This document shows positions 1 to 63,077 of a DNA stretch of 63,077 nt, in pieces. The notes beneath the pieces were generated by a model that saw nothing but the letters and a program-made list of their open reading frames with translations, was not told the origin of the DNA and made no database searches. The position numbers and the translations under genes were made by a program. How positions within the stretch are numbered: position 1 is the first letter of the stretch; each line of letters opens with the position of its first letter. The stretch comes from an uncultured Christensenellaceae bacterium (lineage in GTDB: Bacteria > Bacillota > Clostridia > Christensenellales > DTU072): assembly GCA_964432485.1 (NCBI GenBank), contig CAYSNP010000004.1:24319-87395 (forward strand), given 5' to 3'.

Positions 1-24
1 AAAGTGAAGCAACGCTTACGCCTG

Positions 25-54
25 CCCTGGATTGCTTCGTGCCTCGCAAAGACG
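25..54 (+). repeat. REP-like palindromic element, copy 1 (CTGGATTGCTTCG-N-CTCGCAAAGACG)
   Basis: ccctggattgcttcgtgcctcgcaaagacg shares both arms with copies at 54763-54882, 54909-54950 and, inverted, 54956-54985; lies ~100 nt downstream of the 3' end of the minus-strand PRC-barrel gene. Confidence 0.8.
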
Positions 55-159
55 TCTTGCAGAGGGTTGTTTAACAGTTTTTATTTAAGCAAAATAAACC
101 TTGCCTTTTAGAGCAAAGCTATCTTACAAAGGTTTTTCAGCTTTTACAAAGAACTTTTT

Positions 160-879
160 CTATTTGCTGTTTAGGCTTAGGTCGATTAATTTGCCTATTT
201 GCTTGGCTTGGGCAATATGGCGAGGGGTAATTATGGTGTCTTTTTTAACAAGAAGCTCTTGATTAATACCTATTATATCCCGCAAAACCCTTCTTCCTAA
301 AAGAAAATTGTAGTTAGATATCACCTTTTCTTTAGGAGCAAAAGAGGCTTGATGCACGGCAGGCTGCGCTAGTGTGTCAGGCTGCGAGGGTGATAGCGCA
401 AGAGGCTCTTCTGCCCTTGGAAGCACCATAGTTTGCGGCGCAGGCAGTCTTTTTTGCAATTGTTTTCTTTGCGTGTTAACAATAATGATTCTGCTTTGCA
501 AGCCTACAATTTTTTGCATCCTTACAGCGTATTCCTTGCTAATAAGGCAGGCGTTTGGGCTAGTGGGCGTAAGTTTTATATCGGTAAGTGCGCCTATATG
601 AAACGCTTTTACATCATAGATTTCTGCGCCTATATCCACAAATACATATTGCTGCTCCCCTTCTATAGGTGCTACCATATCATCTTTTAGTATTGTGATA
701 ATATCGTTATGGCAAAAGACATCTTTGATTTTTAACACCTTTTCTGTATCCTCTTTTTCAATCCCAAGGTAGAATGGTGCTTTAGTGGCTTTTTCTATGT
801 ATACGCCTTTAACCACTCCTAACTCGTTAGCAGTGGAGATACTTACAACCATTTTGTTTTTTATATTGCTGTATAACAT
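160..879 (-). CDS. PRC-barrel domain protein (YrrD/YlmC-like)
   Basis: N-terminal PRC-like pattern (IKNKMVVSISTANELGVVKGVYIE); C-terminal FLLGRRVLRDI...KKDTIIT...AKQIGKL module; SD GGAGGTG upstream. Confidence 0.65.
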   Translation of the reverse strand: MLYSNIKNKMVVSISTANELGVVKGVYIEKATKAPFYLGIEKEDTEKVLKIKDVFCHNDIITILKDDMVAPIEGEQQYVFVDIGAEIYDVKAFHIGALTDIKLTPTSPNACLISKEYAVRMQKIVGLQSRIIIVNTQRKQLQKRLPAPQTMVLPRAEEPLALSPSQPDTLAQPAVHQASFAPKEKVISNYNFLLGRRVLRDIIGINQELLVKKDTIITPRHIAQAKQIGKLIDLSLNSK

Positions 880-1043
880 TTATTCACCTCCATACGATAA
901 TATATTGAAAAAGGTTATTAATTATAACAACGCTACAAATTATTGTTGTGTTAGCCCAATGTATTTGATATAATAACGCAAGGGGCGGCAACTTTTGCCC
1001 TGATTTACTCAAAATAAAGCTAGCCAAAGCGCAAAGGTAGAAT

Positions 1044-2672
1044 ATGTATTTTAGCGATAAAGAAATGACTATGTATCAATACCTAAAAGATTCCTTTACT
1101 GATACTTCTCTTGAACGGATTATTTTTTTTAACAGATCGATAGATATTGCAGAAATGTTAGCTGCTATCAATGGCGTATGCAATTACTTGCTTAGCGAAA
1201 AGGTGCAACCCGGGGGTAGCATAGGGGTATGCCTGCCCAATATACCGCAAGCTATATTTTCTTTTTACGGGGTAAATAAGGCAGGTTGCGTTGCCAATGT
1301 AATCCACCCTTTGATAAGCACCAATGCGCTTGTAAAAATCCTTGAAGAAACCGGGACAAAGATATTGTTCCTTATGGATAGATTCTATGTTCAGCATAGA
1401 GAAGCGTTGGACAAACTGGAATGCAAGGTTATAGTATGCAGGGCAAGCGAGTACTTAAAAGGTGTATATAAGTTAGTTTATCAAAAGCTAGAGCCTAAGG
1501 GACAGGCTAACGATATTTTGTTTAAGGATATTTTATTAGATACTGCGGACAGACCCGCTCGGCCGGGTTCTGCTGATGGTAAAGCAATTTATTTGCATAG
1601 CGGCGGCACTACAGGCGAGCCTAAAACCGTTGTTTTATCAGATTATGCAGTAAATTATTTAGCGGACACCACTATACAAATGACTACTAACAACGGACAT
1701 AGATATTTGCCTTCAGAAAGTATGTTGGTAGTCCTGCCGCTATTTCACGGTTTTGGCTTAACTATCTGTATACATGCCGCTCTAACGCTGGGCAAGCTGG
1801 TGCTTATGCCATCTTTTTCTTCGCATAAAGCGTGCTCGTTGCTGCGTAAGCATAAAATCAACTACCTGGCAGGCGTGCCTAATATGTTTGCAAAAATGAT
1901 GAAGGAAAAGAACTTTGCGGGCAAACATTTGCAGCATATAAAACAGGTTTATTGCGGAGGAGATAAGTTAGCGCCTGAGATAAAAGAGAAATTTGATAGC
2001 TTGCTGGCACAATATGGCAGTAGTGCGGAAATGATAGAAGGGTATGGGTTAACAGAAGTTACCACCGTTTGCACTATGAATTTGATTGGCAAGACCCGCC
2101 CCAATTCCCAAGGTGTGCCGGTAACGGGCGCCAGGATTAAAATATTAGGGCAGGAGGGGCAAGAGTTACCCATAGGCAAAGACGGCGAAATCTTTGTAGA
2201 CAGCCCTGCTGTTATGATGGGCTACTTAAATGACCCTAAAACTACCGCAGAAGTTATGCAACAAGACAAGGATGGTGCTGTATGGATTGCAACGGGGGAT
2301 ATAGGCAAGCTGGACCAAGACGGGTATCTTTACTTTATAGACAGAAAAAAGCGGCTAATTAAGATTGGCGGATTTAATGTATTCCCGGCAGAAATTGAAA
2401 GGGTCATTAGTAAAATGCCGGAAATAGTACATTCTTGCGCTGTAGAAGGGGTGTTTGAAGACAAACCCTGCGTTAAACTGCTGATAGAAATGAATAAAAA
2501 GTTTAAGTTTTCGCATCTAATTGAACAAAAAATTAAGATGCAGATAGAAAAAGAAATCATTAAGTATGCTGTGCCCCGAATTATTGAGGTTGTGCCATAT
2601 TTTAAGCTGACCCAAATAGGCAAAGTGGACTTTAAGTATTACGAAAAAGAGAAAATTAGCCAAAAACCATAA
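1044..2672 (+). CDS. Class I adenylate-forming enzyme, probable long-chain acyl-CoA synthetase
   Basis: ANL motifs LHSGGTTGEPK, PLFHGFG, EGYGLTE, ATGDIG, DRKKRLIKIGG, TQIGKVD. Confidence 0.9.
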   Translation: MYFSDKEMTMYQYLKDSFTDTSLERIIFFNRSIDIAEMLAAINGVCNYLLSEKVQPGGSIGVCLPNIPQAIFSFYGVNKAGCVANVIHPLISTNALVKILEETGTKILFLMDRFYVQHREALDKLECKVIVCRASEYLKGVYKLVYQKLEPKGQANDILFKDILLDTADRPARPGSADGKAIYLHSGGTTGEPKTVVLSDYAVNYLADTTIQMTTNNGHRYLPSESMLVVLPLFHGFGLTICIHAALTLGKLVLMPSFSSHKACSLLRKHKINYLAGVPNMFAKMMKEKNFAGKHLQHIKQVYCGGDKLAPEIKEKFDSLLAQYGSSAEMIEGYGLTEVTTVCTMNLIGKTRPNSQGVPVTGARIKILGQEGQELPIGKDGEIFVDSPAVMMGYLNDPKTTAEVMQQDKDGAVWIATGDIGKLDQDGYLYFIDRKKRLIKIGGFNVFPAEIERVISKMPEIVHSCAVEGVFEDKPCVKLLIEMNKKFKFSHLIEQKIKMQIEKEIIKYAVPRIIEVVPYFKLTQIGKVDFKYYEKEKISQKP

Positions 2673-2751
2673 AATAAGGTATTTACCTTAAATGTTTTTA
2701 CTTATTTTTAACCAATCGGAAAAGATTTACTTTTAATTACTCCATTTAGGA

Positions 2752-2780
2752 TTGAAAAAACTTCAGTTAGCCATTATAAT
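2752..2780 (+). promoter_or_regulatory. sigma-A promoter of ispE, probably giving a leaderless mRNA
   Basis: TTGAAA (2752-2757), 17 nt, TATAAT (2775-2780); ATG follows 6 nt later with no SD. Confidence 0.7.
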
Positions 2781-2786
2781 AGAGTT

Positions 2787-3701
2787 ATGGCAAATATTCC
2801 CAATGCTTTTACAGCCTTTGCTAAGGTTAACTTTTCTTTGGATATTACCGGCAAAAGGGATGACGGGTATCATAATCTTGATACCGTAGCTTGCTTGATT
2901 GATTTATACAACCTTGTAAAAGTAAGCAAGTCAAGTTTGCCTAGCTCCGGCTATAGTTTAACTTTTTCGCAAAGCATTAAGCGTATTTATGGCAAAGAGC
3001 TTGCGGAAATTGACTTCAAAAAAGCGGCATTAAAGCTGGCTGAGGAGATAAGAAGCAGTTACAAGACCCCTGCGGTAAATATCGAAGTAGAGGTAAATAT
3101 CCCTTTTGGGGTAGGGCTGGGCGGCTCAAGTGCAGATGCAGGAGCGGTAGCATATTTAATGGGCAGGCTATTTAATATAGCAGAAATAGATGAGCAAATA
3201 TTGCGCTCTGCAGGTGCAGATGTCCCCTTTTTTTATCATAGCTATTGCTGTAGCGGTGCAAAAAGGGTGCAAGAGATAGGCAGCGTTAAAGATAGCTTGC
3301 CTTACAAGCAACTGTACATTGCGCTAGCTTGGACAAAGGCGAAAGCCAATACTGCAGATATATTTGCAGGCTTTGAGGAAAGTAAAAAGGTTGCCCATAT
3401 CAATATAGATAGGGTTGCCGACTACTTTACGGGTAAGACAAGGTTGGAGCATTTGCAACTGAGCAATGCTTTAGAGGATAGCGCATTGCGCCATTCTCCC
3501 AATATAGCCCGCTCTAAACAATGTCTTTTGGATGCAGGGTTTTCTAAGGTAGTGATGACAGGCGCCGGCTCAGGCTTTATAGGTATAGAAGAAGATAAGG
3601 CTGCCTTTGCGCAAAAATATAACATATTGCAGAATATTGCTGTAAGTGATATACAGTTAGGGGCGTATAAAACAATTAACAACAGAGGTGAAAATGGCTA
3701 A
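2787..3701 (+). CDS. ispE: 4-diphosphocytidyl-2-C-methyl-D-erythritol kinase
   Basis: AKVNFSLDITGKRDDGYHNL, IPFGVGLGGSSADA (GHMP), GADVPFF, MTGAGS. Confidence 0.9.
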   Translation: MANIPNAFTAFAKVNFSLDITGKRDDGYHNLDTVACLIDLYNLVKVSKSSLPSSGYSLTFSQSIKRIYGKELAEIDFKKAALKLAEEIRSSYKTPAVNIEVEVNIPFGVGLGGSSADAGAVAYLMGRLFNIAEIDEQILRSAGADVPFFYHSYCCSGAKRVQEIGSVKDSLPYKQLYIALAWTKAKANTADIFAGFEESKKVAHINIDRVADYFTGKTRLEHLQLSNALEDSALRHSPNIARSKQCLLDAGFSKVVMTGAGSGFIGIEEDKAAFAQKYNILQNIAVSDIQLGAYKTINNRGENG

Positions 3702-5586
3702 AAGAGCATGTGACTTTCCTATTTATCTCTTTAACGAAGGCACTAATTACGAAAGCTATAGGCTAATGCGTGCAAGTTATGTAGTAAAGAGCAAGCATAA
3801 GGCTTGGCGGTTTCGCACTTGGGCGCCTTGTGCGGAGAGCATAAGCATTGTAGGCGACTTTAATAAGTGGTCTATAGGTGAGCATCCAATGAAGCCAATA
3901 GGCGGCGGAATATGGGAGGGCTACATTAAGGGCTTAAAAAAGTTCGACAATTATAAGTTTGCTATAACTGATAAATTTAACAGGACATTTCTAAAAGCAG
4001 ACCCCTTTGCCTTGCATGCGGAAACTCCGCCCAGCACAGCCAGCAAAATCTATGATATTTCAGGTTTTAAGTGGAGCGATGCCAAGTTTTTGCAGGAGCG
4101 CAAAGACAGGCAGCATTTTTCTTTGCCAATGAATATTTACGAGGTTCACGCAGGCAGCTTTAAGCGTAACAACGGGCAAAAGATTAGTTATATAGAACTT
4201 GCGGACACCCTTATACCTTATGTAAAAGATATGGGCTATACTCATATTGAGCTTATGCCCTTGACCGAATATCCTTTTGGGGGCAGTTGGGGCTATCAAG
4301 CTACAGGGCTTTATGCCCCTACCTCCCGTTACGGAACTCCGCATGATTTTATGTATTTTGTCAATAAATGCCATGAGAACGGTATTTATGTAATACTTGA
4401 CTTTGTGATTTCTCACTACCCTAAAGATGCTTTTGGGCTGTATGAGTATGACGGAACTAAGCTATATGAATACGCTGACCCAAATAAAATGGAGCATAAA
4501 ACCTGGGGCACTCGTGTATATGACTATTCTAAGCCTCAGGTGCAAAGTTTTCTTATTTCTGCGGTAAACTTTTGGCTAGAATACTATCATATTGACGGGA
4601 TTCGCCTAGATGCGGTAGCAAGTATGCTATATCTCAACTATGACAGAAAAGAGGGCGAATGGCAGCCCAATCAAGAAGGCGGAATAATTAATTTGGAGGC
4701 AAAAGCATTTTTGCAAAAGCTAAATAAAGCGGTGCTTACTAAAAATCCCGGAGTTATTATGATAGCAGAAGAAAGTACAGCTTTTCCTATGATAACTATG
4801 CCTCAGGATATAGGAGGGCTGGGATTCCACTATAAATGGAATATGGGCTGGATGAACGATACCTTAGATTATATTAAAGTAGACCCTTTCTTTAGAAAAG
4901 ACCACCATAATAAGCTGACTTTTTCCTTAACTTACGCCTTTAGCGAGAATTATATACTGCCTTTTTCGCATGATGAAGTGGTGCATGGCAAAGCCAGTAT
5001 GGTTAGCAAGATACCTGGGGAGTATGCCAAAAAGTTTGAAGGCCTTAAAGCTCTTTGCGTATACCAAATGACGCACCCCGGCAAAAAACTCAATTTTATG
5101 GGTAATGAAATTGCACAATTTATAGAATGGGACTATCGCAAGGAGTTGGATTGGATGTTGCTTGATTATAAAACTCATTTAGATTTTCATAATTTTATAA
5201 AGAGGTTAAACCATTTTTATAAAGTTGATGCGCCCTTATATGAGCAAGATTGCCGTGCCGAAGGTTTTAAGTGGATAGTAGTAGATGATAAAGCACAAAA
5301 TGTAATTGCTTATTCTCGATACGACTGTAAAGGTGATGAGACCATAATTGTAATTAATTTTGCGGATGCGGACAGAAGTAGTTACCGTATAGGAGTAGAC
5401 CGATTAGGCAAGTATAGTATAGTTCTCGACTCTTTAGGTATCCAAGATGATAGTTCTGGGCAACCAAAGGGCTTGTTATCAGCTCAAGAAGTGCCAAGTC
5501 ATGGCAGAGAGTACAGTATAGAGTTTACTTTACTTGCCAATCAAGCACTTATAATAAAAAATAACGGGGACAAAGGAGATATATAA
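3694..5586 (+). CDS. glgB: 1,4-alpha-glucan branching enzyme
   Basis: [50 protein letters not shown]; ATG 3694 after SD GAGGTG, overlapping the ispE end. Confidence 0.97.
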
Positions 5587-5587
5587 T

Positions 5588-6793
5588 ATGGGTATAAAGA
5601 GGAAAGAAATGATAGCCATGCTTCTTGCGGGCGGGCAAGGCACCAGGTTAGGCACACTTACCGAAAATGTAGCCAAGCCTGCTGTGCCATTTGGCGGTAA
5701 GTATCGGATAATAGATTTTACATTATCCAACTCCATCAATTCGGGCATTGATACAATAGGGGTGCTTACTCAATACAAACCGTTTGAGCTGAATCAGTAT
5801 ATTGGTAGCGGTCAGCCTTGGGATTTGGATAGGGTTGCCGGCGGCGCTTTTATACTGCCGCCATATCAGCAAGCCAAAAAGGGCGAATGGTACAAAGGGA
5901 CAGCCAATGCAATTTTTCAAAACATTGGATTTATCGACCGCTACAATCCACATTATGTGCTGGTACTGTCAGGCGACCATATTTATAAAATGGATTACAG
6001 CCAAATGTTAAAAGCACATCAAGAAAAGCAAGCGGATTGCACCATTGCGGTAATTAATGTGCCAATAGAGGAAGCCAGCCGATTTGGCATAATGAATACG
6101 CATTCGGATGGCGAAATTTACGAGTTTGAGGAAAAGCCGAAAGAGCCTAAAAGCACAAAAGCATCTATGGGCATCTACATATTTACTTGGGAAAAGCTGC
6201 GGACTTATCTATATCTAGATGAGCAAAATCCTAAGAGCGACAATGATTTTGGCAAAAATGTTATACCTATGATGCTTGCGGATTCTCAAAGGATGTTTGC
6301 TTATGAGTTTGATGGGTATTGGAAAGATGTAGGCACAATAAGCTCACTTTGGGAAGCGAATATGGATATCTTAAAAACAGAGGGCGGCTTGGATTTAGAG
6401 GACAGAAAGTTCAAGATTTATGCACGCAATACTGCAGAGCCGCCTCACTATTTGGGCGAGGGCTCTAAGGTTAACAATTCTATAATAAGCGAAGGCTGCA
6501 ATATAGACGGTGAGGTTATCAATTCGATTGTATTCCGTGGTGCAGATATAGAAAAGGGGGCGGTGGTAAAGGACAGTATTGTTATGCCTGACGCTATTGT
6601 TAAAAGGGGTGCTGTGGTAGCACATTCCATAGTGGCTTGGGAGGCAATTGTAGGCGAAGGCGCACATATAGGAGAGTATCAAACCGCACCCATTGCAGGC
6701 GAATGGCGTATAGCTGTAGTCAGTCCGCAATGTAGCGTGCCGCCCGGAGCCAAAGTGGCAAGCGGCGAAATGTGCAGAGGAGGTGCAAAATGA
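5588..6793 (+). CDS. glgC: Glucose-1-phosphate adenylyltransferase
   Basis: [56 protein letters not shown]. Confidence 0.97.
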
Positions 6794-7902
6794 TTAATGT
6801 AATGAGCGTATTATTTGCAGCCGGTAACGATTCTAAATTAAATGAGTTAACAATCCATAGAACAACCGCATCTATGCCTTTTGGCGGCAGGTATCGGCTT
6901 ATTGACTTTACCCTAAGCAATCTTGTAAACAGCGGTATAACTACAATAGGCATTATTACCCGCAGCCATTACAGCTCGCTTATGGACCATATCAGAATGG
7001 GGCGTGATTGGGACTTAAACCGTAAAAACAGCGGGATAGCAGTATTTCCTCCTTATGCGTACAATATCAATCACGATGTTTTCAAAAGTAAGATAGAAGC
7101 AATACATACCATACTTGACTATATAGAAAAAGCCAAAGAGGATTATGTAATAATCAGCAATTGCAATATAGCGGGCAATATGGACTTTGATGCCATATAC
7201 AATGAGCATATAGAGCAAGGCGCAGATATTACAATCCTGTGCAAGCGTTTGCCTTCTACTACCGGCAGGCGTATTATTATAGAAAAAGATGCTGGCAATA
7301 ATGTAACGGATATGTATGTTTCTGAAAGCGCAGGAGAGGAAGAGCATCTTATTGGGCTGGATATTTACCTAATGAAAAAAGACCTTTTAATCAATTTAGT
7401 CAGTCATGCCTTTGCGCACGGTTACAATGACCTCGAAAAGGATATTTTATTCAAATTAATTGGCGTAAAGCAGTTGAAAGCCAAAGAAATAACCGGCTAT
7501 GTTTCCATAATAGACGATGTCAAGACTTACTATTATGAAAGTATGAAATTGCTGGACAGAAAATTGAGGGATGAGCTTTTTTCTGAACAAAATAAGATAT
7601 ATACCAAAATAAAAGACAGCACTCCTACCAAGTATCTTTCCAATGCAATAGTTAAAAATAGTCTTATAGCAGACGGATGCCAAATTGACGGTGAGGTAGC
7701 AGATTCTATCTTATTCCGTAATGTAACAATAGAAAAAGGTGCTAAGGTTAAAAATAGCATAATTATGGAAGGCGGACATATAATGCAAAACTCAACTATT
7801 AGCTATGCCATTACAGACAAATCCGTAACCATAAAGGAAAACCGCAGCATTTCAGGTTATCAGTCTTATCCTGTTGTTTTGGTAAAAAATAAGGTGATTT
7901 AG
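6790..7902 (+). CDS. glgD: Glucose-1-phosphate adenylyltransferase subunit GlgD
   Basis: [40 protein letters not shown]; ATGA overlap with the glgC stop. Confidence 0.93.
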
Positions 7903-7904
7903 CA

Positions 7905-9326
7905 ATGAAAATACTATATGCAACCTCAGAAGCTGCACCATTTTTGCGTTCAGGCGGACTAGGCGATGTAGCAGGCGCATTGCCAAAAGCATTGCTTAAA
8001 GAAGGTGTGGATATTAGGGTAATTATGCCATTTTATTCGGGCATCCCGCAAAATCTTAGGAAAGAAGCGCAGGCTTTGGGCTCTTGTACCGTGCAACTTG
8101 CTTGGAGAACGCAGTACGCAGGTGTATATTCTGCGCTATATGAGGGCGTAACATATTATTTTATTGACAATGAGTATTACTTTGCAAGAAAAGAATTATA
8201 TGGTCATTATGATGATGGTGAGCGATTTGCTTTTTTTGCAATGGCAATACTGCAAACAATGGAGCTTACAGGCTTTTATCCCGATGTGTTGCATTGCAAC
8301 GATTGGCAAACAGCGCTAGCCCCGTTATTTTTAGATGCTTTTTATAGAAAGGGAGAAAAGTATAGCAATATTAAGAGTGTGCTAACTATACATAATATAC
8401 AGTATCAAGGTAGTTACGACACCTATGTAATAGGGGATGTCTTTGGTATCCCTGAGAGCCTGGCTAACATAGTATGTTATAACGGTAGTGCCAATATGCT
8501 AAAAGCAGGGATAGAATCTGCCAATATAGTTACCACCGTATCACAAACTTATGCGCAGGAGATTCTTACTTCTTATTTTGCTTATGGGCTGGAGGATATA
8601 CTTGCTCAAAGGGCATATAAGCTAAAGGGCATAGTCAACGGTATTGATACAGAAAAATATAATCCGCTTAAAGATAAAGCTCTAAAAGTCGGCTATTCCT
8701 GGCGCAGTCCCGCTCGTAAGGTGCAAAATAAAAATAATTTGCAAAAAGGGCTGGGGTTAGAAGTTTGTGACAAGCCGCTGATAGGTATGGTCACAAGGCT
8801 AACAGGGCATAAAGGGCTGGATTTAGTAGTTAGGGTATTGCATGATATTCTTAATTTGGGTATCCAAATGGTGATTCTGGGTACCGGAGAAAGGGAGTAT
8901 GAGCTAGCATTGCGTAAGATTATGGCAGAAAGAGCGGACAATAGATTAAGGGTAAAGATAGCCTTTTCTGACGAATGGGCAAGCAAAATCTATGCCGGAG
9001 CTGATATTTTTTTGATGCCTAGCAAAAGCGAGCCTTGCGGGCTGGCGCAGCTCATTGCCTTGCGTTATGGCACTATCCCGGTAGTGCGGCGCACAGGCGG
9101 ACTTGCTGATACCGTGCAAGCATTTGATTTGGGGAAGGGGACGGGCAACGGTTTTGATTTTGTAACTTACAATGCGCATGATATGCTGGATGCGGTACGC
9201 AGAGCTGTAAATACTTATTATAATAAGGATTTATGGAAAATTATTATGAAAAATGCTATGAAAGGAGATTACTCCTGGAATAAATCCGCAAAGCTATATA
9301 AGGATTTGTATAAATCTTTGACTTAA
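7905..9326 (+). CDS. glgA: Glycogen synthase
   Basis: RSGGLGDVAGALP (KxGGL-type), HCNDWQT, TIHNIQYQG, MPSKSEPCGL. Confidence 0.97.
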   Translation: MKILYATSEAAPFLRSGGLGDVAGALPKALLKEGVDIRVIMPFYSGIPQNLRKEAQALGSCTVQLAWRTQYAGVYSALYEGVTYYFIDNEYYFARKELYGHYDDGERFAFFAMAILQTMELTGFYPDVLHCNDWQTALAPLFLDAFYRKGEKYSNIKSVLTIHNIQYQGSYDTYVIGDVFGIPESLANIVCYNGSANMLKAGIESANIVTTVSQTYAQEILTSYFAYGLEDILAQRAYKLKGIVNGIDTEKYNPLKDKALKVGYSWRSPARKVQNKNNLQKGLGLEVCDKPLIGMVTRLTGHKGLDLVVRVLHDILNLGIQMVILGTGEREYELALRKIMAERADNRLRVKIAFSDEWASKIYAGADIFLMPSKSEPCGLAQLIALRYGTIPVVRRTGGLADTVQAFDLGKGTGNGFDFVTYNAHDMLDAVRRAVNTYYNKDLWKIIMKNAMKGDYSWNKSAKLYKDLYKSLT

Positions 9327-9386
9327 AATTAGCCTCAACCCCGGATGTGTGCTATAGGGTAGGGCAAAGCTGACAAAGGAGAAAGA

Positions 9387-11804
9387 ATGAAGCACTTAAC
9401 TTATACGGAGCTGAAAAAAGGAATAGAATTAGAGCTGGCAAAAATTTTTGGCGTAAGGTCTGATAAAGCGGGTGAGGAGCAAGTATACAATGCCTTATCC
9501 AGAGTTGTAAAAGATTATACTACTGAACAAAGGATAGATTTTAAGGAGCATTCTCACAAGTTAAAGAAAGTTTATTATATGTCTATGGAGTTTTTACTAG
9601 GACGCTCTTTGCATAACCACCTTTTTAATTTAGGGCTGCTGGAAAAGGCAAGAAAAGCGGTAGAGGAGCTAGGTTTTGACTTTGACAAAGTTTGCGAAAT
9701 AGAAATTGATGCAGGGCTGGGCAACGGCGGGCTAGGGCGTCTTGCCGCTTGTTATATGGATAGCTTAACTACCTTGGGATATCCTGCCAGCGGCTTTTCC
9801 ATAAGGTATGACTATGGTATTTTTGCGCAAAGGATAGTGGATAACGAGCAAGCAGAACGCCCTGACTATTGGCTTAAGACCGGCGATGTTTGGCTAAAAG
9901 AGCGCAGCGAAACTTATGAGGTTAAGTTTGGGGGCTGTGTGGAAGAAGTTTTACAAGACGGCAAAATGGTATTTAACCATATACCTCAAACTATTATTTT
10001 AGCTGTGCCTTATGATATGAATATTACAGGCTATAACAGCCTAATAGTCAACTCCCTACGTCTTTGGAGCGCAAAGAGCAAGTCCGAGCTGGATATGAGC
10101 GCTTTTGCAAGGGGGGAGTATCTAAAGGCAATAGAAGAAAGAGCTATGGCGGAGGCTATCAGCAAGGTGCTTTATCCTGCAGATGACCATATAGAAGGTA
10201 AAGCACTTAGGCTAAAGCAGCAATACTTCTTTGTATCCGCTTCTGTGCAAAATATCTTGTCCAATCACCTTAAATACAATCCGTCGCTGGATAACCTTGC
10301 CGAAAAGGTGGCTATTCATATCAATGACACTCATCCCGCTCTTTGTATACCCGAGCTGATGAGGCTGCTGGTAGATGAGCACGGTTACGGTTGGGAGCAG
10401 GCTTGGGAAATTACCACCAATACAGTATCTTATACTAACCATACAGTAATGCAAGAGGCGCTTGAGAGGTGGCCTGAGCATCTTTTTGTTAGCTTGTTGC
10501 CCAGAATTACGCAGGTAGTCCACGAGATTAACAGACGCTATTGCAATATGCTTTTTGATATTTATCCGGGGCAATGGGAGCGGATAGGCAGAGAAGCAAT
10601 AGTGGCTTACGGCGAAATAAAAATGGCAACCTTGTGTTTGGTAGCATCGCATAAAGTCAATGGTGTATCCAAGCTGCACAGTGAGATATTAAAGAACGAT
10701 GTATTTAATGAATACTATAAAATTGCCCCTGAAAAATTCACCAATGTAACCAATGGCATAGCTTACCGCAGATGGCTGCTTGAAGCTAATCCACGATATT
10801 CTGCCTTGATTACAGAGCTGATTGGCAACAAATACAAGACCCAACCTGACGAGCTGGCAAAATTACTGCCTTTTGCTGACGACAAAAGCGTGCTTGAGCG
10901 TGCCTTTGCTATTAAAAAAGCTAATAAGCAAGATTTAGCCAAGCTGATACACAAAAGAAACGGTATAATTGTAGACCCTGACAGCATTTACGATGTGCAT
11001 ATCAAGCGCATTCACGAATACAAAAGGCAGCTGTTAAATGTTTTTCATATTATAGACTTATATTTTAGGCTGAAAAAAGGCAAAGCCAACGATATTACCC
11101 CCCGCACCTTTATATTTGCAGGCAAAAGCGCACCCAGCTATTATATAGCCAAACAAGTTATTAAGCTAATCAATATACTTGCTAAGTTTATCAATGCGGA
11201 TAAAGAGATAAAAGATAAGTTAAAAGTAGTATTTTTAGAAAATTATTCTGTTTCTTTGGCAGAAGCCATCATTCCGGCAAGCAATATCAGCGAACAGATA
11301 AGTGTAGCAGGTAAAGAAGCATCAGGCACAGGCAATATGAAGTTTATGATTAACGGAGCGGTTACCTTAGGCACAATGGATGGCGCTAATATAGAGATTT
11401 TTGAGCAAGTTGGTGCAGAAAATATGTTTATTTTCGGGCTAAATGCTCAAGAGACCGCCGCACTTGCGCCTAGCTACAATCCCCATGATGTTTACAATGC
11501 GGATGCTAGGATTATAGCAATTATCGATGCGCTTGCTAGCGGCTATTTTGGCGAAGAATTTACTGATTTAGTTAAGTCGCTGCTTGGCGGTGCAAGCGGT
11601 CCGAAAGGTGCTGATGCATATATGGTGCTTAAAGATTTTGACAGTTATGCAGCAGCACAAGACAAGGCAGACAAGGTTTACAAAGATGTTTACACCTTTA
11701 GCAAAATGGCATTTGTCAATACTGCTAAGGCGGGCTTCTTTGCCTCTGACAGAAGCGTGGAAGAATATGTAGAGGGCATTTGGCATTTGCAAAAATATAA
11801 ATAA
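9387..11804 (+). CDS. glgP: Glycogen/maltodextrin phosphorylase
   Basis: SMEFLLGR, GLGNGGLGRLAAC, INDTHP, YTNHT, KRIHEYKRQ, EASGTGNMKF (PLP lysine). Confidence 0.97.
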   Translation: MKHLTYTELKKGIELELAKIFGVRSDKAGEEQVYNALSRVVKDYTTEQRIDFKEHSHKLKKVYYMSMEFLLGRSLHNHLFNLGLLEKARKAVEELGFDFDKVCEIEIDAGLGNGGLGRLAACYMDSLTTLGYPASGFSIRYDYGIFAQRIVDNEQAERPDYWLKTGDVWLKERSETYEVKFGGCVEEVLQDGKMVFNHIPQTIILAVPYDMNITGYNSLIVNSLRLWSAKSKSELDMSAFARGEYLKAIEERAMAEAISKVLYPADDHIEGKALRLKQQYFFVSASVQNILSNHLKYNPSLDNLAEKVAIHINDTHPALCIPELMRLLVDEHGYGWEQAWEITTNTVSYTNHTVMQEALERWPEHLFVSLLPRITQVVHEINRRYCNMLFDIYPGQWERIGREAIVAYGEIKMATLCLVASHKVNGVSKLHSEILKNDVFNEYYKIAPEKFTNVTNGIAYRRWLLEANPRYSALITELIGNKYKTQPDELAKLLPFADDKSVLERAFAIKKANKQDLAKLIHKRNGIIVDPDSIYDVHIKRIHEYKRQLLNVFHIIDLYFRLKKGKANDITPRTFIFAGKSAPSYYIAKQVIKLINILAKFINADKEIKDKLKVVFLENYSVSLAEAIIPASNISEQISVAGKEASGTGNMKFMINGAVTLGTMDGANIEIFEQVGAENMFIFGLNAQETAALAPSYNPHDVYNADARIIAIIDALASGYFGEEFTDLVKSLLGGASGPKGADAYMVLKDFDSYAAAQDKADKVYKDVYTFSKMAFVNTAKAGFFASDRSVEEYVEGIWHLQKYK

Positions 11805-11805
11805 A

Positions 11806-13614
11806 ATGGTTTTATACAATTCCTTTGACCCTAACTATAAGCAACCTTTTGGAGCATTGGAGTGCGGAGGTAATCTTAGCATTACTTTTCCTGTGCACCA
11901 TAGCATAAGGGCGCAAGCTGTTTACATTGTTATACGTGGGGAGCAAGCGCTGCGTTTGCCGCTGCTTAAAGTAAAAAGCCAAAAGGATTATGATTTTTTC
12001 CATATTAGCTTTACTTTGGATAAAGAAGGGCTGTATTTTTATAGATTTGAAATTGATTTTAAGGAAGGTATCCGCTTTGTCGGCAGGGGCGAAAGGGGCA
12101 AGGCAAAGATAGGCGATTGGCTGCCCGAGTGGCAGCAAGCAGTATATAAACAAGGTTTTGCCACTCCTGATTTTATCAAAGGCGGTATTGTATACCATAT
12201 TTTTGTAGATAGGTTTGCACGCACAGAGGGTGCTGCTTTTTGCAAGCAAGGGGTTTTTAAGTGCTGGAACGAGGATGTTAGCACCAGCGACAGAGACGGA
12301 AAATATCGTGCTAATGACTTTTATGGCGGCAACCTTAAAGGCATTATAGGCAAACTAGACTACCTTGCCAGCCTTAATGTTAGCCTTATCTACCTTTCTC
12401 CTATCTTCAAAGCATATAGCAATCACCGCTATGATACCGGAGATTACTTTACAATTGATGAGCTGATAGGCTCTGAGCAAGACTTTAGCGAGCTGATAGC
12501 GCAAGCAAAGCAGTACGGAATTGGCATTATGTTAGACGGGGTGTTTAACCATACGGGCTCTGACAGCATTTACTTTAATAAATATGGCAATTATGACAGC
12601 ATAGGCGCTTGGCAAGGCAAACAAAGCCCGTATTACAATTGGTATACTTTTTTAGACGAGAAAAAGGGCTACCTTTCTTGGTGGGGAATAAAAAATGTGC
12701 CTTCCATAAGGCGGGATGCGCTAGGTTTTCAAGAAATGATTGCAGGCAGTGCGGGCGTGCTGGAAAAATGGACGAGTTTTGGAGTTGCAGGATGGCGATT
12801 GGATGTGGCTGACGAGCTAAGTTTGGATTTTATTAAAAAGATAAGAGACAAGCTAAAGAGCCTTAATCAGCAAACATTGTTACTTGGTGAAGTTTGGGAG
12901 GATGCCAGCAATAAAATAAGCTATGGAGAGCAAAGGCAGTATTTTAACGGTAACTTGCTGGACGGGGTAATGAATTATCCTTTTAGGGAATTAATCTTGC
13001 AGCTTATTAAAGATAAGGATATAGGTAAGTTTATAGAGGGCGTAGAAGCAATAATAGAGAATTATCCCAAACAGGCACTGGATACTTGCCTAGTAATGCT
13101 CTCTTCACACGATACCGTCAGAGCTATTAACGAGCTATCCGGCGCAAGTTGCACAGGGCTTTCAAAAAGAGAAAAAAAGCTGCGCAATCTTACTCTCACC
13201 GAGTACAGCAAAGGCAAAAAAAGACTAAAGCTGGCGAGCTTTTTGCAATATTTTCTGCCGGGAGTCCCCTCTATTTACTATGGGGATGAAGTTGGAATGC
13301 AGGGGTGGGATGACCCGATTAACAGGCGTCCTTTTACAGCAAACCCTGATAAGGAGCTGCTTGCTCATTACATAGAGCTAGGTAAGTTAAGGGCAAAATA
13401 CAAGCCTCACTTTACCTCGCTCATAAAGCTAACATCAAAAAAGGGCTGCTTATTCTTACAGCGGGGCGGGCTTACGGGTATAGTTAATTTAAGCGGGGCT
13501 ACTTTGTCCTTGCAAGAGTTGCTTAGCACAAATAATATAACAGATGAGCTGACAGGTAAAGTAATTGCATTGCTTGATGATATGCAATTTACAGTACTAA
13601 AGAATATTTTCTAA
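11806..13614 (+). CDS. GH13 neopullulanase/amylopullulanase-like enzyme, probable glycogen debranching
   Basis: YHIFVDRF, GGNLKGI, SNHRYDTGDY, LDGVFNH, GWRLDVAD, GEVWED, SSHDT, YYGDE. Confidence 0.88.
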   Translation: MVLYNSFDPNYKQPFGALECGGNLSITFPVHHSIRAQAVYIVIRGEQALRLPLLKVKSQKDYDFFHISFTLDKEGLYFYRFEIDFKEGIRFVGRGERGKAKIGDWLPEWQQAVYKQGFATPDFIKGGIVYHIFVDRFARTEGAAFCKQGVFKCWNEDVSTSDRDGKYRANDFYGGNLKGIIGKLDYLASLNVSLIYLSPIFKAYSNHRYDTGDYFTIDELIGSEQDFSELIAQAKQYGIGIMLDGVFNHTGSDSIYFNKYGNYDSIGAWQGKQSPYYNWYTFLDEKKGYLSWWGIKNVPSIRRDALGFQEMIAGSAGVLEKWTSFGVAGWRLDVADELSLDFIKKIRDKLKSLNQQTLLLGEVWEDASNKISYGEQRQYFNGNLLDGVMNYPFRELILQLIKDKDIGKFIEGVEAIIENYPKQALDTCLVMLSSHDTVRAINELSGASCTGLSKREKKLRNLTLTEYSKGKKRLKLASFLQYFLPGVPSIYYGDEVGMQGWDDPINRRPFTANPDKELLAHYIELGKLRAKYKPHFTSLIKLTSKKGCLFLQRGGLTGIVNLSGATLSLQELLSTNNITDELTGKVIALLDDMQFTVLKNIF

Positions 13615-13616
13615 TA

Positions 13617-13645
13617 TTGCTTTTTTGCTAGCTTTCTATTATAAT
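13617..13645 (+). promoter_or_regulatory. Internal sigma-A promoter for malQ
   Basis: TTGCTT, 17 nt, TATAAT; then SD AGAGGT and ATG 13664. Confidence 0.55.
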
Positions 13646-13663
13646 ATGATAAAGAGGTTAATT

Positions 13664-15178
13664 ATGGAAAATAGGACTAGCGGCATTTTGCTTAACATTG
13701 CCAGTATGCCCGGCAATTTTGCAATTGGCGATTTTTCTTGTAATGTGCTGGAAATAATAGACGATTTTGCTATTATGGGATTTCATTGGTTGCAGACTTT
13801 ACCTATTACCGCAATAGGAGAAGGCAATTCGCCTTACTCATCTAGTAGCGCTTATGCGCTAAATTATCTTTACCTTGACCCTTATAGTTTGCCCGAAAGA
13901 TTTGTTACAAAAGAAGAAATAGCTCCTTATGTTTATAGAGGAGAGCCTTATTTAGTCGATTACGATTACGCCCGAAAAGTTAAAAAAGAAATTCTTAAAA
14001 TAGCATACTCCCGCATTAACGAATTGGATAGAGAAGCAGTTAGCAGTTTTGTTAAAGCGCAGGAATATTGGATTAGCGACTATGCTCTTTATATGGCGCT
14101 AAAGGAAGCGCATAACGGTAAGGCTTGGTACGAGTGGGAAGAAAAGTATAAGTTTAGGTATCCAAATGCCTTGAAAGAGGCAGCCGAAACCTATAAAGAG
14201 CAAATTTACTTTTATTATTTTGAGCAGTTTATTTTACGCACCCAATGGGAGGTGCTTAAAAAACATGCAGATAGCAGAGGCTTTGGATTCTTTGGGGATA
14301 TGCCCATTTATGTGTCTTATGACAGTGTAGATGTATGGGCTAATCGCCAACTTTTTCAATTGGACGAGCAGCTAGTACAAAAAGCGCAAGCAGGAGTGCC
14401 GCCCGATTACTTTAGTGACAACGGGCAGTTGTGGGGCAATCCATTATACGATTACGAGGTTATGCGCAAAGATAACTACCAATGGCTTACCAATAGGATT
14501 GCTTACAACCTTTCATTATACCATTTGCTGCGTATAGACCATTTTAGAGGTTTTTATGAGTATTGGTCTGTGGATAAAGATGCCACCAGCGCGCAAGAGG
14601 GCTTATGGCAAAAAGGACCGGGGCTAGAGATTTGGGATGCGTTGCGCAAGATAGTCCCCAATCCTGCCATTGTGGCAGAGGACTTAGGTATCATCAATGA
14701 TAAGGTAAAAAAGTATCTGGAAAAAACAGGATTCTTTGGTATGAGGGTAATGCAATTTGGGTTTGACGGAAAAAGCGACAATCCGCATTTGCCTCATAAT
14801 TATGCAGAGAATTGCGTTGCCTATACAGCCACGCATGACAACAATACCACTTTGGGTTGGCTTTTTGAGCTAAGCAACGAAAGCAGAGAGTATGTGCTCA
14901 ATTATATTGGCTACGAAGGCAATCCTTTTATAGAAGGGCAAGGCTACTCCAGCGCAGTAAAATCATTTGTTCGTACAGTGCTTGCTTCCAAAGCAGACCT
15001 GGCAATTGTGCCTATTCAAGATATTTGTGGATTTGGAGCAGATACTAGACTTAATGTGCCCGGAGTAGCTGAGGGCAATTGGCGTTACCGCCTTACGCTT
15101 TCGGCATTGTCAGAAATAGATAGGGTGTTTTATTCTACCCTAAACCGCATTTATGGGAGGAACAATAAGACCTTTTAA
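13664..15178 (+). CDS. malQ: 4-alpha-glucanotransferase (amylomaltase, GH77)
   Basis: RTSGILL, GDMPIYVSYDS, GVPPDYFS, GQLWGNPLY, RIDHFRG, AEDLG, THDNNT. Confidence 0.95.
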   Translation: MENRTSGILLNIASMPGNFAIGDFSCNVLEIIDDFAIMGFHWLQTLPITAIGEGNSPYSSSSAYALNYLYLDPYSLPERFVTKEEIAPYVYRGEPYLVDYDYARKVKKEILKIAYSRINELDREAVSSFVKAQEYWISDYALYMALKEAHNGKAWYEWEEKYKFRYPNALKEAAETYKEQIYFYYFEQFILRTQWEVLKKHADSRGFGFFGDMPIYVSYDSVDVWANRQLFQLDEQLVQKAQAGVPPDYFSDNGQLWGNPLYDYEVMRKDNYQWLTNRIAYNLSLYHLLRIDHFRGFYEYWSVDKDATSAQEGLWQKGPGLEIWDALRKIVPNPAIVAEDLGIINDKVKKYLEKTGFFGMRVMQFGFDGKSDNPHLPHNYAENCVAYTATHDNNTTLGWLFELSNESREYVLNYIGYEGNPFIEGQGYSSAVKSFVRTVLASKADLAIVPIQDICGFGADTRLNVPGVAEGNWRYRLTLSALSEIDRVFYSTLNRIYGRNNKTF

Positions 15179-15179
15179 A

Positions 15180-15674
15180 ATGGAAATATTTTATACCTTT
15201 AGCAAGGTAAATAGTGCAGAGTTTGCCTTGCAAGCATTAGAAAAATACTGTACTCAAAAGAAAATTGCTACCCCTGCCAATATCCGCTTGCTGCAAAGCA
15301 AGGGGGGCAAGCCTTTTGCCAACATTTCAGGTGTGCATTTTAGCCTTACGCATACAAAAGGGCTTACGCTTATAGCTACCGCCGACAGAGAGTTAGGGAT
15401 AGATGCGGAAAATATCAGAGAGGTGGATTACCGCCCTATACTAAAAAAATACGGTGTTAAGACAGGGGTAAAAGACAGCAGTGATTTTTTGTGGTGGTGG
15501 ACAAAAAAAGAGGCTCAAGCAAAGCTACTGGATATTCCTCTTGCAAATAGCTTGCGTCTTAGCGACCCGCTGGCTAACTTTATTGCTATTAAGGAAATAG
15601 AGGGATTTATTATTACCTTAGCGTACTATGGTATGCCAGAAGTCTTTTCTTTAGAGGAAATGCCCCCTATATAA
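15180..15674 (+). CDS. 4'-phosphopantetheinyl transferase (Sfp-type); alternative start 15153
   Basis: GKPF, FSLTH, LGIDAE, WTKKEA motifs. Confidence 0.8.
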   Translation: MEIFYTFSKVNSAEFALQALEKYCTQKKIATPANIRLLQSKGGKPFANISGVHFSLTHTKGLTLIATADRELGIDAENIREVDYRPILKKYGVKTGVKDSSDFLWWWTKKEAQAKLLDIPLANSLRLSDPLANFIAIKEIEGFIITLAYYGMPEVFSLEEMPPI

Positions 15675-15773
15675 CAGTTTAAGTAGTTTATGAACAAAAA
15701 AAACAGTATTCCTCTATGCAAAAGAGATTTTATATATTATAATAATTACATTAAAGTATAGGAGCAAAAAGAA

Positions 15774-16778
15774 ATGAAAAAAATCATTGTGCTTATGCTG
15801 TGTATCGTTGCTCTTTCTTCCAGCATTTTTTTGCTTGCAAGTTGCAATGAAAAACAGCTTTTGATTGTATATCTTGGCGATTCTATTGCTGAAGCTCTAG
15901 CAGGGCCTTCCCCTTTATCAGAGCGTGAAAGATATGGTTACTATGGCATGCTTGGTATCCGCAACAATTATATTTACCGCAACCGAGCTGTTTCAGGGAG
16001 CCGCACCTTTGACTTGCTAGCTTATGTTAAGTGCGAGGATGAGGATGCAAAAATCACTCAAACCTTGCTTAAACAAGCAGATATTATACATATTTCCATT
16101 CTAGGCAACGACTTGCTTTTTGCAGATATTGGGGAGCTGCTTACTACCGCCTTAGAAAATGATTTTTCCGGCATTGATGCACTGGTTGCAATTGCGGCTA
16201 ATGCGGTAGGCGAAACTATTGCTACTTTGCGCACATACAATCCCAATGCTACTTTAATTTTTCAAAATGTTTACAATCCAATTCATCCTGCATCTATGCT
16301 GCTTGTAGATGAAATAAAGGACAAAATGGATGCTGCCGGTATCCCGGTAGAAGAATATAGAGAAAAAGGCGAAATAATACTAAGCAGATTAAATAATGTA
16401 TTAGTTGATTATAGCACAGCTCACCCCGGAGAAATCTATATAGCCGACGCTCATAAAGAGTTTAATAGGATTTTTGACCAATCGTCTGAAAAAGGCATTA
16501 AGCTGCAATGCAGTGACGGGGTGCACCCTTCCAGCTATGGGCATGCGGTGCTTGCAGATTTAACTCAAGGTATACTTGAGGAGCTTGGACTGGCTAAAAA
16601 ATCTGCCGCTTTGAAAAATTATAAGAAACTAAGACTGGAACAGCTAGAAAGGATGTATTCGAGCACTACAGTTAATATTAAGGAAACTAAAGCAAATATT
16701 AGAAAAGCAAAAAGTTGCTCTGAAGTTACAGAAGCATATTTTGACGCTACCCTTGGGGTTGTCCCTAAATACTTTTAA
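15774..16778 (+). CDS. SGNH/GDSL hydrolase lipoprotein
   Basis: Lipobox LLASC; block I GDSI, block III GND, block V DGVHP. Confidence 0.82.
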   Translation: MKKIIVLMLCIVALSSSIFLLASCNEKQLLIVYLGDSIAEALAGPSPLSERERYGYYGMLGIRNNYIYRNRAVSGSRTFDLLAYVKCEDEDAKITQTLLKQADIIHISILGNDLLFADIGELLTTALENDFSGIDALVAIAANAVGETIATLRTYNPNATLIFQNVYNPIHPASMLLVDEIKDKMDAAGIPVEEYREKGEIILSRLNNVLVDYSTAHPGEIYIADAHKEFNRIFDQSSEKGIKLQCSDGVHPSSYGHAVLADLTQGILEELGLAKKSAALKNYKKLRLEQLERMYSSTTVNIKETKANIRKAKSCSEVTEAYFDATLGVVPKYF

Positions 16779-16789
16779 GGAGAGGAAGG

Positions 16790-17503
16790 ATGAAAAAAAG
16801 TTATAAGATATTTTTAGTTATATTTACTATCGTTTTTGTATTTGCTGCCGTTTTCTCTCTTTCCGCTTGCGTGGAAAAGCCTTGGCTAATGGAAAAAAGT
16901 ACAATGTTTTACTTGGATATGACCCTTGAAAGTAAAATAATGGGGATTCCTTTTCTTTTTGCTATAGATACCGATAAAAGCGGAGTGCTGCTTAGGCGTG
17001 ACGGTACAGTAAGAGTCACCCTAATAACAAATAGCTTGGTATCGACCTTAATATCCTTGCTTCCTGACCTTAGTAGCCTGCAAATTGACGATGCCACCAG
17101 GACTCTTATTGATACTTTAGCAGCGGACTATTTCCCCGGATTTTCGCTTGATGACCCCATTAATTCCTTAGAACTGGTTGAAAAGGGAGTAAATCTAAAA
17201 CTGGTAGGTTTAGATGACCCTGATTTTCGGCAAGCACTTATACACTTTGGTGAAACGGGTGCTTTGCCTCAAAACTTTTCGATTCCAAAAGGCTTTGGGA
17301 TAGAGTTCAACAGCAAGTATTATCTTAGCAAAGTGCAAGCGCAAGATGGCACAGAATATATAGCTGTTAATATTGGCAAGCATAGCAAGGGCGGCGAAGG
17401 CCCAATATTGCTTACTCTTCTTGAAAACGAGGAAGGCATAAAAGAAGTTACCTTTAGATTCGGAGTATTAGATCTATATTTAAGAGCTGTAGAAAGAGTA
17501 TAA
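16790..17503 (+). CDS. Hypothetical lipoprotein
   Basis: Signal peptide with lipobox SLSAC; SD GGAGAGG; no recognisable domain. Confidence 0.7.
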   Translation: MKKSYKIFLVIFTIVFVFAAVFSLSACVEKPWLMEKSTMFYLDMTLESKIMGIPFLFAIDTDKSGVLLRRDGTVRVTLITNSLVSTLISLLPDLSSLQIDDATRTLIDTLAADYFPGFSLDDPINSLELVEKGVNLKLVGLDDPDFRQALIHFGETGALPQNFSIPKGFGIEFNSKYYLSKVQAQDGTEYIAVNIGKHSKGGEGPILLTLLENEEGIKEVTFRFGVLDLYLRAVERV

Positions 17504-17516
17504 AGCTAGCATTTAC

Positions 17517-17554
17517 AAGAAGGCTGCCAAGCTGTCGTATTGGCAGTTTCTTTT
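17517..17554. terminator. Probable bidirectional intrinsic terminator between convergent genes
   Basis: aagaagg-CTGCCAA, 9-nt loop, TTGGCAG-tttctttt. Confidence 0.6.
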
Positions 17555-18872
17555 AGCTTATAAAGCCATTTATTTTTTCAATCCATTCTGCTACAGCGTT
17601 AGCTTTATAGCTTTGCGGAATATCAAGGATAGCTTGTTTTGCCGCTTTTGACTTGCCTACCACGCTTTTTATCTTTAGCAAGAGTAACGGTTTGCGCCAG
17701 CCTTTTTTAAGTTTTTCAAATATTGCTTTTTTATCCAGCACTATCTCTTGTCCATGCGCTCCCGCCCCCAGCTCTTTTGCGCCCAGGATACCATTGTTAA
17801 ATAAAAAGTTCAGTTCTTTTTCAGTTATTCCCAGCAAAAAGTTCTTTAATACGCAAATGCCAATCATTTTGCTTGCAACTGCAGTAAAATATTCAACTTG
17901 ATAGTCCCAAATATTGTCTATAGTCCATTCCTTTCCCTGTTTGTCAGCTTTAAGTAAGGTATCTGCAAGCATTTTTCCTGCCAAAATGGAGTTAGTAATA
18001 CCGGAGCCGTTAATAGGGATAGGCATAGATGCGGCATCTCCTGTAAGGGCAAAGCTGTCTCCCACTATAAGCGGCAAAGTGGATTTTAGAGGTATATCTC
18101 CCGCATATCCCCCTCGTTTTAGCTCATAGCCGATAGAGGGTTGCGCTTGGCGAAGTTTTTCAAGCACAGCATCCAGCCTTTGTTTGTCAAGAGGTTGCAC
18201 AGCTCCAACTATAATATCCGCCATCCCTTCATTGACCTTATACCACGCCAGCCCTTTTATACCTTCAAACATAAAATAAAAGTTAAATCTATCTGCATTG
18301 ACGATTTTAGCATTGGGTATTAAATTAAAATATGCTCTATATGCCCAAAAAATATCGCTTGGACCATAATTGCTTACAATATTATAGCTTTTCGGCAAGT
18401 GCTTAATAAGCGGCGAGTGTATTCCTGTAGCGTCTATAACAAAGTCAGCTAAAATTTCACCGTCTACGGTAACAATGCCCGCAACTTTATTGGCCGAATC
18501 CAAATAAGGGCGTAAAACTTCTTTTTCGAAATACAATATTGCTCCGCTCTTTAAGGCATTATCAATTAAGTATTTGTACAATACTTTTCTGTCAATGCTA
18601 TACTCTTTTTGGTCTGGACCTGCGTCAATAGATACCGAATTCTTTAAGTTTGGCGGAAAAAAGGTAGAATCAGGCCTGCCCGTATAGTCTTTTTTGCTAA
18701 CTTTTATGCCCGCATATTCAAAAGTGGAAGCGGCTATTGTATCATGCCAATCATACCCCAACTCTTCACGCTTTCGTTTTTCGTATACTTCCACGCTATA
18801 GCCTTGAGCTGCCAAATATGCCGCTGCGGTAAGCCCGCCATGCCCTGCGCCTGCAATTACTATTTTTTTCAT
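17553..18872 (-). CDS. FAD-dependent oxidoreductase (geranylgeranyl reductase/flavoprotein family)
   Basis: IVIAGAGHGGLTAA Rossmann motif with EK; VIDATG; GDAASMPIPINGSGI. Confidence 0.8.
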   Translation of the reverse strand: MKKIVIAGAGHGGLTAAAYLAAQGYSVEVYEKRKREELGYDWHDTIAASTFEYAGIKVSKKDYTGRPDSTFFPPNLKNSVSIDAGPDQKEYSIDRKVLYKYLIDNALKSGAILYFEKEVLRPYLDSANKVAGIVTVDGEILADFVIDATGIHSPLIKHLPKSYNIVSNYGPSDIFWAYRAYFNLIPNAKIVNADRFNFYFMFEGIKGLAWYKVNEGMADIIVGAVQPLDKQRLDAVLEKLRQAQPSIGYELKRGGYAGDIPLKSTLPLIVGDSFALTGDAASMPIPINGSGITNSILAGKMLADTLLKADKQGKEWTIDNIWDYQVEYFTAVASKMIGICVLKNFLLGITEKELNFLFNNGILGAKELGAGAHGQEIVLDKKAIFEKLKKGWRKPLLLLKIKSVVGKSKAAKQAILDIPQSYKANAVAEWIEKINGFIS

Positions 18873-18893
18873 AATACTGCCTCCTTGCCAATT

Positions 18894-18922
18894 AGTATAT
18901 TATGGGAGGGGAATAATGTCAA
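18894..18922 (-). promoter_or_regulatory. sigma-A promoter of the FAD oxidoreductase
   Basis: Minus strand TTGACA, 17 nt, TATACT; then SD AAGGAGG. Confidence 0.75.
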
Positions 18923-18956
18923 GCACCGCCAATTTAGGGCAAAGCTAGTGGCATTT

Positions 18957-19853
18957 TCAATACTTTCTTAAAAACTCCTGCACTTGAGTATTGCTAGGGA
19001 TAGCTGCTGCCGCTCCTTTCTTGGTAGTAGCAAGGGCTGCGGCTGCAGAAGCGTATTGTATAGCTTGCACTACCTCTTTGCCTTGCGCCAGCCCTGCCGC
19101 TAAATATCCGCAATAGGTGTCCCCTGCCGCTGTGGTATCTATTGCTTTTACCTTATAGCTTTTGACAGCGTGTCTATCTTTGCCCTCAATAAGCATAGAG
19201 CCTTGCTCCCCTAATGTGACTATAAGGCGAGCAATGCCTTGCTTTAGCAATGCCTTTACTGCTTTTTCAAAATCAGTACTGCCGCCAAGGGTAGCCAGTT
19301 CGTTTTCATTGGGGATAAGGATATCAGTATAGGAGAGCATATCTAAACATGCAAGATTAGCAGGAGCAGGATTAAGCAAGGTAAGCAGTCCTTTTTGTTT
19401 TGCTTGAGCCAGCCCGTATTTTACTAACTCTAAAGGCACTTCCAACTGCGTTAAAAAAATATCTCCTTCTACAGCTGTCTGCAATAGGGCGTCTATATCG
19501 CTTTTTGCCACTTTGGCATTTGCGCCTGCATTGATAATGATTCTATTGTCCGCATCTACTACTATTATTACAGCAGTGCCCGAAGAGCCGCTTGTTTGGC
19601 GTATATAGTTGCAAGCCACACCTGATTGAGCAAGTGCTGAAAGCATTTGTTCGGCAAAGGTATCAGAGCCTACACAGCCTGCCATATACACTTGTGCTCC
19701 CCCCTTAGCGCAAGCAATAGCCTGATTAGCACCTTTACCGCCGGGGTTTAGCATAAAATCATACCCTATTAGAGTTTCTCCCTTTTTCGGAAAGCGGTCT
19801 GCATTGATAACCACATCCATATTTAAGCTGCCTAACACAAAAATCTTTTTCAT
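18957..19853 (-). CDS. rbsK: Ribokinase
   Basis: GSLNMD, PKKGETL, PGGKGANQA, TQLEVP, PNENE, DTTAAGD. Confidence 0.88.
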   Translation of the reverse strand: MKKIFVLGSLNMDVVINADRFPKKGETLIGYDFMLNPGGKGANQAIACAKGGAQVYMAGCVGSDTFAEQMLSALAQSGVACNYIRQTSGSSGTAVIIVVDADNRIIINAGANAKVAKSDIDALLQTAVEGDIFLTQLEVPLELVKYGLAQAKQKGLLTLLNPAPANLACLDMLSYTDILIPNENELATLGGSTDFEKAVKALLKQGIARLIVTLGEQGSMLIEGKDRHAVKSYKVKAIDTTAAGDTYCGYLAAGLAQGKEVVQAIQYASAAAALATTKKGAAAAIPSNTQVQEFLRKY

Positions 19854-19862
19854 TTTAGCACC

Positions 19863-21488
19863 TTATGCTTTATGCAAAGATAAAACTAAACCTTGATACG
19901 CTGACAACTCTATATTGTTTAGGTCAATAGCTTGCTTATCTTTATTAATACTAAGCAGCACTTGCGCAGCTTTATAGTTGCCTGCATTCTCCAAAGAAAA
20001 AACGCATCCTTTTTTGCTCATATTAAGAGCTACAAATACAGTTTCTTGCTCAGTAGTCCTAAAATACGCTAACACATTTTTAGGAGCTTTTTCGTAAAAG
20101 GCAAACTCGCCAAGTCCTAAAGCATTATTTTTTTTGCGCATCCAAATAAGCTTGCGATAGGTATGCAGCAAGGAGTGCGGGTCTTGCTCCGCTTGCGCCA
20201 CATTTATATTTTTGTAGTCTTTATGTACAGGCAACCAAGGTTCTGCGCTAGAAAAGCCGGCATACTCTTCACTTGACCATTGTATAGGGGTGCGCGCGCG
20301 ATCTCTGCCTCTATGAAAAGGCCAATAGTGCTTGCCTACAGAGTCCATTAGTTCATTCCGCTTTATTTTAACATCCAGCATACCTATTTCCTCGCCCATA
20401 TAGATAAAAGGCGTACCTTTAAGAGTAAGGAGCAAAGCTGCCGCTATTTTAGCCCGTGCCAAAGTCCATTTGCCTTTGGCATACCTGCTGATATGGCGAG
20501 GTATATCATGATTGGAAAGAAAGTAGCTTGGCCAGCCTTTGCCTTGCGTAGCATCAAGCCACTGCTGAATATTTTGCTTAAAGCTAGCAGCCGAAAACTT
20601 AGAATGCATAAAGGCAAAATTAAATACCAAATGCATTCCGTCATTGTTATCCCCATAATACTTTACTGCTTCTTCCACATCTTTAATAAAGATTTCGCCT
20701 ACCAGCATTTTATCTTTATACTTATCTGTAAGTGCTCTCATCATTTTGCCCACTCCAACCGCCTCAGGTCTGTTGCGGTCATAAATATGCTTTTGCATAT
20801 CGTAAGGGCGTATGCCTAAGCAAAAAGGATTGTTGCGCAGCTCGCTGTCTTTATGAGAAAAGTTAAGTACATCCACCCTAAACCCGTCCACCCCTTTTTT
20901 TAGCCAAAACTCCATTGCCGCTAGCACAGCTTTTGCAACTTCGGGGTTTTTCCAATTGAGGTCAGGCTGTTCGGGCAAAGAATTATGATAATAATATTGG
21001 CGGGTCTTAGCGTCCCAATCCCAAGCCCGTCCGCCAAACATCCCCAGCCATTTGTTGGGGTATTTGCCTTGCTTGCCGTCCACCCATATATACCAATCCC
21101 TTTTAGGGCTGTCTTTGCTGGAGCGGGATTCGATAAACCAAGGGTGCAAGTGCGAAGTTACGCTTGGCACAATATCCATAAGGATGCGGATACCTCGCTT
21201 ATGCGCTTCCTCCAGCAATTTATCAAAGTCCGCCATAGTACCGTATTGAGGGTCAATGCCCTCATAATCCATAATGTCATATCCAAAATCATATTGCGGG
21301 CAAGGATATACGGGATTTAGCCAAATAGCGTCTATGCCCAAAGAGTTTTCAGTCCCGTCATTTAAGTAATCCAGCTTTTCAATAATGCCCTTAATATCAC
21401 CTACGCCATCATTGTTAGTATCGTTAAAGCTGCGAGGATACAATTGATATGCAACTGCGCTCTTCCACCATTCTGCCTTGCTATTCAT
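19863..21488 (-). CDS. GH13 alpha-glucosidase-like enzyme (oligo-1,6-glucosidase type) with altered -1 subsite
   Basis: WWKSAVAYQLYPRSF, DFGYDIMDY, QPDLNW, DGFRVD, GE, SNHD; region I reads DIVPSVTS instead of the usual DLVVNHTS; ATG 21488 after GGAGG. Confidence 0.9.
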   Translation of the reverse strand: MNSKAEWWKSAVAYQLYPRSFNDTNNDGVGDIKGIIEKLDYLNDGTENSLGIDAIWLNPVYPCPQYDFGYDIMDYEGIDPQYGTMADFDKLLEEAHKRGIRILMDIVPSVTSHLHPWFIESRSSKDSPKRDWYIWVDGKQGKYPNKWLGMFGGRAWDWDAKTRQYYYHNSLPEQPDLNWKNPEVAKAVLAAMEFWLKKGVDGFRVDVLNFSHKDSELRNNPFCLGIRPYDMQKHIYDRNRPEAVGVGKMMRALTDKYKDKMLVGEIFIKDVEEAVKYYGDNNDGMHLVFNFAFMHSKFSAASFKQNIQQWLDATQGKGWPSYFLSNHDIPRHISRYAKGKWTLARAKIAAALLLTLKGTPFIYMGEEIGMLDVKIKRNELMDSVGKHYWPFHRGRDRARTPIQWSSEEYAGFSSAEPWLPVHKDYKNINVAQAEQDPHSLLHTYRKLIWMRKKNNALGLGEFAFYEKAPKNVLAYFRTTEQETVFVALNMSKKGCVFSLENAGNYKAAQVLLSINKDKQAIDLNNIELSAYQGLVLSLHKA

Positions 21489-21506
21489 AATATTTACCTC
21501 CATATT

Positions 21507-22622
21507 TTATTGCCTGCTAATCATAGATTCTGCAATAATAAGCTCCATATCGCCCCGAGTGTTCTCCGGATTATAGTAGCAATCCAGCATCCTTTCATAA
21601 GGGAGATTGTTAATCCTATCATTCATAATATTCAGCACCTTGATATTAACTTCTACCGCCCTTTTTGCGCTCATCCGCTCCGGATTGATATCAATACCAA
21701 TATACTCTGCAAACCCTGCCGCCTTTAGGGCAAGAAGTCCGGCTTCCGCTTGCTCCCATTCTACTACTCCTACATTTAAGTCTTGGTCGTAATTGCCTAG
21801 CGGCTGACTGTTAAAATGAGGATGGCTCATCCTGCCTTCACGGCAAATTCGTGAAAAAACATAAGGAGTATCTTCATAGCCCATTCGTATATGTCCTATT
21901 TCCGGTTGCATACCTACCAGGCAGAAACCTTGCTCCAGCAGGCTGCGATTGATAGGATTAGCAAGCCTTGCTTCTACATCCCTTGCAAGTAGCAATCCAT
22001 CTGCGCAAGTACGGTAAATATTGTTTGGCACAGGCTCGCAAGGCTTGGTTTCAATGCGTACCATAACGCCGGGCACTTCGTCCATAGCGTCTGCAAGTGC
22101 GCCTTCAAAATTTTCCCACATTTGATAGTATGGGTGCCCATAAGAGTAAGTATAGCCATCTATACCCGGCCAAAGCCCGCAAGCATCCGCTTCTGCTACC
22201 TTAACAAATTTAAGTATTTCAATAAGTTTTTTTGTAGCTTGGTCACGGTATTTTGCTATTGGATTGGACAGTGTGCCAAACTCAAATTCTTTATTATAAA
22301 AGGTATGAGGACCTATGCCCGATATTCTGATGCCCGTTTCTTTTTCCAGTTGTTTGTAAAGGTGAAGGTTTTCTTCGTTTATTTCTACACCATAGTGGGC
22401 TTCTATCCCTTTAACTCCGATTGCCTGCATTTCTGCTACCAGTTCAATTCTTTCCGGTATGCTAATTTCTTTACCATAAGGCTCGTGGAATCTGCTTCCT
22501 CCTGGCGATAAGTACCAAATGCCCACAGTAGGTTTGATTTCCAGCTTAAAATTGCGCAAATGTGCTAACATTTGCTCCTTGTCTCTAAATTGTTTTTGAT
22601 ATTGTAGATTTTGTAGTTTCAT
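21507..22622 (-). CDS. Xylose isomerase-like TIM-barrel sugar isomerase
   Basis: VGIW, EAH, WPGIDGY, IETKPCEP, PEIGH, HPHFNSQ, YDQDL, GID align with XylA/L-RhI motifs. Confidence 0.82.
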   Translation of the reverse strand: MKLQNLQYQKQFRDKEQMLAHLRNFKLEIKPTVGIWYLSPGGSRFHEPYGKEISIPERIELVAEMQAIGVKGIEAHYGVEINEENLHLYKQLEKETGIRISGIGPHTFYNKEFEFGTLSNPIAKYRDQATKKLIEILKFVKVAEADACGLWPGIDGYTYSYGHPYYQMWENFEGALADAMDEVPGVMVRIETKPCEPVPNNIYRTCADGLLLARDVEARLANPINRSLLEQGFCLVGMQPEIGHIRMGYEDTPYVFSRICREGRMSHPHFNSQPLGNYDQDLNVGVVEWEQAEAGLLALKAAGFAEYIGIDINPERMSAKRAVEVNIKVLNIMNDRINNLPYERMLDCYYNPENTRGDMELIIAESMISRQ

Positions 22623-22639
22623 AGTTGCCTCCTTAAAAA

Positions 22640-23560
22640 TTATTTGCTTAGCAGATATTTATTATTTAACTGCTCATAGCTTTCCAGCGTGCCCGATGCG
22701 CCTAACTTGCTCACACATTCCGCCCCTGCGGCATTGCCTAGTGCGGCGCAACCCCTTAGCGAAAGACCGTTGCAGCAAGCGGCTAAAAACCCAGCCACAA
22801 AAGCATCGCCTGCTCCCGTAGTATCTACTACCTTAGCAGGGTAAGCAGGTACTTTTAACTGATTTCCGTTTTCTGAGATCAGGCAACCATCCGCCCCCAT
22901 TTTTATAATAACCGTCCTTGCCCCGTGAATATGAAAAAAATTAGCGGCATCTTCTGCCCTTTTTGCCTTTGATAAGCTCAAAGCCTCTCTAATACTGGGC
23001 AGAAAATAATTCACATAAGCAAGAGCAGGGCGCAAAAGCTCAAAATCTTTGGCTTCTCCCGTAGTGTCTAATGCAGTTTTCAGGACAGCTTTTTGTGCTC
23101 TTTTAAGTAAATTAGCCATACCCATACCGTCTAAGGCAGGCAAATCAAAAGCGCTGCCGATATATAGGCAATCATACTGCTTTAGCGTTTCGTTACTGAT
23201 ATCTTTTTCCGCAAAGGTATGGCAAGCCCCTTTATAGGATAAAAAGCTCCGCTGCCCGTTTTTTTGAATCAGTACAGCAGAACTGGAGGTAGGCAGCTCC
23301 GCTTCAAGCACCAGATTAGTGTCCACTCCTGCGTTTGCCGCTTGCTCCATAATTGCTTGCCCTAGCATATCTTTGCCAATACGGGCAGCAAGTGCAGATT
23401 TTACGCCAAGGGCAGCCAAATTAACTGCCACATTAAAAGCGTCCCCTCCGCCTTTTAGCTCAATGGTGTCAACCTCACTGGTATCTACTTTTAAGCAAGT
23501 GTCTTCCACAGGCTTGATAAGTATATCACATACCGCAAGCCCTGCGCATAGAATCTTCAT
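22640..23560 (-). CDS. PfkB-family carbohydrate kinase
   Basis: GLAVCD, GGGDAFNVA, FLPSIRE, VDTTGAGDAF. Confidence 0.9.
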   Translation of the reverse strand: MKILCAGLAVCDILIKPVEDTCLKVDTSEVDTIELKGGGDAFNVAVNLAALGVKSALAARIGKDMLGQAIMEQAANAGVDTNLVLEAELPTSSSAVLIQKNGQRSFLSYKGACHTFAEKDISNETLKQYDCLYIGSAFDLPALDGMGMANLLKRAQKAVLKTALDTTGEAKDFELLRPALAYVNYFLPSIREALSLSKAKRAEDAANFFHIHGARTVIIKMGADGCLISENGNQLKVPAYPAKVVDTTGAGDAFVAGFLAACCNGLSLRGCAALGNAAGAECVSKLGASGTLESYEQLNNKYLLSK

Positions 23561-23573
23561 AAGCGCTCCCCCT

Positions 23574-24431
23574 TTATCCTGCCTTGCCTGCTAAGGCTGA
23601 AAACAATTTTATTTTTTCTTTTACCAATTCCTTTGCCGCTAGTTGTGCGCTTTTGAACAACTTAAAAACATTATAAGAAAACCCCGTCTCTTGTTGAGCT
23701 TTGGCCAGTTGCGCCCCGTATGCGGCAATAAACTCTGTGCAGATATTTACTTTAGCTATACCGCCTGCAATAGCTTCTGCAACCTTTTTGTCAGGCGTGC
23801 CCGAACCCCCATGCAGCACAAGGGGTATGCTCACTTGCAAAGCTATTTCTTTTAGCCTTTTTATATCAATCTTTGGGGTAGAGGTATAGAACCCATGCGC
23901 AGTACCTATAGCCACAGCCAGCGCATCTATATTAGTACGATTTACAAATTCTTTAGCTTGCAGAGGGTCGGTTAAATGCTCTTGCAAAGAGTCTATCTTA
24001 CCTTCGATGCCTATTAGCTGTCCCAGTTCTGCTTCTACAGTAGCATTGTACCCAGACGCAAGCCTAACTACTTTTTGGACAAGCGCAATATTTTCTTCCA
24101 TTGGCAACATAGACCCATCTATCATTACAGAGGTAAATCCAGCATCTAACACCCTTTCCACTTCTTCATAACTTTCTGCATGGTCAAGGTGCAGGGCTAT
24201 AGGTATAGAAAAAGATTGTGCAGTTATGGTAGCCAATTTATAGGCATTTGGATACCCATACATATAATCTCGCTCATAATGTCCTACTTGCAATATTACA
24301 GGCATGCTCAATTCCTGCGCTGCTTCTGCAACTGCAAAGGCAGAGTCAAGCGACCAAAATTCAAATGCGCCTACTGCATATTTTTGTGCTTTTGCCTGCT
24401 GCAGCATTGCTTTCATATTTACAAGTGCCAT
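23574..24431 (-). CDS. Class II ketose-(bis)phosphate aldolase
   Basis: HLDH, SVMIDGS, EAELG, LAVAIGTAHG, LVLHGGSG, KVNICTE. Confidence 0.92.
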   Translation of the reverse strand: MALVNMKAMLQQAKAQKYAVGAFEFWSLDSAFAVAEAAQELSMPVILQVGHYERDYMYGYPNAYKLATITAQSFSIPIALHLDHAESYEEVERVLDAGFTSVMIDGSMLPMEENIALVQKVVRLASGYNATVEAELGQLIGIEGKIDSLQEHLTDPLQAKEFVNRTNIDALAVAIGTAHGFYTSTPKIDIKRLKEIALQVSIPLVLHGGSGTPDKKVAEAIAGGIAKVNICTEFIAAYGAQLAKAQQETGFSYNVFKLFKSAQLAAKELVKEKIKLFSALAGKAG

Positions 24432-24443
24432 ATACCCTCCATA

Positions 24444-25652
24444 CTATAAAAGCCTTTTCCACAATAAGCTATCTTTGTTATCTTCATCAAATTGCTCATT
24501 GAAAATCAAGGTTGTCGCACCTTTTACAAATAGCTTTTCTTCATTGCATATTTCTATTTTTATATCATCTCTGGTAATAAAATCAGTGCGCTCGAATACC
24601 TTTTGCATTAGGCGATTTTCTAGAGCGGGGAAGCTAGGCAAGAAAGTAGAGTCCAGCACAATAAGTTCAGGGTCGTATGCCTTTATTATATTATCTATAC
24701 TTTGCGCAATATAATCTGTTGCTTGCTCCAATAATTGCATGCTAAACGCATTTTGATTTTTGGCAGACTCAATTATCCAAGCCATATCCAGCTCCGCCTT
24801 AGCAATTTTGTCTAAGCCCTTCTGCTTTTCTGCTTGTGCTTTGGCATAGCTGACTATCCCTAAATTAGAGGCATATAACTCAACACACCCAAAATTGCCG
24901 CAACTACATTGTTCGCCGTTAGGATTGATGCTAATATGCCCAATCTCACCTGCAAAATATCTGCTCCCTCTATATACTTTGCCATCTATTGTTATACCTA
25001 TTCCAATCCCTTCTACGGTAGAAAGATATACAATATTGCTATTAGTTCTATTTGATTTTAAGTATAAAACATTGGCATTGTTATCATTGTCCACAAGCGT
25101 GGGCAAGCTCATTTTTTTGCCCAGAAGCTCACCCAGAGGGATGTTCTTCCACCCTTTGATATGCGGCAATTCCAATATTACTCCTCTTGCAAAGTCAACA
25201 GGACCGGGCACAGATACTCCAATCCCGGCAATATCTTTTTTTTCAATACCGCTCTTTTCAATAATGCAGTGTATTTTGTCCGCTAAAACTTGTACTACTT
25301 CTTCTATTGAGTTATCGGCAAGTTTGAATTTTTCGCTACTGCAGCTAGCTTGCCCAAAAGCAAAATCAAATATGCCAATGCTAATCTGCTCAATACCGAT
25401 AGATACCCCTATTGTATACAAGCTCTTAGGATTTAAGCCATATATTGCCGCTTTTCTGCCTCCGGTAGAGATAGCAAGCCCATTATCTAATACAATTTCT
25501 TGAGCCAGCAGCTCATTGACAAAAGCATTTATAGTGCCTGCTGTAAGCACAGTCTTTTCCCTTAGCTCCTGCTTGGTAAGTTTACCGTGCCGCCTAAAGC
25601 AATCCAGTACCTCTAACATATTTTTGCGCTTAACTAAACTGGTAACTGCCAT
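24444..25652 (-). CDS. ROK-family transcriptional repressor (NagC/XylR-like)
   Basis: N-terminal wHTH plus STGGRK; GVSVPGPVD, VDNDNNA, GEIGH, CSCGNFGCVE. Confidence 0.92.
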   Translation of the reverse strand: MAVTSLVKRKNMLEVLDCFRRHGKLTKQELREKTVLTAGTINAFVNELLAQEIVLDNGLAISTGGRKAAIYGLNPKSLYTIGVSIGIEQISIGIFDFAFGQASCSSEKFKLADNSIEEVVQVLADKIHCIIEKSGIEKKDIAGIGVSVPGPVDFARGVILELPHIKGWKNIPLGELLGKKMSLPTLVDNDNNANVLYLKSNRTNSNIVYLSTVEGIGIGITIDGKVYRGSRYFAGEIGHISINPNGEQCSCGNFGCVELYASNLGIVSYAKAQAEKQKGLDKIAKAELDMAWIIESAKNQNAFSMQLLEQATDYIAQSIDNIIKAYDPELIVLDSTFLPSFPALENRLMQKVFERTDFITRDDIKIEICNEEKLFVKGATTLIFNEQFDEDNKDSLLWKRLL

Positions 25653-25695
25653 TTTTTATACCCTTATTCAACAACTTAATGCAAGTGTTATAATA

Positions 25696-25724
25696 AGTTT
25701 ATCATAGCATTACAAAAATGTCAA
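25696..25724 (-). promoter_or_regulatory. sigma-A promoter of the ROK operon
   Basis: Minus strand TTGACA, 17 nt, TAAACT with extended TG. Confidence 0.6.
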
Positions 25725-25737
25725 TAGCTTTTTTTTA

Positions 25738-25774
25738 TTTAACATAAGGTATTTTCTTTAACATAAGCTATTTT
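25738..25774. repeat. Tandem direct repeat TTTAACATAAG(G/C)TATTTT with 19-nt period, candidate operator
   Basis: Two copies, 17 of 18 nt identical, at 25738-25755 and 25757-25774, between the two divergent promoters. Confidence 0.6.
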
Positions 25775-25837
25775 GCCGACAATAAGGCATTGCATTTTCT
25801 TAAAACAATTAAAGCACTTGTTATTTGGCAATAGGTC

Positions 25838-25866
25838 TTGACATAATACACTCAAGCTAATACAAT
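25838..25866 (+). promoter_or_regulatory. sigma-A promoter of the GPH transporter
   Basis: TTGACA, 17 nt, TACAAT. Confidence 0.75.
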
Positions 25867-25915
25867 GATAAGAAGGTTCTTTTATTTTTAAGAAAAAAGT
25901 TTTACGAGAGGAAAT

Positions 25916-27457
25916 ATGAATAGCATAAAACAAGAAAACACTAAGCAAAACTCTGTCCAAAAACTCTCCAATAGGAATCTTTTGATGTTTTCATTAGGGA
26001 CTTTTGGCAGAGATTTTGTCTATTGCTTATTTGCCGCAAATTTAATTAACTTTATATTATATACCAAGCAGTTGACAGAAGTGCAATTCGGCGCTGTTAC
26101 CGCTATTATTATCGGCGCAAGGCTGTTTGACGCTTTTAATGACCCTATTATGGGCGGCATTGTAGAAAATACCCGAACAAAATGGGGCAAGTTTAAGCCC
26201 TGGCAGCTTATTGGCTCAATCACTACGGGGATAGTAATTATAGCGTTATTTACCAATGATTATCAAGGCAGCTCTTTTGTATGGTTCTTGGGTATTATTT
26301 ATTTTTTGTTTAGTATTACCTTTACTATGAATGATATTTCTTATTGGGGGATGTTGCCTTCGCTTTCCAGCAATGAGCACGATAGAAGCAAGCTAACAGC
26401 AGTAGCTCAAATAGTAGCAGGCGCAGGCGGAGCTTTGGCAGGTGTAGCTATCCCTCTTTTTACTATTGGCAAATCTGCAATAGGCGGCAATGCCGTAACA
26501 GGATATAAGGTGATTTCAATTGTGTCCGTATTGCTAATGATTGCTTTTCAAATGTTTACTATATTGGGAGTAAAGGAAAAGCCTTTAGCACCTATCTTAG
26601 AGAAAAAGGATAAGCTCACCATAAAGCAAATGTTTACTACATTAGCAAAAAATGACCAGCTAATGTGGATAACAATAATAACCTTACTTTTTTGCATAGG
26701 CACAGGAGTAGTGGATGGAGGTCTTAACACTACTTATATTTACTTTGAATTTGGTTACGAAGGCTTGCTAATTACCCTTTTTGGCATCGTGTTTGCGGCG
26801 ATAAGCGGTGTCTTTACAGTAACTTACCCTTGGATAGAAAAGAAATTCTCCAGAACAAAACTGATATATACAACAGGCATAGCTTTAATTGTGGGCTATA
26901 TGCTAATGCTTATTTTTGGATTAATTCTGCCTTCTGGGGCACCAAATACTGCAGCTTGGTATGCCAAATTCATAGTTATGGCTTTAATTAATGGTATAGT
27001 AGGTTTTGGCAGAGGTTTTTATATGATAATGATTATTTCTATTGCCAATACCGTAGAATATAACGAGTACAAATTCGGTAAGCGTGAAGAAGGGCTGATT
27101 TTTTCCTTGCGTCCTTTTACTGCAAAGCTATCCAGCGCAATTTCTCAAGGATTGGTAACGGTAGTATATATTGTGGCAGGGGTGCTAACCTATACTAATA
27201 AAATTTCTGCATTGGAAAACGAAGCAGCTCAAAACATAATTTCTGAAGAAGTAAAGACGGGTAAAATTAAGGATATTATCAGCACTGTTTCTGCAGATGC
27301 AAAAAAAATGTTGTTAGTGTGTATGTGCTTGATTTGCATGTCAATTATGGCTGTGGCATTATTTATTTATAAAAAGAAGTTTACTTTAGACGAAGCTACA
27401 TACTCAAATATTCTCAGAGAGCTAGAGGCAAGGAGAGCTCAAGAAGAGGATAGCTAA
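25916..27457 (+). CDS. MFS glycoside-pentoside-hexuronide (GPH/MelB-like) transporter
   Basis: ARLFDAFNDPIMG, TRTKWGKFKPW, DISYWGM, NTVEYNEYKFGKREEG; about 12 hydrophobic segments. Confidence 0.9.
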   Translation: MNSIKQENTKQNSVQKLSNRNLLMFSLGTFGRDFVYCLFAANLINFILYTKQLTEVQFGAVTAIIIGARLFDAFNDPIMGGIVENTRTKWGKFKPWQLIGSITTGIVIIALFTNDYQGSSFVWFLGIIYFLFSITFTMNDISYWGMLPSLSSNEHDRSKLTAVAQIVAGAGGALAGVAIPLFTIGKSAIGGNAVTGYKVISIVSVLLMIAFQMFTILGVKEKPLAPILEKKDKLTIKQMFTTLAKNDQLMWITIITLLFCIGTGVVDGGLNTTYIYFEFGYEGLLITLFGIVFAAISGVFTVTYPWIEKKFSRTKLIYTTGIALIVGYMLMLIFGLILPSGAPNTAAWYAKFIVMALINGIVGFGRGFYMIMIISIANTVEYNEYKFGKREEGLIFSLRPFTAKLSSAISQGLVTVVYIVAGVLTYTNKISALENEAAQNIISEEVKTGKIKDIISTVSADAKKMLLVCMCLICMSIMAVALFIYKKKFTLDEATYSNILRELEARRAQEEDS

Positions 27458-27478
27458 ACTCCAAGCTACTACATTAAT

Positions 27479-27510
27479 AAGGAAGCCTAAAAAAAGGTTT
27501 CCTTTTTTTT
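27479..27510 (+). terminator. Intrinsic terminator
   Basis: AAGGAAGCCT, A6 loop, AGGTTTCCTT, then a T-run. Confidence 0.65.
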
Positions 27511-27587
27511 ATAATAATTAGCCTAAAAAAAGGTAGCTTATTAAGCTATAAGTGCATATATCCCCTTTTTTTCCGCAAGATTATAAT

Positions 27588-28121
27588 ATGGATATTTACT
27601 CAATAGGCCATTCTACTCATAGCAAGCAGGAGTTTTTATCGATTTTGCATTATTTTTGCATAAAGGTGCTAGTTGACGTGCGCTCTTACCCCGGCAGCAG
27701 GCATGTCCCTCATTTTAGCAAACAAAGTATGCCTTTTTGGTTAAATGAGCAAGGTATCAGCTACGTGCATATCCCAAAGTTGGGAGGGCGCAGACGAAAA
27801 GGGCAACTGCAAGATTCTTCACTGATAGCGGGCTGGGATAATGAGGCCTTTAAGAACTATTCTGCATACACTTTATCAGACGAATATGAGCAAGGTTTGC
27901 TTGAACTATTATATATTGCTAAGGATAAGCAGGCATGTATAATGTGCGCCGAAAGTGTGCCTTGGCGCTGTCATAGGATGTTGATTTCTAATAGTTTAGT
28001 GGTAAGGGGAGCTCATGTGCTGCATATAATGGATAAATATAAGGTAGAAGAGCATCAACTGGACAAATACGGTGCAAAGACCAGCATACAAGGAGAAAGA
28101 ATAATTTATCCAAAAATTTAG
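27588..28121 (+). CDS. DUF488 family protein (alternative GTG start 27552)
   Basis: IYSIGHS, LVDVRSYPGSR, LGGRR, MCAE...CHR. Confidence 0.82.
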   Translation: MDIYSIGHSTHSKQEFLSILHYFCIKVLVDVRSYPGSRHVPHFSKQSMPFWLNEQGISYVHIPKLGGRRRKGQLQDSSLIAGWDNEAFKNYSAYTLSDEYEQGLLELLYIAKDKQACIMCAESVPWRCHRMLISNSLVVRGAHVLHIMDKYKVEEHQLDKYGAKTSIQGERIIYPKI

Positions 28122-28211
28122 GCTCTTTACCTGTAAAACAATAGTAAAAAAATAATCTTTTGCAGCAATTTATTATATAATGGAAAAATAATTATTTTTA
28201 CGGAGATACAT

Positions 28212-30662
28212 ATGAAGATAGTAATTGTTGGCGGTGTTGCCGGCGGGGCTACTGTTGCGGCACGCCTTAGAAGATTAAGCGAAGAGTATGAAATAATAAT
28301 ATTAGAACGAGACTCCTATATATCTTATGCCAATTGCGGACTGCCATATTATATTGGCGATGTGATAACTGATAAGGAAAAACTGGTAGTTCAAACTCCG
28401 CAGGCTATGGGGATGCGTTTTAATTTGGATATACGCACAAAGCACGAAGTGCTTAGCATAGATAAAGCTAATAAAAAGCTGCTTGTAAAGAATCTTGAGA
28501 GTGGAGAGGATTACGAGCAAAGCTATGATAAGCTAATTCTTTCTTGCGGAGCAAAACCGCTTAAGCCGCCAATCAAAGGGCTTGACAGGGCGCAAAATGT
28601 CTTTACTTTGCGCAATATTCCTGATACATTTGCAATAAAAGAGTATATTCAAGCTAATAATGTTAAAAAAGCGGCAGTTATTGGCGGCGGATTTATTGGC
28701 GTAGAAATGGCAGAAAATCTGGCTAAGCTAGGCATAGAGGTCAGCTTAATAGAAAAATTGCCTCAGGTTTTAAGGCAGCTAGACTTCGAAATGGCGCAGT
28801 TTGTGCATGCCGAGCTTTGCGGTAACGGCATAGAATTGATTTTGTCAGACCAAGTTGAGGCTTTTGCCGATAAAGGGCGCACCATAGTGTTAGGAAGCGG
28901 CAGAAAAATAGCTTGCGATATGGCTGTGTTGGCCATTGGGATTGCTCCGGATAATATATTGGCAAAATCAGCAGCTCTCAAGCTGGGCGATTTTGGGCAT
29001 TTGCAAGTGTCGGAGACTTTTAATACTTTTGATAAGGAAAGCGGAGCTAAAGAGGCGGATATATATGCCATTGGCGATATGATAGAGGTAGTCAATCCAC
29101 TGGATAACAGCACTTATGCTGTAAGTCTTGCTTGGGGAGCAAATAGGCAAGGCAGGCTACTTGCCGACCATATTTTTGGCAGTAAAATCAAGGCTAGTAA
29201 GATTTTAGCTACTAATGTAATAAGCGTCTTTGAGCTTACCGCTGCCGGCACAGGAGCTAATGAGGAAACATTAAAAGCAAAAGGCATACCTTACAAGGCT
29301 ATCCATGCGCATCGCTCTAACCATGCCAGCTATTATCCGGGCTCTTTTAATATTTCGCTAAAACTTTTATACGAAGAAAAGACCGGCAGAATATTAGGTG
29401 CGCAAGCAGTAGGCAGGGCAGGTACAGAAAAGCGTATAGATACAATTGCTACGGCAATGCGTTTTGGCGGCACTATTTTTGAGCTAAGCGATTTGGAGTT
29501 TTGCTATGCTCCGCCTTATTCGTCTGCCAAAGACCCCGTCAATATACTAGGCTACATTGGCGAAAATATTGAAGCAGGCGCATACAAGCCTGTTTACCAT
29601 TACCAAATTGATGAAATAGCAAAAAATGGTGGCTATATTTTAGATGTCAGGACTCCGATAGAATATAATAATGGCAAAATTGAGGGCTCTATCAACTTAG
29701 AAGTTGACTCTTTGCGGCAAAATATTGATAAGATTACCTTGTCTAAAGACGCTCCTCTTTATGTAACTTGCCAAGTTGGGCTAAGGGCATATATTGCTAT
29801 AAAAATCTTAAAAGCGCATGGTTTTACCAATCTTTACAACCTTTCGGGCGGGTATTTAACTTATAAAATGTATCATTATCAGCCTATTGTAAATAAAAAG
29901 TTAAGACATATAGAAGTCAATGACTTACAGCAAAAGAAAGAAGTAAAAGAAATAGATGTAACAGGTTTGCAATGCCCGGGTCCGCTAATGGCAACGTATA
30001 AAGCGGTAGAAGCACTTGCCACAGGCGAAAAAGTTCGCATTTTAGCTACTGACACCGGTTTTGCCAATGATATTGAAAATTGGTGTCAAACGAACGGTCA
30101 TATATTAGAAGGGTTAAAGACTGAGGGTGGCAGAATTGTAGCAACTATTGCAAAAGGCGACGAAAGCAGGGGCATATTAGGCGCAATAGATCAAAGGAAT
30201 GCCACAATTGTAGTATTTAGCGGAGCGCTAGATAAGGTGCTGGCTGCTATGATTATAGCGCAAGGCGCGGCGGCTCAAGGCAAAAATGTTACCATGTTCT
30301 TTACCTTTTGGGGACTTAATGCGCTAAGAAGGTCAGAAAAAGTTAAAGTAAAAAAGAGCGCAATGGAAAAAATGTTTGGCACTATGATGCCAAAAGGTGC
30401 GGACAGACTGCCTTTATCTTCTATGAATATGGCAGGCATGGGAGCAAAAATGATAAAAGGCATTATGAAAAAGAAAAATGTGGACTCCTTGCCTCAAATG
30501 ATAAAGCATGCTCAAGCAGCCGGAGTGCGTATGATAGCTTGTACTATGAGCATGGACCTGATGGGTATCAAAAAAGAGGAGCTTATAGACAATATTGACT
30601 ATGCAGGCGTAGCAACTTATATCAGCAAAAATGAAAATGTAGGCACCACTTTATTTATCTAA
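28212..30662 (+). CDS. CoA-disulfide/persulfide reductase fused to rhodanese, TusA/SirA and DsrE-like domains
   Basis: GGVAGG, SYANCGLPY, GGGFIG, YAPPYS; LDVR...CQVGLR (rhodanese); DVTGLQCPGP (TusA); FFTFWGL and ACTMSMDLMG (DsrE2). Confidence 0.9.
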   Translation: MKIVIVGGVAGGATVAARLRRLSEEYEIIILERDSYISYANCGLPYYIGDVITDKEKLVVQTPQAMGMRFNLDIRTKHEVLSIDKANKKLLVKNLESGEDYEQSYDKLILSCGAKPLKPPIKGLDRAQNVFTLRNIPDTFAIKEYIQANNVKKAAVIGGGFIGVEMAENLAKLGIEVSLIEKLPQVLRQLDFEMAQFVHAELCGNGIELILSDQVEAFADKGRTIVLGSGRKIACDMAVLAIGIAPDNILAKSAALKLGDFGHLQVSETFNTFDKESGAKEADIYAIGDMIEVVNPLDNSTYAVSLAWGANRQGRLLADHIFGSKIKASKILATNVISVFELTAAGTGANEETLKAKGIPYKAIHAHRSNHASYYPGSFNISLKLLYEEKTGRILGAQAVGRAGTEKRIDTIATAMRFGGTIFELSDLEFCYAPPYSSAKDPVNILGYIGENIEAGAYKPVYHYQIDEIAKNGGYILDVRTPIEYNNGKIEGSINLEVDSLRQNIDKITLSKDAPLYVTCQVGLRAYIAIKILKAHGFTNLYNLSGGYLTYKMYHYQPIVNKKLRHIEVNDLQQKKEVKEIDVTGLQCPGPLMATYKAVEALATGEKVRILATDTGFANDIENWCQTNGHILEGLKTEGGRIVATIAKGDESRGILGAIDQRNATIVVFSGALDKVLAAMIIAQGAAAQGKNVTMFFTFWGLNALRRSEKVKVKKSAMEKMFGTMMPKGADRLPLSSMNMAGMGAKMIKGIMKKKNVDSLPQMIKHAQAAGVRMIACTMSMDLMGIKKEELIDNIDYAGVATYISKNENVGTTLFI

Positions 30663-30681
30663 AAAAAAAAGTGCAAAAATC

Positions 30682-30713
30682 AACCCTTTGCTAGTTTGGC
30701 AAAGGGTTTTTTT
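30682..30713 (+). terminator. Intrinsic terminator
   Basis: AACCCTTTGC, 7-nt loop, GCAAAGGGTT, then a T-run. Confidence 0.85.
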
Positions 30714-30810
30714 GTGTAATCTAATAAAAAAAAGAAAATTTGGATGTTGATAAATTTGTAAAAATATATTATTATAGTTTTACTTTACTAAGGAGAAAAA
30801 TTAATGAGTT

Positions 30811-33297
30811 ATGAAAAAGATGCTAAAAGAACTATATTTTTTTGGACTACTTATTTTATTTACTTTACTGCTTAGCTTAAATAGCCCATTGTCCATTAAT
30901 GCATATGCTAATAGCGTTGGCATTATTTTGTATTTGGATAACTTTGAAGGGAATATTAGCATCCACGATGAGTTGTACAATAATGATAACGAGTCTTTAT
31001 ATTATATAGAACCTGAAGAAGAGTACAGAGCAGTTTCATCCGATATTTCTGGTTACGAAATTACTTTTTGTATAATGCCTACCAATCCTTTTATAGAATA
31101 TCAAGTTCAAATTGCAGAAGGAGAAATCGAATATTTTGCAGGAAATCAATGTTTTGTATGGATAAAAGATGCACCCTCTTGTAATATTACTCTTGGAGTT
31201 AAACAAGAAGAGGAAGCAGAGCCGCCCGCACCGCTTATGCTGATTGTAGAGTTTGATATAGGCGACGGCACAACTTTAGATGGGGATTTACTAATTCAAG
31301 AAGTGGCAGAAGGCGGCTCTGCTATAGAGCCGGATATTATCCCTCCTGAGGGCTATGATTTTCAGGGCTGGGATACTCCTTTTTCCGATATTTCATCAGA
31401 TATTGCAGTAAATGGAAAGATTACCATAAAAGCTGAATACAAAATATTAAAGTATCAAGTTAATTACTATACGGAAGGCGGGCTTTTTTCCACAATTGAG
31501 CAAGAATATAACTCTCTTTTAAAATTGCCTCTTAATGACCCTATTATGGAAGGGCATTACCTTTTGCATTGGGAAGACGAGAGTCAGATAGCCTACGACG
31601 AAACTTATAGAGTAACTGCAGACCTAGCTTTACATGCTGTCTTTAAGCGCAATCAATATACAATTACCTTTTATGACGGAGAAGCAGAGTTAGGAGAAAA
31701 AGTAGCCCTATTTGGTGATATTATACCCAAAATATTAAATCCGCAAAAGGACGGGTATAGCTTTGAAGGGTGGTATACTGATAAGAGTTTTCAAAACAAA
31801 TTGATTTATACAAGCGATAGCCCCATTGTGGAAGACAATACCGCTATATATGCAAAATTTCAGCTTAATAACATTATAATAACTTATAAGGACAACTTGC
31901 AAGGGGAGTATCAAACGCTTCAAGCCCCCGCTTTTAGCGTGCTGGTACTTGCCCCTGCCCTTACCATTGGCTATAAGATAGCAGTACAAGCAGTAGACTC
32001 CCAAGGAGCAGAATATGCAATAGAAAATATGGAGGTAACTTGCTCCTTTTATAATATAGAAATTACTTACACTTACGAAAAAGATACTTTTTATTTAGCA
32101 TTTGAATGTGCCCTTTTGCCTAGCATTGCTCCCGATACCATAGAAGCCCTTTTTGAGGAAGCAATTAACTTGCCTACTGTAGAAGAATACGGTTACTCCT
32201 TTTTAGGTTATTATCAAGACGAGCATTTTTCATTGCCTGCAGAATATATGACAATGCCTTACTCTGCCAATACGGATAAGACAACTACTCTATATATTAA
32301 GCTGCAAAAAAAGCAATATAATATTACTTTTGACTCTCAAGGCGCTCAAGAGTTTGATACTGTTATAGCAGAGTATATGGACAGCATTGACTTAGACGAA
32401 TACCGTCCAAATAGAGAAAATATGCTATTTTTAGGCTGGTTGGATTCTTTCGGGCAACTGCAAGAGCCTTTTAGCGGCACTTTTTTAGTAGAAAGAGATA
32501 CCCTTTTTACTGCAGTCTTTCAAATGATTAAAGAAAACTTTAATATTAGTTTTGTACTGCCAAGTTCCCTTACCTTTGATTTGCTTGACGGGCAGGAATA
32601 TGTTATTCCTGTAATATGCCCTGACACAATTACAATTAAGTATAAAGAAACGCCGGACATTCTTCCCGACCCGCAAGCGGAAGGACATATCTTTTTGGGC
32701 TGGTTTACAGATAGGGAGTGTGCCCAAAGCTATACTCCTTTGCCTATTGCTGATGACATTATCCTTTACGGATTATTCGAAACAGTTACGCTTACAGCAA
32801 CTTTTTGGTGCCGCAATCAAAAAATTGTCAAGAATGTAGAATATTACTCTCCTATGCCCACGCTGAACCCTTTAGAGGTGATAAGCGAATACTATACTTT
32901 TACAGGTTGGGATAAAACTGTTGACTATATCACCGAGGATATTGAATTTATTGCCCTTTATACCCCTTTATATAATATTGTTGTGCTTGATAAGGCCAAT
33001 CAAATGATAATAAGACCGCACGATTGCAAGCTGGATGCCTTTTTATCCTCTTTGGATTTAGCTCTTGAAGAAGACGAAGTTTTTTTGGGCTGGAAGCTGG
33101 AAGTTTATGACCAAGACACAAATACTTTTGCCTATGTGCCCAATATAGTTAAGACAACTCAATCGGGCATTATAGACGAAAAAGATTTAATGCTACTTTG
33201 CTCCCTTATAGCTAACTTATTATTGCTTGTATCCCTTATGCTAATCATTATTTCTTTTAAGGTCAAGGCAAAGACATTAAAATTGAAAAAGTTTTAA
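30811..33297 (+). CDS. Acidic surface protein with ~8-9 InlB-B (Listeria/Bacteroides)-type repeats and a C-terminal membrane anchor
   Basis: Signal peptide; recurring Y.ITF...P..EGY.F.GW..D...LYAKF units; hydrophobic C-terminus followed by a Lys-rich tail. Confidence 0.8.
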   Translation: MKKMLKELYFFGLLILFTLLLSLNSPLSINAYANSVGIILYLDNFEGNISIHDELYNNDNESLYYIEPEEEYRAVSSDISGYEITFCIMPTNPFIEYQVQIAEGEIEYFAGNQCFVWIKDAPSCNITLGVKQEEEAEPPAPLMLIVEFDIGDGTTLDGDLLIQEVAEGGSAIEPDIIPPEGYDFQGWDTPFSDISSDIAVNGKITIKAEYKILKYQVNYYTEGGLFSTIEQEYNSLLKLPLNDPIMEGHYLLHWEDESQIAYDETYRVTADLALHAVFKRNQYTITFYDGEAELGEKVALFGDIIPKILNPQKDGYSFEGWYTDKSFQNKLIYTSDSPIVEDNTAIYAKFQLNNIIITYKDNLQGEYQTLQAPAFSVLVLAPALTIGYKIAVQAVDSQGAEYAIENMEVTCSFYNIEITYTYEKDTFYLAFECALLPSIAPDTIEALFEEAINLPTVEEYGYSFLGYYQDEHFSLPAEYMTMPYSANTDKTTTLYIKLQKKQYNITFDSQGAQEFDTVIAEYMDSIDLDEYRPNRENMLFLGWLDSFGQLQEPFSGTFLVERDTLFTAVFQMIKENFNISFVLPSSLTFDLLDGQEYVIPVICPDTITIKYKETPDILPDPQAEGHIFLGWFTDRECAQSYTPLPIADDIILYGLFETVTLTATFWCRNQKIVKNVEYYSPMPTLNPLEVISEYYTFTGWDKTVDYITEDIEFIALYTPLYNIVVLDKANQMIIRPHDCKLDAFLSSLDLALEEDEVFLGWKLEVYDQDTNTFAYVPNIVKTTQSGIIDEKDLMLLCSLIANLLLLVSLMLIIISFKVKAKTLKLKKF

Positions 33298-33317
33298 GCT
33301 ACTCTAAAAGGAAATAA

Positions 33318-33346
33318 TTGATAATACAATAATCTTATTGTATAAT
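33318..33346 (+). promoter_or_regulatory. sigma-A promoter
   Basis: TTGATA, 17 nt, TATAAT with extended TG. Confidence 0.7.
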
Positions 33347-33360
33347 ATTTTGGGGTAGCT

Positions 33361-35058
33361 ATGAATAAGTTTGTTGAATTTTATAAAGGCAATAAAAGGG
33401 TAGCATTGTTTGCTACTGTCCTTGCAGTATCGATATCACTAATTTTGCTGTTTTTCGGGCTGTCAATGCTTGCTTTTATATCCGCTGTTTTGCTTGTACT
33501 ACTTGCGGCAGCGATGCTGGTAAGCATAGCGGTAAAAGATAAGCTGGCCCTTTTTTTACTTGCGCCTTTTGTAGCCATTATCATAGGGCTTTTGATAGCA
33601 AATATCTTTTGGGGGGCGGAAAGTTTTGCTAAAAGGCTTTTTTATAACTTAGCCTTTTTAATTGTACCCATTGCAGGCGTCTACATTTTGTTTAACAATC
33701 AACGATTCCCTAAAATAGCAAGTAAAAAATTTACAGCTTTAATTACCCTTTCCGCAGTAAGCGTTGCATGCATAACCTATGTGTTTATGTTGCCGCTTAG
33801 GTATAAACCAAATGTAGCTCCAATGACCAAAGGATACAGCGCATATTTTGCTTCAGAAAAGCAAGCCAAACCCAATGCCCCTAATGTACTGCTTATCAAT
33901 ACTGATATTGATATAGACTCTTTGCCTTGTTACGGCGGCAATAATGAAACACCTAATATTTGCGCGTTAGCAGAAGATGGAATGGTATTTTTGAATTACT
34001 TTTCTCAAACTAACAAAGAGTTTGCCTTGCTTACGGGCAGATATCCGGAGCGTGGCGGGCTAAACAATGCGATATACCCTACCAAAACTTCGGCTTTATC
34101 CCGATATAACAATGCTTTTCTCTCCTCAAACAATGTCAATGGCATTTTAGGAGACGAAATATCTCTCCCCGCAATATTACAGGCAGGGGGTTATAGCTGT
34201 GGGTGCTTTGGGATATGGAATTTGGGCGATTATGGACAATACTTGCCTACCAAGCATGGATTTGACAATTTTTATGGCAGTTATTTTGCCGGCAGCTCCT
34301 TTGCAATAGTAAATGAAAAAGAGGGAAAAGCAGAACTTATAAGCCGCTCAAAAGATATAGACAGCATAACTATAAAGGCACAAGAGTATATATCACAAAA
34401 GGCCGACACTAAGTTTTTTATAGAATATTCTATGCCCTTGCAGCCTTTTGCAGGCAAAAACAGCGTATCTGCTCAAGATATCCTTGCTTTTGATAAGCAA
34501 GTGGGCGCACTTATAGATACGCTTAAAACAAAAGACCTATACGATACAACTTTAATAATACTTTCCGGCGGTACGCAAGATAGCTTTGGCAGGGCGCCTT
34601 TTATTGTTACATATATTAATGGCAATCTTAACTCAGGCAATTATGCAGGCAGAGAGCTAACCGCTCCTATTGCAACAATAGATGTTTATCCTACTGTACT
34701 TAATTTTGCCGGTCTTACCAAACCTAGCGATAGGGAGATAGATGGGGTTGACCTTTACAATTTATTAAAAGCCTTTATTTATGGAGATAGCAAACTACAT
34801 AGTGCACTTTACTTTTTTAAGGGAGGCAAGCCTGTGGCAATATTAAAGAGAGAAAGCATAGACAGCAAGAATTATGATTTTCTTTACTACACTAAAGCTG
34901 CTAGTAGCAGTCGCACAGAAGCCTTGTTCAATCTTACTTTAGACCGACAGGAAAAAGAAAACCTAGCTACGCAAGAGCAAAATATAGCCCAATCTTTAAG
35001 TGATAACCTTAAAGATTATGCCCGCACCTTTTCAAAAAATAAACGAGGTGCGGCATAA
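33361..35058 (+). CDS. Membrane-anchored sulfatase-fold protein lacking the catalytic C/SxPxR motif
   Basis: About 4 N-terminal TM helices; PNVLLI, CYG..NETPNI.AL..DG..F, ALLTGRYP, LPTKHGFDNFYG, IDVYPT, IDGVDL, LFNL..D..E..NLA. Confidence 0.8.
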   Translation: MNKFVEFYKGNKRVALFATVLAVSISLILLFFGLSMLAFISAVLLVLLAAAMLVSIAVKDKLALFLLAPFVAIIIGLLIANIFWGAESFAKRLFYNLAFLIVPIAGVYILFNNQRFPKIASKKFTALITLSAVSVACITYVFMLPLRYKPNVAPMTKGYSAYFASEKQAKPNAPNVLLINTDIDIDSLPCYGGNNETPNICALAEDGMVFLNYFSQTNKEFALLTGRYPERGGLNNAIYPTKTSALSRYNNAFLSSNNVNGILGDEISLPAILQAGGYSCGCFGIWNLGDYGQYLPTKHGFDNFYGSYFAGSSFAIVNEKEGKAELISRSKDIDSITIKAQEYISQKADTKFFIEYSMPLQPFAGKNSVSAQDILAFDKQVGALIDTLKTKDLYDTTLIILSGGTQDSFGRAPFIVTYINGNLNSGNYAGRELTAPIATIDVYPTVLNFAGLTKPSDREIDGVDLYNLLKAFIYGDSKLHSALYFFKGGKPVAILKRESIDSKNYDFLYYTKAASSSRTEALFNLTLDRQEKENLATQEQNIAQSLSDNLKDYARTFSKNKRGAA

Positions 35059-35134
35059 GAGTATCAAAGCAAAAGGTGCATACTTGCTTTTTGTTTGGCA
35101 TATTTGCTATAATGGTTTTCTAAAAAGGTGACTT

Positions 35135-37486
35135 ATGTTAAAATTAAAGGATATTAAAAAGAATTACTATGTAACGGGGCAAACTATACCTGCTTTGCAA
35201 GGGATAAGCCTGGAGTTTGGCACCAACGAATTTGTATGCATATTAGGTCCTTCCGGATGCGGCAAAACTACGCTAATGAATATTATTGGCGGGCTTGACC
35301 AGGCCACCGGCGGAGAGATATGCTACAACGATATTTCTACCAAGAAGTTTAAGGATATAGATTGGGACAATTACCGTAATAAAAAGATAGGTTTTGTTTT
35401 TCAAAGTTATAATTTGATACCGCACGCCAGCATACTTGCCAATGTTGCCCTTGCGCTTACTCTTTCCGGAGCAACGCCTGCGGAGCGGCATGCAAGGGCA
35501 AAGGAAGTGCTTGACAGAGTTGGACTTTCTACAGAATATAATAAGAAGCCTAATCAGCTTTCAGGCGGACAAATGCAAAGGGTGGCAATAGCAAGAGCTA
35601 TTATCAATTCGCCCGAAGTGCTGCTTTTGGATGAACCAACGGGCGCTTTGGATACCCAAACCAGCATACAGATACTTGATTTGATAAAAGAGATAGGCAA
35701 AGATAAGTTGGTAATAATGGTCACTCACAACTCCGAGCTTGCTCAAATGTATGGTACCAGGGTAATACATATGCGGGACGGTCTGATTCTTAGCGATTCC
35801 AATCCTTATTATGAAAAAGTAAAGATAGTATCTTCCGCTGCTCCAAGAGCTCAACGCAGTTCCATTTTCAAAAGGGATAAAACCAGTATGTCTTTTATTA
35901 CAGCTTTAGGGTTATCTTTAACCAATTTGCTAACTAAAAAAGGCAGAACAATTATGACTTCTGTAGCAGGCTCTATCGGCATTATCGGGATTGCGCTTAT
36001 TCTTTCACTTTCCAATGGGATGAATCTTTTTATTAGCAAAATGCAAACGGATACTCTTGCGGGATATCCTATTACTATTACCACTACCGCTATAGATGTG
36101 GCACAAGCTATGAAAATGATGCGTCAACAAAGCAATTCTACAGTAGAATATGAAAAATTCCCTATTGTGCGCAAGGTGTTTGCGGAAAAAAGCATTAACA
36201 TTATGGATATAATCTCCAGAAATGATATTACCAGAGAATATATAAATTACATAGAAACCAATTTAGATAAAGCTACTTATAACGATATAACTTATAAAAC
36301 AGGCTTAAACTTAAATGCATTTGGCATTAAGGCAGGGCGCAGCAATTATTCCAAAATCAATATAAGCGGCGATTCTATAGTTTCTAATCCATTGAGCAGC
36401 GGCGCAACTTGGCAAATGCTACTATCCGAAGATTTCTTATCAACTCAATATGATGTGCTTGCGGGTTCAATGCCTAGCAGCAAAGAGGATATTGTGCTTA
36501 TAATCAATGAAAGCAACCACTTGTTTAATCAGGCTTTAGATGCACTTTTTTTAAGAGAGAACCGCAATGTAGACGCAATTGATTTTGATGAGATAATAGA
36601 TAAGAAGTATAAGATTTTTACCAATGATGAGCTTTATAAAAAGGTAGGAAACAAATATACAGAGAGAGCAGAATCCGAACTGGATTATGATGCTGCTTTA
36701 ACTGTAAGGATTTCGGGGATACTGCGTATTAAAAAGGGGATTGAGACAGGTGCGCTAATACAAGGTATTGGCTATACAAAAGGGCTATACAATTGGCTAC
36801 AGACAGAAAATATGAACTCAGAAATTATCGAATGGATGAAAGAAGAAGGCAATGAGAAAAAGAGCCCGCTTACCGGCAATAATACGGAAAACAGAGATAG
36901 TATTTTCAGAGCTTTAGGCGGTAACGATATACCTGACGAAATTAATATATATCCCGTAGATTTTGCCTCAAAAGAGGTAATTAAGCGTACTCTTGACGCC
37001 TACAATACAACCTCAAGCAACAAGATTATGTATATAGATATGTCTGAAATTATGGGCGAAATGCTTAAAACTTTTATTAATATAATTAGCTGGGTGCTTA
37101 TTGCGTTTACAGCTATTTCGCTGATTGTATCAAGTATAATGATAAGCATAATTACCTATGTATCAGTACTGGAGCGCACTAAAGAAATAGGTATCCTTAG
37201 AGCAATAGGCGCGCGTAAGATAGATATCAGCAGGGTATTTAATGCAGAAACTTTTATTATAGGGCTAATATCAGGTATGGTGGGCGTTGTTATTGCCTTG
37301 CTTTTAACTGTTCCTATCAATATGCTGACCCGCACTTACTTAGAAGTGGATAAACTGGCTGTGTTAGGGTTGCTCTCCGGTGCTATCCTTATACTTATAA
37401 GCATAGGGCTTACTGTGCTTTCAGGGCTTATCCCTGCCAGAAAAGCGGCTAAAAAAGACCCTGTCTTGGCTTTGCGCACAGAGTAA
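35135..37486 (+). CDS. ABC transporter ATP-binding/permease fusion (MacB/FtsX-type)
   Basis: GPSGCGKT, LSGGQMQR, LLLDEP, VTH, ERTKEIGILRAIGA, PARKAAKKDP. Confidence 0.93.
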   Translation: MLKLKDIKKNYYVTGQTIPALQGISLEFGTNEFVCILGPSGCGKTTLMNIIGGLDQATGGEICYNDISTKKFKDIDWDNYRNKKIGFVFQSYNLIPHASILANVALALTLSGATPAERHARAKEVLDRVGLSTEYNKKPNQLSGGQMQRVAIARAIINSPEVLLLDEPTGALDTQTSIQILDLIKEIGKDKLVIMVTHNSELAQMYGTRVIHMRDGLILSDSNPYYEKVKIVSSAAPRAQRSSIFKRDKTSMSFITALGLSLTNLLTKKGRTIMTSVAGSIGIIGIALILSLSNGMNLFISKMQTDTLAGYPITITTTAIDVAQAMKMMRQQSNSTVEYEKFPIVRKVFAEKSINIMDIISRNDITREYINYIETNLDKATYNDITYKTGLNLNAFGIKAGRSNYSKINISGDSIVSNPLSSGATWQMLLSEDFLSTQYDVLAGSMPSSKEDIVLIINESNHLFNQALDALFLRENRNVDAIDFDEIIDKKYKIFTNDELYKKVGNKYTERAESELDYDAALTVRISGILRIKKGIETGALIQGIGYTKGLYNWLQTENMNSEIIEWMKEEGNEKKSPLTGNNTENRDSIFRALGGNDIPDEINIYPVDFASKEVIKRTLDAYNTTSSNKIMYIDMSEIMGEMLKTFINIISWVLIAFTAISLIVSSIMISIITYVSVLERTKEIGILRAIGARKIDISRVFNAETFIIGLISGMVGVVIALLLTVPINMLTRTYLEVDKLAVLGLLSGAILILISIGLTVLSGLIPARKAAKKDPVLALRTE

Positions 37487-37581
37487 GACTGTCAATGCTG
37501 ATATATTGTAACAATATTTATCCTTATACAAAGCAATGCATAAAAGCTGAGGATTTCTTATAAACTACATAAAATGGCTAA

Positions 37582-37610
37582 TTGACAAAGTTGTTAATAA
37601 ATATTATAAT
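37582..37610 (+). promoter_or_regulatory. Consensus sigma-A promoter
   Basis: TTGACA, 17 nt, TATAAT. Confidence 0.85.
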
Positions 37611-37647
37611 TCAAGTGTAACACTTGCAAAAAAAAAGGAGGCCGAAA

Positions 37648-39441
37648 ATGAAAAATAAAAAGATATTAATTTTAGTTTTATTATTAACATTACTGCTAGT
37701 TTTTAGCTTAGGAGGCTGTAGCTTTCTGGCAAGACTTTTTGGTAGGGACAATGGCACAGATGATGAGCCATCTCCTACAGACCAACCTTTAACTGAACAA
37801 GAAATATTGAATTTAACAAGCAACCCTATTGATACATCATCCAGCTTTACGCTATATATTGTCATTGACACAATGGGCGTATCGGGTATGACGCAAATAG
37901 ATTGCCAAGTAGTAGATGGTATCCCTAATCTCCGAATAGAGAAAGAAAACGATGATGCAACAGGTACAGAGGAGACTTATATATTAAAGCTAGCCGGAGA
38001 GTATGGCTTTCAACAAATAGAGGTAAGCAGATCTTATGTCGGCGAAACTACTACTAAAGTAAAAAGGTTGTCCGAAATACAAGCGCAAATGAAAATGAAC
38101 AGCTTAATTCTTGATACAGTTCCCTTTTTACATGAATATATTCCTGAGATTAAGAAGTTAGGATTGCTGGCAAAATCTTATGATAGCTCTTTGGGCAACT
38201 TAGAGATGTCAGGCGTGCGTCATATCAATGCCCAAAACCAACTTGAATCTATAGAAATCAATGCAAGCTCAAAGATAGTGCTAGATTTTGTTAACAGAGC
38301 GGGTGCATTTAGCTACTATAATAAATTCAACTCTCAAACTAAATTGACTGAGGCTAAAGTACAATTCATATTGGATAAGGAGTATCTGCCTACCAATTAT
38401 GATTACGAAACAACCAGCAAAAAAGATATTCTTTCTGCTAATGTTTCAATAGAATATGGCAATGTTAGCATACAAACTCCAAATCTTGACAATGCTATTA
38501 ACCTTGATGCTTCTGAAATTCAAATTCAATTGGTTGATAATTATGGCGTTACTCTTGACGGACTTTACCAAGAAAGTTTTATAACAGGGTCAGAGATAGG
38601 GGCAGGCGATGTTAATATGTCAGCGCAAACTGTTGAAATGCAGTTTCAAGGTATTTATTATGATTCGGATTATAAATACCCTATCGGCAACACTATAAAT
38701 ACCGGATTTACTACCCCGCTAAGATTATATTGTAATTGGAAAGGAACAAAAGTTAATTTACAACTAAATGGCGGTGTTCTTGAAGAAGAACAAGAGTATT
38801 TTATACTTGGTAAGTATACGGATCTTGAGCCTATCAGATCGGGATATGAGTTTGGCGGCTGGTATAAAGACCAAAACTATACAGAAAAATTAGAGAGTTG
38901 GGATGCAACGCTAACAGATACCGCAATTACCCTTTATGCAAAATGGACTCCCTATGTAAAAATTACCCTTAATGCAGGAGTAAGCTATAAGCTTCTACCA
39001 ATTATCGGTGTAGCCGGCAAGCCAATTGCTTATCCTGTCGGAGATGCTATTAATAAAAAAGGGCATTTATTTGATGATTGGTGGCAAGATGCGGCTCTTA
39101 CTCAAGTTAAACTTGCAGCCTTCCCTGCTGCTTCTACAACGGCATATGCCTCTTTTAAGGAAGCCTGGGTAGTTACTTTATCTCAGCATGCCGATTATAA
39201 GCTGGATCACTTGCCCAAATATGTTAATATAGCAAAGAATCCTGCCAATCCTGCAACTGCTTTTAATGCACTTATTCAAAAAATAACGGAAGGTAATAAT
39301 GCTATTACTTTTGGCGGCGAGGGCGGAGGCTATATTTTTGATAAATGGTATCTTGATAGTGCTTTCACTACTCCTTTTACTGAATATCCTACCGGTAATA
39401 TTACTTTATATGCAGGCTTCAAAACAGCACAGCCAATCTAA
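37648..39441 (+). CDS. Lipoprotein with C-terminal InlB-B-type repeats (paralog A)
   Basis: SD AAGGAGG; lipobox LGGC; PIRSGYEFGGWYKD...ITLYAKW; collinear with 39560-41314. Confidence 0.8.
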   Translation: MKNKKILILVLLLTLLLVFSLGGCSFLARLFGRDNGTDDEPSPTDQPLTEQEILNLTSNPIDTSSSFTLYIVIDTMGVSGMTQIDCQVVDGIPNLRIEKENDDATGTEETYILKLAGEYGFQQIEVSRSYVGETTTKVKRLSEIQAQMKMNSLILDTVPFLHEYIPEIKKLGLLAKSYDSSLGNLEMSGVRHINAQNQLESIEINASSKIVLDFVNRAGAFSYYNKFNSQTKLTEAKVQFILDKEYLPTNYDYETTSKKDILSANVSIEYGNVSIQTPNLDNAINLDASEIQIQLVDNYGVTLDGLYQESFITGSEIGAGDVNMSAQTVEMQFQGIYYDSDYKYPIGNTINTGFTTPLRLYCNWKGTKVNLQLNGGVLEEEQEYFILGKYTDLEPIRSGYEFGGWYKDQNYTEKLESWDATLTDTAITLYAKWTPYVKITLNAGVSYKLLPIIGVAGKPIAYPVGDAINKKGHLFDDWWQDAALTQVKLAAFPAASTTAYASFKEAWVVTLSQHADYKLDHLPKYVNIAKNPANPATAFNALIQKITEGNNAITFGGEGGGYIFDKWYLDSAFTTPFTEYPTGNITLYAGFKTAQPI

Positions 39442-39453
39442 AAACTAAACTTG

Positions 39454-39486
39454 AGCCCCGCTTAAGTGCGGGGCTTGCTTTTCTTT
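39454..39486 (+). terminator. Intrinsic terminator
   Basis: AGCCCCGC, 6-nt loop, GCGGGGCT, then a T-rich tail. Confidence 0.8.
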
Positions 39487-39487
39487 A

Positions 39488-39516
39488 TTGACAAACGGGT
39501 AAGAATGCCTTACAAT
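39488..39516 (+). promoter_or_regulatory. sigma-A promoter
   Basis: TTGACA, 17 nt, TACAAT. Confidence 0.8.
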
Positions 39517-39559
39517 TTAAGTAAATAATGGAGAAGCAAAATCTCAAGAGGAGAAAAAT

Positions 39560-41314
39560 ATGAAAAGTAAAAAATTGTTAACGCTAACTTTATTGCTGCT
39601 ACTAATATCTGTATTGACTCTTTCTGCATGCGGCAAACGGCCTGATGGTCCTACGCCAACACCTGATGACCCGCCTGTGTTACAACATCCTCTTAGCGAA
39701 CAAGAAATAGCTGCCTTATTTACAAAGCTAGTGGATACCAGCTCAAGTTTTACCCTAAACAAGACATACTACTCAGGCGGAAGTGACAGCGGGGTAGAGC
39801 TAAAGTATAGTGCGGGGACAAGCCCTAAGGCATATGTTGCTGACAGATATGAGCAACAAGTAAGCGAATATTATTTGGGTAAAAAGGGAGATACTTATTA
39901 TTACTTTGGAATTGAGGATTCAGATGTAGGATATCAAAAACTTACTGATATTCAATTTCAGTTATTAATAAATGATTTACTTGAAGAGTATACTATTGAC
40001 TCAGATTTTTTTGTAATGTTAAACCAAGATAGTATAATAGCTAAAAGTATTGACGAATCTCTTGGCATTGTTAGTTTAGCAGGCACACGCTTTGTTAATG
40101 AGCAACAGGAATTAGAGCGCATAGAAATTACTGCTTTTTGCAAAAACGCATATGGTTATTTTGCAGAAGCTGTCAACTATTCTTTTGAATTTGATAATCA
40201 AGAGCGACTTAATAAGATAACGTATGATAGCCAAATAGATGCTGAGTATCTGCCTACAAGCTTATCTTTAGACATGCAAGAAGAATACAATAGCAGCAGA
40301 ACAATCACAATTGAGTATGGCGAGGTAGAGATTACATTGCCCGGACTTGCTGACGGAGAAGATATAAGTGCGTCTACTGTATCATTATACTTAGTTGATA
40401 GTTACGGAGTAGAGTTATCAGAATATAGTTTTGACGCAGACACAGAAATAACTATTGCAGACTATCTATCCGTACCTGAAGCTGTTGAGCCATTTTTTGA
40501 AGGGCTGTATTATGACTACCAGTACCAGCATCCTGTAAGCAATACTTTAGAATTAGGTTGCTTCCAACACTATGAACTTTATTGCAAATGGAATATTCCA
40601 AAGGTAACATTAGAGCCTAACGGAGGACAGCTTTTATTTTCTCAAACGCTATATTCGCTAAATGATTGTTATTATTACGACCCCGTACGAACAGGTTATG
40701 CGTTTGCAGGATGGCATGCGGACTCCGAGTTGACCCAAGAAATTGACGAGGACAATTACGACCTTATAGTTGCGCCTATTACGCTTTATGCAAAGTGGCA
40801 GCCATATGTAAAGGTGGTATTTAACGCTGACTTAGGCTATAAAGTGCTACCCAAAATAGGATTAGAAGGCGAAGAAATTTATTACCCTGATACCTATATA
40901 GCTAAAAAAGAATATATCTTTAGAGGCTGGTATTCAGACGAAGAAACGGCTATCCCTGCGCCTATGCAATTCCCTGCCAGCTCTATTACGGTTTACGCTC
41001 AGTTTGAACATGCTTGGTGTATTACTTTTGTGCAAGACCCTAAGTTTAATATTAAATATTCTACCAAATATATTAATGTAGAAAAACTGGCAGAGCCTAC
41101 GCAAGACGATTTTGAGGGAGTATATACATCAATTACTTACCATTTTTATCTTGTAGACGGAGATGGAGAGCGAAGAGTCTTTGACGCTGGCGGCGGCAAG
41201 CGCTATATTTTTGACGACTGGTATACAGACCCATCTTATTTACACAAGTTTTCCGAATACCCCGATGCAAACATGGTGCTATACGCTAAGTTTGATATTT
41301 ATAATCCTGATTAA
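39560..41314 (+). CDS. Lipoprotein with C-terminal InlB-B-type repeats (paralog B)
   Basis: Lipobox LSAC; Pro-rich linker; DTSSSFTL, EYLPT, LVDSYGV, PVRTGYAFAGW, ITLYAKW match paralog A. Confidence 0.8.
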   Translation: MKSKKLLTLTLLLLLISVLTLSACGKRPDGPTPTPDDPPVLQHPLSEQEIAALFTKLVDTSSSFTLNKTYYSGGSDSGVELKYSAGTSPKAYVADRYEQQVSEYYLGKKGDTYYYFGIEDSDVGYQKLTDIQFQLLINDLLEEYTIDSDFFVMLNQDSIIAKSIDESLGIVSLAGTRFVNEQQELERIEITAFCKNAYGYFAEAVNYSFEFDNQERLNKITYDSQIDAEYLPTSLSLDMQEEYNSSRTITIEYGEVEITLPGLADGEDISASTVSLYLVDSYGVELSEYSFDADTEITIADYLSVPEAVEPFFEGLYYDYQYQHPVSNTLELGCFQHYELYCKWNIPKVTLEPNGGQLLFSQTLYSLNDCYYYDPVRTGYAFAGWHADSELTQEIDEDNYDLIVAPITLYAKWQPYVKVVFNADLGYKVLPKIGLEGEEIYYPDTYIAKKEYIFRGWYSDEETAIPAPMQFPASSITVYAQFEHAWCITFVQDPKFNIKYSTKYINVEKLAEPTQDDFEGVYTSITYHFYLVDGDGERRVFDAGGGKRYIFDDWYTDPSYLHKFSEYPDANMVLYAKFDIYNPD

Positions 41315-41344
41315 AACTATTCTTTTCTTAATTAATTAAAACTT

Positions 41345-41382
41345 AAAGGCGCAAGCGAGACCCTCGCTTGCGCCTTTTTTTT
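41345..41382. terminator. Bidirectional intrinsic terminator
   Basis: AAAGGCGCAAGCGAG, ACC loop, CTCGCTTGCGCCTTT (15-bp perfect stem), T-run; between convergent genes. Confidence 0.9.
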
Positions 41383-43207
41383 AGTTATACGCTTTATGGT
41401 TAAAAGAGGAGACCATACGCTTTAGATACTCCAGCACTTTTTCTTTATCATTATTATGCGCGCACTCTATTAGTTTATCTAAATTGCCCTTAAACAATGC
41501 GGTATCGAAACTCTTTTGCGAGCCTATAAAGATTTTTTTGTTTGGCGTGGTAGCAAGCCCTTCGCTTTCCAGCAGTAGCTCCTCAAACAGCTTTTCTCCC
41601 GGCCGCAAGCCCGTTATTTCTATCTTAATATCCTTATTTGGCTCATAACCTGCCAGCTTAATCATTTTTTCTGCAAGGTCAAGGATTTTTATAGGCTCTC
41701 CCATATCCAATACAAAGACTTCGCAGCCCAGAGCTTGCGCTCCTGCTTGCAGCACCAGAGATGCCGCTTCTTTTATGGTCATAAAGTAGCGAACTATATT
41801 CTCATCAGTTACAGTAATTGGTCCTCCTGAGGCAATTTGTTTCTTAAATAAAGGGATTACCGAACCATTGCTGCCTAGCACATTGCCGAATCTAACAGAT
41901 GCAAATACTGTGCCGCCCTCCTCGCCAACCATTCGGATTACTTTTTCCGCTACACGCTTAGTTGCACCCATAATGTTGGTAGGGTGAACCGCTTTATCCG
42001 TAGAAATCAAAATAAACTTTTGCACCTTAAAACTTTGCGCCATTTGCGCAACAATCAGCGTGCCTTCCACATTGTTTTTAACAGCTTGCTCAGGAGTAAT
42101 TTCCATAAGAGGAACATGTTTGTGAGCGGCGGCATGAAAAACTAAGTCAGGTTGGTGAGTATTAAAGAACAACTTTAGCCTTGATTGGTCTGTAATAGAA
42201 AAAATCTCCACCACAAGGTTAAGCGCTTCTCCATATTTATGTATCAGCTCTTGCTGAATCTCATAAGCATTGTTTTCATAATTGTCTATTATCAGCAGCT
42301 TAGCAGGGGCATAAGTGGCAATTTGGCGGCATAGCTCGCTGCCTATAGAGCCTCCGCCGCCGGTTATTAGGCAGGTCTTATTATTAATTAGCGCTTTAAT
42401 ATCCTTATCGTCAAATTTAGCACTTTCTCTGCCTAATAAGTCCTCAATTTTTACGCTTTCTATTACATTGAAACTCTTTGCGCCGCTAAGAATATCGTTG
42501 ATATCAGGCAGTGTCTTTAGGTCACAGCCGCTCTTTAAGCAAATATTGAGGATGCGCCTTTTATTGTAATCGTCGCAATCGGGCATAGCAAAAATAATGC
42601 TTTTAATATTGTAATGTTGGCATATATCCAATATATCCTCGCTAGAGCCAAGTACAGGTATATCGTCTATTGTACGGCTGTGCATTTCGGACCTATCGTC
42701 TACAAAACCAATAGGGTTATAGCGGCTGTGGTAACCTTTTAGCTCTGCCAAAATGTTTTTTGCAGGCCATCCTGCGCCAATAATTAAGGTGGGGTTGGCA
42801 GGCTTGTAATATAGTTGCCTTGCGCTAGTTTTACCGGTATTATAAATTAATCTAATACTGATTAGTGTAAGGGTGGCAAGCGCAGCGGATATAATAAATA
42901 TCAATAGCTCGCCGGGCAAATCGAGTATTGTCATAGCAAGCATAGCAGAAATAAAGCCCGCCAGCGTACAGGCGGTCAGCAGCCGCAAGTAATCATGATA
43001 TACTGCATATCTCCAAACAGGCTTATAGATTCTAAAAACTTCAAAAGCGGCATAGTAGGTAAAGAGCAAAACAAGAGCGGCAAGGATAGTTTTGCCGCTT
43101 GAGATATTGGCAAGGTTGCCTTTATTTACAAGGAAAACTAAAAAAGTATAAACACCTAAAATAATAGCAGAATCAATAAGCCTTAGCAGCAGTTTTCTTT
43201 TGCTCAT
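41381..43207 (-). CDS. Nucleoside-diphosphate sugar 4,6-dehydratase (CapD/PglF/WbpM-type)
   Basis: N-terminal TM helices; IIGAG; ITGGGGSIGSEL, FHAAAHKHVP, STDKAV, MGATKR, VRFGNVLGS, GLRPGEKL. Confidence 0.93.
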   Translation of the reverse strand: MSKRKLLLRLIDSAIILGVYTFLVFLVNKGNLANISSGKTILAALVLLFTYYAAFEVFRIYKPVWRYAVYHDYLRLLTACTLAGFISAMLAMTILDLPGELLIFIISAALATLTLISIRLIYNTGKTSARQLYYKPANPTLIIGAGWPAKNILAELKGYHSRYNPIGFVDDRSEMHSRTIDDIPVLGSSEDILDICQHYNIKSIIFAMPDCDDYNKRRILNICLKSGCDLKTLPDINDILSGAKSFNVIESVKIEDLLGRESAKFDDKDIKALINNKTCLITGGGGSIGSELCRQIATYAPAKLLIIDNYENNAYEIQQELIHKYGEALNLVVEIFSITDQSRLKLFFNTHQPDLVFHAAAHKHVPLMEITPEQAVKNNVEGTLIVAQMAQSFKVQKFILISTDKAVHPTNIMGATKRVAEKVIRMVGEEGGTVFASVRFGNVLGSNGSVIPLFKKQIASGGPITVTDENIVRYFMTIKEAASLVLQAGAQALGCEVFVLDMGEPIKILDLAEKMIKLAGYEPNKDIKIEITGLRPGEKLFEELLLESEGLATTPNKKIFIGSQKSFDTALFKGNLDKLIECAHNNDKEKVLEYLKRMVSSFNHKAYN

Positions 43208-43265
43208 ATGTATATTTTGTACTTAAACTAACGAAAAAATCAGACAAAAAGAGCAAAATGGTATT

Positions 43266-43883
43266 TTATATCTTTTTAGCTTTTTTTAAAAAAGACCTAA
43301 ACAGCAAAACTGCAACAGCAAGGAAAGCAATAAGTAAAAAAGCAAATAAAATTACATCTAAATATGCTATAAAGAGCCAACATAACAAGGTCATAATTAG
43401 GGCGGAACATAAGTTGCCCAGTGCTATGGCAACAAGGGCGGGAGCAAACCTTAAGTTGAGCAGTACAGCAATGGCGCACCCTGACCAAACTCCTGTCATA
43501 GGCAACGGAATGGCTACAAACAGCATTAACGCAAGCAATTTATATCTTTCTACCTCTCTGTCTTTTGCCAGCTTCATTGATTGTGCATAAACGCTTTGTG
43601 CCTTTTTTGCAAAAAGGGCTTCCAATGCAGTTGCCAGCTTGCTTATTAATTTAATCTTTTTTAGAGCATTCAAGACGGGATAAAAGAATAACAATAGCAA
43701 AGGAATAATTAACATTGACCCTGTAAGCGAAAACAGCAAGGCATAAGCAGGACTCATACCTCCGGCAAAAGCTATAGGCACTGCGCCTCTGACTTCTATT
43801 ATAGGGATAGCGGAAATTATGCCCACTACAAGTGCATTGCTGCCTAGTAACCCTTGCAAATATATTACAATTGCTTTTGTCAT
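43266..43883 (-). CDS. Small multidrug export-like membrane protein (COG2426-type)
   Basis: IPIIEVRGAVP and FVAIPLPMTGVW motifs. Confidence 0.8.
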   Translation of the reverse strand: MTKAIVIYLQGLLGSNALVVGIISAIPIIEVRGAVPIAFAGGMSPAYALLFSLTGSMLIIPLLLLFFYPVLNALKKIKLISKLATALEALFAKKAQSVYAQSMKLAKDREVERYKLLALMLFVAIPLPMTGVWSGCAIAVLLNLRFAPALVAIALGNLCSALIMTLLCWLFIAYLDVILFAFLLIAFLAVAVLLFRSFLKKAKKI

Positions 43884-43886
43884 TGG

Positions 43887-44906
43887 CTATGGTGTCCTAA
43901 AGTTATACTCTGCCTTAAATACCTCTTTACTGCGGGCAATACATAAGCTGTTAGCGGGAACATCCTTAGTAACAGTGCTGCCTGCGGCAATAAAAGCTCC
44001 ATCTCCTATAGAAAGAGGCGCAACTAAATTGGCATTAGCTCCTATAAACACATTTTTACCCACTTGCACCCCTCTCTTTTGCTTTCCGTCATAGTTGCAA
44101 AACACTGCACCGCAGCCCACATTTGTGCCCGAGCCCACAAAGCTATCGCCTATATATGCCAAGTGCGCCGCTTTTACATTATCCGCAAGCGTAGAGTTTT
44201 TTATTTCTACATAATCGCCCACCCGGCAATTATCGCCTATATGAGTACCGCTTCTAAGGCAAGCAAAAGGACCGATTGTGCAATTCTTGCCTACAAAAGC
44301 ACCTACACAAAAGGAAGAGCGCACTTCGCTATTGTTATCAATGCTGGTATCGACTAAGTTGCTGTAAGGATAGACAGTTACCCCTTCGCCTATTATAGTC
44401 CTCCCTTGCAGCCAATTCATAGGATATACAACACTCCCTTTGCCAATGACCACAGAAGGTTCGATATAAGTAGTCTCCGCATCCATAATCAGCACATTGT
44501 TAGCTAGCCATTTTTGGCAGCTAGCATGCTTTAGATAGGAAAACATTTTTGCAATATCCGCCATAGAAGTTACTACAAGCGCTTTTTCTTCGGTAGCAGT
44601 TATATTATCTCCCAATGCCGATTGCATGTCAACAATAAACCCATTGCCAATAAAACATTTAGCAATATTATGTTTGCGCATCTGCTTGCATTTTTCCTTA
44701 ATAAACTCAATATCGCATAAAGGAGTGTCATTGTAAATTACCGCTATAAAACCGCTATAATTGTAATCTATCTCGCTTTCCGCCCCTATTATTTGAGCTT
44801 CTGCCAAGTTATACCTTGCATATTGTCCGACAGCCCTGCCCATTATTATAAGTTCCGCGCCTAAATAGTTTCTTTCAATTAAATATATCTTTAGTTCCTT
44901 CCCCAT
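43887..44906 (-). CDS. glmU: GlmU-like glucosamine-1-phosphate acetyltransferase with a shortened, degenerate uridylyltransferase domain
   Basis: LbH domain intact (IGPFACLR, VEIKNS, HLAYIGD, CNYDG, FIGAN, AGSTVT); no AAGxGTRM loop; only 339 aa. Confidence 0.8.
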   Translation of the reverse strand: MGKELKIYLIERNYLGAELIIMGRAVGQYARYNLAEAQIIGAESEIDYNYSGFIAVIYNDTPLCDIEFIKEKCKQMRKHNIAKCFIGNGFIVDMQSALGDNITATEEKALVVTSMADIAKMFSYLKHASCQKWLANNVLIMDAETTYIEPSVVIGKGSVVYPMNWLQGRTIIGEGVTVYPYSNLVDTSIDNNSEVRSSFCVGAFVGKNCTIGPFACLRSGTHIGDNCRVGDYVEIKNSTLADNVKAAHLAYIGDSFVGSGTNVGCGAVFCNYDGKQKRGVQVGKNVFIGANANLVAPLSIGDGAFIAAGSTVTKDVPANSLCIARSKEVFKAEYNFRTP

Positions 44907-46186
44907 ATTATCTCTCTTGTCTTGTTTGTAAGCCGGCAGCTTAATTGCGCTACAGCTTCCTCATCTTCGCCTTGTACCATAACCCTGACAATGGGCTCTG
45001 TTCCGCTTTTTCTAATTACTGCATTGACTCCTAAGCGCGCAAGCTCCTCTGTGCTTATAATCTCCTCTATTTTCAAATCTATGCTTGCATTTTTCGGCAA
45101 TTTTATTGAACTCAGCAATTGAGGACAGCTTGTAAATAACCTCTCTGTTTTAATTTTGCCCTCAATGTAAAGCTGGCTTAGCAGCAGCGCAATCAGCAGT
45201 CCGTCCCCTGTGTTTTGATAAAGGGTATTGACAATATGCCCTGATTGCTCTCCGCCTAAGGTATAACCTTCCTTTTTGATAAGTTCAAGTACATTTTTAT
45301 CGCCTACTGCCACCCTATGCAAGGTAATCCCTTTTTTGGCAAGCGCACGCTCCAGCCCCAAATTGCTCATTACCGTACCCACTACCCCGTTATGAGCAAG
45401 CGTGCCTTCATCGTGCATTTGCTGAGCCAATATTTCAAGGATATAATCGCCGTTTAAGGTTTTTCCGTCTACCCTGCATACCACTCTATCCCCGTCACCG
45501 TCAAAGGAAAACCCCAGCTTTATACCGTTGTTATCCATAAACTTTTCTAATGCCGCAGGATAAATTGCACCACAATCCTTATTAATATTATGTCCGGAAA
45601 TTTCCTCATTTATGATAAAAGCCTTGCACCCAAGTCTGGAAAATAAATCTCTTGCCACCACAGCGGTTGCCCCGTTAGCGGTATCCAAAGCAAGTGTCAA
45701 GCCTGCAAGGTTAGGCGCAATGACTTTGATTAGGTATCTAATATACTCTTCATTGGCAATTGATTCATATATAATAGTACCAGAATTGCCGAAAATAGAC
45801 GGGATTTGCTCAAGAGCTTGTTCAATTTTATCCTCCAAAGCAGAGTTGATTTTATATCCGTCTTTATCAAATATCTTTAGTCCGTTATCTTGAGGCGGAT
45901 TGTGTGATGCGCTTATCATAATCCCTGCATTTGCCCCGTGCACTCTGGTATAAAAAGCTAGTACAGGAGTTGGAGCTAGACCTAGTGATACAACATTCAC
46001 CCCAATTTTATTTAATACCTTTGCTAAAGCAGTTTCAATATCTTTGCCGCTGACTCTGGTATCTCGGGCAAGCACATATTCGCCTTGCCCAAAGACCTTA
46101 ACTATTGCCCCGGCAAACTTTTCCAGAAAATCAAGTGAAAAAAAATCGGCATTTTTCCTTATGCCATCCGTTCCGAAATACTTCAT
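44891..46186 (-). CDS. glmM: Phosphoglucosamine mutase
   Basis: YFGTDGIR, RDTRVSG, ISASHNP, DGDGDR, GGEQSGH, RKSGTEP. Confidence 0.92.
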   Translation of the reverse strand: MKYFGTDGIRKNADFFSLDFLEKFAGAIVKVFGQGEYVLARDTRVSGKDIETALAKVLNKIGVNVVSLGLAPTPVLAFYTRVHGANAGIMISASHNPPQDNGLKIFDKDGYKINSALEDKIEQALEQIPSIFGNSGTIIYESIANEEYIRYLIKVIAPNLAGLTLALDTANGATAVVARDLFSRLGCKAFIINEEISGHNINKDCGAIYPAALEKFMDNNGIKLGFSFDGDGDRVVCRVDGKTLNGDYILEILAQQMHDEGTLAHNGVVGTVMSNLGLERALAKKGITLHRVAVGDKNVLELIKKEGYTLGGEQSGHIVNTLYQNTGDGLLIALLLSQLYIEGKIKTERLFTSCPQLLSSIKLPKNASIDLKIEEIISTEELARLGVNAVIRKSGTEPIVRVMVQGEDEEAVAQLSCRLTNKTREIIWGRN

Positions 46187-46276
46187 AAAAATTCTCCCTA
46201 TATTATTTATATGTCAAATAGTGCATATTACTAGAATGCATTTAGGGGAGAACATAATTTTTTTTAATCCGTTTAT

Positions 46277-47647
46277 TTAATCGGCAAATCTATCTGATTT
46301 TATCAGTTTATTATTTCTATCCACCATAATAAATAGCATAGATACCACCAAAACAAAGGGCAAGGGAGTAAAGTAGCCTACATTGACCATAGAATAAGCG
46401 GCAAAGCCAAGTATAGCAAGCATGGCAAAAGCATTGAATTTGCTTTTGGCGGCAAGCAGCGCTTTAGCCCTGTAAAGAGCTTGAATAAGATATGCCACAA
46501 TCCCGACAAGACCCAAACTGCCTATAATTTGAAATAAGGTCGAATGATACCAATATATACACATAGCTTTAGGAAAGTAATACATTTGCGGATTGTAAGC
46601 CAGACCTGTGCCTACTATAGGGTGTTTTTTGAACAGTTCAAGTGCCAACTTGTACATTTTCATCCTGCTTTCGCCGCTGGAAATATGCAATTGTCTGGTG
46701 ATAGTTTCATAATGCGGCAGCAACAAGCCTATAAATGCGCCTATAAATATTAAAAAAGTAATAATTAGCTTTATTCTATGCCCTTTTGCATAATAAAGAC
46801 AAAATGCTATGCCTCCCACAAGCCCAATAGCAGAAAAAATCATTCCCCCACGAGATAGGGAAAGCACTAAAGAAAAATATTGCAAAATTGCCAAAATAAA
46901 TAAGAGCAACGGTCGCTTTGAGCGGCTGGCTAAATAAAAAGTAAAAGGCATTGTTAAAAGCAAGTTATTGGATAAGTTGTTGCCCCATTGAAAGTATGAA
47001 TTAAAACGCCCAAAGCTAGTTTCGATAAGCTCATAGTGGCGAATATAATTGCTTGCTATCATTATTATGCCCATAATACCTGCGCAAACCATAATTCTTG
47101 CAAAGAAATCAATTTGATTGCGGGTACAGCGGGCAGGCACTCCGCCTTCTAAAAAGGTATAAATAAACAGCATACCAAAGCCTAAGCCAATAGTGTAATA
47201 CATAACGGGCATACTAAAATACTCTTTGAAACTAAGAAACCCTACGCCCCCAATCGTAACTGCAATAGCTACCGCTAAAGTAGGGACAAAGTAGTACCCT
47301 TTTCTTAATTTGGTGGGAGTAAAAATAATGCGGGCAATTACAGCGGGTATAACAATAGCAAGGGAGTAGTATAAAGGATTAAAGTAATCTTTTTGATTGT
47401 AGCGAGCCAGCGGAGTCATGCCCACTATCATTACTGCAATAAAAAAGGGAGTAATATCTTTGCAAAAAGCAAATCCTGCAAATGCAAAAACTAATATGAT
47501 ATATATAGCAATAATTTCTTGACTGGCTACGAATCCCCATGCGCCGATAGCGGTAATAAAAAGCAGATAAAACCAAGAATGATAAAATTTATCCGCTATA
47601 TGATGCAGCTTTGCAAGTTTTTCTGATTGCGTAAACTTAGTTGCCAT
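46277..47647 (-). CDS. O-antigen ligase/polymerase-like (Wzy_C) membrane protein
   Basis: Multi-TM; SLSRGG, R...YKLA..LF..HPIVGTG, WYHSTLFQIIGSLG.VG. Confidence 0.75.
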   Translation of the reverse strand: MATKFTQSEKLAKLHHIADKFYHSWFYLLFITAIGAWGFVASQEIIAIYIILVFAFAGFAFCKDITPFFIAVMIVGMTPLARYNQKDYFNPLYYSLAIVIPAVIARIIFTPTKLRKGYYFVPTLAVAIAVTIGGVGFLSFKEYFSMPVMYYTIGLGFGMLFIYTFLEGGVPARCTRNQIDFFARIMVCAGIMGIIMIASNYIRHYELIETSFGRFNSYFQWGNNLSNNLLLTMPFTFYLASRSKRPLLLFILAILQYFSLVLSLSRGGMIFSAIGLVGGIAFCLYYAKGHRIKLIITFLIFIGAFIGLLLPHYETITRQLHISSGESRMKMYKLALELFKKHPIVGTGLAYNPQMYYFPKAMCIYWYHSTLFQIIGSLGLVGIVAYLIQALYRAKALLAAKSKFNAFAMLAILGFAAYSMVNVGYFTPLPFVLVVSMLFIMVDRNNKLIKSDRFAD

Positions 47648-47699
47648 AATACTAATTTCCTCTTAATATCCATTTTTATTAAACGCTAAGGAGATTTGT

Positions 47700-48269
47700 T
47701 TAACTTTTATGCAGTATGCCCTTATGATATTTATTATAAAGTTGCAGCTTATTATTAAGAATCTCTATCATTTCTTGCGCGCACATAGCAGGATAAACCA
47801 TATCATTTTCTATATTTTCATAGCGTTGACGGTAATCAATAGGAGAGCCCGCCAGCTTATTTGACCAACCTTTCACACCGGTAAAGCCAATTATCAGCCT
47901 GCCAAGCGCCCAAGCCATACTCATTTCGCTAAGGGTGCCTGTGCCGCCGCCAATAGCTACCACCGCAGAAGCATTGGCTACAATGACATTGCGGTAAATA
48001 TCAAGTCCTGTGGGTATCACAATATCAGCAAATTCATTAGCGGCCGAAGGGTCAAATCCGGGCAATATTGCAATAGTATCGCCCTCTTTATAGCAAGCGC
48101 TGCTCTTTGCTCCCTTAAACGCTGCTTCCATTATGCCGTCCAGTCCGCCGCTTTGCACACGGTAACCGTTATCTACCAGCGCTTTTCCTGTTTCAAATGC
48201 AAGTTGATATTTCTTTTCGTTACTCTTTATTCCAGCATCGCCAATTACGGCAATAATTCTTCTTCTCAC
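47700..48269 (-). CDS. LOG/SLOG-family protein (TIGR00725-like); GTG start
   Basis: IAVIG, SGGLDGIMEAA, ILPG, RNVIV, GGGTGTLSE. Confidence 0.8.
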   Translation of the reverse strand: MRRRIIAVIGDAGIKSNEKKYQLAFETGKALVDNGYRVQSGGLDGIMEAAFKGAKSSACYKEGDTIAILPGFDPSAANEFADIVIPTGLDIYRNVIVANASAVVAIGGGTGTLSEMSMAWALGRLIIGFTGVKGWSNKLAGSPIDYRQRYENIENDMVYPAMCAQEMIEILNNKLQLYNKYHKGILHKS

Positions 48270-48288
48270 AGTAGCTTCCTCTTGTAAA

Positions 48289-48864
48289 TTATAAATCTTT
48301 TCTATCTCTTAACGCTTTTTGCAAGGTTATCTCATCAGTATATTCAATTTCGCTGCCCATAGGAATACCATGCGCTATCCTGCTGACTTTAATTCCCAGC
48401 GGCTTGATTAAACCTGCAAGATAGGCAGAAGTCATTTCGCCGGAAATATCTGCATCCAGCGCAATAATTATCTCCTTTACCCCGTCCAGTCTGCTCAAGA
48501 GCTCCTTTAGCCTTATATCGTCTACGCTAACACCTTTTTGAAAATCTATTGTCCCGTGTAAACAATGGTATACCCCTTTATATTCGCCCATTTTTTCTAA
48601 GGCTATAATATCTCGAGGTGCTTTTACCACGCAAATTGTAGACTTGTCACGGTTAATGCATATTTCACAAAGGCTGTCCTCAGTATAATTGCCGCAAACC
48701 TTACATAGCCTAATATTATTCTTAACATCCAGCAAGGCTTTAGCAAAGGCCTCAACCCTATCTGCATCCGTTTCAATTATGCTGTAAGCATAGCGCATAG
48801 CGCTTTTATGACCTACTCCCGGCAGCCGCTTAAAGCATGCCGCAAGAGCTTCTAAGCTATCCAT
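48289..48864 (-). CDS. recR: Recombination mediator RecR
   Basis: LPGVG, Zn finger CKVCG...CEIC, GVYHCLHG, RIAHGIPMGSEIEYTD..TL..AL. Confidence 0.93.
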   Translation of the reverse strand: MDSLEALAACFKRLPGVGHKSAMRYAYSIIETDADRVEAFAKALLDVKNNIRLCKVCGNYTEDSLCEICINRDKSTICVVKAPRDIIALEKMGEYKGVYHCLHGTIDFQKGVSVDDIRLKELLSRLDGVKEIIIALDADISGEMTSAYLAGLIKPLGIKVSRIAHGIPMGSEIEYTDEITLQKALRDRKDL

Positions 48865-48870
48865 TTTCAA

Positions 48871-49218
48871 TTAAAACAGCCCACCCATATTGCCTAGCCC
48901 AGCAAGCGGTCCCATAATGCGCTCGCTTTCTTCCTCTGCCATTTTCATAGCCTCATTAATACCTGCTACAATCATATCCTCAAGCATTTCTACATCTTCA
49001 GGGTCAACAGCGGCAGGATTGATTTTGATAGAACTAAGTTGTTTATCGCAACTCATAACAACTTCGATCATACCGCCGCCGCTGGTAGCTATAACTTCAG
49101 TATCGGCTATTTCCTCTTGCGCTTCTTTTAGCTGCTGCTGCATTTTTTGCGCTTGACGCATTAAATCTTGCATATTGCCGCCACCGCCGCCCATACCGGG
49201 GAATCTGCCTTTTGCCAT
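48871..49218 (-). CDS. ybaB: YbaB/EbfC nucleoid-associated protein
   Basis: MQDLMRQAQKMQ, SGGGMI, DPEDVEMLEDMI; dnaX-ybaB-recR synteny. Confidence 0.92.
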   Translation of the reverse strand: MAKGRFPGMGGGGGNMQDLMRQAQKMQQQLKEAQEEIADTEVIATSGGGMIEVVMSCDKQLSSIKINPAAVDPEDVEMLEDMIVAGINEAMKMAEEESERIMGPLAGLGNMGGLF

Positions 49219-49272
49219 TTTTCACCTCGCTCGTTATATTTATTATATGTTAAGAGCGTATCTATTGCCCTT

Positions 49273-50973
49273 TTAGTATCTTTTTTTATTTTTAATATGC
49301 AGCTCGTTAGGAAAGAGCTCCTTGAGCTTGCCCATTAGCTCTTTACCGTTTTCATAAATAGTTTGTCCTTTTTCCACGCATTCAAATTGCAAATCCGCTA
49401 TTTCTTTTAGCGCGGTATTAAGAATGCTTATATTTGCCTTTTCAGATAAGTATAGGTATCGTGCTCTGTTATCAGTCCTAATAATCAGTTTGCCCGCTTC
49501 GATTATTACATCGTCCTCATTTGCAAGCGCCATCCTTAGCGCACCCATTGGGTCATCTTTTGCAAGCTTGACCACCAGAGCGGCAAGCATATCTCTGGCT
49601 TTGCCCGCCCCTAGCGGCTCATTGGAAAATAGGGCTTTTGCCGCCTTATCGTCTAACGCTGTTTCAGTAAGCAAATCCAGACTTGCTATATTTTCTTGTA
49701 CATTTTCTTGTGCTTTTTCTTTTTTATAAGTTTCTGCAATATTGGGCTTTTGGGTATCCGAACCTTTATCTTTGGTAGTCACGATAGGGGTTTTATCCTC
49801 TTGCAAAGAAGGACTTACTACTTTGCCTTTAAGCATTTTTTCTATTGCAGCAATACGGTTTGCTATTGCATAAGCATCAAAGGCGCTGCCCAGCTCACTG
49901 GCTTGTATCAGTGCCGCTTCTAAAAGGATTTGCGGCTGAAGCGAATACCTAAGGTCGCCTTCCAGTCCGCCTATTATATCCATTGCTCTGCCTATGCGCA
50001 GGTTATCGTGCAACGCACCAAGAGCTTTCATATTTGCAGCTTCTTGCACGGAGGCATAGCCGCCAAGATTATAGTCAGGGATATTTTTAGCCCTCATTAG
50101 CTGACTAAAGTATTCTGCCAGGTCTTTAGCAAGATTAATTGCGCTAACCCCTTTTCTATTGCATTCATCTGCCAGCCTAAGTACTACCCCTGTATTGCTT
50201 TCCAGTATTGCTGCGGCAAAAGTGTGCAACACATTTTTTTCCGTAGAGCCCAGCAGAAATAGCAGCTCTTGATACGAAATGCCTTTGCCGCCATAGCTTG
50301 CCGCCATATCCGCAATGCTAAGCGCATCACGCACGCTTCCTTCACCGTGCATTGCAATTAAATCTATCCCTTTTTCCTCACAAACAAAGCCAATTTCACT
50401 ATAAATGTCTTTAATAAGAGAGGCTATTTTATCTTTGGCAATAAGGCGAAAGTCAAAACGCATACAGCGTGAAAGTATTGTGGCAGGCAGTTTTTGCACT
50501 TCTGTTGTAGCAAGTACAAAGATAATATGCTCGGGAGGCTCTTCCAAAGTTTTCAAAAAAGCGTTAAAAGCGGAAGGCGAAAGCATATGCACTTCATCAA
50601 TTATATATACTTTGTATTTACCTATTGAGGGCTTAAATTTAACGCTATCGTTTAATTCTCTTATTTCGTCCACACCGTTATTGCTTGCCGCATCAATTTC
50701 AATTACATCAAGATTGTCCGCACTTTGCATAGCCTTGCAAATATAGCAAGTGCCGCAAGGCGAACCTTTTTGAGGATTCTCACAATTTACTGCCCTGGCA
50801 AAGATTTTTGCTACACTGGTCTTGCCCGTGCCCCGTACACCGGTAAATAAATAGGCGTGGCTTATCTTACCTGACGCAATTTGATTAGTTAGCGTCTTAA
50901 TAATATGGTCTTGGCCAATGACTTTGTCAAAATTGTCAGGGCGAAAACGCCTATATAAAGATACATAGCTCAT
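49273..50973 (-). CDS. dnaX: DNA polymerase III subunit gamma/tau
   Basis: LYRRFRP, GVRGTGKT, EIDAASN, IIDEVHML, FLKTLEEPP, TILSRC. Confidence 0.97.
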   Translation of the reverse strand: MSYVSLYRRFRPDNFDKVIGQDHIIKTLTNQIASGKISHAYLFTGVRGTGKTSVAKIFARAVNCENPQKGSPCGTCYICKAMQSADNLDVIEIDAASNNGVDEIRELNDSVKFKPSIGKYKVYIIDEVHMLSPSAFNAFLKTLEEPPEHIIFVLATTEVQKLPATILSRCMRFDFRLIAKDKIASLIKDIYSEIGFVCEEKGIDLIAMHGEGSVRDALSIADMAASYGGKGISYQELLFLLGSTEKNVLHTFAAAILESNTGVVLRLADECNRKGVSAINLAKDLAEYFSQLMRAKNIPDYNLGGYASVQEAANMKALGALHDNLRIGRAMDIIGGLEGDLRYSLQPQILLEAALIQASELGSAFDAYAIANRIAAIEKMLKGKVVSPSLQEDKTPIVTTKDKGSDTQKPNIAETYKKEKAQENVQENIASLDLLTETALDDKAAKALFSNEPLGAGKARDMLAALVVKLAKDDPMGALRMALANEDDVIIEAGKLIIRTDNRARYLYLSEKANISILNTALKEIADLQFECVEKGQTIYENGKELMGKLKELFPNELHIKNKKRY

Positions 50974-50980
50974 AATCTTA

Positions 50981-51009
50981 ATTATAAACTAAAAAGTTGT
51001 AAAAATCAA
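50981..51009 (-). promoter_or_regulatory. sigma-A promoter of dnaX, probably giving a leaderless mRNA
   Basis: Minus strand TTGATT, 17 nt, TATAAT; ATG 7 nt later; no SD. Confidence 0.7.
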
Positions 51010-51218
51010 TTATAAAACCGCTTTAAGCTCTTTACAACATAGCCCTAGAAAATACTCAGCGCAAAAATTAAAGTAAAATAAAGAACAAGGTTTGCGTGCA
51101 GTTAGAGCAATACGCTTAAAATACTATGCTTTTTTCAGCAAATCCTTAGCAATATGCATACCTAATGAATTTGACTTTTGTAAGGCAGTTTGTTATTATT
51201 TTAATAATAGGTGTTTTT

Positions 51219-52028
51219 ATGAAGAATTTTGTTTTTAACAATGGAATAGCAATGCCAATTATCGGCTATGGCACTTTCAAAATAGAGGATATGCAGGCTT
51301 ATCAATGTGTGCTGGATGCTCTTGAAGTAGGCTATAGGCGTATAGATACTGCCGCTTTTTATGCCAATGAAAAGGGAATAGGTAAAGCGCTGGCAAACAG
51401 CGGTATGACAAGAGGGCAAATCTTTGTAACTTCTAAATTATGGACAGATGCTAATACCGCTCAGCGTGTAAATGCAGCAGTTGACAAAATGCTAAGTAGC
51501 CTTAAAACAGATTACTTGGATTTGCTGCTAATCCATTGGCCGACTGCTGCCAATCTTACTGTTTGGCAAGCTATGGAAAAGCTAGTCAAGGCGGGCAAGG
51601 TCTTGTCAATAGGAGTAAGCAATTTTAAGGAGCACCATTTGGCAGAATTATTATCTTATTGCAATATTCCTCCTGTGCTTAACCAAATAGAACTGCATCC
51701 GCTATTTCAACAAAAGGAGCTTAGGCAATTTTGCACAGACCACAATATTATAGCAGAGGCTTGGTCGCCGCTAATGAGAGGGGATGCGTTGGCTTTGCGA
51801 GAGTTGCAAGCTATTGGCAATAAGTATAATAAAAGCGCCGCTCAAGTTATATTGCGTTATTTAATAGAAAACAATATAGCAATCATTCCAAAAACCTTAT
51901 CTAAGGCAAGGATGCAAGAAAATATCGATATTTTTGATTTTTCCTTATCTGATAAGGATAAACTAGCAATAGCCGCTCTGGACAGCAAGCAAAGACAATA
52001 CCGTGATCCCGACAGCCACGGTTTTTAG
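51219..52028 (+). CDS. Aldo/keto reductase (2,5-DKG reductase-like, AKR5)
   Basis: IGYGTF, IDTAAFY.NE, TSKLW, DLLLIHWP, IGVSNF, NQIELHP, IPK. Confidence 0.93.
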   Translation: MKNFVFNNGIAMPIIGYGTFKIEDMQAYQCVLDALEVGYRRIDTAAFYANEKGIGKALANSGMTRGQIFVTSKLWTDANTAQRVNAAVDKMLSSLKTDYLDLLLIHWPTAANLTVWQAMEKLVKAGKVLSIGVSNFKEHHLAELLSYCNIPPVLNQIELHPLFQQKELRQFCTDHNIIAEAWSPLMRGDALALRELQAIGNKYNKSAAQVILRYLIENNIAIIPKTLSKARMQENIDIFDFSLSDKDKLAIAALDSKQRQYRDPDSHGF

Positions 52029-52055
52029 CTGTTACCGTACTAAGGCGCAAAATAT

Positions 52056-52658
52056 ATGGAAAAACGAAAAAAGTATGCAAAAATATTTCTAACTTGCTTT
52101 TATATTAGCAGCTTTACCTTTGGCGGCGGGCTTGTAATAGTATCTTTACTTAAAGATAAGTTTGTAAACAAGCTAAAATGGCTGGAAGAAAAAGAAATCC
52201 TTGACCTTATAGCCATAGCTCAAGCATCTCCAGGCTCAATTGCAGTCAATACCTCAATTTTAATTGGCTATAAGTTGGGCGGATTTTTAGGTGCACTAGT
52301 TGCGCTGTCAGGCACGATATTGCCGCCTTTGATAATAATTTCGCTTATTTCATTGCTTTATAACTTTATCAAAGGTAGTATAATAGTAGAAGCAATTTTT
52401 GCAGGGATGAGGGCAGCGGTAGCGGCATTAGTTATAGATGTGCTTATTACTATGTCGCTTGGAGTAGTTAAAGAAAAGAGTGTATTGTCCTTGGCAATAA
52501 TGGTAATTGCTTTTATTTTGATTTTTTTCCTGAAAGTAAATGTAATCTATGTTATTTTAGCCGCTATTGGCATAGGCATATTGCTTGCTATATTTAATAA
52601 AAATAAGAAAAGCAAAATCAATGCACCGCCGACAGAACAGGAGGATATGTTTTTATGA
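52056..52658 (+). CDS. chrA: Short-chain chromate transporter (CHR), half 1
   Basis: FTFGGG, AIAQASPG, GTILPP. Confidence 0.87.
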   Translation: MEKRKKYAKIFLTCFYISSFTFGGGLVIVSLLKDKFVNKLKWLEEKEILDLIAIAQASPGSIAVNTSILIGYKLGGFLGALVALSGTILPPLIIISLISLLYNFIKGSIIVEAIFAGMRAAVAALVIDVLITMSLGVVKEKSVLSLAIMVIAFILIFFLKVNVIYVILAAIGIGILLAIFNKNKKSKINAPPTEQEDMFL

Positions 52659-53218
52659 TATATCTTAAGCTGCTTTGGGTGTTCTTTCAAGTTGGCTTAT
52701 TTGGCATTGGCGGAGGATATGCCGCTATCCCTATTATTCAATCCCATGTAGTAGGCGCAGAAGGCTGGCTTACCGTTGCAGAGTTTACCGATTTGCTGGC
52801 AATAGCCGAAATGACTCCCGGACCAATAGCTATCAACTCTGCTACCTTTGCAGGTATGCAAGTAGCGGGAGTGCTTGGAGCTGTTGTTGCCACGCTAGGA
52901 TTTGTGCTACCTTCATTGATTATTGTTACTATACTAGCTTATAGCTATTACAGATTTCAAAACCTTTCAGCTATGAGGACTATATTAAAGACTTTGCGCC
53001 CTGCAGTAGTTGCCGCTATTGCTTCTGCCGCAATATCTCTTGCCATACTTGCATTTTGGGGAGGGGAGAGCTTTGCCCTTAATATTAATAAGTTGGATTT
53101 TATAGCAGTTGGCATCTTTATAGTTGCTTTGTTGATATTGCGCAAATTCAAGCCCAATCCGGTTTTAGTTTTGTTAGGCGCAGGGGGTATTGGCGCAATT
53201 TTTTATTTACTAATTTGA
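52655..53218 (+). CDS. chrA: Short-chain chromate transporter (CHR), half 2
   Basis: GIGGGYA, AEMTPGPIAINSATF, LPSL; ATGA overlap with half 1. Confidence 0.87.
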   Translation: MIYLKLLWVFFQVGLFGIGGGYAAIPIIQSHVVGAEGWLTVAEFTDLLAIAEMTPGPIAINSATFAGMQVAGVLGAVVATLGFVLPSLIIVTILAYSYYRFQNLSAMRTILKTLRPAVVAAIASAAISLAILAFWGGESFALNINKLDFIAVGIFIVALLILRKFKPNPVLVLLGAGGIGAIFYLLI

Positions 53219-53241
53219 AATAATGGATAAGGAGAACAATA

Positions 53242-53562
53242 ATGAAAATAGGTGTAATATTAGAGACAAAAGACTACGAAAAAGCTTGGAATGCAATGCG
53301 TTTTGCAGTTACAGCTAAAAAGCAAGGGCATCAAACTAAGGTTTTTTTAATGGGCGAAGCAGTAGAGATAGAGAATTTGACTCATGAGAAATTCAATATA
53401 TCAATACAAGTCAATGCTTTTCTTGATGCTGGGGGCGAGATTCTAGCTTGCGGCTCTTGCTTAAAATCCAGAAGTATGGAAGGGAGCGATTGTTGTCCTA
53501 TTTCTACAATGTTAGATTGCCTTGATATGGTTGTTTGGGCAGATAAAGTAGTCACTTTTTAG
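53242..53562 (+). CDS. DsrE/DsrF-like sulfur relay protein
   Basis: AWNAMRFA, VFLMGEAV, ACGSCLKSR, CPISTM, ADKVVTF. Confidence 0.82.
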   Translation: MKIGVILETKDYEKAWNAMRFAVTAKKQGHQTKVFLMGEAVEIENLTHEKFNISIQVNAFLDAGGEILACGSCLKSRSMEGSDCCPISTMLDCLDMVVWADKVVTF

Positions 53563-53570
53563 GTAGAGTA

Positions 53571-54596
53571 ATGGAAAAGAAAATTGTTAATAGAGCGCGC
53601 TGTGCCAAAGAGCTATTTGAGCAAGGGCATAATTGTGCCCAATCAGTATTGTTACCTTTTTGTGAGGAGCTGGGTTTGGAAAAAGATATGGCCTTGCGCC
53701 TTGCTTCTTCCTTTGGAGGAGGTATGGGCAGGCTAAAAGAAGTATGCGGTGCGCTTACTGCCGCCTTTATGGTTATAGGCTTAAAAAAAGGGTATACATA
53801 CCCCGTTACTAGCGAGCAAAAGGAAAAATATTATTTGCTTATCCAATCTTTTGCCGAAAAGTTTAGAGAAAAGTACGGTTCTATTTTATGCAAAGACCTT
53901 AGAGATTGGAGCGGAGAAATGCCCCACCAATGCGCAACAATTGTAGAGTTTGCGGCACAAATGTTAGAAGCGGACATTATGAATTTATTTGACCAACAAT
54001 GCAATGCTTATGATGCTTGGTTTGACAGGCATCCTAATAAATACGCATCAGAGTTAGCGGCAATTAAAGAGTTTGTTCCTTTAGGCAAAGGGGGCATAGA
54101 GATTGGAGTAGGCACAGGGAGGTTTGCTTCCCCTTTGGGTATTAATGTGGGGGTTGAGCCTTCCGCAGGTATGGCGGCGCTTGCAAGGGCAAGAGGGATA
54201 AAGGTAATAGATGGGCAAGCGGAAGACTTGCCGTTACCGAGTGAAAGCTATGATTTTGCGCTTTCAGTTACCTCAATTTGCTTTTTTAGCAACCCAAAAG
54301 CTGCTTTACAAGAAATTTATAGAATTATTAAACCCAAAGGATATTTGGCAATTGCCTTTGTAGACAAGGATAGCAAGCTAGGCAAACAGTATCAAGAGCG
54401 AAAAGCCGCAGGGCATTCTTTTTACAAAGCCGCAAGTTTTTATTCTGTACAAGAAGTGCTAAATATGCTAACCTCCGCAGGCTTTAAGAATTGCGAAATT
54501 AAGCAAACCCTAATAAGCGACCAAGATATACCGGAGCAACCCAAAGATGGCTATGGTGAAGGTAGCTTTATAGTTATTAAAGCGTGTAAAGGGTAA
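53571..54596 (+). CDS. C_GCAxxG_C_C-family domain fused to a class I SAM methyltransferase
   Basis: HNCAQSV, SFGGGMG, VCGAL, ILCKDL, C; then EIGVGTGRF, GVEPS, AEDLP, ICF. Confidence 0.8.
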   Translation: MEKKIVNRARCAKELFEQGHNCAQSVLLPFCEELGLEKDMALRLASSFGGGMGRLKEVCGALTAAFMVIGLKKGYTYPVTSEQKEKYYLLIQSFAEKFREKYGSILCKDLRDWSGEMPHQCATIVEFAAQMLEADIMNLFDQQCNAYDAWFDRHPNKYASELAAIKEFVPLGKGGIEIGVGTGRFASPLGINVGVEPSAGMAALARARGIKVIDGQAEDLPLPSESYDFALSVTSICFFSNPKAALQEIYRIIKPKGYLAIAFVDKDSKLGKQYQERKAAGHSFYKAASFYSVQEVLNMLTSAGFKNCEIKQTLISDQDIPEQPKDGYGEGSFIVIKACKG

Positions 54597-54597
54597 A

Positions 54598-54721
54598 GTA
54601 CTGCCTAACGGCGGCATTATGTACCACCTAATGGTGGCATTATGTATCAATGCTGACGCATTGACATTATGTATTGCCTAAAGGCAACATTATGTACCGC
54701 CTGTCGGCGGCATTATATGTA
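54598..54721. repeat. Array of five sequence-variable hairpins joined by a constant CATTATGTA linker
   Basis: Linker at 54615, 54638, 54665, 54688 and a variant at 54711; inserts CTGCC-taac-GGCGG, CCACC-taat-GGTGG, TCAATGC-tgac-GCATTGA, TTGCC-taaa-GGCAA, CCGCC-tgtc-GGCGG. Confidence 0.93.
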
Positions 54722-54762
54722 GTATTAACTTATATGTAAAGTTGAGCTGTGCTTGCGCATGT

Positions 54763-54985
54763 CCTGGATTGCTTCGTCGCTTATTTATACCCTCGCATTG
54801 CTCACGCAATTGCTCGTGGGCTCCCACTACTGACTTGCCACAGGCAACTCAGCTTAACGCGTCGCCTCTCGCAAAGACGGTAGAGGATAAAAGCCTTGCT
54901 ACCGTAAGCCCTGGATTGCTTCGTCGCTTACACTGCTCGCAAAGACGGTAAGAGTGTCATTGCGAGCGACAGCGAAGCAATCCAG
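54763..54985. repeat. BIME-like composite of three REP-like elements (direct and interrupted, direct, inverted)
   Basis: cctggattgcttcgtcgctta...ctcgcaaagacggta twice, then gtcattgcgagcgacagcgaagcaatccag (reverse complement of the same element). Confidence 0.88.
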
Positions 54986-55054
54986 ACCCTCAAAGCCTTG
55001 CTTCTTGCCTTACCAATCCCACCTATTTCATCACGCGTTAGCGTGTATTAATGT

Positions 55055-55936
55055 TTACCAACCTCTTACAGAAAATAGGTTTTCTTTTTCAATATTGCCA
55101 ATATTAATCCCTGCCATTGCTTCGCCCAAATCTTCGCTAAGGGCGGCTAATAGGTTAGCATCATTATAATGAGCTACAGCTTTTACAATGGCATTTGCTC
55201 TTTTATCGGGATTGGCGGACTTAAATATTCCCGAGCCTACAAATACACCTTCGCTGCCAAGTTGCATCATTAAAGCGGCATCCGCCGGGGTGGCAATTCC
55301 GCCTGCGGCAAAGTTTAACACAGGCAAGCGCCCATTCTCGTGCACCCATAAGACCAACTCATAAGGTGCGCCCGTCTCCTTAGCAAAGCTCATTAGCTCT
55401 TCCTTTGGCACACCTTGCACCCGCCTAATTTCGCCCATAACAGTACGCATATGGTATACAGCCTCCACCACATTGCCTGTGCCTGCCTCGCCTTTGGTCC
55501 TAATCATAGCCGCCCCTTCGCCTATTCGGCGCAGCGCTTCGCCAAGATTTCTTGCACCGCATACAAAAGGTGCGCTAAAAGTATGTTTATCAATATGAAA
55601 CATATTGTCAGCAGGCGTAAGCACTTCGCTTTCGTCTATATAATCCACACCTAACGCTTGCAATATTTGCGCTTCGGCAATATGCCCTATCCTAACTTTA
55701 GCCATAACAGGGATAGTTACCGCTTGTTGAATTTCCTTAATAATTCTAGGGTCGCTCATACGGGCTACTCCGCCTTGTTTGCGAATATCTGCAGGCACTC
55801 TCTCTAGTGCCATAACTGCAACCGCCCCTGCTTTTTGCGCAATTTCAGCTTCCTTGGCGTCAATAACATCCATAATAACCCCGCCTTTTAGCTTTTCCGC
55901 AAGTGTCTTGCCTTTGCTATTCAATTGCTTATCCAT
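55055..55936 (-). CDS. pdxS: Pyridoxal 5'-phosphate synthase lyase subunit
   Basis: [48 protein letters not shown]; ATG 55936 after GGAGG. Confidence 0.97.
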
Positions 55937-55962
55937 TTGCAACCTCCTTTTTTAACTTGTAA

Positions 55963-55991
55963 TTGACATTTAACTATTATACATTTATAAT
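55963..55991 (+). promoter_or_regulatory. Consensus sigma-A promoter of pdxR
   Basis: TTGACA, 17 nt, TATAAT. Confidence 0.8.
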
Positions 55992-55998
55992 TATATTA

Positions 55999-56051
55999 CA
56001 ATCTGGCATGGTTGCAATAGCCAGATTGAAAATACTCTATGGTGCCAGATT
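55999..56051. promoter_or_regulatory. Candidate PdxR operator (inverted plus direct repeats)
   Basis: CAATCTGGC (55999-56007) and GCCAGATTG (56020-56028) form a perfect inverted repeat; a second GCCAGATT at 56044-56051. Confidence 0.75.
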
Positions 56052-57470
56052 ATGCTAAATCTAACTTTTAATTTTCAGCCTTACGCAAAAATCCCCTTGT
56101 ATAGGCAACTATATACTTTTATAAAAGGAGAAATTACAGAAGGAAAGTTAGCTGCAAATGAAGTATTGCCTTCTACCAGAGGGCTTGCGCAGCATCTTGG
56201 AGTTAGCCGAAATACCGTAGAGTCCGCTTATGCTCAATTAGTGGCGGAAGGATATATAAAGGCAAAGCCTAAAAGCGGGCATATTGTTTGCAAGCTGGAG
56301 GGAATGGTAGGCAAAAATAAAGCGGCAGCCTTAAAAAAAGATAAAGTATACAATAGCCAACCTCAAGAGCAAAATTATAAATATGATTTTAAGACCAATG
56401 CTGTTGACCTTGCCAGTTTCCCTTTTGCCTTATGGGCTAAAATATCTAGAGAAATTATTCATGACAAAAATAGGGAGCTGCTCAAGCTAACCCACCCTCA
56501 AGGAGATTATACCCTTAGGGCAACGCTGGCTAAGTACTTGCATAGCTTTAGGGGCGTTAATTGTTCTGCAGAGCAAATTATTATAGGAGCAGGCACAGAA
56601 TATCTGCTAAGTTTGCTTTTCCAGATATTAGGCGATAATGCTGTTTATGCAATAGAGAATCCGGGGTATTTTAAGGTATACAATATCTTAGGTAGCTATA
56701 AAAAAAAGGTCAATTTAATAGGTTTAGACAATGAGGGGATTGATATAACTAGCTTGGAGCAAACCAACTCCAATGTAGTTTATGTTACTCCCAGTCACCA
56801 TTTTCCTCTTGGAACAATAATGCCTGCCAGCAGAAGGTTGCAACTGCTAGCTTGGGCAAGCAAATCTGCTGACAATTACATTATAGAGGACGATTATGAT
56901 AGTGAGTTTAGATTTGTGGGGCATCCTATACCCGCTTTGCAAGGGCTAAAAGAAAGCGACAAGGTTATTTATATCAGCACCTTTTCTAAAACAATTGCCC
57001 CATCTATACGGGCAAGCTATATGGTGCTGCCGCATAGCTTGCAAAAAAGGTATCAAGAGCATTTTTTATTTTACTCCTCTACTGTACCCAGGTTTGAGCA
57101 ATATACCCTTAATAAGTTTATACAAAATGGACATTTTGAAAGGCATCTTAACAAAATGCGCAATATCTATAAAAGCAGAAAAGATGCGCTGGTAGATACA
57201 ATTAAACAATCTCCCTTTGGCTGTTATATTGATATTATTGGTGCGGATGCCGGACTGCATTTACTGCTAAAAATACATAGCACAAAGAGCGAACAAGAGC
57301 TGTTAAAACTTGCACAAAGTGTAAATATAAAACTTTACGGGCTAAGTGAATACTATTTAAGCCCTACTGCAAATATGCCAAATAATATTGTAGTATTAGG
57401 CTATGCTCACCTTACTCCTCAAGAAATAAAAGAGGCAGTTTCGCTTTTGCTTGCTGTTTGGTTTAATTAG
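56052..57470 (+). CDS. pdxR: MocR/GabR-family PLP-dependent regulator, divergent from pdxS
   Basis: GntR wHTH (LPSTRGLAQHLGVSRNTV); YVTPSHHFPLG, IIEDDYDSEF, TFSK. Confidence 0.85.
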   Translation: MLNLTFNFQPYAKIPLYRQLYTFIKGEITEGKLAANEVLPSTRGLAQHLGVSRNTVESAYAQLVAEGYIKAKPKSGHIVCKLEGMVGKNKAAALKKDKVYNSQPQEQNYKYDFKTNAVDLASFPFALWAKISREIIHDKNRELLKLTHPQGDYTLRATLAKYLHSFRGVNCSAEQIIIGAGTEYLLSLLFQILGDNAVYAIENPGYFKVYNILGSYKKKVNLIGLDNEGIDITSLEQTNSNVVYVTPSHHFPLGTIMPASRRLQLLAWASKSADNYIIEDDYDSEFRFVGHPIPALQGLKESDKVIYISTFSKTIAPSIRASYMVLPHSLQKRYQEHFLFYSSTVPRFEQYTLNKFIQNGHFERHLNKMRNIYKSRKDALVDTIKQSPFGCYIDIIGADAGLHLLLKIHSTKSEQELLKLAQSVNIKLYGLSEYYLSPTANMPNNIVVLGYAHLTPQEIKEAVSLLLAVWFN

Positions 57471-57475
57471 GTTAT

Positions 57476-58417
57476 TTAACTAAAAAAAAGGTTGGCTATT
57501 GCTTTTTTGCGTTTTAGGCTGTAGGAGCATTTGCCAAAAAATATATCTATAGGAGCTACTACCTTTCTTATTAGTTTTGAGCCGGGATGCAGCCATCCAC
57601 TATAACTGGCAGGTGTATCAGTTTTTGCTTTGCTTTTGCCTAGCGGCAAATCTGCTATCAAAACTCCTTTTGTTTGAGAATCTAGGATTGCTGCAATCTC
57701 ACCGTTGTAAAATAGAGAAGAGCCGCCGCATAGCTTATAAATATCAGGATTCACCAATTTTCCAAACAAACCGCCCATAGGTGCAAATGTGCCCACTTGA
57801 TTGGCTATTACCGCAGGTGTGCCCAAACCTTGCGAATATATTTTGCCAATAGTGGGCAAGATATTTTTTTGTGCTTCAATATCTTTTTGGCTTATATAAC
57901 CGGTAGTCTTAAAAGGTGCAAAAGAGGCATGCGGCATTAGTAGTAAATCAAAATTAAGGCGAGCAAGTTTCTTATAAAAGGCCAACAAATGATTGTCAGC
58001 GCAAATACCAATAGCAATTGCGCCTAAGTTTGTAGCTATTACATTACCTATATCACAAGGCTTAAAGCAATGATATTCTACTTTAACTTTGCGGACTTGT
58101 CCTGCTATTGTGCTGTTAGGACAAGCAATTAAATAAGTGTTGTAAAAGTCCTTACCGTCTGTTTCTACATAGCCTGCCCCAATATGTAAAGAGTACTTGC
58201 CCGCCATATTGCATGCCCACTTGGCAGTTTCGCCATTGGCATACTCTGCGTATTGCCAAATGGTACTGTTAGGAATGTAGCCGCAGCTAGATAGCTCCGG
58301 CAGCACAGCTAATTTTGCACCGTTTTGAGCGGCTTTCAAAATTAATTTTTCTGCGCTGGCAAAAGATGCCTGTTTATTTCCCATATAATTATTTAATTGG
58401 ATTGAAGCAATTTTCAA
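57476..58417 (-). CDS. Carbon-nitrogen hydrolase (nitrilase/amidase superfamily); TTG start
   Basis: Glu-Lys-Cys triad (LPEL, RKVK, ICAD); SD AAGGAGG before TTG 58417. Confidence 0.85.
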   Translation of the reverse strand: MKIASIQLNNYMGNKQASFASAEKLILKAAQNGAKLAVLPELSSCGYIPNSTIWQYAEYANGETAKWACNMAGKYSLHIGAGYVETDGKDFYNTYLIACPNSTIAGQVRKVKVEYHCFKPCDIGNVIATNLGAIAIGICADNHLLAFYKKLARLNFDLLLMPHASFAPFKTTGYISQKDIEAQKNILPTIGKIYSQGLGTPAVIANQVGTFAPMGGLFGKLVNPDIYKLCGGSSLFYNGEIAAILDSQTKGVLIADLPLGKSKAKTDTPASYSGWLHPGSKLIRKVVAPIDIFFGKCSYSLKRKKAIANLFFS

Positions 58418-58440
58418 TATATTTCCTCCTTGTGTTATTG

Positions 58441-59853
58441 TTAATTCCAAATATTTAGGGTCTTGCCATGTTCTTTTCGCAACTTTAAGTCTTTTAATAT
58501 ACGCTGGTGGTCAGCTCGTGAAAAGTGATAAAAAAAGTAAGGCAAGGTAGAGCAAGCTATCCCCACAATAGCAATGAGATTAGGTAGGTAAAACAGCCCT
58601 TTTAAGGTGTATTCTGATTGGGTGGCAGCATTGGGAACATACTTAATTATGCTTACTATTATAACAGTAGAAAGCATACCCAAAGAGCCGGTAACTTTGC
58701 CTAAAAAACCTTCTATCGCAAGCACCATTCCGTCATTTCGCTCGCCTGTGCGCCACTCCAAATAATCTACGCTATCTGATATCATTGACCAATACAGTAT
58801 ACCTTTGAGTAAAGACGGAAAGAACATAAGCATATTGATTAGGCATACAAACCACATACTTTGGTATCCCACAATCAAATATAACGCTAATAGAGCAATA
58901 TGAAAAGCATTTGCTCCAATCACTATGGCGCTTTTATCGAATTTCTTCATAAGGTAAGGTGCAAGCACACTATTTAGCGCAAGCATTGGTATACCAGTAA
59001 TCCCAATATAAGTTAGCAATGCAGGGTTGCCTAAGTTATAGGTATAGAACCATAAAGAGGTGTTGCCCGCATTGATAAGAGCGCCAATAGAATTGGAAAT
59101 AATCATAATCAGTAGCAGTCTGTTTTTGAAAAAATCCTTAAACATATCCTTGGTAGATTGCTTTTCTGTAGGGACAAGCAGCACCCTTTCTTTTACATAT
59201 TTGACAATAAGGTAATTATAGGCTATAAAACAAGCGGCAACCAGGATGGCAGTACCAAAATAAATATAGGTTTTGGCAATAATATCATCATTGGCAAAGA
59301 AACTTAGCGCAATAGGTATAACTCCGATTATTGCACCGCTGCCCATACTGGAAAAAAGGCGGGAGATAGAAATAACCTTGCCTCGCTCTTGTACATTAGG
59401 GGTAATGGAGTTGTAAAAACTCATAAAAGAAATACCGTTAAGAGTGTGCATCCATTCGAACATTATATAAGTAGCAAGCGCATAAGCTGTCCTTAGCCAC
59501 ATATTAATGCCGGGATTGTCCGAAAAAGTAGGACAATAAAATATTGCTATAATCAAGATAGCTATGGGTAGCGTTGTTTTTTGCAAAAAAGGCTTGGCTT
59601 TGCCCGAAGAAGAGACTCTTTTGTCAAAATAAACTCCAATAATAGGGTCATTTATCCCATCCCAAAGCCTTCCGCCTATCAATATTATAGACAATGCCAC
59701 GCCGGAAAGTCCCATAATATCTATGTAAAAATAGGACAGATACCCCATTATCGCATAGCTCATATCACGAAAAAGAGCCGCCATATAAAACGCCGCTTGC
59801 TCTTCTTTATCCACATATTTTATTTCTTGTTCTACTAACTTAACTTTTGCCAT
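58441..59853 (-). CDS. MFS GPH-family transporter (copy 2)
   Basis: RLWDGINDPIIG, DSVDYLEWRTGERNDG; about 12 TM. Confidence 0.88.
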   Translation of the reverse strand: MAKVKLVEQEIKYVDKEEQAAFYMAALFRDMSYAIMGYLSYFYIDIMGLSGVALSIILIGGRLWDGINDPIIGVYFDKRVSSSGKAKPFLQKTTLPIAILIIAIFYCPTFSDNPGINMWLRTAYALATYIMFEWMHTLNGISFMSFYNSITPNVQERGKVISISRLFSSMGSGAIIGVIPIALSFFANDDIIAKTYIYFGTAILVAACFIAYNYLIVKYVKERVLLVPTEKQSTKDMFKDFFKNRLLLIMIISNSIGALINAGNTSLWFYTYNLGNPALLTYIGITGIPMLALNSVLAPYLMKKFDKSAIVIGANAFHIALLALYLIVGYQSMWFVCLINMLMFFPSLLKGILYWSMISDSVDYLEWRTGERNDGMVLAIEGFLGKVTGSLGMLSTVIIVSIIKYVPNAATQSEYTLKGLFYLPNLIAIVGIACSTLPYFFYHFSRADHQRILKDLKLRKEHGKTLNIWN

Positions 59854-59885
59854 TATATTCTTCCTAACATCAATCTCTAAAGTCC

Positions 59886-59914
59886 ATTATATAAAAATAA
59901 ATCACTTTATTCAA
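59886..59914 (-). promoter_or_regulatory. sigma-A promoter of transporter copy 2
   Basis: Minus strand TTGAAT, 17 nt, TATAAT. Confidence 0.65.
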
Positions 59915-59958
59915 TATCTATTTTACTTAAAGGATAGAAAAATGCTAAAAGAGGTTCT

Positions 59959-61374
59959 TTATCCGCACCAAATATTTAGTTTTTTGGCATCTTCTTTGCG
60001 TAGCTGCAAGTCTTTTAATATGCGTTGGTGGTCAGCTCTAGAAAAGCGGTAAAAGAAATATGGCACAGCAGAAAGAGACAGACTAACAATATTGATAATA
60101 TTAGGTACATAAAATAGTCCTTTTAGGGTGTATTCGGACTGAGCGGCGGCATTTGGCACATATTTTATTATACTTACAATAATAACAGTCCATAGTGCGC
60201 CAATAGAACCTGTAACTTTTGCCAAAAAGCCTTCTATAGCCAACACCATACCATCATTTCGTTCGCCTGTGCGCCATTCTAAATAATCTATGCTATCGGA
60301 AAGCATAGACCAATAAAGCATACCTTTAAGCATAGACGGAAGAAACATTAGCATATTAAAAAAGCATACCAACACCAAATTGCCATACCCTACAATTGTA
60401 TAAAGTATAATTATAGCAACATGAAAAGCTCTAGATGCAATAACTATCTTGTTTTTGTCAAACTTCTTCATTAAATAAGGTGCAAGTATACTGTTGAGTG
60501 CAAGCATAGGGATAGCAGTAAGCCCAACATAAGTTTGCAGAGCAGGATTGCCTAAATTATAAGTATAAAACCACAGCGAAGTATGCCCTGCATTAATTAG
60601 CGCAATTACAGCATTGGACACAATCATAAGAAAGAGCAGCCTATTCTTAAAAAAGTCCTTAAACATACCTTTTGTAGTTTGTTTTTCTATGGGAACGAGT
60701 AGCACTCTTTCTTTAACATAGGTTACAATTAAATAATTATAAATAATAAAACATATCCCTACAAATACAGCAACTCCAAAGTAAATATAGGTTTTGGCTA
60801 CAATATCATCATTGGCAAAGAAGCTAAGTGCAATAGGTATCACTCCGCCAATTGCGCCTGTACCCATTTCAGAAAATAGGCGAGATATGGATATTACCTT
60901 ATTACGCTCTTGTACATTAGGAGTAATAGCATTGTAAAAGCTCATAAAAGAAATGCCGTTTAGCGTATGTAGCCACTCGAATATTATGTAAGTAGCAAGC
61001 GCATAGGCAGTTCTTGCCCACATATTTATTGTAGGGTTGGGCGAAAACACGGGCGCATAAAAAATAGCAATTATCAGCACTCCAAGGGGGATAGCTGTTT
61101 TTCTTAAAAATGGCATTGCCTTGCCCGAAGAAGATACTCTTTTGTCAAAATAAACGCCAATAATAGGGTCGTTTACCCCGTCCCATAGCCTGCTGCCTAT
61201 CAAAATTATAGAAAGCGCAATGCCGGAAAGCCCCATTACATCTATGTAAAAATAAGATAAATATCCCATGATTGCATAGCTCATATTGCGAAAAAGAGCT
61301 GCCATATAAAAGGCAGCTTGCTCTTTCTTGCTTACATACTTTTTTGCTTGAATATTCGAAACTTGATTTGCCAT
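59959..61374 (-). CDS. MFS GPH-family transporter (copy 1)
   Basis: RLWDGVNDPIIG, DSIDYLEWRTGERNDG; collinear and highly similar to copy 2. Confidence 0.88.
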   Translation of the reverse strand: MANQVSNIQAKKYVSKKEQAAFYMAALFRNMSYAIMGYLSYFYIDVMGLSGIALSIILIGSRLWDGVNDPIIGVYFDKRVSSSGKAMPFLRKTAIPLGVLIIAIFYAPVFSPNPTINMWARTAYALATYIIFEWLHTLNGISFMSFYNAITPNVQERNKVISISRLFSEMGTGAIGGVIPIALSFFANDDIVAKTYIYFGVAVFVGICFIIYNYLIVTYVKERVLLVPIEKQTTKGMFKDFFKNRLLFLMIVSNAVIALINAGHTSLWFYTYNLGNPALQTYVGLTAIPMLALNSILAPYLMKKFDKNKIVIASRAFHVAIIILYTIVGYGNLVLVCFFNMLMFLPSMLKGMLYWSMLSDSIDYLEWRTGERNDGMVLAIEGFLAKVTGSIGALWTVIIVSIIKYVPNAAAQSEYTLKGLFYVPNIINIVSLSLSAVPYFFYRFSRADHQRILKDLQLRKEDAKKLNIWCG

Positions 61375-61389
61375 ATTTATCCTTTGTGA

Positions 61390-62403
61390 CTATAAAATTA
61401 GGGCTTCTTGCGCCATTGCCTCTACATTTTTGCCGCTTACATTGTCCAGTAGCGCTTCATGGCTGGGGGAAAGTATATAATGCTTGCCAAAGATGCCCTT
61501 TAGCCGTCTTACTTCTGCCGCTACTTGCTCGGGAGTGGCAAAGGGCAGGATATGCTGGGTATCCAGTCCGCCCATAAATATCAAATCGTTGCCATACTTA
61601 TCTTGCAAGAGTTGAGCGCCCATATCCTTAGCGCATGCTTGTATGGGATGCAGGATATCCACACCTGCCGTAATGAGGTCAGGAATAAACTTTTCTATAG
61701 ACCCGCAGGAATGAAATGCAACTTTTAATTTGTAGCTTTTGGCTTGGTCAATAAGTTTCTTTGCACCCGGCAAAAAGAATTGTCTAAAGAACTTCGGGCT
61801 AACCAAAGTATCCAATTGGGTACCCAAATCGTTAAAAAAGAATACCGCATCAATCCTTTCGGCAAACTTTTCATAAAGCGCTTTGTTTGCCCTTAAATAG
61901 ATTTCTACAATTTTGGCTACCGCTGCTTCCACCACTTCAGGATGAGTATACATCTTAATAAAGCACTCCTCCATGCCAAAATAGTCTAGCAGCATATGCC
62001 AAAAATAAGTGCCCATACCGCTAAATACGGCAAGGTTGTGCTGTTGTGCAAATTTTAGATTAACATACATTTGAGGAAACCAAAACCGCTGTCTTCTGGT
62101 CCAATAAATTTTCTCCACTTGCTCAATATTTTCTGCAACTGCAAGCAGCCCCCTTTGCCCTGTAGAGCTTTTTTTCTTTAAGCCTGTAGGCCAAAATAGT
62201 ACGGGATTGAGCATATTACTTTCGCCCGAAAGCCAAATAAGCTCGCTTTTAAGTTTGAGTATAAGCGCTTTATGGGAGGGCACGCCAAAATATTGCTTGT
62301 AAATGCGTAGCGCCTTAGGATGCGGCTTACCCAGCCAAAACCCGCTGCGGTCTACCTCTTGTCTATGTAATATCCTTACTATCCTTTCTTTTGGGCTAAG
62401 CAT
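61390..62403 (-). CDS. Uroporphyrinogen decarboxylase/MtaA-CmuA-like TIM-barrel protein
   Basis: SPKERI, NDLGTQ..TLVSP, FHSCG, LHPIQ, FMGGLDTQ, YILSPSH; ATG 62403 after AAGGAG. Confidence 0.82.
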   Translation of the reverse strand: MLSPKERIVRILHRQEVDRSGFWLGKPHPKALRIYKQYFGVPSHKALILKLKSELIWLSGESNMLNPVLFWPTGLKKKSSTGQRGLLAVAENIEQVEKIYWTRRQRFWFPQMYVNLKFAQQHNLAVFSGMGTYFWHMLLDYFGMEECFIKMYTHPEVVEAAVAKIVEIYLRANKALYEKFAERIDAVFFFNDLGTQLDTLVSPKFFRQFFLPGAKKLIDQAKSYKLKVAFHSCGSIEKFIPDLITAGVDILHPIQACAKDMGAQLLQDKYGNDLIFMGGLDTQHILPFATPEQVAAEVRRLKGIFGKHYILSPSHEALLDNVSGKNVEAMAQEALIL

Positions 62404-62573
62404 TTTAGATCTCCTTTGGCTTTTCCCCATTGTGACTCATTATATAGTAACATATATCATAATAAAATAGCGTTAAAGTTAAAGAAAAGTAAAAATGACG
62501 AAATTACAATCCCTAATAAAAAAAACGCCGACGGGCTCTTGCTATTGTTTTGTCAAGTAAAAATCAGCTTAGA

Positions 62574-63023
62574 TTAAACAAAAATATTGCGCTTTTCAGG
62601 CTTGGATATTTGCTCTAGGGCATCTTTAGCTTCGCTCATAGTGTTTCGAGAGGTAGCTATATCGCCAATAGCACATACTCCAACCAGCTTTTCGCCTTCA
62701 ACTACGCATAGCCTTCTGATTTTATTTTCCGCCATTAGCTTTGCCGCTTTTTCTATGCTGGCATTATGCTCTACCGCTATACAGCCTGAGGTCATAATTT
62801 CGCTAATCTTAGTAGTGTCCTTTTTGCCCTCTGCGTACCCTCTAATCACTAAATCTCTATCTGTTACAACGCCTACTATACTGCCTTTGCTGATAATGGG
62901 CAAGAAGCCGATATCGTTGTTTTTCATTAGAATAGCCGCCTCTCTAATGGATTCGTCCGCTTCCATAACTATGGCATCAAAGCTCATTATATCGCTAACC
63001 TTTTTTTCTGCACTTAAATTCAT
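62574..63023 (-). CDS. CBS-domain pair protein (YhcV-like)
   Basis: VSDIMS, AAILMKNNDIGFLPI, GVVTDRDL, MAENKIRRL.V. Confidence 0.9.
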   Translation of the reverse strand: MNLSAEKKVSDIMSFDAIVMEADESIREAAILMKNNDIGFLPIISKGSIVGVVTDRDLVIRGYAEGKKDTTKISEIMTSGCIAVEHNASIEKAAKLMAENKIRRLCVVEGEKLVGVCAIGDIATSRNTMSEAKDALEQISKPEKRNIFV

Positions 63024-63077
63024 AATACAATATCCTTTTTTACTTTTTGCTATGTAAAGATAATTGCCACTGTATAT

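Follow-up and report, generated by a model that had tools for sequence, protein, structure and literature searches.

The window, a stretch of 63,077 nucleotides from an uncultured Christensenellaceae bacterium, contains a run of six minus-strand genes and a divergently oriented transporter gene. Open reading frames together with Pfam and NCBIfam matches confirmed the gene order that the earlier note had given for this run, from a ROK regulator to a ribokinase with a GPH transporter opposite. The features are as follows.

24444-25652, minus strand: ROK regulator with an N-terminal winged HTH, first gene of the operon
23574-24431, minus strand: class II aldolase (PF01116)
22640-23560, minus strand: PfkB kinase, designated K1
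21507-22622, minus strand: xylose-isomerase-like TIM barrel, designated XIL
19863-21503, minus strand: GH13
18957-19853, minus strand: ribokinase-like PfkB kinase, designated K2, last gene of the operon
25653-25915, no strand assigned: divergent control region (263 bp) of the ROK operon and the transporter gene
25916-27457, plus strand: GPH/MFS_2 glycoside:cation symporter, divergent to the operon
27479-27504, plus strand: terminator-like hairpin 3' of the transporter gene, a 10-bp stem followed by a T run

According to the ORF coordinates, the intergenic gaps from the ROK gene to K2 measure 12, 13, 17, 3 and 9 nt, and spacing of 3-17 nt would be consistent with co-transcription. Promoter-like sites in the 263-bp region point both ways: TTGACA-17-TACAAT on the plus strand (25838-25866) and TTGACA-17-TAAACT with a TG on the minus strand (25724-25696). 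A search of the divergent region (25653-25915) for an operator via inverted repeats found none, the repeats present being weak only.

The regulator matches PF00480 (1.2e-46) and, weakly, HTH_24; its top NCBIfam matches, NagC and Mlc, are both under cut-off. It carries the zinc motif CxCGxxGC, and the kinase motif DxGxT reads VSIGIE. The transporter passes TIGR00792 gph (257.9 bits, cut-off 231), matches PF13347 and is most closely related among E. coli proteins to MelB (26%, 142 bits); we propose that it imports an alpha-glycoside. K2 passes the TIGR02152 ribokinase equivalog cut-off (311.5 versus 299.65), shares 36% identity with E. coli RbsK and retains the ribose-binding motifs GSxNxD, GGKGANQ, QLE and DTxAAGD. 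Its substrate may be the aglycone sugar or a further ketose, and the enzyme has no part in the pathway model developed below.

The GH13 protein (PF00128, 455 bits) has XgtA (6aav) and HaG (3wy1) as its closest structures and is 40-45% identical to true alpha-glucosidases, with the catalytic residues D211, E270 and D333 and the QPDLN motif retained. Its motif DIVPSV-TSH aligns with DQVLSH-TS of XgtA (PDB 6aav), which places V115 at the position of HaG His105, a residue that helps to fix the glucose in subsite -1. The region I histidine, whose role in binding O6 the earlier note had stressed, is truly lost. The SV motif is common to 26 relatives, and 93 others retain the histidine. The changes specific to the clade (N114S, H115V, I/V213L, Y/Q369M and N174) are all neutral, several of them (V, L, M) hydrophobic, and alignment of the clade with its relatives revealed no gain of a cationic residue. 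Valine is smaller than histidine, and with H115V alone glucose could still occupy subsite -1. As no signal peptide is apparent in the sequence, the protein is proposed to be a cytoplasmic exo-alpha-glycosidase hydrolysing the imported alpha-glycoside.

XIL matches PF01261 weakly (34 bits) and scores 36.7 on xylA_Arthro, for which the cut-off is 447. Its homologues number more than 2800, from 563 species genomes, and are about 60% identical across phyla; E191, K193, E241, H244, D279, D281 and D311 are invariant. The mixed ligand set that had been read from the sequence was borne out, in that the two-metal ligands of xylose isomerases are retained bar H269, which stands in place of Asp245. The AF2 model (pLDDT 87.5) lies nearest to 3KTC, class I xylose isomerases and the P. 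stutzeri L-rhamnose isomerase (TM about 0.7-0.75). XIL belongs to a so far uncharacterised family of two-metal aldose-ketose isomerases that resemble xylose isomerase. An FGGY kinase lies next to XIL on the same strand in 41 of the 87 XIL loci and scores above the XylB equivalog cut-off (553 versus 380). Such xylulokinase-linked XILs occur in other phyla, in one locus together with a transketolase (L079, in the order GH52-like, SBP, XylB, transketolase, XIL, inside a GH9/GH5/GH48 locus). GH13-linked and XylB-linked XILs differ at three conservative positions only, the metal and catalytic residues being invariant between them. The XylB-linked XILs of Actinomycetota lie in a larger operon with URO-D-like, Gfo/Idh/MocA, two other TIM barrel and Zn-ADH genes, whose substrate may not be free xylose but another sugar.

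K1 passes no NCBIfam equivalog. Among characterised proteins E. coli YdjH is much the nearest to it (identity 32% across 99% of the length, E 9e-51) and is also the top PDB match (3h49, E 6e-45; runner-up 5e-22); identity to YihV is only 26%. YdjH is annotated as the kinase making the substrate of the adjacent 1-phosphate aldolase YdjI, and ydjI-ydjH of E. coli are adjacent in the same order as the window genes, under the product names octuluronate-1-phosphate aldolase and octuluronate kinase. K1 is proposed to be a ketose 1-kinase, the 32% identity to YdjH suggesting C1 as the site of phosphorylation. The aldolase (PF01116, 294 bits; 37% identical to E. coli YdjI) is under the equivalog cut-offs of FBP and tagatose-bisphosphate aldolases. 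The zinc and catalytic motifs HLDH, EAELG, GTAHG and LHGGSG are retained, whereas GVSEG has Gly for Ser, DPR has Phe for Arg and NVNT reads NICT, leaving the protein with neither of the distal-phosphate ligands (Ser, Arg). The DPR Arg is absent from all 120 closest homologues. SqiA and YdjI have undergone the same kind of ligand loss, Ala257 of SqiA replacing the very same Arg. The window enzyme is proposed to be a ketose-1-phosphate aldolase that would yield DHAP and a short aldehyde.

At least 10 independent loci of Bacillota and Anaerolineae carry this gene set or one much like it. An aldose-ketose isomerase lies next door in all ten loci of the variant GH13 clade, a count inflated by the five loci that were found via XIL itself; XIL occurs in none of the loci of 80 His-retaining relatives, 47 of them with at least 5 kb of flank. 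Loss of the histidine is hence a conserved feature of the clade, tied to the adjacent isomerase. Variant GH13, XIL and a PfkB kinase form one conserved unit in 8/10 loci (the window, L001-3, L008, L010, L012, L168, L169 and L178). L171 has instead a xylose-isomerase-like protein of only 26% identity, and L170 a protein of the Fucose_iso_C family whose sole NCBIfam match is SftI, an SQ isomerase (85 bits; cut-off 700). The aldolase is present in only three of the ten (the window, L008 and L178), so that in most loci the kinase product would enter metabolism otherwise or the aldolase would be encoded elsewhere. The aldolase-K1-XIL triad, with its order kept, is found also in L173 and L174, which have no GH13; the order is fixed in five loci. 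K1 orthologues (46-57% identity) adjoin XIL every time in L001, L008, L173 and L174, and K2-like genes were found in L001, L008, L171 and L174. Kinases follow lineage, K1 and K2 in Bacillota and K3 with a PRK-like kinase in Anaerolineae, where a P-loop PRK/FrcK-like enzyme takes the place of K2 and the PfkB protein is 32% identical to YihV. ROK regulators also adjoin the module in L001-3, L008, L174 and L178, at only 27-31% identity. GPH genes are present in 7/10 loci of the variant GH13; their products share only 22-27% identity with the transporter of the window and are not orthologous to it, which limits the association to the level of the family. In L169 a YicI-like GH31 (565 bits on the alpha-xylosidase model, 34% identical to YicI) lies directly upstream of XIL. 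The absence of an aldehyde reductase or dehydrogenase from the cluster, remarked on before, extends to every locus as far as glycolaldehyde and lactaldehyde enzymes are concerned; neither a reductase nor a dehydrogenase for sulfolactaldehyde, nor a sulfonate exporter, is encoded in the ten loci. The gene run is no chance assembly but a genuine operon for sugar utilisation, which is conserved among several uncultured anaerobes.

From gene families, residue substitutions and synteny across phyla we infer an order of reactions, the regiochemistry of the kinase at C1 and the identity of the sugar. The logic of import, hydrolase, isomerase, 1-kinase and aldolase, put forward in the earlier note, remains the best reading and is somewhat probable, supported by the conserved GH13/XIL/K1/aldolase synteny, the likeness of K1 to YdjH and the loss of Ser and Arg from the aldolase. 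Under control of the ROK regulator, the GPH symporter would import a glycoside, to be hydrolysed by the cytoplasmic GH13, in which Val replaces the subsite -1 His that holds the glucose 6-OH in alpha-glucosidases. XIL would isomerise the released aldose to the 2-ketose, the YdjH-like K1 would phosphorylate this at C1, and the aldolase, having no site for a second phosphate, would split the ketose-1-phosphate into DHAP and a short unphosphorylated aldehyde.

We tentatively favour an operon for catabolism of an alpha-linked glycoside whose glycone is other than ordinary glucose, most likely D-xylose; that D-xylose is the sugar of the pathway we hold more tentatively still. Xylose is favoured because XIL stands beside xylulokinase and, in one locus, transketolase with an unchanged active site, which makes alpha-linked xylose the best supported of the substrates listed in the earlier note. 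The YicI-like GH31 upstream of XIL in L169 speaks for xylose as well. Alpha-xylosides such as isoprimeverose would lead to xylulose, xylulose-1-phosphate and finally DHAP plus glycolaldehyde. Against this weighs that XylB and the pentose phosphate pathway are the usual, more efficient route for xylulose, the 5-OH of which is free; 1-kinase/aldolase chemistry fits better with a blocked terminal carbon, as in 6-deoxyglucose.

A 6-deoxy-alpha-D-glucoside (quinovoside) would meet that point, being a sugar without possible phosphorylation at C6, and the enzymes would pass from 6-deoxy-D-glucose through 6-deoxy-D-fructose and its 1-phosphate to DHAP and D-lactaldehyde. The hydrophobic changes H115V, I/V213L and Y/Q369M of the GH13 clade and the Phe in place of the phosphate-binding Arg of the aldolase would suit a C6 methyl group, and xylose isomerases accept gluco-configured aldoses of varied C5 substituent. 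We nevertheless consider this substrate unlikely: the active site of XIL is the same as in the members paired with xylulokinase and transketolase, a lactaldehyde reductase or dehydrogenase is found in none of the ten loci, and the aldolase, indispensable for a 6-deoxy sugar, is missing from seven. Alpha-D-quinovosides are moreover rare in plant biomass and digesters, the source of these MAGs. An ordinary alpha-glucoside is similarly improbable. GH13 would then still free glucose, as its identity to true alpha-glucosidases and its intact catalytic triad and QPDLN motif would allow, and XIL would make fructose, xylose isomerases (among the structural matches of the model) being also glucose isomerases. 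K1 and the aldolase would proceed via fructose-1-phosphate, which suits an aldolase lacking the distal phosphate site, to DHAP and glyceraldehyde, or the two kinases of the operon would produce F6P and FBP, a dedicated aldolase being needless in most loci. However, the coupling of the His-to-Val clade to an isomerase, with XIL in 0/80 His-retaining relatives, points to an altered glycone. The window aldolase cannot be an FBP aldolase, K2 has the motifs of a ribokinase and not of a fructokinase or 1-PFK, and there is no obvious gain from bypassing glucokinase and PGI.

That there is no single pathway, the operon being a chance patchwork of mutually independent sugar genes under shared control (alpha-glucosidase, xylose isomerase, ribokinase, and a spare kinase and aldolase), is quite doubtful. 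Kinase types vary by lineage, aldolase presence and transporter type are variable and K2 resembles a plain ribokinase, but no locus with the variant GH13 is without an isomerase, two of them having a non-orthologous one in place of XIL, while ordinary relatives of this GH13 have no XIL; the fixed aldolase-K1-XIL order and the short gaps, consistent with co-transcription, also speak for one unit.

Very unlikely is an alpha-glucuronide, for instance the aldobiouronic acid GlcA-alpha-1,2-Xyl from xylan, a wholly inferential reading. Here GH13 would release glucuronate and xylose, XIL would isomerise one or both, and the YdjH/YdjI-like pair, whose namesakes act, as their product names indicate, on ketoses bearing a terminal carboxylate, would convert fructuronate via its 1-phosphate to DHAP and tartronate semialdehyde. 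The glycoside-pentoside-hexuronide family of the transporter and the loss of the O6-binding His are consistent with such a substrate; the xylose half would account for the link between XIL and xylulokinase, and two sugars for two kinases. Yet the GH13 clade gained no cationic or carboxylate-binding residue and the aldolase gained Phe instead of a polar or cationic residue; tartronate semialdehyde reductase, glycerate kinase and nearby uronate genes are absent.

The 6-sulfo substrate suggested in the earlier note would need a sulfoglycolytic EMP variant in which GH13 is a novel sulfoquinovosidase, XIL isomerises SQ, PfkB phosphorylates sulfofructose and the aldolase cleaves SFP in the manner of SqiA. 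It is highly improbable: the layout parallels E. coli yih (GPH YihO/YihP, glycosidase, isomerase, PfkB YihV, aldolase), SqiA is a PF01116 protein likewise devoid of the distal Arg, and the Anaerolineae PfkB and the L170 isomerase recall YihV and SftI, but the GH13 clade gained no Arg, Lys or Trp and the loci hold no sulfolactaldehyde enzyme or exporter, which argue against sulfoquinovose, and the far sub-threshold SftI score, the distance of K1 from YihV, the seven loci without aldolase and an XIL identical in kind to that of xylulokinase/transketolase loci point the same way.

Some of these enzyme families occur in known sulfoglycolytic systems. Sulfo-EMP1 has a GPH transporter and a PfkB kinase, as in the window, and the sulfo-EMP2 and hybrid clusters have a PF01116 class II aldolase. 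The claim that no known pathway uses these families was overstated because the sulfo-EMP variants already employ three of them; only GH13 and the xylose-isomerase-like enzyme are new in this pathway role. An isomerase/1-kinase/aldolase route into glycolysis with these enzyme families is so far undescribed. In favour of xylose, the layout of the operon and its divergent transporter gene parallels the isoprimeverose locus of Lactobacillus pentosus, which Chaillou in 1998 reportedly described as comprising the GPH transporter XylP, the alpha-xylosidase XylQ, the ROK regulator XylR and XylAB.

The minus-strand gene run proposed in the earlier note, from a ROK repressor through a class II aldolase, a PfkB kinase, a xylose-isomerase-like enzyme and a GH13 protein to a ribokinase, with a divergent GPH transporter, was confirmed by ORF mapping and by Pfam and NCBIfam models. 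The operon is compact, with intergenic gaps of 12, 13, 17, 3 and 9 nt from the ROK gene through the second kinase gene in the ORF map.

Genes of the operon and its immediate flanks (operon genes from the ORF map with Pfam and NCBIfam)
24444-25652, minus strand: ROK protein with N-terminal winged HTH
23574-24431, minus strand: class II aldolase (PF01116)
22640-23560, minus strand: PfkB kinase, designated K1
21507-22622, minus strand: xylose-isomerase-like TIM-barrel protein (PF01261), designated XIL
19863-21503, minus strand: GH13 protein
18957-19853, minus strand: second PfkB kinase, designated K2, above the ribokinase equivalog cut-off
25916-27457, divergent from the operon: GPH transporter
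17553-18872, minus strand: geranylgeranyl-reductase-like flavoprotein, the next minus-strand gene after K2

The 263-bp spacer between the operon and the transporter gene carries promoter-like sites in both directions, and a terminator-like hairpin lies 3' of the transporter gene. A search of the divergent region (25653-25915) for a ROK operator revealed none, only weak inverted repeats. The first protein of the operon matches PF00480 and, weakly, HTH_24, and has the zinc motif CxCGxxGC in the form CSCGNFGC; it is thus a predicted ROK-family repressor. ROK proteins of the different loci share only 27-31% mutual identity, and the GPH transporter is likewise not orthologous to the transporters at other loci. 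It is nearer to MelB (26% identity) than to YicJ (24%), and comparison with YicJ, YihO and MelB gave no clear signal toward any of them. The flavoprotein at 17553-18872 was considered as the aldehyde oxidoreductase absent from the operon and rejected, being geranylgeranyl-reductase-like; with a promoter-like site of its own and no conservation in related loci, it was omitted from the operon.

Other genes of the window were noted besides the operon. Directly upstream, on the plus strand (3688-15178), lies a complete glycogen set with a glgB-like branching enzyme, glgC, glgD, glgA and glycogen phosphorylase (a glgBCDAP operon), which also holds a further GH13 gene (11806-13614) and a GH77 4-alpha-glucanotransferase gene (13625-15178). 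On the other side, a DUF488 gene (27552-28121) is followed by a plus-strand gene (28212-30662) for an 816-aa protein in which rhodanese, TusA and DsrE-like domains are fused to a pyridine-nucleotide-disulphide oxidoreductase; it looks like a multi-domain enzyme for handling sulfur or persulfide. The plus-strand region 30811-41314, probably a cell-surface gene block, encodes three large Listeria-Bacteroides repeat (Flg_new) proteins and, interspersed among them, an ABC-FtsX fusion and a protein of sulfatase fold.

The closest relative of K1 in the structural database is E. coli YdjH (E = 6e-45, the next match being 5e-22), with 32% identity over the whole length. In E. coli K-12 ydjI (annotation: octuluronate-1-phosphate aldolase) and ydjH (octuluronate kinase) are adjacent and in the same order as in the window, aldolase then kinase. 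The window aldolase is 37% identical to YdjI and no nearer to it than to fructose-bisphosphate (FBP) or tagatose-bisphosphate aldolases; it falls below both the FBA and TBP equivalog cut-offs. While the zinc and catalytic motifs HLDH, EAELG, GTAHG and LHGGSG are kept, the ligands of the distal (C6) phosphate, which in the H. pylori enzyme are Ser49 and Arg280, are gone: the Ser of GVSEG is replaced by Gly and the Arg of DPR, matched to H. pylori Arg280 by its numbering offset, by Phe. YdjI has Gly and a deletion at these two positions, and SqiA has Ala257 in place of H. pylori Arg280 (PMC10665668). Because both distal-phosphate ligands are lost, we rejected identification of the window enzyme as the housekeeping FBP aldolase. 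Adjacency of the PF01116 and PfkB genes, similarity to YdjH and loss of the distal-phosphate site together mark a putative YdjH/YdjI-type pair. The loss is not confined to the window. The 120 closest homologues (P0241-P0360, 56-95% identical), all labelled fructose-bisphosphate aldolase by their sources, share an NICT motif, and the distal-phosphate Arg is missing from 120/120, the position being variable (N, E, M, F, P, L, D, Y). These sequences make up a large clade, whose members are probably ketose-monophosphate aldolases.

Aldolase, K1 and XIL recur as a triad. Among related loci from other genomes and metagenomes (numbered with L), L173 and L174 have the triad in the same order but no GH13; L008 and L178, like the window, have it together with the GH13. 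This recurrence with and without the glycosidase, along with the YdjH-like kinase and the aldolase devoid of a distal-phosphate site, supports the logic of isomerase, 1-kinase and aldolase that had been suggested for the cluster. In two of these Bacillota loci the triad is accompanied by a Gfo/Idh/MocA oxidoreductase gene followed by a gene for a XI-like TIM barrel of about 296 aa (L174, 13129-15106; L178, 4690-6683).

Over its full length the GH13 protein can be aligned with XgtA/HaG-type (GH13_23-like) alpha-glucosidases and glucosyltransferases, at about 40-45% identity. The catalytic residues, nucleophile D211 (GFRVD211V), acid/base E270 (VGE270I) and transition-state D333 (NHD333), are intact and conserved throughout the window protein and its 120 best homologues, and the protein also retains QPDLN as well as the two residues closing subsite -1, an Asp and an Arg. 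Region I, however, reads DIVPSV where these relatives have DxVxNH (consensus DxxxNH), so that the reported loss of the region I His is real: V115 aligns with His105 of HaG, a residue that contacts glucose O6 specifically. In HaG, His105 is one of those holding the glucose of subsite -1 in place (PMC8537225). In the set of 120 homologues plus the window protein, 93 have the His, 26 are of the variant SV type (25 with Val, one with Ile, i.e. SI) and two read TL. Each substitution specific to the SV clade (N114S, H115V, I/V213L, Y/Q369M and N174) is neutral and thus brings in no positive charge, and the clade gave no sign of sulfonate recognition. A sister lineage with Thr-Leu in place of Asn-His (P0149 at L179, 7765-12044; also P0155) may represent an independent loss of the His. 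L179 comprises a ROK-GH13-MFS_2 unit and has no isomerase gene within 9 kb.

SV-type GH13 genes were found at ten independent loci, and their association with isomerases is consistent. XIL adjoins the GH13 in 8/10 of them (the window, L001-3, L008, L010, L012, L168, L169 and L178). At L171 the partner is an XI-like protein other than XIL, to which it has only 26% identity, and at L170, an Anaerolineae locus, a 478-aa isomerase of the Fucose_iso_C family (11134-12570) follows the variant GH13 and a GPH transporter instead of XIL; its sole NCBIfam match is the sulfoquinovose isomerase SftI, at 85 bits against a cut-off of 700. Since L168-L171 were retrieved through the GH13 itself and not through XIL, the association is unbiased there, and an isomerase is present in all four. 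A metagenome scan with the variant-GH13 alignment did not extend the SV clade, as its patterns are common to ordinary relatives: all 80 loci returned (43-61% identical) retain the His. They serve as a negative control, in which XIL was found near none (0/80, 47 of them having at least 5 kb of flank). That two non-orthologous isomerases have taken its place strongly indicates that the sugar set free by SV-type GH13 enzymes must be isomerised.

XIL itself belongs to a widespread family, with more than 2800 homologues, exclusively from MAGs, in 563 GTDB species and about 60% identity across Actinomycetota, Spirochaetota, Dictyoglomota, Anaerolineae, Bacillota and Bathyarchaeia; the closest loci are from Christensenellaceae and Defluviitaleaceae MAGs. 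An AlphaFold model (pLDDT 87.5) is closest to 3KTC, an uncharacterised structure of unassigned function, to class I xylose isomerases (XI) and to P. stutzeri L-rhamnose isomerase (TM about 0.7-0.75), with no more than about 18-21% identity to the latter two. XIL falls well short of the cut-offs of the XylA (TIGR02631, 36.7 vs 447) and RhaI (27.9 vs 531) models. Equivalents of XI Trp16, His54, Phe94, Trp137, Glu181, Lys183, Glu217, His220, Asp255, Asp257 and Asp287 are retained, with H76, E191, K193, E241, H244, D279, D281 and D311 as conserved metal and catalytic residues. The invariant His269 occupies the position of XI Asp245 in metal site 1, where L-rhamnose isomerase likewise has a His. 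The metal ligands are thus indeed mixed, as had been noted, all XI ligands except this one being kept. Our literature search for a characterised member of the family found nothing relevant.

In 41/87 loci the same-strand neighbour of XIL is an FGGY kinase above the XylB equivalog cut-off. An Endomicrobiia locus has the order GH52-like, SBP, XylB, transketolase, XIL among cellulase genes. The window and its XIL clade have no XylB pairing; PfkB kinases stand in its place. The GH13-linked XILs form a single clade in a neighbour-joining tree and differ from other XILs at three conservative positions, every catalytic residue being invariant. As the expected active-site changes are missing, the idea of a new specificity for this clade was dropped, and the isomerase reaction is probably that of the rest of the family, including the XylB-linked XILs, which would point to xylose. 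Around XIL and XylB, an operon is conserved in Actinomycetota (at about 2-13 kb in L024, L053, L059, L074 and L045); it also encodes a Gfo/Idh/MocA protein, two TIM barrels, the first of them psicose-3-epimerase-like, a 398-aa protein that matches neither Pfam nor NCBIfam, and a Zn-dependent dehydrogenase. A URO-D-like gene (uroporphyrinogen decarboxylase/methyltransferase fold) recurs beside XIL both in this operon (L024, 3262-4293, and other Actinomycetota XIL loci) and in a Bacillota triad locus (L173, 7814-8956), and hints at a decarboxylation or O-demethylation step before the isomerase.

K2 passes the TIGR02152 ribokinase equivalog (311.5 vs 299.65) and keeps all ribokinase motifs and the ribose-binding equivalents N14, D16, K43, N46, E143 and D255. 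The Bacillota loci carry it, even L174, where no GH13 is present. In the Anaerolineae loci a P-loop PRK/FrcK-like kinase takes its position, and K1 is replaced by a different PfkB, K3, 32% identical to YihV. Two kinases beside one isomerase could serve two sugars derived from a disaccharide.

We infer all of these functions from sequence and synteny. Tentatively, and with considerable doubt, we propose a natural xylulose-1-phosphate pathway in anaerobic Bacillota, combining a third, so far undescribed XI class with a YdjH-like 1-kinase and a class II ketose-1-phosphate aldolase and fed by the first GH13 alpha-xylosidase. Xylose, supplied by hydrolysis of an alpha-xyloside by the SV-type GH13, would be isomerised to xylulose by XIL, phosphorylated to xylulose-1-phosphate by K1 and cleaved by the aldolase to DHAP and glycolaldehyde. 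A YicI-like GH31 gene immediately upstream of XIL in L169 favours xylose, and by analogy so may the operon layout, which recalls the isoprimeverose locus of L. pentosus. Against it, xylulose can be phosphorylated at C5 and hence does not require a 1-kinase/aldolase route, and in Actinomycetota the XILs linked to XylB are part of a larger operon, itself unexplained. Our literature search for a GH13 alpha-xylosidase or a natural xylulose-1-phosphate pathway found nothing relevant.

6-Deoxyglucose fits as the sugar too: it matches the hydrophobic substitutions of the GH13 and suits the chemical logic of the 1-kinase/aldolase route. However, no enzyme for lactaldehyde is present and the aldolase is missing at 7/10 SV-type GH13 loci. 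A glucuronide would agree with the preference of YdjH and YdjI for ketoses ending in a carboxylate, but has no other support. Sulfoquinovose, the 6-sulfo option of the earlier note, is unlikely and was rejected as main model, since neither an SLA reductase or dehydrogenase nor a sulfonate exporter was found in the window and nine related loci, no cationic residue was gained in the GH13 clade, K1 is only 26% identical to YihV and the SftI match of the L170 isomerase is weak.

If the xylulose-1-phosphate reading is true, GH13, one of the best-studied glycosidase families, gains a new specificity, with the change of NH to SV in region I as a signature usable for annotation. The XIL family, whose present names ('xylose isomerase', 'TIM barrel protein') have no evidence behind them, would gain a function, and the large clade now called 'class II fructose-bisphosphate aldolases' would become ketose-1-phosphate aldolases, correcting a mis-annotation in gut and digester Clostridia. 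There would also be a natural route from a pentose or deoxy-hexose to DHAP and a C2 or C3 aldehyde, so far only engineered, for glycolate and ethylene glycol production, and its enzymes would be useful in metabolic engineering. Even with another sugar, the module offers enzymologists a well-defined target.

Among known systems, the window resembles the L. pentosus xylPQ-xylR-xylAB locus for isoprimeverose and xylose, grouped here with E. coli yicJ-yicI, in that one locus holds the genes for a GPH transporter, a ROK regulator, a cytoplasmic alpha-glycosidase, an XI-type enzyme and a kinase. The putative alpha-xylosidase would, however, be a GH13 and not a GH31; the isomerase passes neither of the XylA models, a PfkB kinase stands instead of the FGGY-type XylB, and an aldolase takes the place of entry into the pentose phosphate pathway. 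With class I XI and P. stutzeri L-rhamnose isomerase, XIL has the TIM-barrel fold in common, and the GH13, unlike the XgtA/HaG type, always lies beside an aldose-ketose isomerase gene. The ydj cluster shares the adjacent aldolase and kinase genes and the loss of the distal-phosphate Ser and Arg. Instead of a glycosidase and an isomerase, it has dehydrogenases and MFS transporters, and its best substrates are C7-C9 uronate-type ketoses.

Sulfo-EMP pathways (YihO/P-Q-S-V-T-U of E. coli; SqvD-SqiK-SqiA of sulfo-EMP2) share with the system proposed here the logic of GPH importer, alpha-glycosidase, aldose-ketose isomerase, ketose 1-kinase (a PfkB in sulfo-EMP1) and DHAP-yielding aldolase (SqiA, a class II PF01116 protein without the distal Arg). 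As GPH, PfkB and PF01116 proteins all occur in these variants, the statement that no known pathway uses this family combination went too far. The kinase and aldolase families match, the aldolase scoring 172 bits against SqiA and 197 against FBA, whereas the glycosidase is GH13 and not GH31 (YihQ type) or GH188, and the isomerase is XI-like PF01261 and not PF07221 or PF02952. Identical to the chemistry proposed here is that of the xylulose-1-phosphate pathway engineered in E. coli from human ketohexokinase and aldolase B; this synthetic route, treated in reviews (e.g. PMC6995148, PMC4559361), goes from xylose over xylulose to xylulose-1-phosphate, with a ribokinase-superfamily ketose 1-kinase, and on to DHAP and glycolaldehyde. 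Its aldolase is of class I; the route proposed for the window would be natural and would use one of class II. The window system resembles the rhamnose, fucose, sulfo-EMP and Ydj routes in its isomerase, ketose 1-kinase and DHAP-forming aldolase, but it belongs to none of them, since it departs from the sulfo-EMP features, the XylA models, the distal-phosphate site of FBP aldolases and the region I His of GH13. Three of its components are of interest individually: the GH13 clade with SV, the family of XIL and the clade of class II aldolases devoid of the Arg.

Follow-up and report, generated by a model that had tools for sequence, protein, structure and literature searches.

In an uncultured Christensenellaceae bacterium we found a GH13 gene whose product may be an alpha-glycosidase for a gluco-configured glycone without the normal 6-OH, feeding an isomerase/1-kinase/aldolase route. 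Judging from sequence, we put the probability of this main reading at roughly 45%. The glycone could be D-xylose or 6-deoxy-D-glucose, which appear about equally likely and are inseparable by sequence. The enzyme is part of a small conserved clade, “PSV”, found only in uncultured anaerobes and under purifying selection. The whole stretch of DNA analysed, hereafter the window, had 63,077 nucleotides, and all positions refer to it.

The GH13 gene (19863..21488, minus strand) encoded 541 aa from the Met at 21488. The longest ORF was 19863..21503 on the same strand, with 546 aa. The start at 21488 (Met6) is likelier, because it has a GGAGG 7 nt upstream, directly past the stop of the preceding gene. 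Residue numbers given here follow the 546-aa ORF; subtracting 5 gives those of the 541-aa protein. PF00128 matched residues 20–462, the (beta/alpha)8 catalytic domain, with an E-value of 4.9e-136. The AlphaFold2 model had a pLDDT of 94.1 and a pTM of 0.92, and its top Foldseek match was the alpha-glucosidase HaG (3wy4, TM 0.91). No NCBIfam equivalog was reached, the best score being 547.8 against a cut-off of 900, with TreC at 452.7 against 799. By its catalytic domain and catalytic residues the protein is assigned to GH13, and we predict that it is an active exo-alpha-glycosidase with a retaining mechanism, within the HaG / oligo-1,6-glucosidase group.

The catalytic residues, reported as intact by the first-pass annotation, were all present and invariant in the clade. 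They were the nucleophile Asp211 in region II, GVDGFRVDVLNF (codons of Asp211, Val212 and Leu213 at 20865..20873), the general acid/base Glu270 in VGEIF (20694..20696) and His332-Asp333 in region IV, FLSNHD (20505..20510), all on the minus strand. The latter two sites were invariant in all groups compared. Asp72, Tyr75, Arg209, Asp211, Glu270, His332, Asp333 and Arg400 were found in 28 of 28 clade members, and the residues holding O2, O3 and O4 were unchanged.

Two positions of the -1 subsite had changed. Region I read MDIVPSVTSHLHPWF, with Ser114-Val115 (AGC GTA, 21159..21164, minus strand; the Val115 codon GTA at 21159-21161) where Asn/Ser-His is normal, so that the region I His, near-invariant but not strictly required in GH13, was replaced. 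The annotation had described this as a change of NH to SV. The His to Val part stands, but Asn to Ser is no departure, as HaG and XgtA already have SH. The second change, from HxF to HNS, lay exactly where it had been placed: the segment equivalent to YYLHLF...QPDLNW read YYYHNSLPEQPDLNW, with Asn174-Ser175 (AAT TCT, 20979..20984, minus strand) and the Ser175 codon TCT at 20979-20981, giving Ser instead of the Phe stacked against the -1 sugar.

Comparison with solved structures placed Val115 at His105 of the Halomonas enzyme HaG, and Ser175 at Phe166 of HaG and Phe205 of the sucrose isomerase NX-5. In NX-5, the equivalent His145 forms a hydrogen bond to the -1 glucosyl ring, on which Phe205 and Tyr105 stack (PMC3777934). 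The equivalents of both changed residues contact the -1 glucosyl ring in solved complexes, in agreement with the earlier claim that they line this subsite. Among the named -1 residues only these two differed in the PSV clade, and the glucose-binding set (Asp, Tyr, His, Phe, Arg, His, Asp, Arg) was kept at six of eight places, with His replaced by Val and Phe by Ser. Two more clade-specific residues were Leu213, from Ile/Val, and Met369 (20397..20399, minus strand), for Tyr/Gln two residues ahead of the GEE motif. The clade-specific Ser, Val, Ser, Leu and Met are all hydrophobic or small, and Arg or Lys was found at none of these positions. Together, the changes of His to Val/Ile/Leu, Phe to Ser, Ile to Leu and Tyr/Gln to Met suggest that the part of the -1 subsite surrounding C6 has been rebuilt.

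GH13 is the largest and best studied alpha-glycosidase family, and its region I His is treated as a fixed feature. The near-invariance asserted in the annotation was borne out: the His was present in 79/79 canonical relatives within the closest 120 matches, and in about 141 of 148 representative clusters at 50% identity, leaving seven (~5%) without it. Both changes and the two linked ones (Ile to Leu, Tyr/Gln to Met) were shared by 27 metagenome homologues (56–88% identical). The signature was S-V-S-L-M in 24 sequences, T-L-S-L-M in two and S-I-S-L-M in one; at the His site, 25 of the 28 clade sequences had V, two L and one I. Ser175, Leu213 and Met369 were each found in 28/28. The canonical relatives had Phe/Trp in place of Ser175 (79/79) and mostly Tyr in place of Met369 (73/79). 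The His-retaining sister group had Ile in place of Leu213 (13/14) and Gln/Tyr in place of Met369. One clade member, P0030, combined the His with Leu213 and Met369, so the co-variation of the clade positions is imperfect. A neighbor-joining tree did not separate a single from a repeated origin of the His-less state.

The dN/dS of the GH13 gene was 0.057 against locus L028 and 0.048 against L029. Among 185,579 species genomes the PSV motif was found in only 14, all of them MAGs from anaerobic habitats. The homologues, where named, were from Anaerolineae or Firmicutes/Bacillota, and the motif-bearing genomes added Spirochaetes, Syntrophomonadaceae, Christensenellaceae, Bacteriovoracaceae and a deltaproteobacterium.

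In the window, the GH13 gene was part of a six-gene operon on the minus strand, with a ROK regulator as the first gene and a ribokinase as the last, and with tight spacing (gaps of 9–18 nt). The ROK-family regulator (24444..25652, minus strand, 402 aa) had an N-terminal winged helix, matched PF00480 and HTH_24, and was NagC/Mlc-like, below the cut-offs. A promoter-like site preceded it at 25724-25696 on the minus strand. Divergently oriented was a gene for a glycoside:cation symporter of the GPH family (MFS_2; 25916..27457, plus strand, 513 aa; PF13347; TIGR00792 257.9 against 231.35), with its own promoter-like site at 25838-25866. A FAD-dependent oxidoreductase of the geranylgeranyl reductase family (17553-18872) was set aside as a pathway member: it had a separate promoter-like site, was set off by an 84-nt gap, and recurred only in the near-identical L028. 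Scans of the window for tRNAs and Rfam families were both empty.

Directly upstream of the GH13 gene was a xylose-isomerase-like (XI-like) TIM barrel protein of 371 aa (21507..22622, minus strand; PF01261), a predicted aldose-ketose isomerase with weak xylA and RhaI matches, scoring 36.7 against the XylA cut-off of 447. XI-type catalytic and metal residues appeared to be present as His76, Glu191, Lys193, Glu241, His244, Asp279, Asp281 and Asp311, the conserved XI equivalents being His54, Glu181, Lys183, Glu217, His220, Asp255, Asp257 and Asp287, and the position of XI Asp245 was occupied by His269, in an alignment of ~20% identity. An exact-sequence look-up of this isomerase gave no match.

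The next gene encoded a PfkB-family sugar kinase (PfkB2; 22640..23560, minus strand, 306 aa; PF00294). Its best PDB match was E. coli YdjH (3h49, E 6.4e-45), followed by a second best at 5e-22, and it reached no NCBIfam equivalog. This YdjH-like protein is a predicted ketose 1-kinase. The ribokinase (18957..19853, minus strand, 298 aa) exceeded the TIGR02152 cut-off by a narrow margin (311.5 bits against 299.65), and may therefore be a closely related furanose kinase. Above-cut-off ribokinases also adjoined the PSV GH13 genes in L001 (357), L019 (308.9) and L023 (316.5).

The class II (metal-dependent) ketose-phosphate aldolase (23574..24431, minus strand, 285 aa; PF01116) scored above the TIGR00167 cut-off (272 against 215.6) and below those of the FBP and TBP equivalogs, and its PDB matches included YdjI and 8q57/8q58. 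The 6-phosphate ligands of the H. pylori FBA are Ser49, Arg259 and Arg280 (PMC10665668). At these positions the window aldolase had Gly, Ile and Phe, and four orthologues adjacent to isomerase genes also lacked all three ligands. The intermediate of the pathway is therefore predicted not to be a 1,6-bisphosphate. A fructose or tagatose bisphosphate route, in which two PfkB kinases and the aldolase would process an ordinary hexose, was rejected, the aldolase having no 6-phosphate ligand.

This gene neighbourhood was recurrent. An XI-like TIM barrel was found within three genes of the PSV GH13 gene in 11 of the 12 independent loci with enough flank (window/L028, L029, L001, L018, L004, L006, L108, L014, L017, L019 and L109; the exception was L023). 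Copies of the 371-aa isomerase adjoining PSV-type GH13 genes were 63–81% identical. The XI-like proteins came from two unrelated lineages, of 371 aa and 397 aa, only 24–29% identical to each other, which speaks for a need for the isomerisation as such. In the His-retaining sister groups the XI-like context was not found. Two kinases were located beside the GH13 gene in every cluster type, which fits a two-sugar substrate. Genes for MFS_2 (GPH) symporters flanked the GH13 gene in L001, L004, L006, L008, L014, L018 and L023. An aldo-keto reductase preceded it in L017, L019, L022 and L109, which would fit a need for aldehyde reduction. None of the PSV clusters had an FGGY kinase or xylulokinase; their kinases were of the PfkB or P-loop type. 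Type B clusters and L001 had no aldolase. The association of the clade with isomerase and kinase genes suggests that the GH13 enzyme probably opens a pathway not yet described, whose sugar is an unusual one and not glucose.

We infer all substrates and reactions of this pathway as follows. A small alpha-glycoside would be imported by the GPH symporter and cleaved by the GH13 enzyme, as the entry enzyme of the operon. The XI-like enzyme would isomerise the released D-xylose or 6-deoxy-D-glucose, and the YdjH-like kinase would phosphorylate the ketose at C1. The class II aldolase without a 6-phosphate site would then yield DHAP and a short aldehyde, either glycolaldehyde or lactaldehyde. The second product of the cleavage, probably ribose or a ribose-like furanose, would be taken by the ribokinase. 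The full combination is a tentative proposal, in our view rather doubtful as a whole: the first GH13 enzymes with a non-glucose glycone, acting on a natural glycoside of a 6-deoxy or C6-less gluco-sugar with ribose, at the head of an undescribed route in uncultured anaerobes, with an XI-like enzyme of a third class, a ketose 1-kinase and a class II aldolase that cleaves ketose 1-phosphates and lacks a 6-phosphate site.

Several points count against the main reading. The substitutions would enlarge the pocket, and a xylose-selective enzyme is expected to fill the space of the hydroxymethyl group. A xylose glycone would also call for a xylulokinase, missing from all PSV clusters. For 6-deoxyglucose, the clusters without an aldolase are a difficulty; we also know of no abundant natural alpha-D-quinovoside. 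Natural glycosides pairing such a sugar with ribose are not known to us either. The neighbourhood, too, can mislead: a Marinovum GH13 enzyme from a sulfoquinovose cluster is a plain alpha-glucosidase, with the His kept.

That precedent favors the view that the PSV enzyme is an ordinary alpha-glucosidase as well, with glucose at -1 and the His contact replaced by Asn174, Ser175, Ser114 or water. The clade would then be specialised in the aglycone, e.g., in glucosyl-ribose or a sucrose isomer, and the XI-like enzyme would be a glucose isomerase, delivering fructose to the PfkB kinases. Xylose isomerases are able to act on glucose, and the closest structures are those of alpha-glucosidases. The O2, O3 and O4 ligands and catalytic residues are all intact. 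Moreover, the other His-less lineages of the GH13 group, seven of the ~148 representative clusters, retained the catalytic triad, and with several lineages lacking it the His may be more dispensable than assumed. We nevertheless consider an ordinary glucosidase unlikely. Glucose can enter glycolysis without an isomerase, but the clade is accompanied by XI-like genes from two lineages, and the linked aldolase does not bind a 6-phosphate, so that a fructose 1,6-bisphosphate route is not encoded. The His was universal in the canonical relatives and the residues replacing it are hydrophobic. Neither the PDB nor the literature searched yielded a characterised alpha-glucosidase with the same SV/HNS residues.

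The pocket geometry would suit a larger neutral C6 substituent, such as 6-O-methyl, at least as well as the glycones of the main reading. The replacements of His by Val, Phe by Ser and Tyr by Met all remove volume, and the pocket should therefore grow. An alpha-glycosidase for glucose with a 6-O-methyl, 6-O-acyl or similar group in an enlarged hydrophobic pocket would thus account for the substitutions, and any O6-blocked hexose would need the isomerase, 1-kinase and aldolase. The nearest isomerase-kinase-aldolase trios without a GH13 gene were located among URO-D/MtaA-like methyltransferase-type genes, which could point in the same direction. These URO-D genes were absent from the GH13 clusters, and we regard such a substrate as quite improbable.

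The first-pass annotation had proposed a new specificity around C6, naming alpha-quinovosidase, alpha-xylosidase and sulfoquinovosidase-like activities. The conserved clade, the co-varying pocket and a gene context of its own that points away from plain glucose lend the general proposal partial support, with alpha-xylosidase and alpha-quinovosidase both plausible from the sequence; the sulfoquinovosidase-like option fared poorly. A GH13 sulfoquinovosidase would open a variant sulfo-EMP pathway, from sulfoquinovose via sulfofructose and sulfofructose-1-phosphate to DHAP and sulfolactaldehyde. Sulfoquinovose is very abundant, and a glycosidase, isomerase, PfkB kinase and class II aldolase with a GPH transporter follow the sulfo-EMP logic. 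The GH31 enzyme YihQ binds the C6 sulfonate via Arg, Trp and Tyr. The PSV pocket gained no cationic or additional hydrogen-bonding residue, and Val, Leu and Met are ill suited to contacts with a sulfonate. Neither a sulfolactaldehyde reductase or dehydrogenase nor a sulfonate exporter was found in the window operon, L001, L004, L006, L018, L108 or L109, covering all cluster types. With no cationic residue and no sulfonate genes, this activity is very improbable. Class II sulfofructose-phosphate aldolases likewise lack Arg280 (PMC10665668), and 8q57/8q58 are among the matches of the window aldolase, but its phosphate ligands are replaced by Ile and Phe. The isomerase and kinase belong to other families than those of sulfo-EMP1 and sulfo-EMP2, and the ribokinase would be left without explanation. 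An identity with sulfo-EMP2 was rejected, the isomerase there being PF02952 and the kinase PF00365.

The loss of the transition-state-stabilising His would also be explained by a GH13 relic, in decay or without catalysis, or by a binding protein of the rBAT/4F2hc kind, but this is effectively refuted, as are decay and a mutation private to this genome, which the annotation had listed as a refuting condition, because the 27 homologues share the changes in a clade conserved across phyla, dN/dS is about 0.05, the ORF and the Asp/Glu/Asp triad are intact in a tight operon, and the structural model is confident.

The best matches among characterised enzymes were HaG of Halomonas sp. H11 (GH13_23; 3WY1-3WY4) and XgtA of Xanthomonas (6AAV), with E-values from 1e-126 to 4e-131 and TM scores of 0.90–0.92. 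They share with the PSV protein the three-domain architecture, the nucleophile, the acid/base, the Asp, the equivalents of Asp62, Tyr65, Arg200, His332, Asp333 and Arg400, and the Ser ahead of the region I His position. From HaG, which acts on maltose and sucrose, the PSV protein differs by His105 to Val, Phe166 to Ser, Val204 to Leu, Gln369 to Met and Thr203 to Val. The GH13_31 enzymes, i.e., oligo-1,6-glucosidase, MalL, dextran glucosidase and sucrose isomerases (1UOK, 4M56, 2ZIC, 4HPH), have the same fold (TM 0.86–0.90), equivalent -1 residues and also a Val right after the nucleophile, a feature associated with alpha-1,6 specificity among these enzymes. Unlike the PSV protein, they retain the stacking Phe and the region I His that forms a hydrogen bond to the glucosyl ring. 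To our knowledge, HaG has no linked isomerase-kinase-aldolase genes.

The operon resembles GH31 alpha-xylosidase systems, such as yicJ-yicI in E. coli and xylP-xylQ-xylR-xylA-xylB in Lactobacillus pentosus, which combine a GPH transporter, an alpha-glycosidase, a ROK-type regulator, a xylose isomerase and a kinase. Those systems have a GH31 enzyme, a canonical class II XylA and an FGGY XylB, whereas the PSV operon has a distant XI-like isomerase, PfkB-type kinases and additionally an aldolase and a ribokinase. With sulfo-EMP (YihQ/YihS/YihV/YihT; SqvD/SqiK/SqiA) it shares the order of glycosidase, aldose-ketose isomerase, ketose 1-kinase and aldolase yielding DHAP and a C3 aldehyde. Its kinase is of the PfkB family as in sulfo-EMP1 and its aldolase is a class II PF01116 enzyme as in sulfo-EMP2. 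It differs by a glycosidase from GH13 instead of GH31/GH188, an isomerase from PF01261 instead of PF07221/PF02952, and the lack of any sulfonate-handling residue or gene. Ketose C1-phosphorylation followed by cleavage to DHAP and an aldehyde by a metal-dependent aldolase is common to E. coli YdjH/YdjI, as reportedly described by the Raushel laboratory, and the L-fucose and L-rhamnose pathways. YdjH/YdjI differ in preferring long acidic sugars. The L-fucose and L-rhamnose pathways differ in using FGGY kinases and FucA-type aldolases, and none of the three systems is known to be linked to a GH13 glycosidase.

In the literature searched for a GH13 sulfoquinovosidase, quinovosidase or alpha-xylosidase and for 6-deoxyfructose catabolism, only the negative Marinovum case was relevant. 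If the main reading is true, a selected His-less clade would widen the substrate range of GH13 past glucose. The isomerase-kinase-aldolase genes of the PSV clusters point to an undescribed carbon source in anaerobic digester and sediment communities. They also flag two more uncharacterised families, the class II aldolase without a 6-phosphate site and the widespread 371-aa XI-like protein. In the family of the latter, 14 of 76 metagenome loci had a xylulokinase gene (XylB) no more than four genes away, and in 10 metagenome loci it directly followed the isomerase gene (TIGR01312, 579 bits against a cut-off of 380), which counts in favor of the main reading; 13 positions separated the GH13-linked from the XylB-linked isomerases.

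The longest ORF of the GH13 gene ran from 19863 to 21503 on the minus strand (546 aa; residues are numbered from it). A GGAGG was found 7 nt 5' of the second ATG (21488), immediately past the stop codon of the upstream gene, which makes the gene bounds of the first-pass annotation, 19863–21488 (541 aa), likelier than the 21503 start. The GH13 catalytic domain (PF00128) spanned the full length of the protein (E 4.9e-136). Among PDB sequences the nearest were XgtA, a glucosyltransferase from Xanthomonas (6aav, E 4e-131), and HaG, an alpha-glucosidase from Halomonas (3wy1, E 1.5e-126); oligo-1,6-glucosidases and sucrose isomerases came next. An AlphaFold2 model (58 sequences in the input, pLDDT 94.1, pTM 0.92) superposed best on HaG (TM 0.91), and also on XgtA. 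Both its fold and its catalytic residues place the protein in GH13, and by analogy it is predicted to work like an exo-alpha-glycosidase of the HaG/oligo-1,6-glucosidase group. It reached none of the curated NCBIfam equivalogs. The top NCBIfam model was NF051899 (547.8 bits, cut-off 900), whose name, “beta-galactosidase BglA”, is odd for a GH13-type model.

Re-reading the ORF and its codons confirmed the GH13 motifs as first written, all on the minus strand: MDIVPSVTSHLHPWF with Val115 (codon GTA, 21159–21161), YYYHNSLPEQPDLNW with Ser175 (codon TCT, 20979–20981), GVDGFRVDVLNF with the nucleophile Asp211, VGEIF with Glu270, and FLSNHD with His332 and Asp333. When aligned with HaG, Val115 occupied the position of His105 and Ser175 that of Phe166. 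The remaining named −1 residues of HaG (Asp62, Tyr65, Arg200, Asp202, Glu271, His332, Asp333 and Arg400) were all kept, as Asp72, Tyr75, Arg209, Asp211, Glu270, His332, Asp333 and Arg400. HaG His105 is listed as a substrate-binding residue (bioRxiv 10.1101/2023.03.31.535182). In the sucrose isomerase NX-5, His145, the equivalent of the region I His, hydrogen bonds with the −1 glucosyl ring, which is stacked by Tyr105 and by Phe205, the equivalent of the changed Phe (PMC3777934). Both altered positions therefore touch the −1 sugar, in agreement with their earlier assignment to the −1 pocket. The accompanying claim that region I had changed from Asn-His to Ser-Val held for the His to Val departure; the Ser is no departure, being already present as Ser-His in HaG and XgtA. 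The protein lacks the near-invariant region I His of GH13 and the complete glucose-binding subsite of the HaG/oligo-1,6-glucosidase group.

A residue other than His at 115, together with Ser175, was common to 27 of the best 120 proteins in a public collection, with 56–88% identity to the window protein. The named members among the 27 were annotated as Anaerolineae or Firmicutes/Bacillota; assignments to Chloroflexota, Spirochaetes, Syntrophomonadaceae and Christensenellaceae came from genome records with the same motif. The dN/dS of the GH13 gene was 0.057 against the metagenome copy at locus L028 (98% identical) and 0.048 against that at L029 (89% identical). Given these ratios and the sharing of the changes by 27 relatives, decay, or a change private to this genome, as considered earlier, is rejected.

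Twelve positions discriminated the His-less group (n = 28, including the query) from canonical relatives (n = 79). Four of them (Ser114, Val115, Leu213 and Met369) also distinguished it from a His-retaining sister group (n = 14), which already has Ser175. The sister group has Ile at position 213 (nucleophile +2) and Gln or Tyr at position 369, which lies two residues ahead of the GEE motif and is Tyr in canonical enzymes. The five-residue signatures were S-V-S-L-M (n = 24), T-L-S-L-M (n = 2) and S-I-S-L-M (n = 1) in His-less proteins, and G-H-S-I-Q and N-H-S-I-Y in the sister group. A single protein of the T-L subgroup (P0030) reads VPAHTS and has the signature A-H-S-L-M, combining His with the Leu213 and Met369 of the clade; reversion, an intermediate state and an error in sequencing are all conceivable. 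In a neighbour-joining tree computed with the signature columns masked, His-less and His-retaining sequences with the Asn174-Ser175 region formed one exclusive clade (n = 41), its internal order not being resolved.

Scanning 185,579 genomes, one per species, with a DNA pattern for P-x-[V/I/L/M/F]-T-x-H-L-H-P-W-F gave 14 loci, every one in a MAG, with expected chance matches estimated at <1. They belonged to Anaerolineaceae, Chloroflexota, Spirochaetes, Bacillota, Syntrophomonadaceae, Christensenellaceae, Bacteriovoracaceae and a deltaproteobacterium. In an exhaustive search (representatives at 50% identity), the region I His was kept in ~141 of 148 aligned relatives. Seven scattered lineages had another residue with the catalytic triad intact, so loss of the His is rare, yet has occurred more than once in this group. 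The unrelated lineages P0243, P0261, P0264, P0297, P0350 and P0368 kept the Asp/Glu/Asp triad but had Tyr, Leu, Gly, Asn or Arg at the His position.

The GH13 gene is the fifth of six close-packed minus-strand genes with gaps of 9–18 nt. It is preceded by a ROK-family regulator (24444–25652), a class II aldolase (23574–24431), a PfkB kinase (22640–23560) and a 371-aa xylose-isomerase-like TIM barrel (21507–22622), and followed by a ribokinase (18957–19853). A GPH-family glycoside symporter (25916–27457) is divergent from the operon, and the 263-nt gap between them carried promoter-like sites in both directions. The gene after the ribokinase, for a geranylgeranyl-reductase-like flavoprotein, had a promoter-like site to itself and probably does not belong to the operon.

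Three recurrent cluster types surrounded GH13 genes of this clade. Type A (window, L028, L029, the biogas Firmicutes genome L001 and the Christensenellaceae MAG L018) had ROK, sometimes the aldolase, a YdjH-like kinase, the 371-aa isomerase, GH13, ribokinase and MFS_2. Its isomerase was 80–98% identical among loci, more conserved than the GH13 protein. Type B (Anaerolineaceae L004, L006 and L108) had the 371-aa isomerase and two kinases, one PfkB and one PRK09270-type P-loop enzyme, along with GH13 and MFS_2. Type C (L014, L017, L019 and L109, with L022 incomplete) had an aldo-keto reductase carrying a ferredoxin-like domain, GH13, a second, unrelated xylose isomerase (XI)-like protein of 397 aa, a PfkB kinase and a ribokinase. 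The 397-aa protein (for example L019 3039–4232 and L109 7886–8926) was 24–29% identical to the 371-aa one. L017, L022 and L109 also had an HpaB-like gene or part of one.

An XI-like gene lay at most three genes from GH13 in 11 of the 12 independent loci with enough flank; the exception, L023, had only a symporter and a ribokinase within the 8 kb seen. The ribokinase scored above the curated cut-off in the window (311.5), L001 (357), L019 (308.9) and L023 (316.5). No part of this context was found around the His-retaining sister groups at the loci examined, and the T-L variant locus had ROK and MFS_2 only.

The family of the 371-aa protein is large and very well conserved (2854 matches, mean column identity 71%) and includes Dictyoglomus and Bathyarchaeia. 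Against the XylA model the protein scored 36.7 (cut-off 447). In alignments to Thermus xylose isomerase and 3ktc, at about 20% identity, it retained counterparts of the two XI catalytic residues, His and Lys, and of all metal ligands but one out of eight: Asp245 was replaced by His269. A xylulokinase (TIGR01312, 579 bits vs 380) was encoded immediately downstream in 10 of 76 metagenome loci of the family, and at most four genes away in 14. This frequent neighbour suggests that the family is, at least partly, a working pentose/hexose aldose-ketose isomerase. The family (window protein and L028–L107) may represent a third xylose isomerase class.

In the PDB, one relative of the PfkB kinase stood far ahead of the rest: YdjH of E. 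coli (E 6e-45, runner-up 5e-22), a ketose 1-kinase partnered by the class II aldolase YdjI. The window aldolase, of the PF01116 family, has Gly, Ile and Phe at the 6-phosphate ligand positions of H. pylori FBA (Ser49, Arg259 and Arg280; PMC10665668). These positions were similarly neutral in four aldolase orthologues adjoining the isomerase; S. aureus FBA and E. coli AgaY have Arg at the Arg280 equivalent. The missing ligands thus suggest an intermediate phosphorylated on C1 only, a ketose 1-phosphate whose tail is neutral, rather than a 1,6-bisphosphate. Such chemistry would be forced for a sugar without a free terminal hydroxyl, or chosen for a pentulose. In the aldolase subgroup (window, L029, L030, L034 and L018) the ligands became Gly/Pro, Ile/Leu and Phe/Leu/Asp/Pro. 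At the metagenome loci where the closest isomerase relatives occur without a GH13 gene, the isomerase-kinase-aldolase trio lies amid several URO-D/MtaA-like genes (L034 1316–7779, with three paralogues; L030 2497–3738; L031 1422–2708; L027 5017–6159), a setting compatible with a methylated sugar or with some unrelated role.

Three independent lines converge on a glycone altered at C6: a GH13 pocket predicted to lack the O6 contact and to be hydrophobic around C6, an aldose-ketose isomerase apparently recruited twice, and an aldolase with no evident 6-phosphate site. The new C6-centred specificity proposed by the first-pass annotation is partly supported and is the best reading of these sequences, with a probability of about 0.45; the glycone would be gluco-configured at C2–C4 and unlike glucose at C6. 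Two candidates within it, D-xylose and 6-deoxy-D-glucose, are each rather doubtful when taken singly. D-xylose is favored by the link of the isomerase family to xylulokinase, by Val212, a residue that goes with alpha-1,6 specificity in this GH13 group, and by how plentiful alpha-xylosides are in plant biomass. A further point in its favor is that the regulator (ROK) and transporter (GPH) match those of the isoprimeverose operon of Lactobacillus pentosus and of E. coli yicJI. For 6-deoxy-D-glucose, xylulokinase was absent from every cluster of the clade, the 1-kinase and aldolase route would be obligatory, and the type C aldo-keto reductase would remove lactaldehyde. Against both, the substitutions would widen the pocket instead of filling it, so that a bulkier neutral substituent on C6 could fit, and the ribokinase that recurs in the clusters implies that the second product resembles ribose; we know of no natural glycoside with such a pairing.

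The published GH13 enzyme tested from a sulfoquinovose cluster is a plain alpha-glucosidase and keeps the His (bioRxiv 10.1101/2023.03.31.535182). The window enzyme may likewise be an ordinary alpha-glucosidase, a less probable reading that would account for neither the isomerase nor the aldolase. The earlier sulfoquinovosidase-like option fits the pathway logic but neither the pocket residues nor the gene content, and is unlikely. The literature searched held no description of a GH13 alpha-xylosidase, quinovosidase or sulfoquinovosidase, nor of a 6-deoxyfructose pathway. Fucose, rhamnose and sulfo-EMP schemes share the isomerase, 1-kinase and aldolase order of the window operon, whereas its isomerase and glycosidase come from other protein families. 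The clade may lead to a new substrate and a new pathway in uncultured anaerobes, and the C6-specificity reading is cheap to test.

On the opposite strand to the operon, a glycogen-type cluster (7905–15178, plus) encoded a GlgA-like starch synthase, glycogen phosphorylase, a second GH13 (602 aa) and a GH77 4-alpha-glucanotransferase. An 816-aa fusion (28212–30662, plus) joined pyridine nucleotide-disulphide oxidoreductase, rhodanese, TusA and DsrE-like domains. The nearest genome records were Syntrophomonadaceae MAGs (L021 and L022; 83% and 72% over partial genes), so that the window probably derives from a related member of the Bacillota, and the JGI metagenome contig L028 (Ga0265293_10021966) carried the same five genes with 96–99% protein identity.

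Follow-up and report, generated by a model that had tools for sequence, protein, structure and literature searches.

A 63,077 bp stretch of DNA from an uncultured Christensenellaceae bacterium (the window, in what follows) carries a gene at positions 21507..22622 of the minus strand that encodes a 371 amino acid protein with the TIM barrel of the xylose isomerases. It raises the question of whether its product is a xylose isomerase (XI) in an unfamiliar form or the first enzyme of a different sugar pathway. A preliminary description of the same DNA, made from motifs in the translation, had seen a mixture of XI and L-rhamnose isomerase (L-RhI) metal ligands in the protein, and concluded from this that it should not be called XylA. 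We have examined its ligands, its relatives, the genes that accompany those relatives and the operon in which it lies.

Active site of the isomerase

The open reading frame begins with ATG, 7 nt downstream of an AAGGAGG Shine-Dalgarno sequence, and all the motifs quoted in the preliminary description (IETKP, PEIGH, HPHFNSQ, YDQDL and GID) are found in its translation. HMMER alignment with the Thermus XI (1BXB), and the alignment of the family itself, place these motifs on the two metal sites of XI; the coordinates that follow are all on the minus strand. In IETKP (residues 190–194, 22041..22055) Glu191 matches the metal-1 ligand Glu181 and Lys193 matches Lys183; in PEIGH (residues 240–244, 21891..21905) Glu241 matches the bridging ligand Glu217 and His244 the metal-2 ligand His220; in HPHFNSQ (residues 267–273) His269 (codon 21816..21818), which is invariant in the family, occupies the position of the metal-1 ligand Asp245, and Asn271 that of Asn247; and in YDQDL (residues 278–282, 21777..21791) Asp279 and Asp281 match the metal-2 ligands Asp255 and Asp257. 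His76 (codon 22395..22397), also invariant in the family, is the equivalent of the ring-opening His54 in the alignments with solved class I XIs, 1BXB among them, and Trp36, Phe45, Phe108 and Trp151 are the equivalents of Trp16, Phe26', Phe94 and Trp137. Because the alignment with the Streptomyces XI extends to residue 316 (XI residue 292), Asp311 (codon 21690..21692), in the motif GIDINPE (residues 309–315), can be equated with the metal-1 ligand Asp287.

Thus three of the four XI metal-1 ligands (Glu181, Glu217, Asp245 and Asp287) are kept and Asp245 is replaced by His269, while the whole metal-2 set (Glu217, His220, Asp255 and Asp257) is present as Glu241, His244, Asp279 and Asp281, and His54 and Lys183 are present as His76 and Lys193. 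The L-RhI metal-1 set (Glu219, Asp254, His281 and Asp327) is incomplete in the protein, which has the histidine as His269 and has Glu241 where L-RhI has Asp254. In the Pseudomonas stutzeri L-RhI the counterparts of XI Glu217 and Asp245 are Asp254 and His281 (2024 review, PMC11485043), so Glu241 is of the XI type and His269 of the L-RhI type, and the term "hybrid" applied earlier to this ligand set is correct. The ligand and catalytic residues are invariant in 20 family members that are 58–80% identical, and the combination is therefore a family trait and not a chance one; metal site 1 in this family is Glu-Glu-His-Asp, as against Glu-Glu-Asp-Asp in XI. The reading of WPGIDG (residues 151–156) as an altered WGGREG stands in part: the Arg to Ile and Glu to Asp changes are new with respect to XI, but WPG is ordinary, as the Thermus XI has WPGREG, and the Asp is also found in the putative isomerase 3KTC (WPGQDG).

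Relationship to characterised sugar isomerases

Against the NCBIfam model for class I XylA (TIGR02631, xylA_Arthro) the protein scores 36.7 bits where the cut-off is 447 (34.6 bits in the genome search), and against that for the Gram-positive L-rhamnose isomerases (TIGR02635) it scores 27.9 bits where the cut-off is 531, with only its N-terminal half matched. The class II XylA model (TIGR02630, cut-off 533 bits) matches neither this protein nor any other genome-wide, and the NCBIfam scan of the protein gave no further match, including no other rhamnose isomerase model at E ≤0.01. Pfam recognises only the superfamily PF01261 (34.3 bits, gathering cut-off 31.1).

A structure model, which the preliminary description had proposed as a check, was built with AF2 from the alignment (pLDDT 88, pTM 0.89) and is a TIM barrel. 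Its nearest folds by Foldseek (TM normalised by query/target) are 3KTC (0.76/0.85), class I XI (0.74/0.71) and the P. stutzeri L-RhI (0.68–0.73/0.61–0.65), and the best PDB sequence match is likewise 3KTC (E 2.7e-10), with class I XI next and the P. stutzeri L-RhI at E 0.3; identity to the solved structures is 17–22%. By HMM cut-offs, PDB identities and fold scores alike the isomerase appears to lie outside all characterised XylA and RhaA families, in agreement with the "uncharacterised branch" first proposed for it.

The resemblance to class I XI (1BXB, 1XIB and 4XIA; TIGR02631) includes the barrel, both metal sites with the bridging Glu and the metal-2 His/Asp/Asp, the His54 and Lys183 equivalents and the four aromatic residues named above, and many members of the family occupy the gene position of xylA. 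The two nevertheless share only 18–20% identity and differ at XI Asp245, in the WGGREG/WPGREG motif and, judged by motif position (D311-I-N313 in GIDINPE), probably at XI Lys289, where the window protein has Asn313; the window protein is also longer by about 20 residues at its N-terminus and has a shorter helical arm at its C-terminus. With the P. stutzeri L-RhI (2HCV, 2I56 and 3ITT) it shares the metal-1 His at the Asp245 position, but that enzyme is about 430 amino acids long and has a bridging Asp, and neither a rhamnulokinase nor a RhaD-type aldolase gene lies near the window isomerase. The top sequence and fold match, 3KTC, is a "putative sugar isomerase" of Pectobacterium atrosepticum from structural genomics that shares the WPGxDG motif; it is 22% identical and about 330 amino acids long, has DFGH and MDVNDN motifs with Asp at both variable ligand positions, and belongs to a different family whose members are 24–30% identical to the window isomerase. 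A literature search on 3KTC found nothing relevant.

A word-indexed search yielded 2854 relatives, the best 120 of which are 58–91% identical and about 370 amino acids long. A library clustered at 50% identity contains 317 representatives at E ≤1e-3 and 30 at 1e-30, and the best of these that does not fall in the cluster of the protein itself shares 43% identity with it, so that the family appears tight and isolated. It was confirmed at 571 genome loci; the best 80 of the 571 are all in metagenome-assembled genomes, and their hosts are Actinomycetota, Spirochaetota, Dictyoglomota, Anaerolineae, Planctomycetota, Sumerlaeota and Bathyarchaeota, with two Clostridia. The family is confined almost wholly to uncultured anaerobes, and nothing relevant to it, or to a novel class of xylose isomerase, was found among the curated NCBIfam models or in the literature.

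Linkage to xylulokinase across the family

Clustering of the genes that neighbour the isomerase at 75 genome loci showed an FGGY kinase nearby at 39 of them, directly adjacent and on the same strand at 25. In 15 of these 25 the isomerase lies directly upstream of a kinase of the true XylB type, defined by an identity of 68% or more to proteins with scores of 544–580 bits on the XylB equivalog model (cut-off 380); the other 10 adjacent FGGY kinases are not XylB equivalogs. Five loci (L030, L031, L038, L047 and L060) also carry a divergent ChvE/GguA/GguB monosaccharide ABC transporter, and three of the five a divergent ROK regulator as well; loci of this type have the layout xylR / transporter / xylAB with the isomerase in the place of xylA. 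We note that many family members cluster with other PF01261 barrels, GFO/IDH/MocA enzymes and zinc-dependent alcohol dehydrogenases (Zn-ADHs).

Co-occurrence was examined in 87 genomes of the actinobacterial class to which L047 belongs. The isomerase is present in 48 of them, class II XylA in 11 (one a fragment below cut-off) and XylB above cut-off in 67; class I XylA above cut-off is present in none, and a shorter class-I-like protein of about 200 bits is present in 11. Of the 67 genomes with XylB, 17 have another XI candidate and 50 do not; the isomerase is found in 6 of the former and in 39 of the latter (odds ratio 0.15, Fisher p 0.002, a test that ignores kinship and draws on incomplete metagenome-assembled genomes). 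This anticorrelation with canonical XylA suggests functional replacement. In genome G001 a canonical xylA-xylB pair occurs together with an isomerase-xylB pair, and the two isomerases may differ in substrate.

Since the gene takes the xylA position and anticorrelates with canonical XylA, the likeliest function for the family is that of a xylose isomerase; the family is probably, though at roughly even chances, a third kind of xylose isomerase that feeds the adjacent xylulokinase in most lineages. The earlier statement that a XylA label would be wrong does not hold up well at this level, where the isomerase directly precedes a true XylB gene at 15 of 75 loci and is the sole XI candidate in 39 of 67 XylB genomes; as a statement of function the label may be right for the family.

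The operon in the window

The isomerase gene is the fourth of six genes in a minus-strand operon with gaps of 3–17 nt, in which no internal terminator was predicted. The first gene (24444..25652) encodes a ROK-family regulator with an N-terminal HTH, and a promoter-like site is found upstream of it at 25724-25696. It is followed by genes for a class II (FBA/TBA-type, PF01116) aldolase (23574..24431), a PfkB-family kinase (PF00294; 22640..23560), the isomerase, a GH13 glycosidase (PF00128; 19863..21503) whose gene lies 3 nt downstream of that of the isomerase, and a ribokinase-type PfkB kinase (18957..19853) that scores 311.5 bits on TIGR02152 (cut-off 299.65) and is matched by PDB ribokinases at up to 209 bits. 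Divergently transcribed on the plus strand (25916..27457) is a gene for a GPH-family glycoside:cation symporter (TIGR00792, 258 bits, cut-off 231). Pfam and NCBIfam scans found no FGGY kinase in the operon, as the preliminary description had said of the genes next to the isomerase, and no aldehyde reductase or dehydrogenase is encoded there.

In the source genome (1.94 Mb, 97% complete) canonical XylA is absent and no XylB reaches the cut-off. The best XylB-like FGGY kinase there was considered as a hidden partner and set aside: its score is 319 bits where the cut-off is 380, and its gene is on a different contig, in an unrelated cluster with aminotransferase and FucA-like genes.

In a maximum-likelihood tree the window isomerase groups with those of L001 (Christensenellaceae), L002 (Defluviitaleaceae) and L003 and L005 (both Anaerolineaceae) with SH-aLRT support of 95. 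This clade sits nested among FGGY-linked clades and has lost the FGGY kinase; none is adjacent to the isomerase in the window or at any of these four loci, and the missing xylulokinase is thus a peculiarity of the window's own clade and not of the family. Only G43S, S117T, L161Y, T163H and F38L separate the clade from its relatives, with W270F, P192T/S and Y195C in addition in its innermost members, and the active-site core is identical in the clade and in XylB-linked members. The gene was probably acquired horizontally, since it is present in only 3 of 401 sampled Clostridia genomes and the other two copies are 46–47% identical.

A metagenome scan added close relatives (71–98% identity), several of which seem to come from termite gut, to judge by the sample accession that they share with L002 and by the isolate name of L002. 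Within the clade of at least 71% identity, which includes Christensenellaceae, termite-gut and digester contigs, the recurring neighbours of the isomerase are the PfkB kinase and the class II aldolase. Both are near it in the window and at L001, L097, L103, L104 and L107, L098 has the kinase and no aldolase, L101, L102 and L002/L108 have neither, and shorter contigs have one of the two. The GH13, ribokinase-like and GPH transporter genes accompany it, within this clade, only in the window and at L096, L097, L098 and L001; a GH13 gene recurs with the isomerase at L001, L003, L005, L096-L098 and L113. The termite-gut loci instead have genes for URO-D-like proteins, SDR, GFO/IDH/MocA and old-yellow-enzyme oxidoreductases and GH38, so the partner glycosidase differs, being GH13 in the window and GH38 there. 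On the Anaerolineae branch (63–65% identity) the isomerase is accompanied by a different PfkB kinase and an FrcK-like P-loop kinase, GH13 and GPH genes may be present or absent, and no aldolase gene is nearby.

The partner kinase and aldolase

In the PDB the PfkB kinase matches E. coli YdjH best (3H49/3IN1, E 6e-45), far ahead of the second match (5e-22); the enzyme is likely a ketose kinase that acts on the isomerase product. Its orthologues adjoin the isomerase at ten loci (L001, L096-L098, L103, L104, L107, L109, L110 and L119). According to the summary in PMC9602453, YdjH and the class II aldolase YdjI work together on ketoses, and the ydj cluster as outlined there differs from the window operon in having dehydrogenases and no isomerase. 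The window aldolase belongs to PF01116, as do YdjI and the sulfofructose-phosphate aldolase SqiA, but it scores higher against FBP aldolase (FBA) and AgaY than against YdjI: it is closest to S. aureus FBA and E. coli AgaY (197 bits), and SqiA matches at 164–172 bits.

In structures of FBA the 6-phosphate of the substrate is bound by Ser49 and Arg259 of one subunit and by Arg280 of its partner, and the last of these is replaced by Ala in SqiA (PMC10665668). We aligned seven orthologues of the window aldolase with the housekeeping FBA of the same genome (G000:C3:67972-68886). At the three 6-phosphate positions the housekeeping enzyme reads QVS, DLR and DPR; the seven orthologues, without exception, have QVG, TEF-I/L and N-x-(F/L/D/P) there. 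Because the Ser, Arg and Arg ligands are absent in 7/7 orthologues, the window aldolase is predicted not to be a 1,6-bisphosphate aldolase, and its distal pocket appears to have been remodelled to be neutral rather than cationic. On the same grounds we discarded a route through a 1,6-bisphosphate, which would need two kinases and a bisphosphate aldolase; this aldolase has none of the three ligands. The ribokinase of the operon and the variable second kinases at related loci are not accounted for by a module of isomerase, kinase and aldolase, and neither are the varying glycosidases or the lack of an aldehyde reductase.

Predicted function and alternatives

We favour, with somewhat better than even confidence, the reading that the protein is an active two-metal isomerase that converts an aldose to a 2-ketose by the XI mechanism and, in the window clade, is the first enzyme of a module with the kinase and the aldolase. 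The GPH importer and the GH13 glycosidase, under control of the ROK regulator, would supply the aldose. The isomerase would bind two divalent metals, His76 would assist opening of the pyranose ring, and a metal-mediated 1,2-hydride shift would move the C2 hydride to C1 and yield the 2-ketose. The YdjH-like kinase would then phosphorylate this ketose, probably at C1 (YdjH itself is reported, by Huddleston and Raushel in 2019, to phosphorylate at C1), and the aldolase without a 6-phosphate pocket would split the ketose phosphate into DHAP and a short aldehyde. In the window operon the isomerase would feed a downstream route different from that of XylB. The logic of isomerase, kinase and aldolase is that of the rhamnose, fucose and sulfo-EMP pathways, the isomerases of which come from other families.

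The sugar is most likely of D-xylo/gluco configuration, given that the isomerase has a ligand geometry of the XI type and that the GH13 is of the alpha-gluco type, with the C6 hydroxyl absent or changed, as the neutral aldolase pocket suggests a missing or non-polar C6. D-xylose is ranked first because the family is linked to XylB, and is the leading single candidate at somewhat less than even probability; 6-deoxy-D-glucose follows with a small share, glucose and an anionic C6 sugar have slightly smaller ones each, and other sugars make up the remainder.

The protein could instead be a third-class isomerase of D-xylose whose product, xylulose, enters the pentose phosphate pathway even in the window, with the PfkB protein as a non-orthologous xylulose 5-kinase and the aldolase unrelated. 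The family-level XylB link and the anticorrelation with canonical XylA are in accord with this, as are the identity of the active-site core in XylB-linked members and the window clade and the absence of any other XylA or XylB from the source genome. We consider it unlikely nonetheless: isomerase, kinase and aldolase are found together at no fewer than six independent loci and the aldolase has lost its bisphosphate site, which together point to a shared pathway, and the kinase is closest to YdjH, the partner of an aldolase. Moreover, PfkB kinases usually take sugars in their ring forms, in which C5 of xylulose would not be free. Another activity of the functionally diverse PF01261 superfamily, such as that of a ketose 3-epimerase, dehydratase or hydratase, seems very improbable. 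The Pfam match is weak (34 bits) and many family members lie beside other PF01261 barrels, GFO/IDH/MocA enzymes and Zn-ADHs, but the protein has the full XI two-metal set, including His244, Asp279 and Asp281 at metal 2 and the equivalents of His54 and Lys183, none of which single-metal epimerases are known to have, and its nearest folds are XI and L-RhI.

A substrate such as 6-deoxy-D-glucose, sulfoquinovose or glucuronate would make the protein an isomerase of C6-modified glucose, the third and a non-homologous one to serve a route like sulfo-EMP or deoxy-EMP. The set of GPH importer, glycosidase, isomerase, PfkB kinase and aldolase does mirror that of sulfo-EMP2 and of the E. coli yih cluster, another PF01116 aldolase, SqiA, has lost the equivalent of Arg280, and the clade's own changes G43S, L161Y and T163H could reflect such a substrate. 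Sulfo-EMP and sulfo-EMP2 are marked by a YihS (PF07221) or SqvD (PF02952) isomerase, the GH31 enzyme YihQ and a sulfolactaldehyde reductase or dehydrogenase (PMC9594981); the Pfam and NCBIfam scans found none of these families in the window operon, which has no exporter or mutarotase gene either. The sulfoquinovose isomerases known so far are of the YihS or FucI families, and a literature search for sulfoquinovose together with xylose isomerase found nothing relevant. The aldolase is no nearer to SqiA than to FBA or AgaY by the scores given above, and the residue that replaces Arg in it is variable and neutral (Phe, Leu, Asp or Pro), not cationic. A sulfo-EMP reading was ranked low on these grounds (the missing sulfonate-handling genes, the aldolase scores and the Arg position), and C6-modified glucose as a whole has, in our judgement, only a minor share of the probability.

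Beyond the isomerase-kinase-aldolase module that we favour lies a bolder proposal, which we advance only tentatively. The window's clade may have an undescribed natural route in which the GH13 enzyme frees a D-xylo/gluco sugar without a normal C6 hydroxyl from an alpha-glycoside, and this sugar is isomerised, phosphorylated at C1 by the YdjH-like kinase and split by the remodelled aldolase into DHAP and glycolaldehyde or lactaldehyde, the wider family being a third XI class. If this were true with D-xylose as the sugar, it would be a natural bacterial xylulose-1-phosphate pathway; in a limited literature search such a pathway was found only in engineered form.

Implications

Xylose (glucose) isomerase is among the most heavily used industrial enzymes, and isomerases that function in yeast are sought for pentose fermentation. 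The present family differs from the known ones in sequence and probably in metal-1 chemistry, and its His ligand may alter metal preference. It appears to replace XylA in many uncultured Actinomycetota, Spirochaetota, Dictyoglomota and Bathyarchaeota, and could therefore be a fresh source of xylose isomerases; if it is indeed a third XI class, pathway reconstructions for these lineages would have to be corrected. The linkage of isomerase, kinase and aldolase in the window clade offers a tractable entry to a new sugar pathway, and is possibly a clue to the natural role of pairs of the E. coli YdjH/YdjI type. The locus is of value mainly for two things: the family may be a third class of xylose isomerase, and its member in the window belongs to a putative module of isomerase, kinase and aldolase.

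The operon and its neighbourhoods

The class II aldolase of the operon (window positions 23574–24431, minus strand) has orthologues at the isomerase-bearing loci L001, L097, L099, L103, L104 and L107. Sequence comparison finds that all three of the residues by which fructose-bisphosphate (FBP) aldolases hold the 6-phosphate are gone in the operon protein and in these orthologues; at that site QVS is replaced by QVG, DLR by TEF-I, and DPR by N-x-F/L/D/P. The operon protein also has a distinctive stretch, GAFEFWS plus GHYERDY, and it and its orthologues look like a separate, previously undescribed aldolase subfamily.

In the Anaerolineae gene order (loci L003 and L005) a P-loop kinase belonging to the PRK09270 family (FrcK-like nucleoside/nucleotide kinase; L003:12012–12869 and L005:12027–12845) comes after the isomerase and a PfkB kinase. 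On the L103 and L104 contigs, which seem from their sample accessions to be of termite-gut origin, one to three URO-D-like proteins (methyltransferase-type; L104:1316–9191, L103:6885–8159) are interspersed among the isomerase, the kinase and the aldolase, and the region also carries SDR, GFO/IDH/MocA, FAD and old-yellow-enzyme oxidoreductases; this gene set may process a modified, perhaps O-methylated, sugar.

The operon has a G+C content of 42.7% (positions 18957–25652) versus 39.9% for the whole window, and the isomerase was present in just 3 of the 401 Clostridia genomes sampled; together these features are consistent with horizontal acquisition. Locus L081 (G000:C15:34608–39059) holds the sole XylB-like FGGY kinase of the window's genome (319 bits), flanked by a HemL-like aminotransferase gene and two FucA/AraD-family genes; it is a small cluster of sugar or amino-sugar type, unrelated to the operon.

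Isomerase-like proteins of the actinobacterial class

Eleven of the 87 genomes sampled from the actinobacterial class encode a 345–360 amino acid protein (G074:C116:1140–2093, G082:C94:153–1103 and nine more) that scores 180–215 bits with the class I XylA model (cut-off 447) and may represent a further unassigned xylose isomerase-like group. One metagenome-assembled genome of this class, G001, has two xylulokinase equivalogs, one adjacent to a canonical class II xylA gene and the other to the new isomerase gene (the two regions are G001:C12:18957–21812 and G001:C14:812–3444). G001 offers a natural setting in which to ask if the canonical xylA product and the new isomerase act on different substrates.
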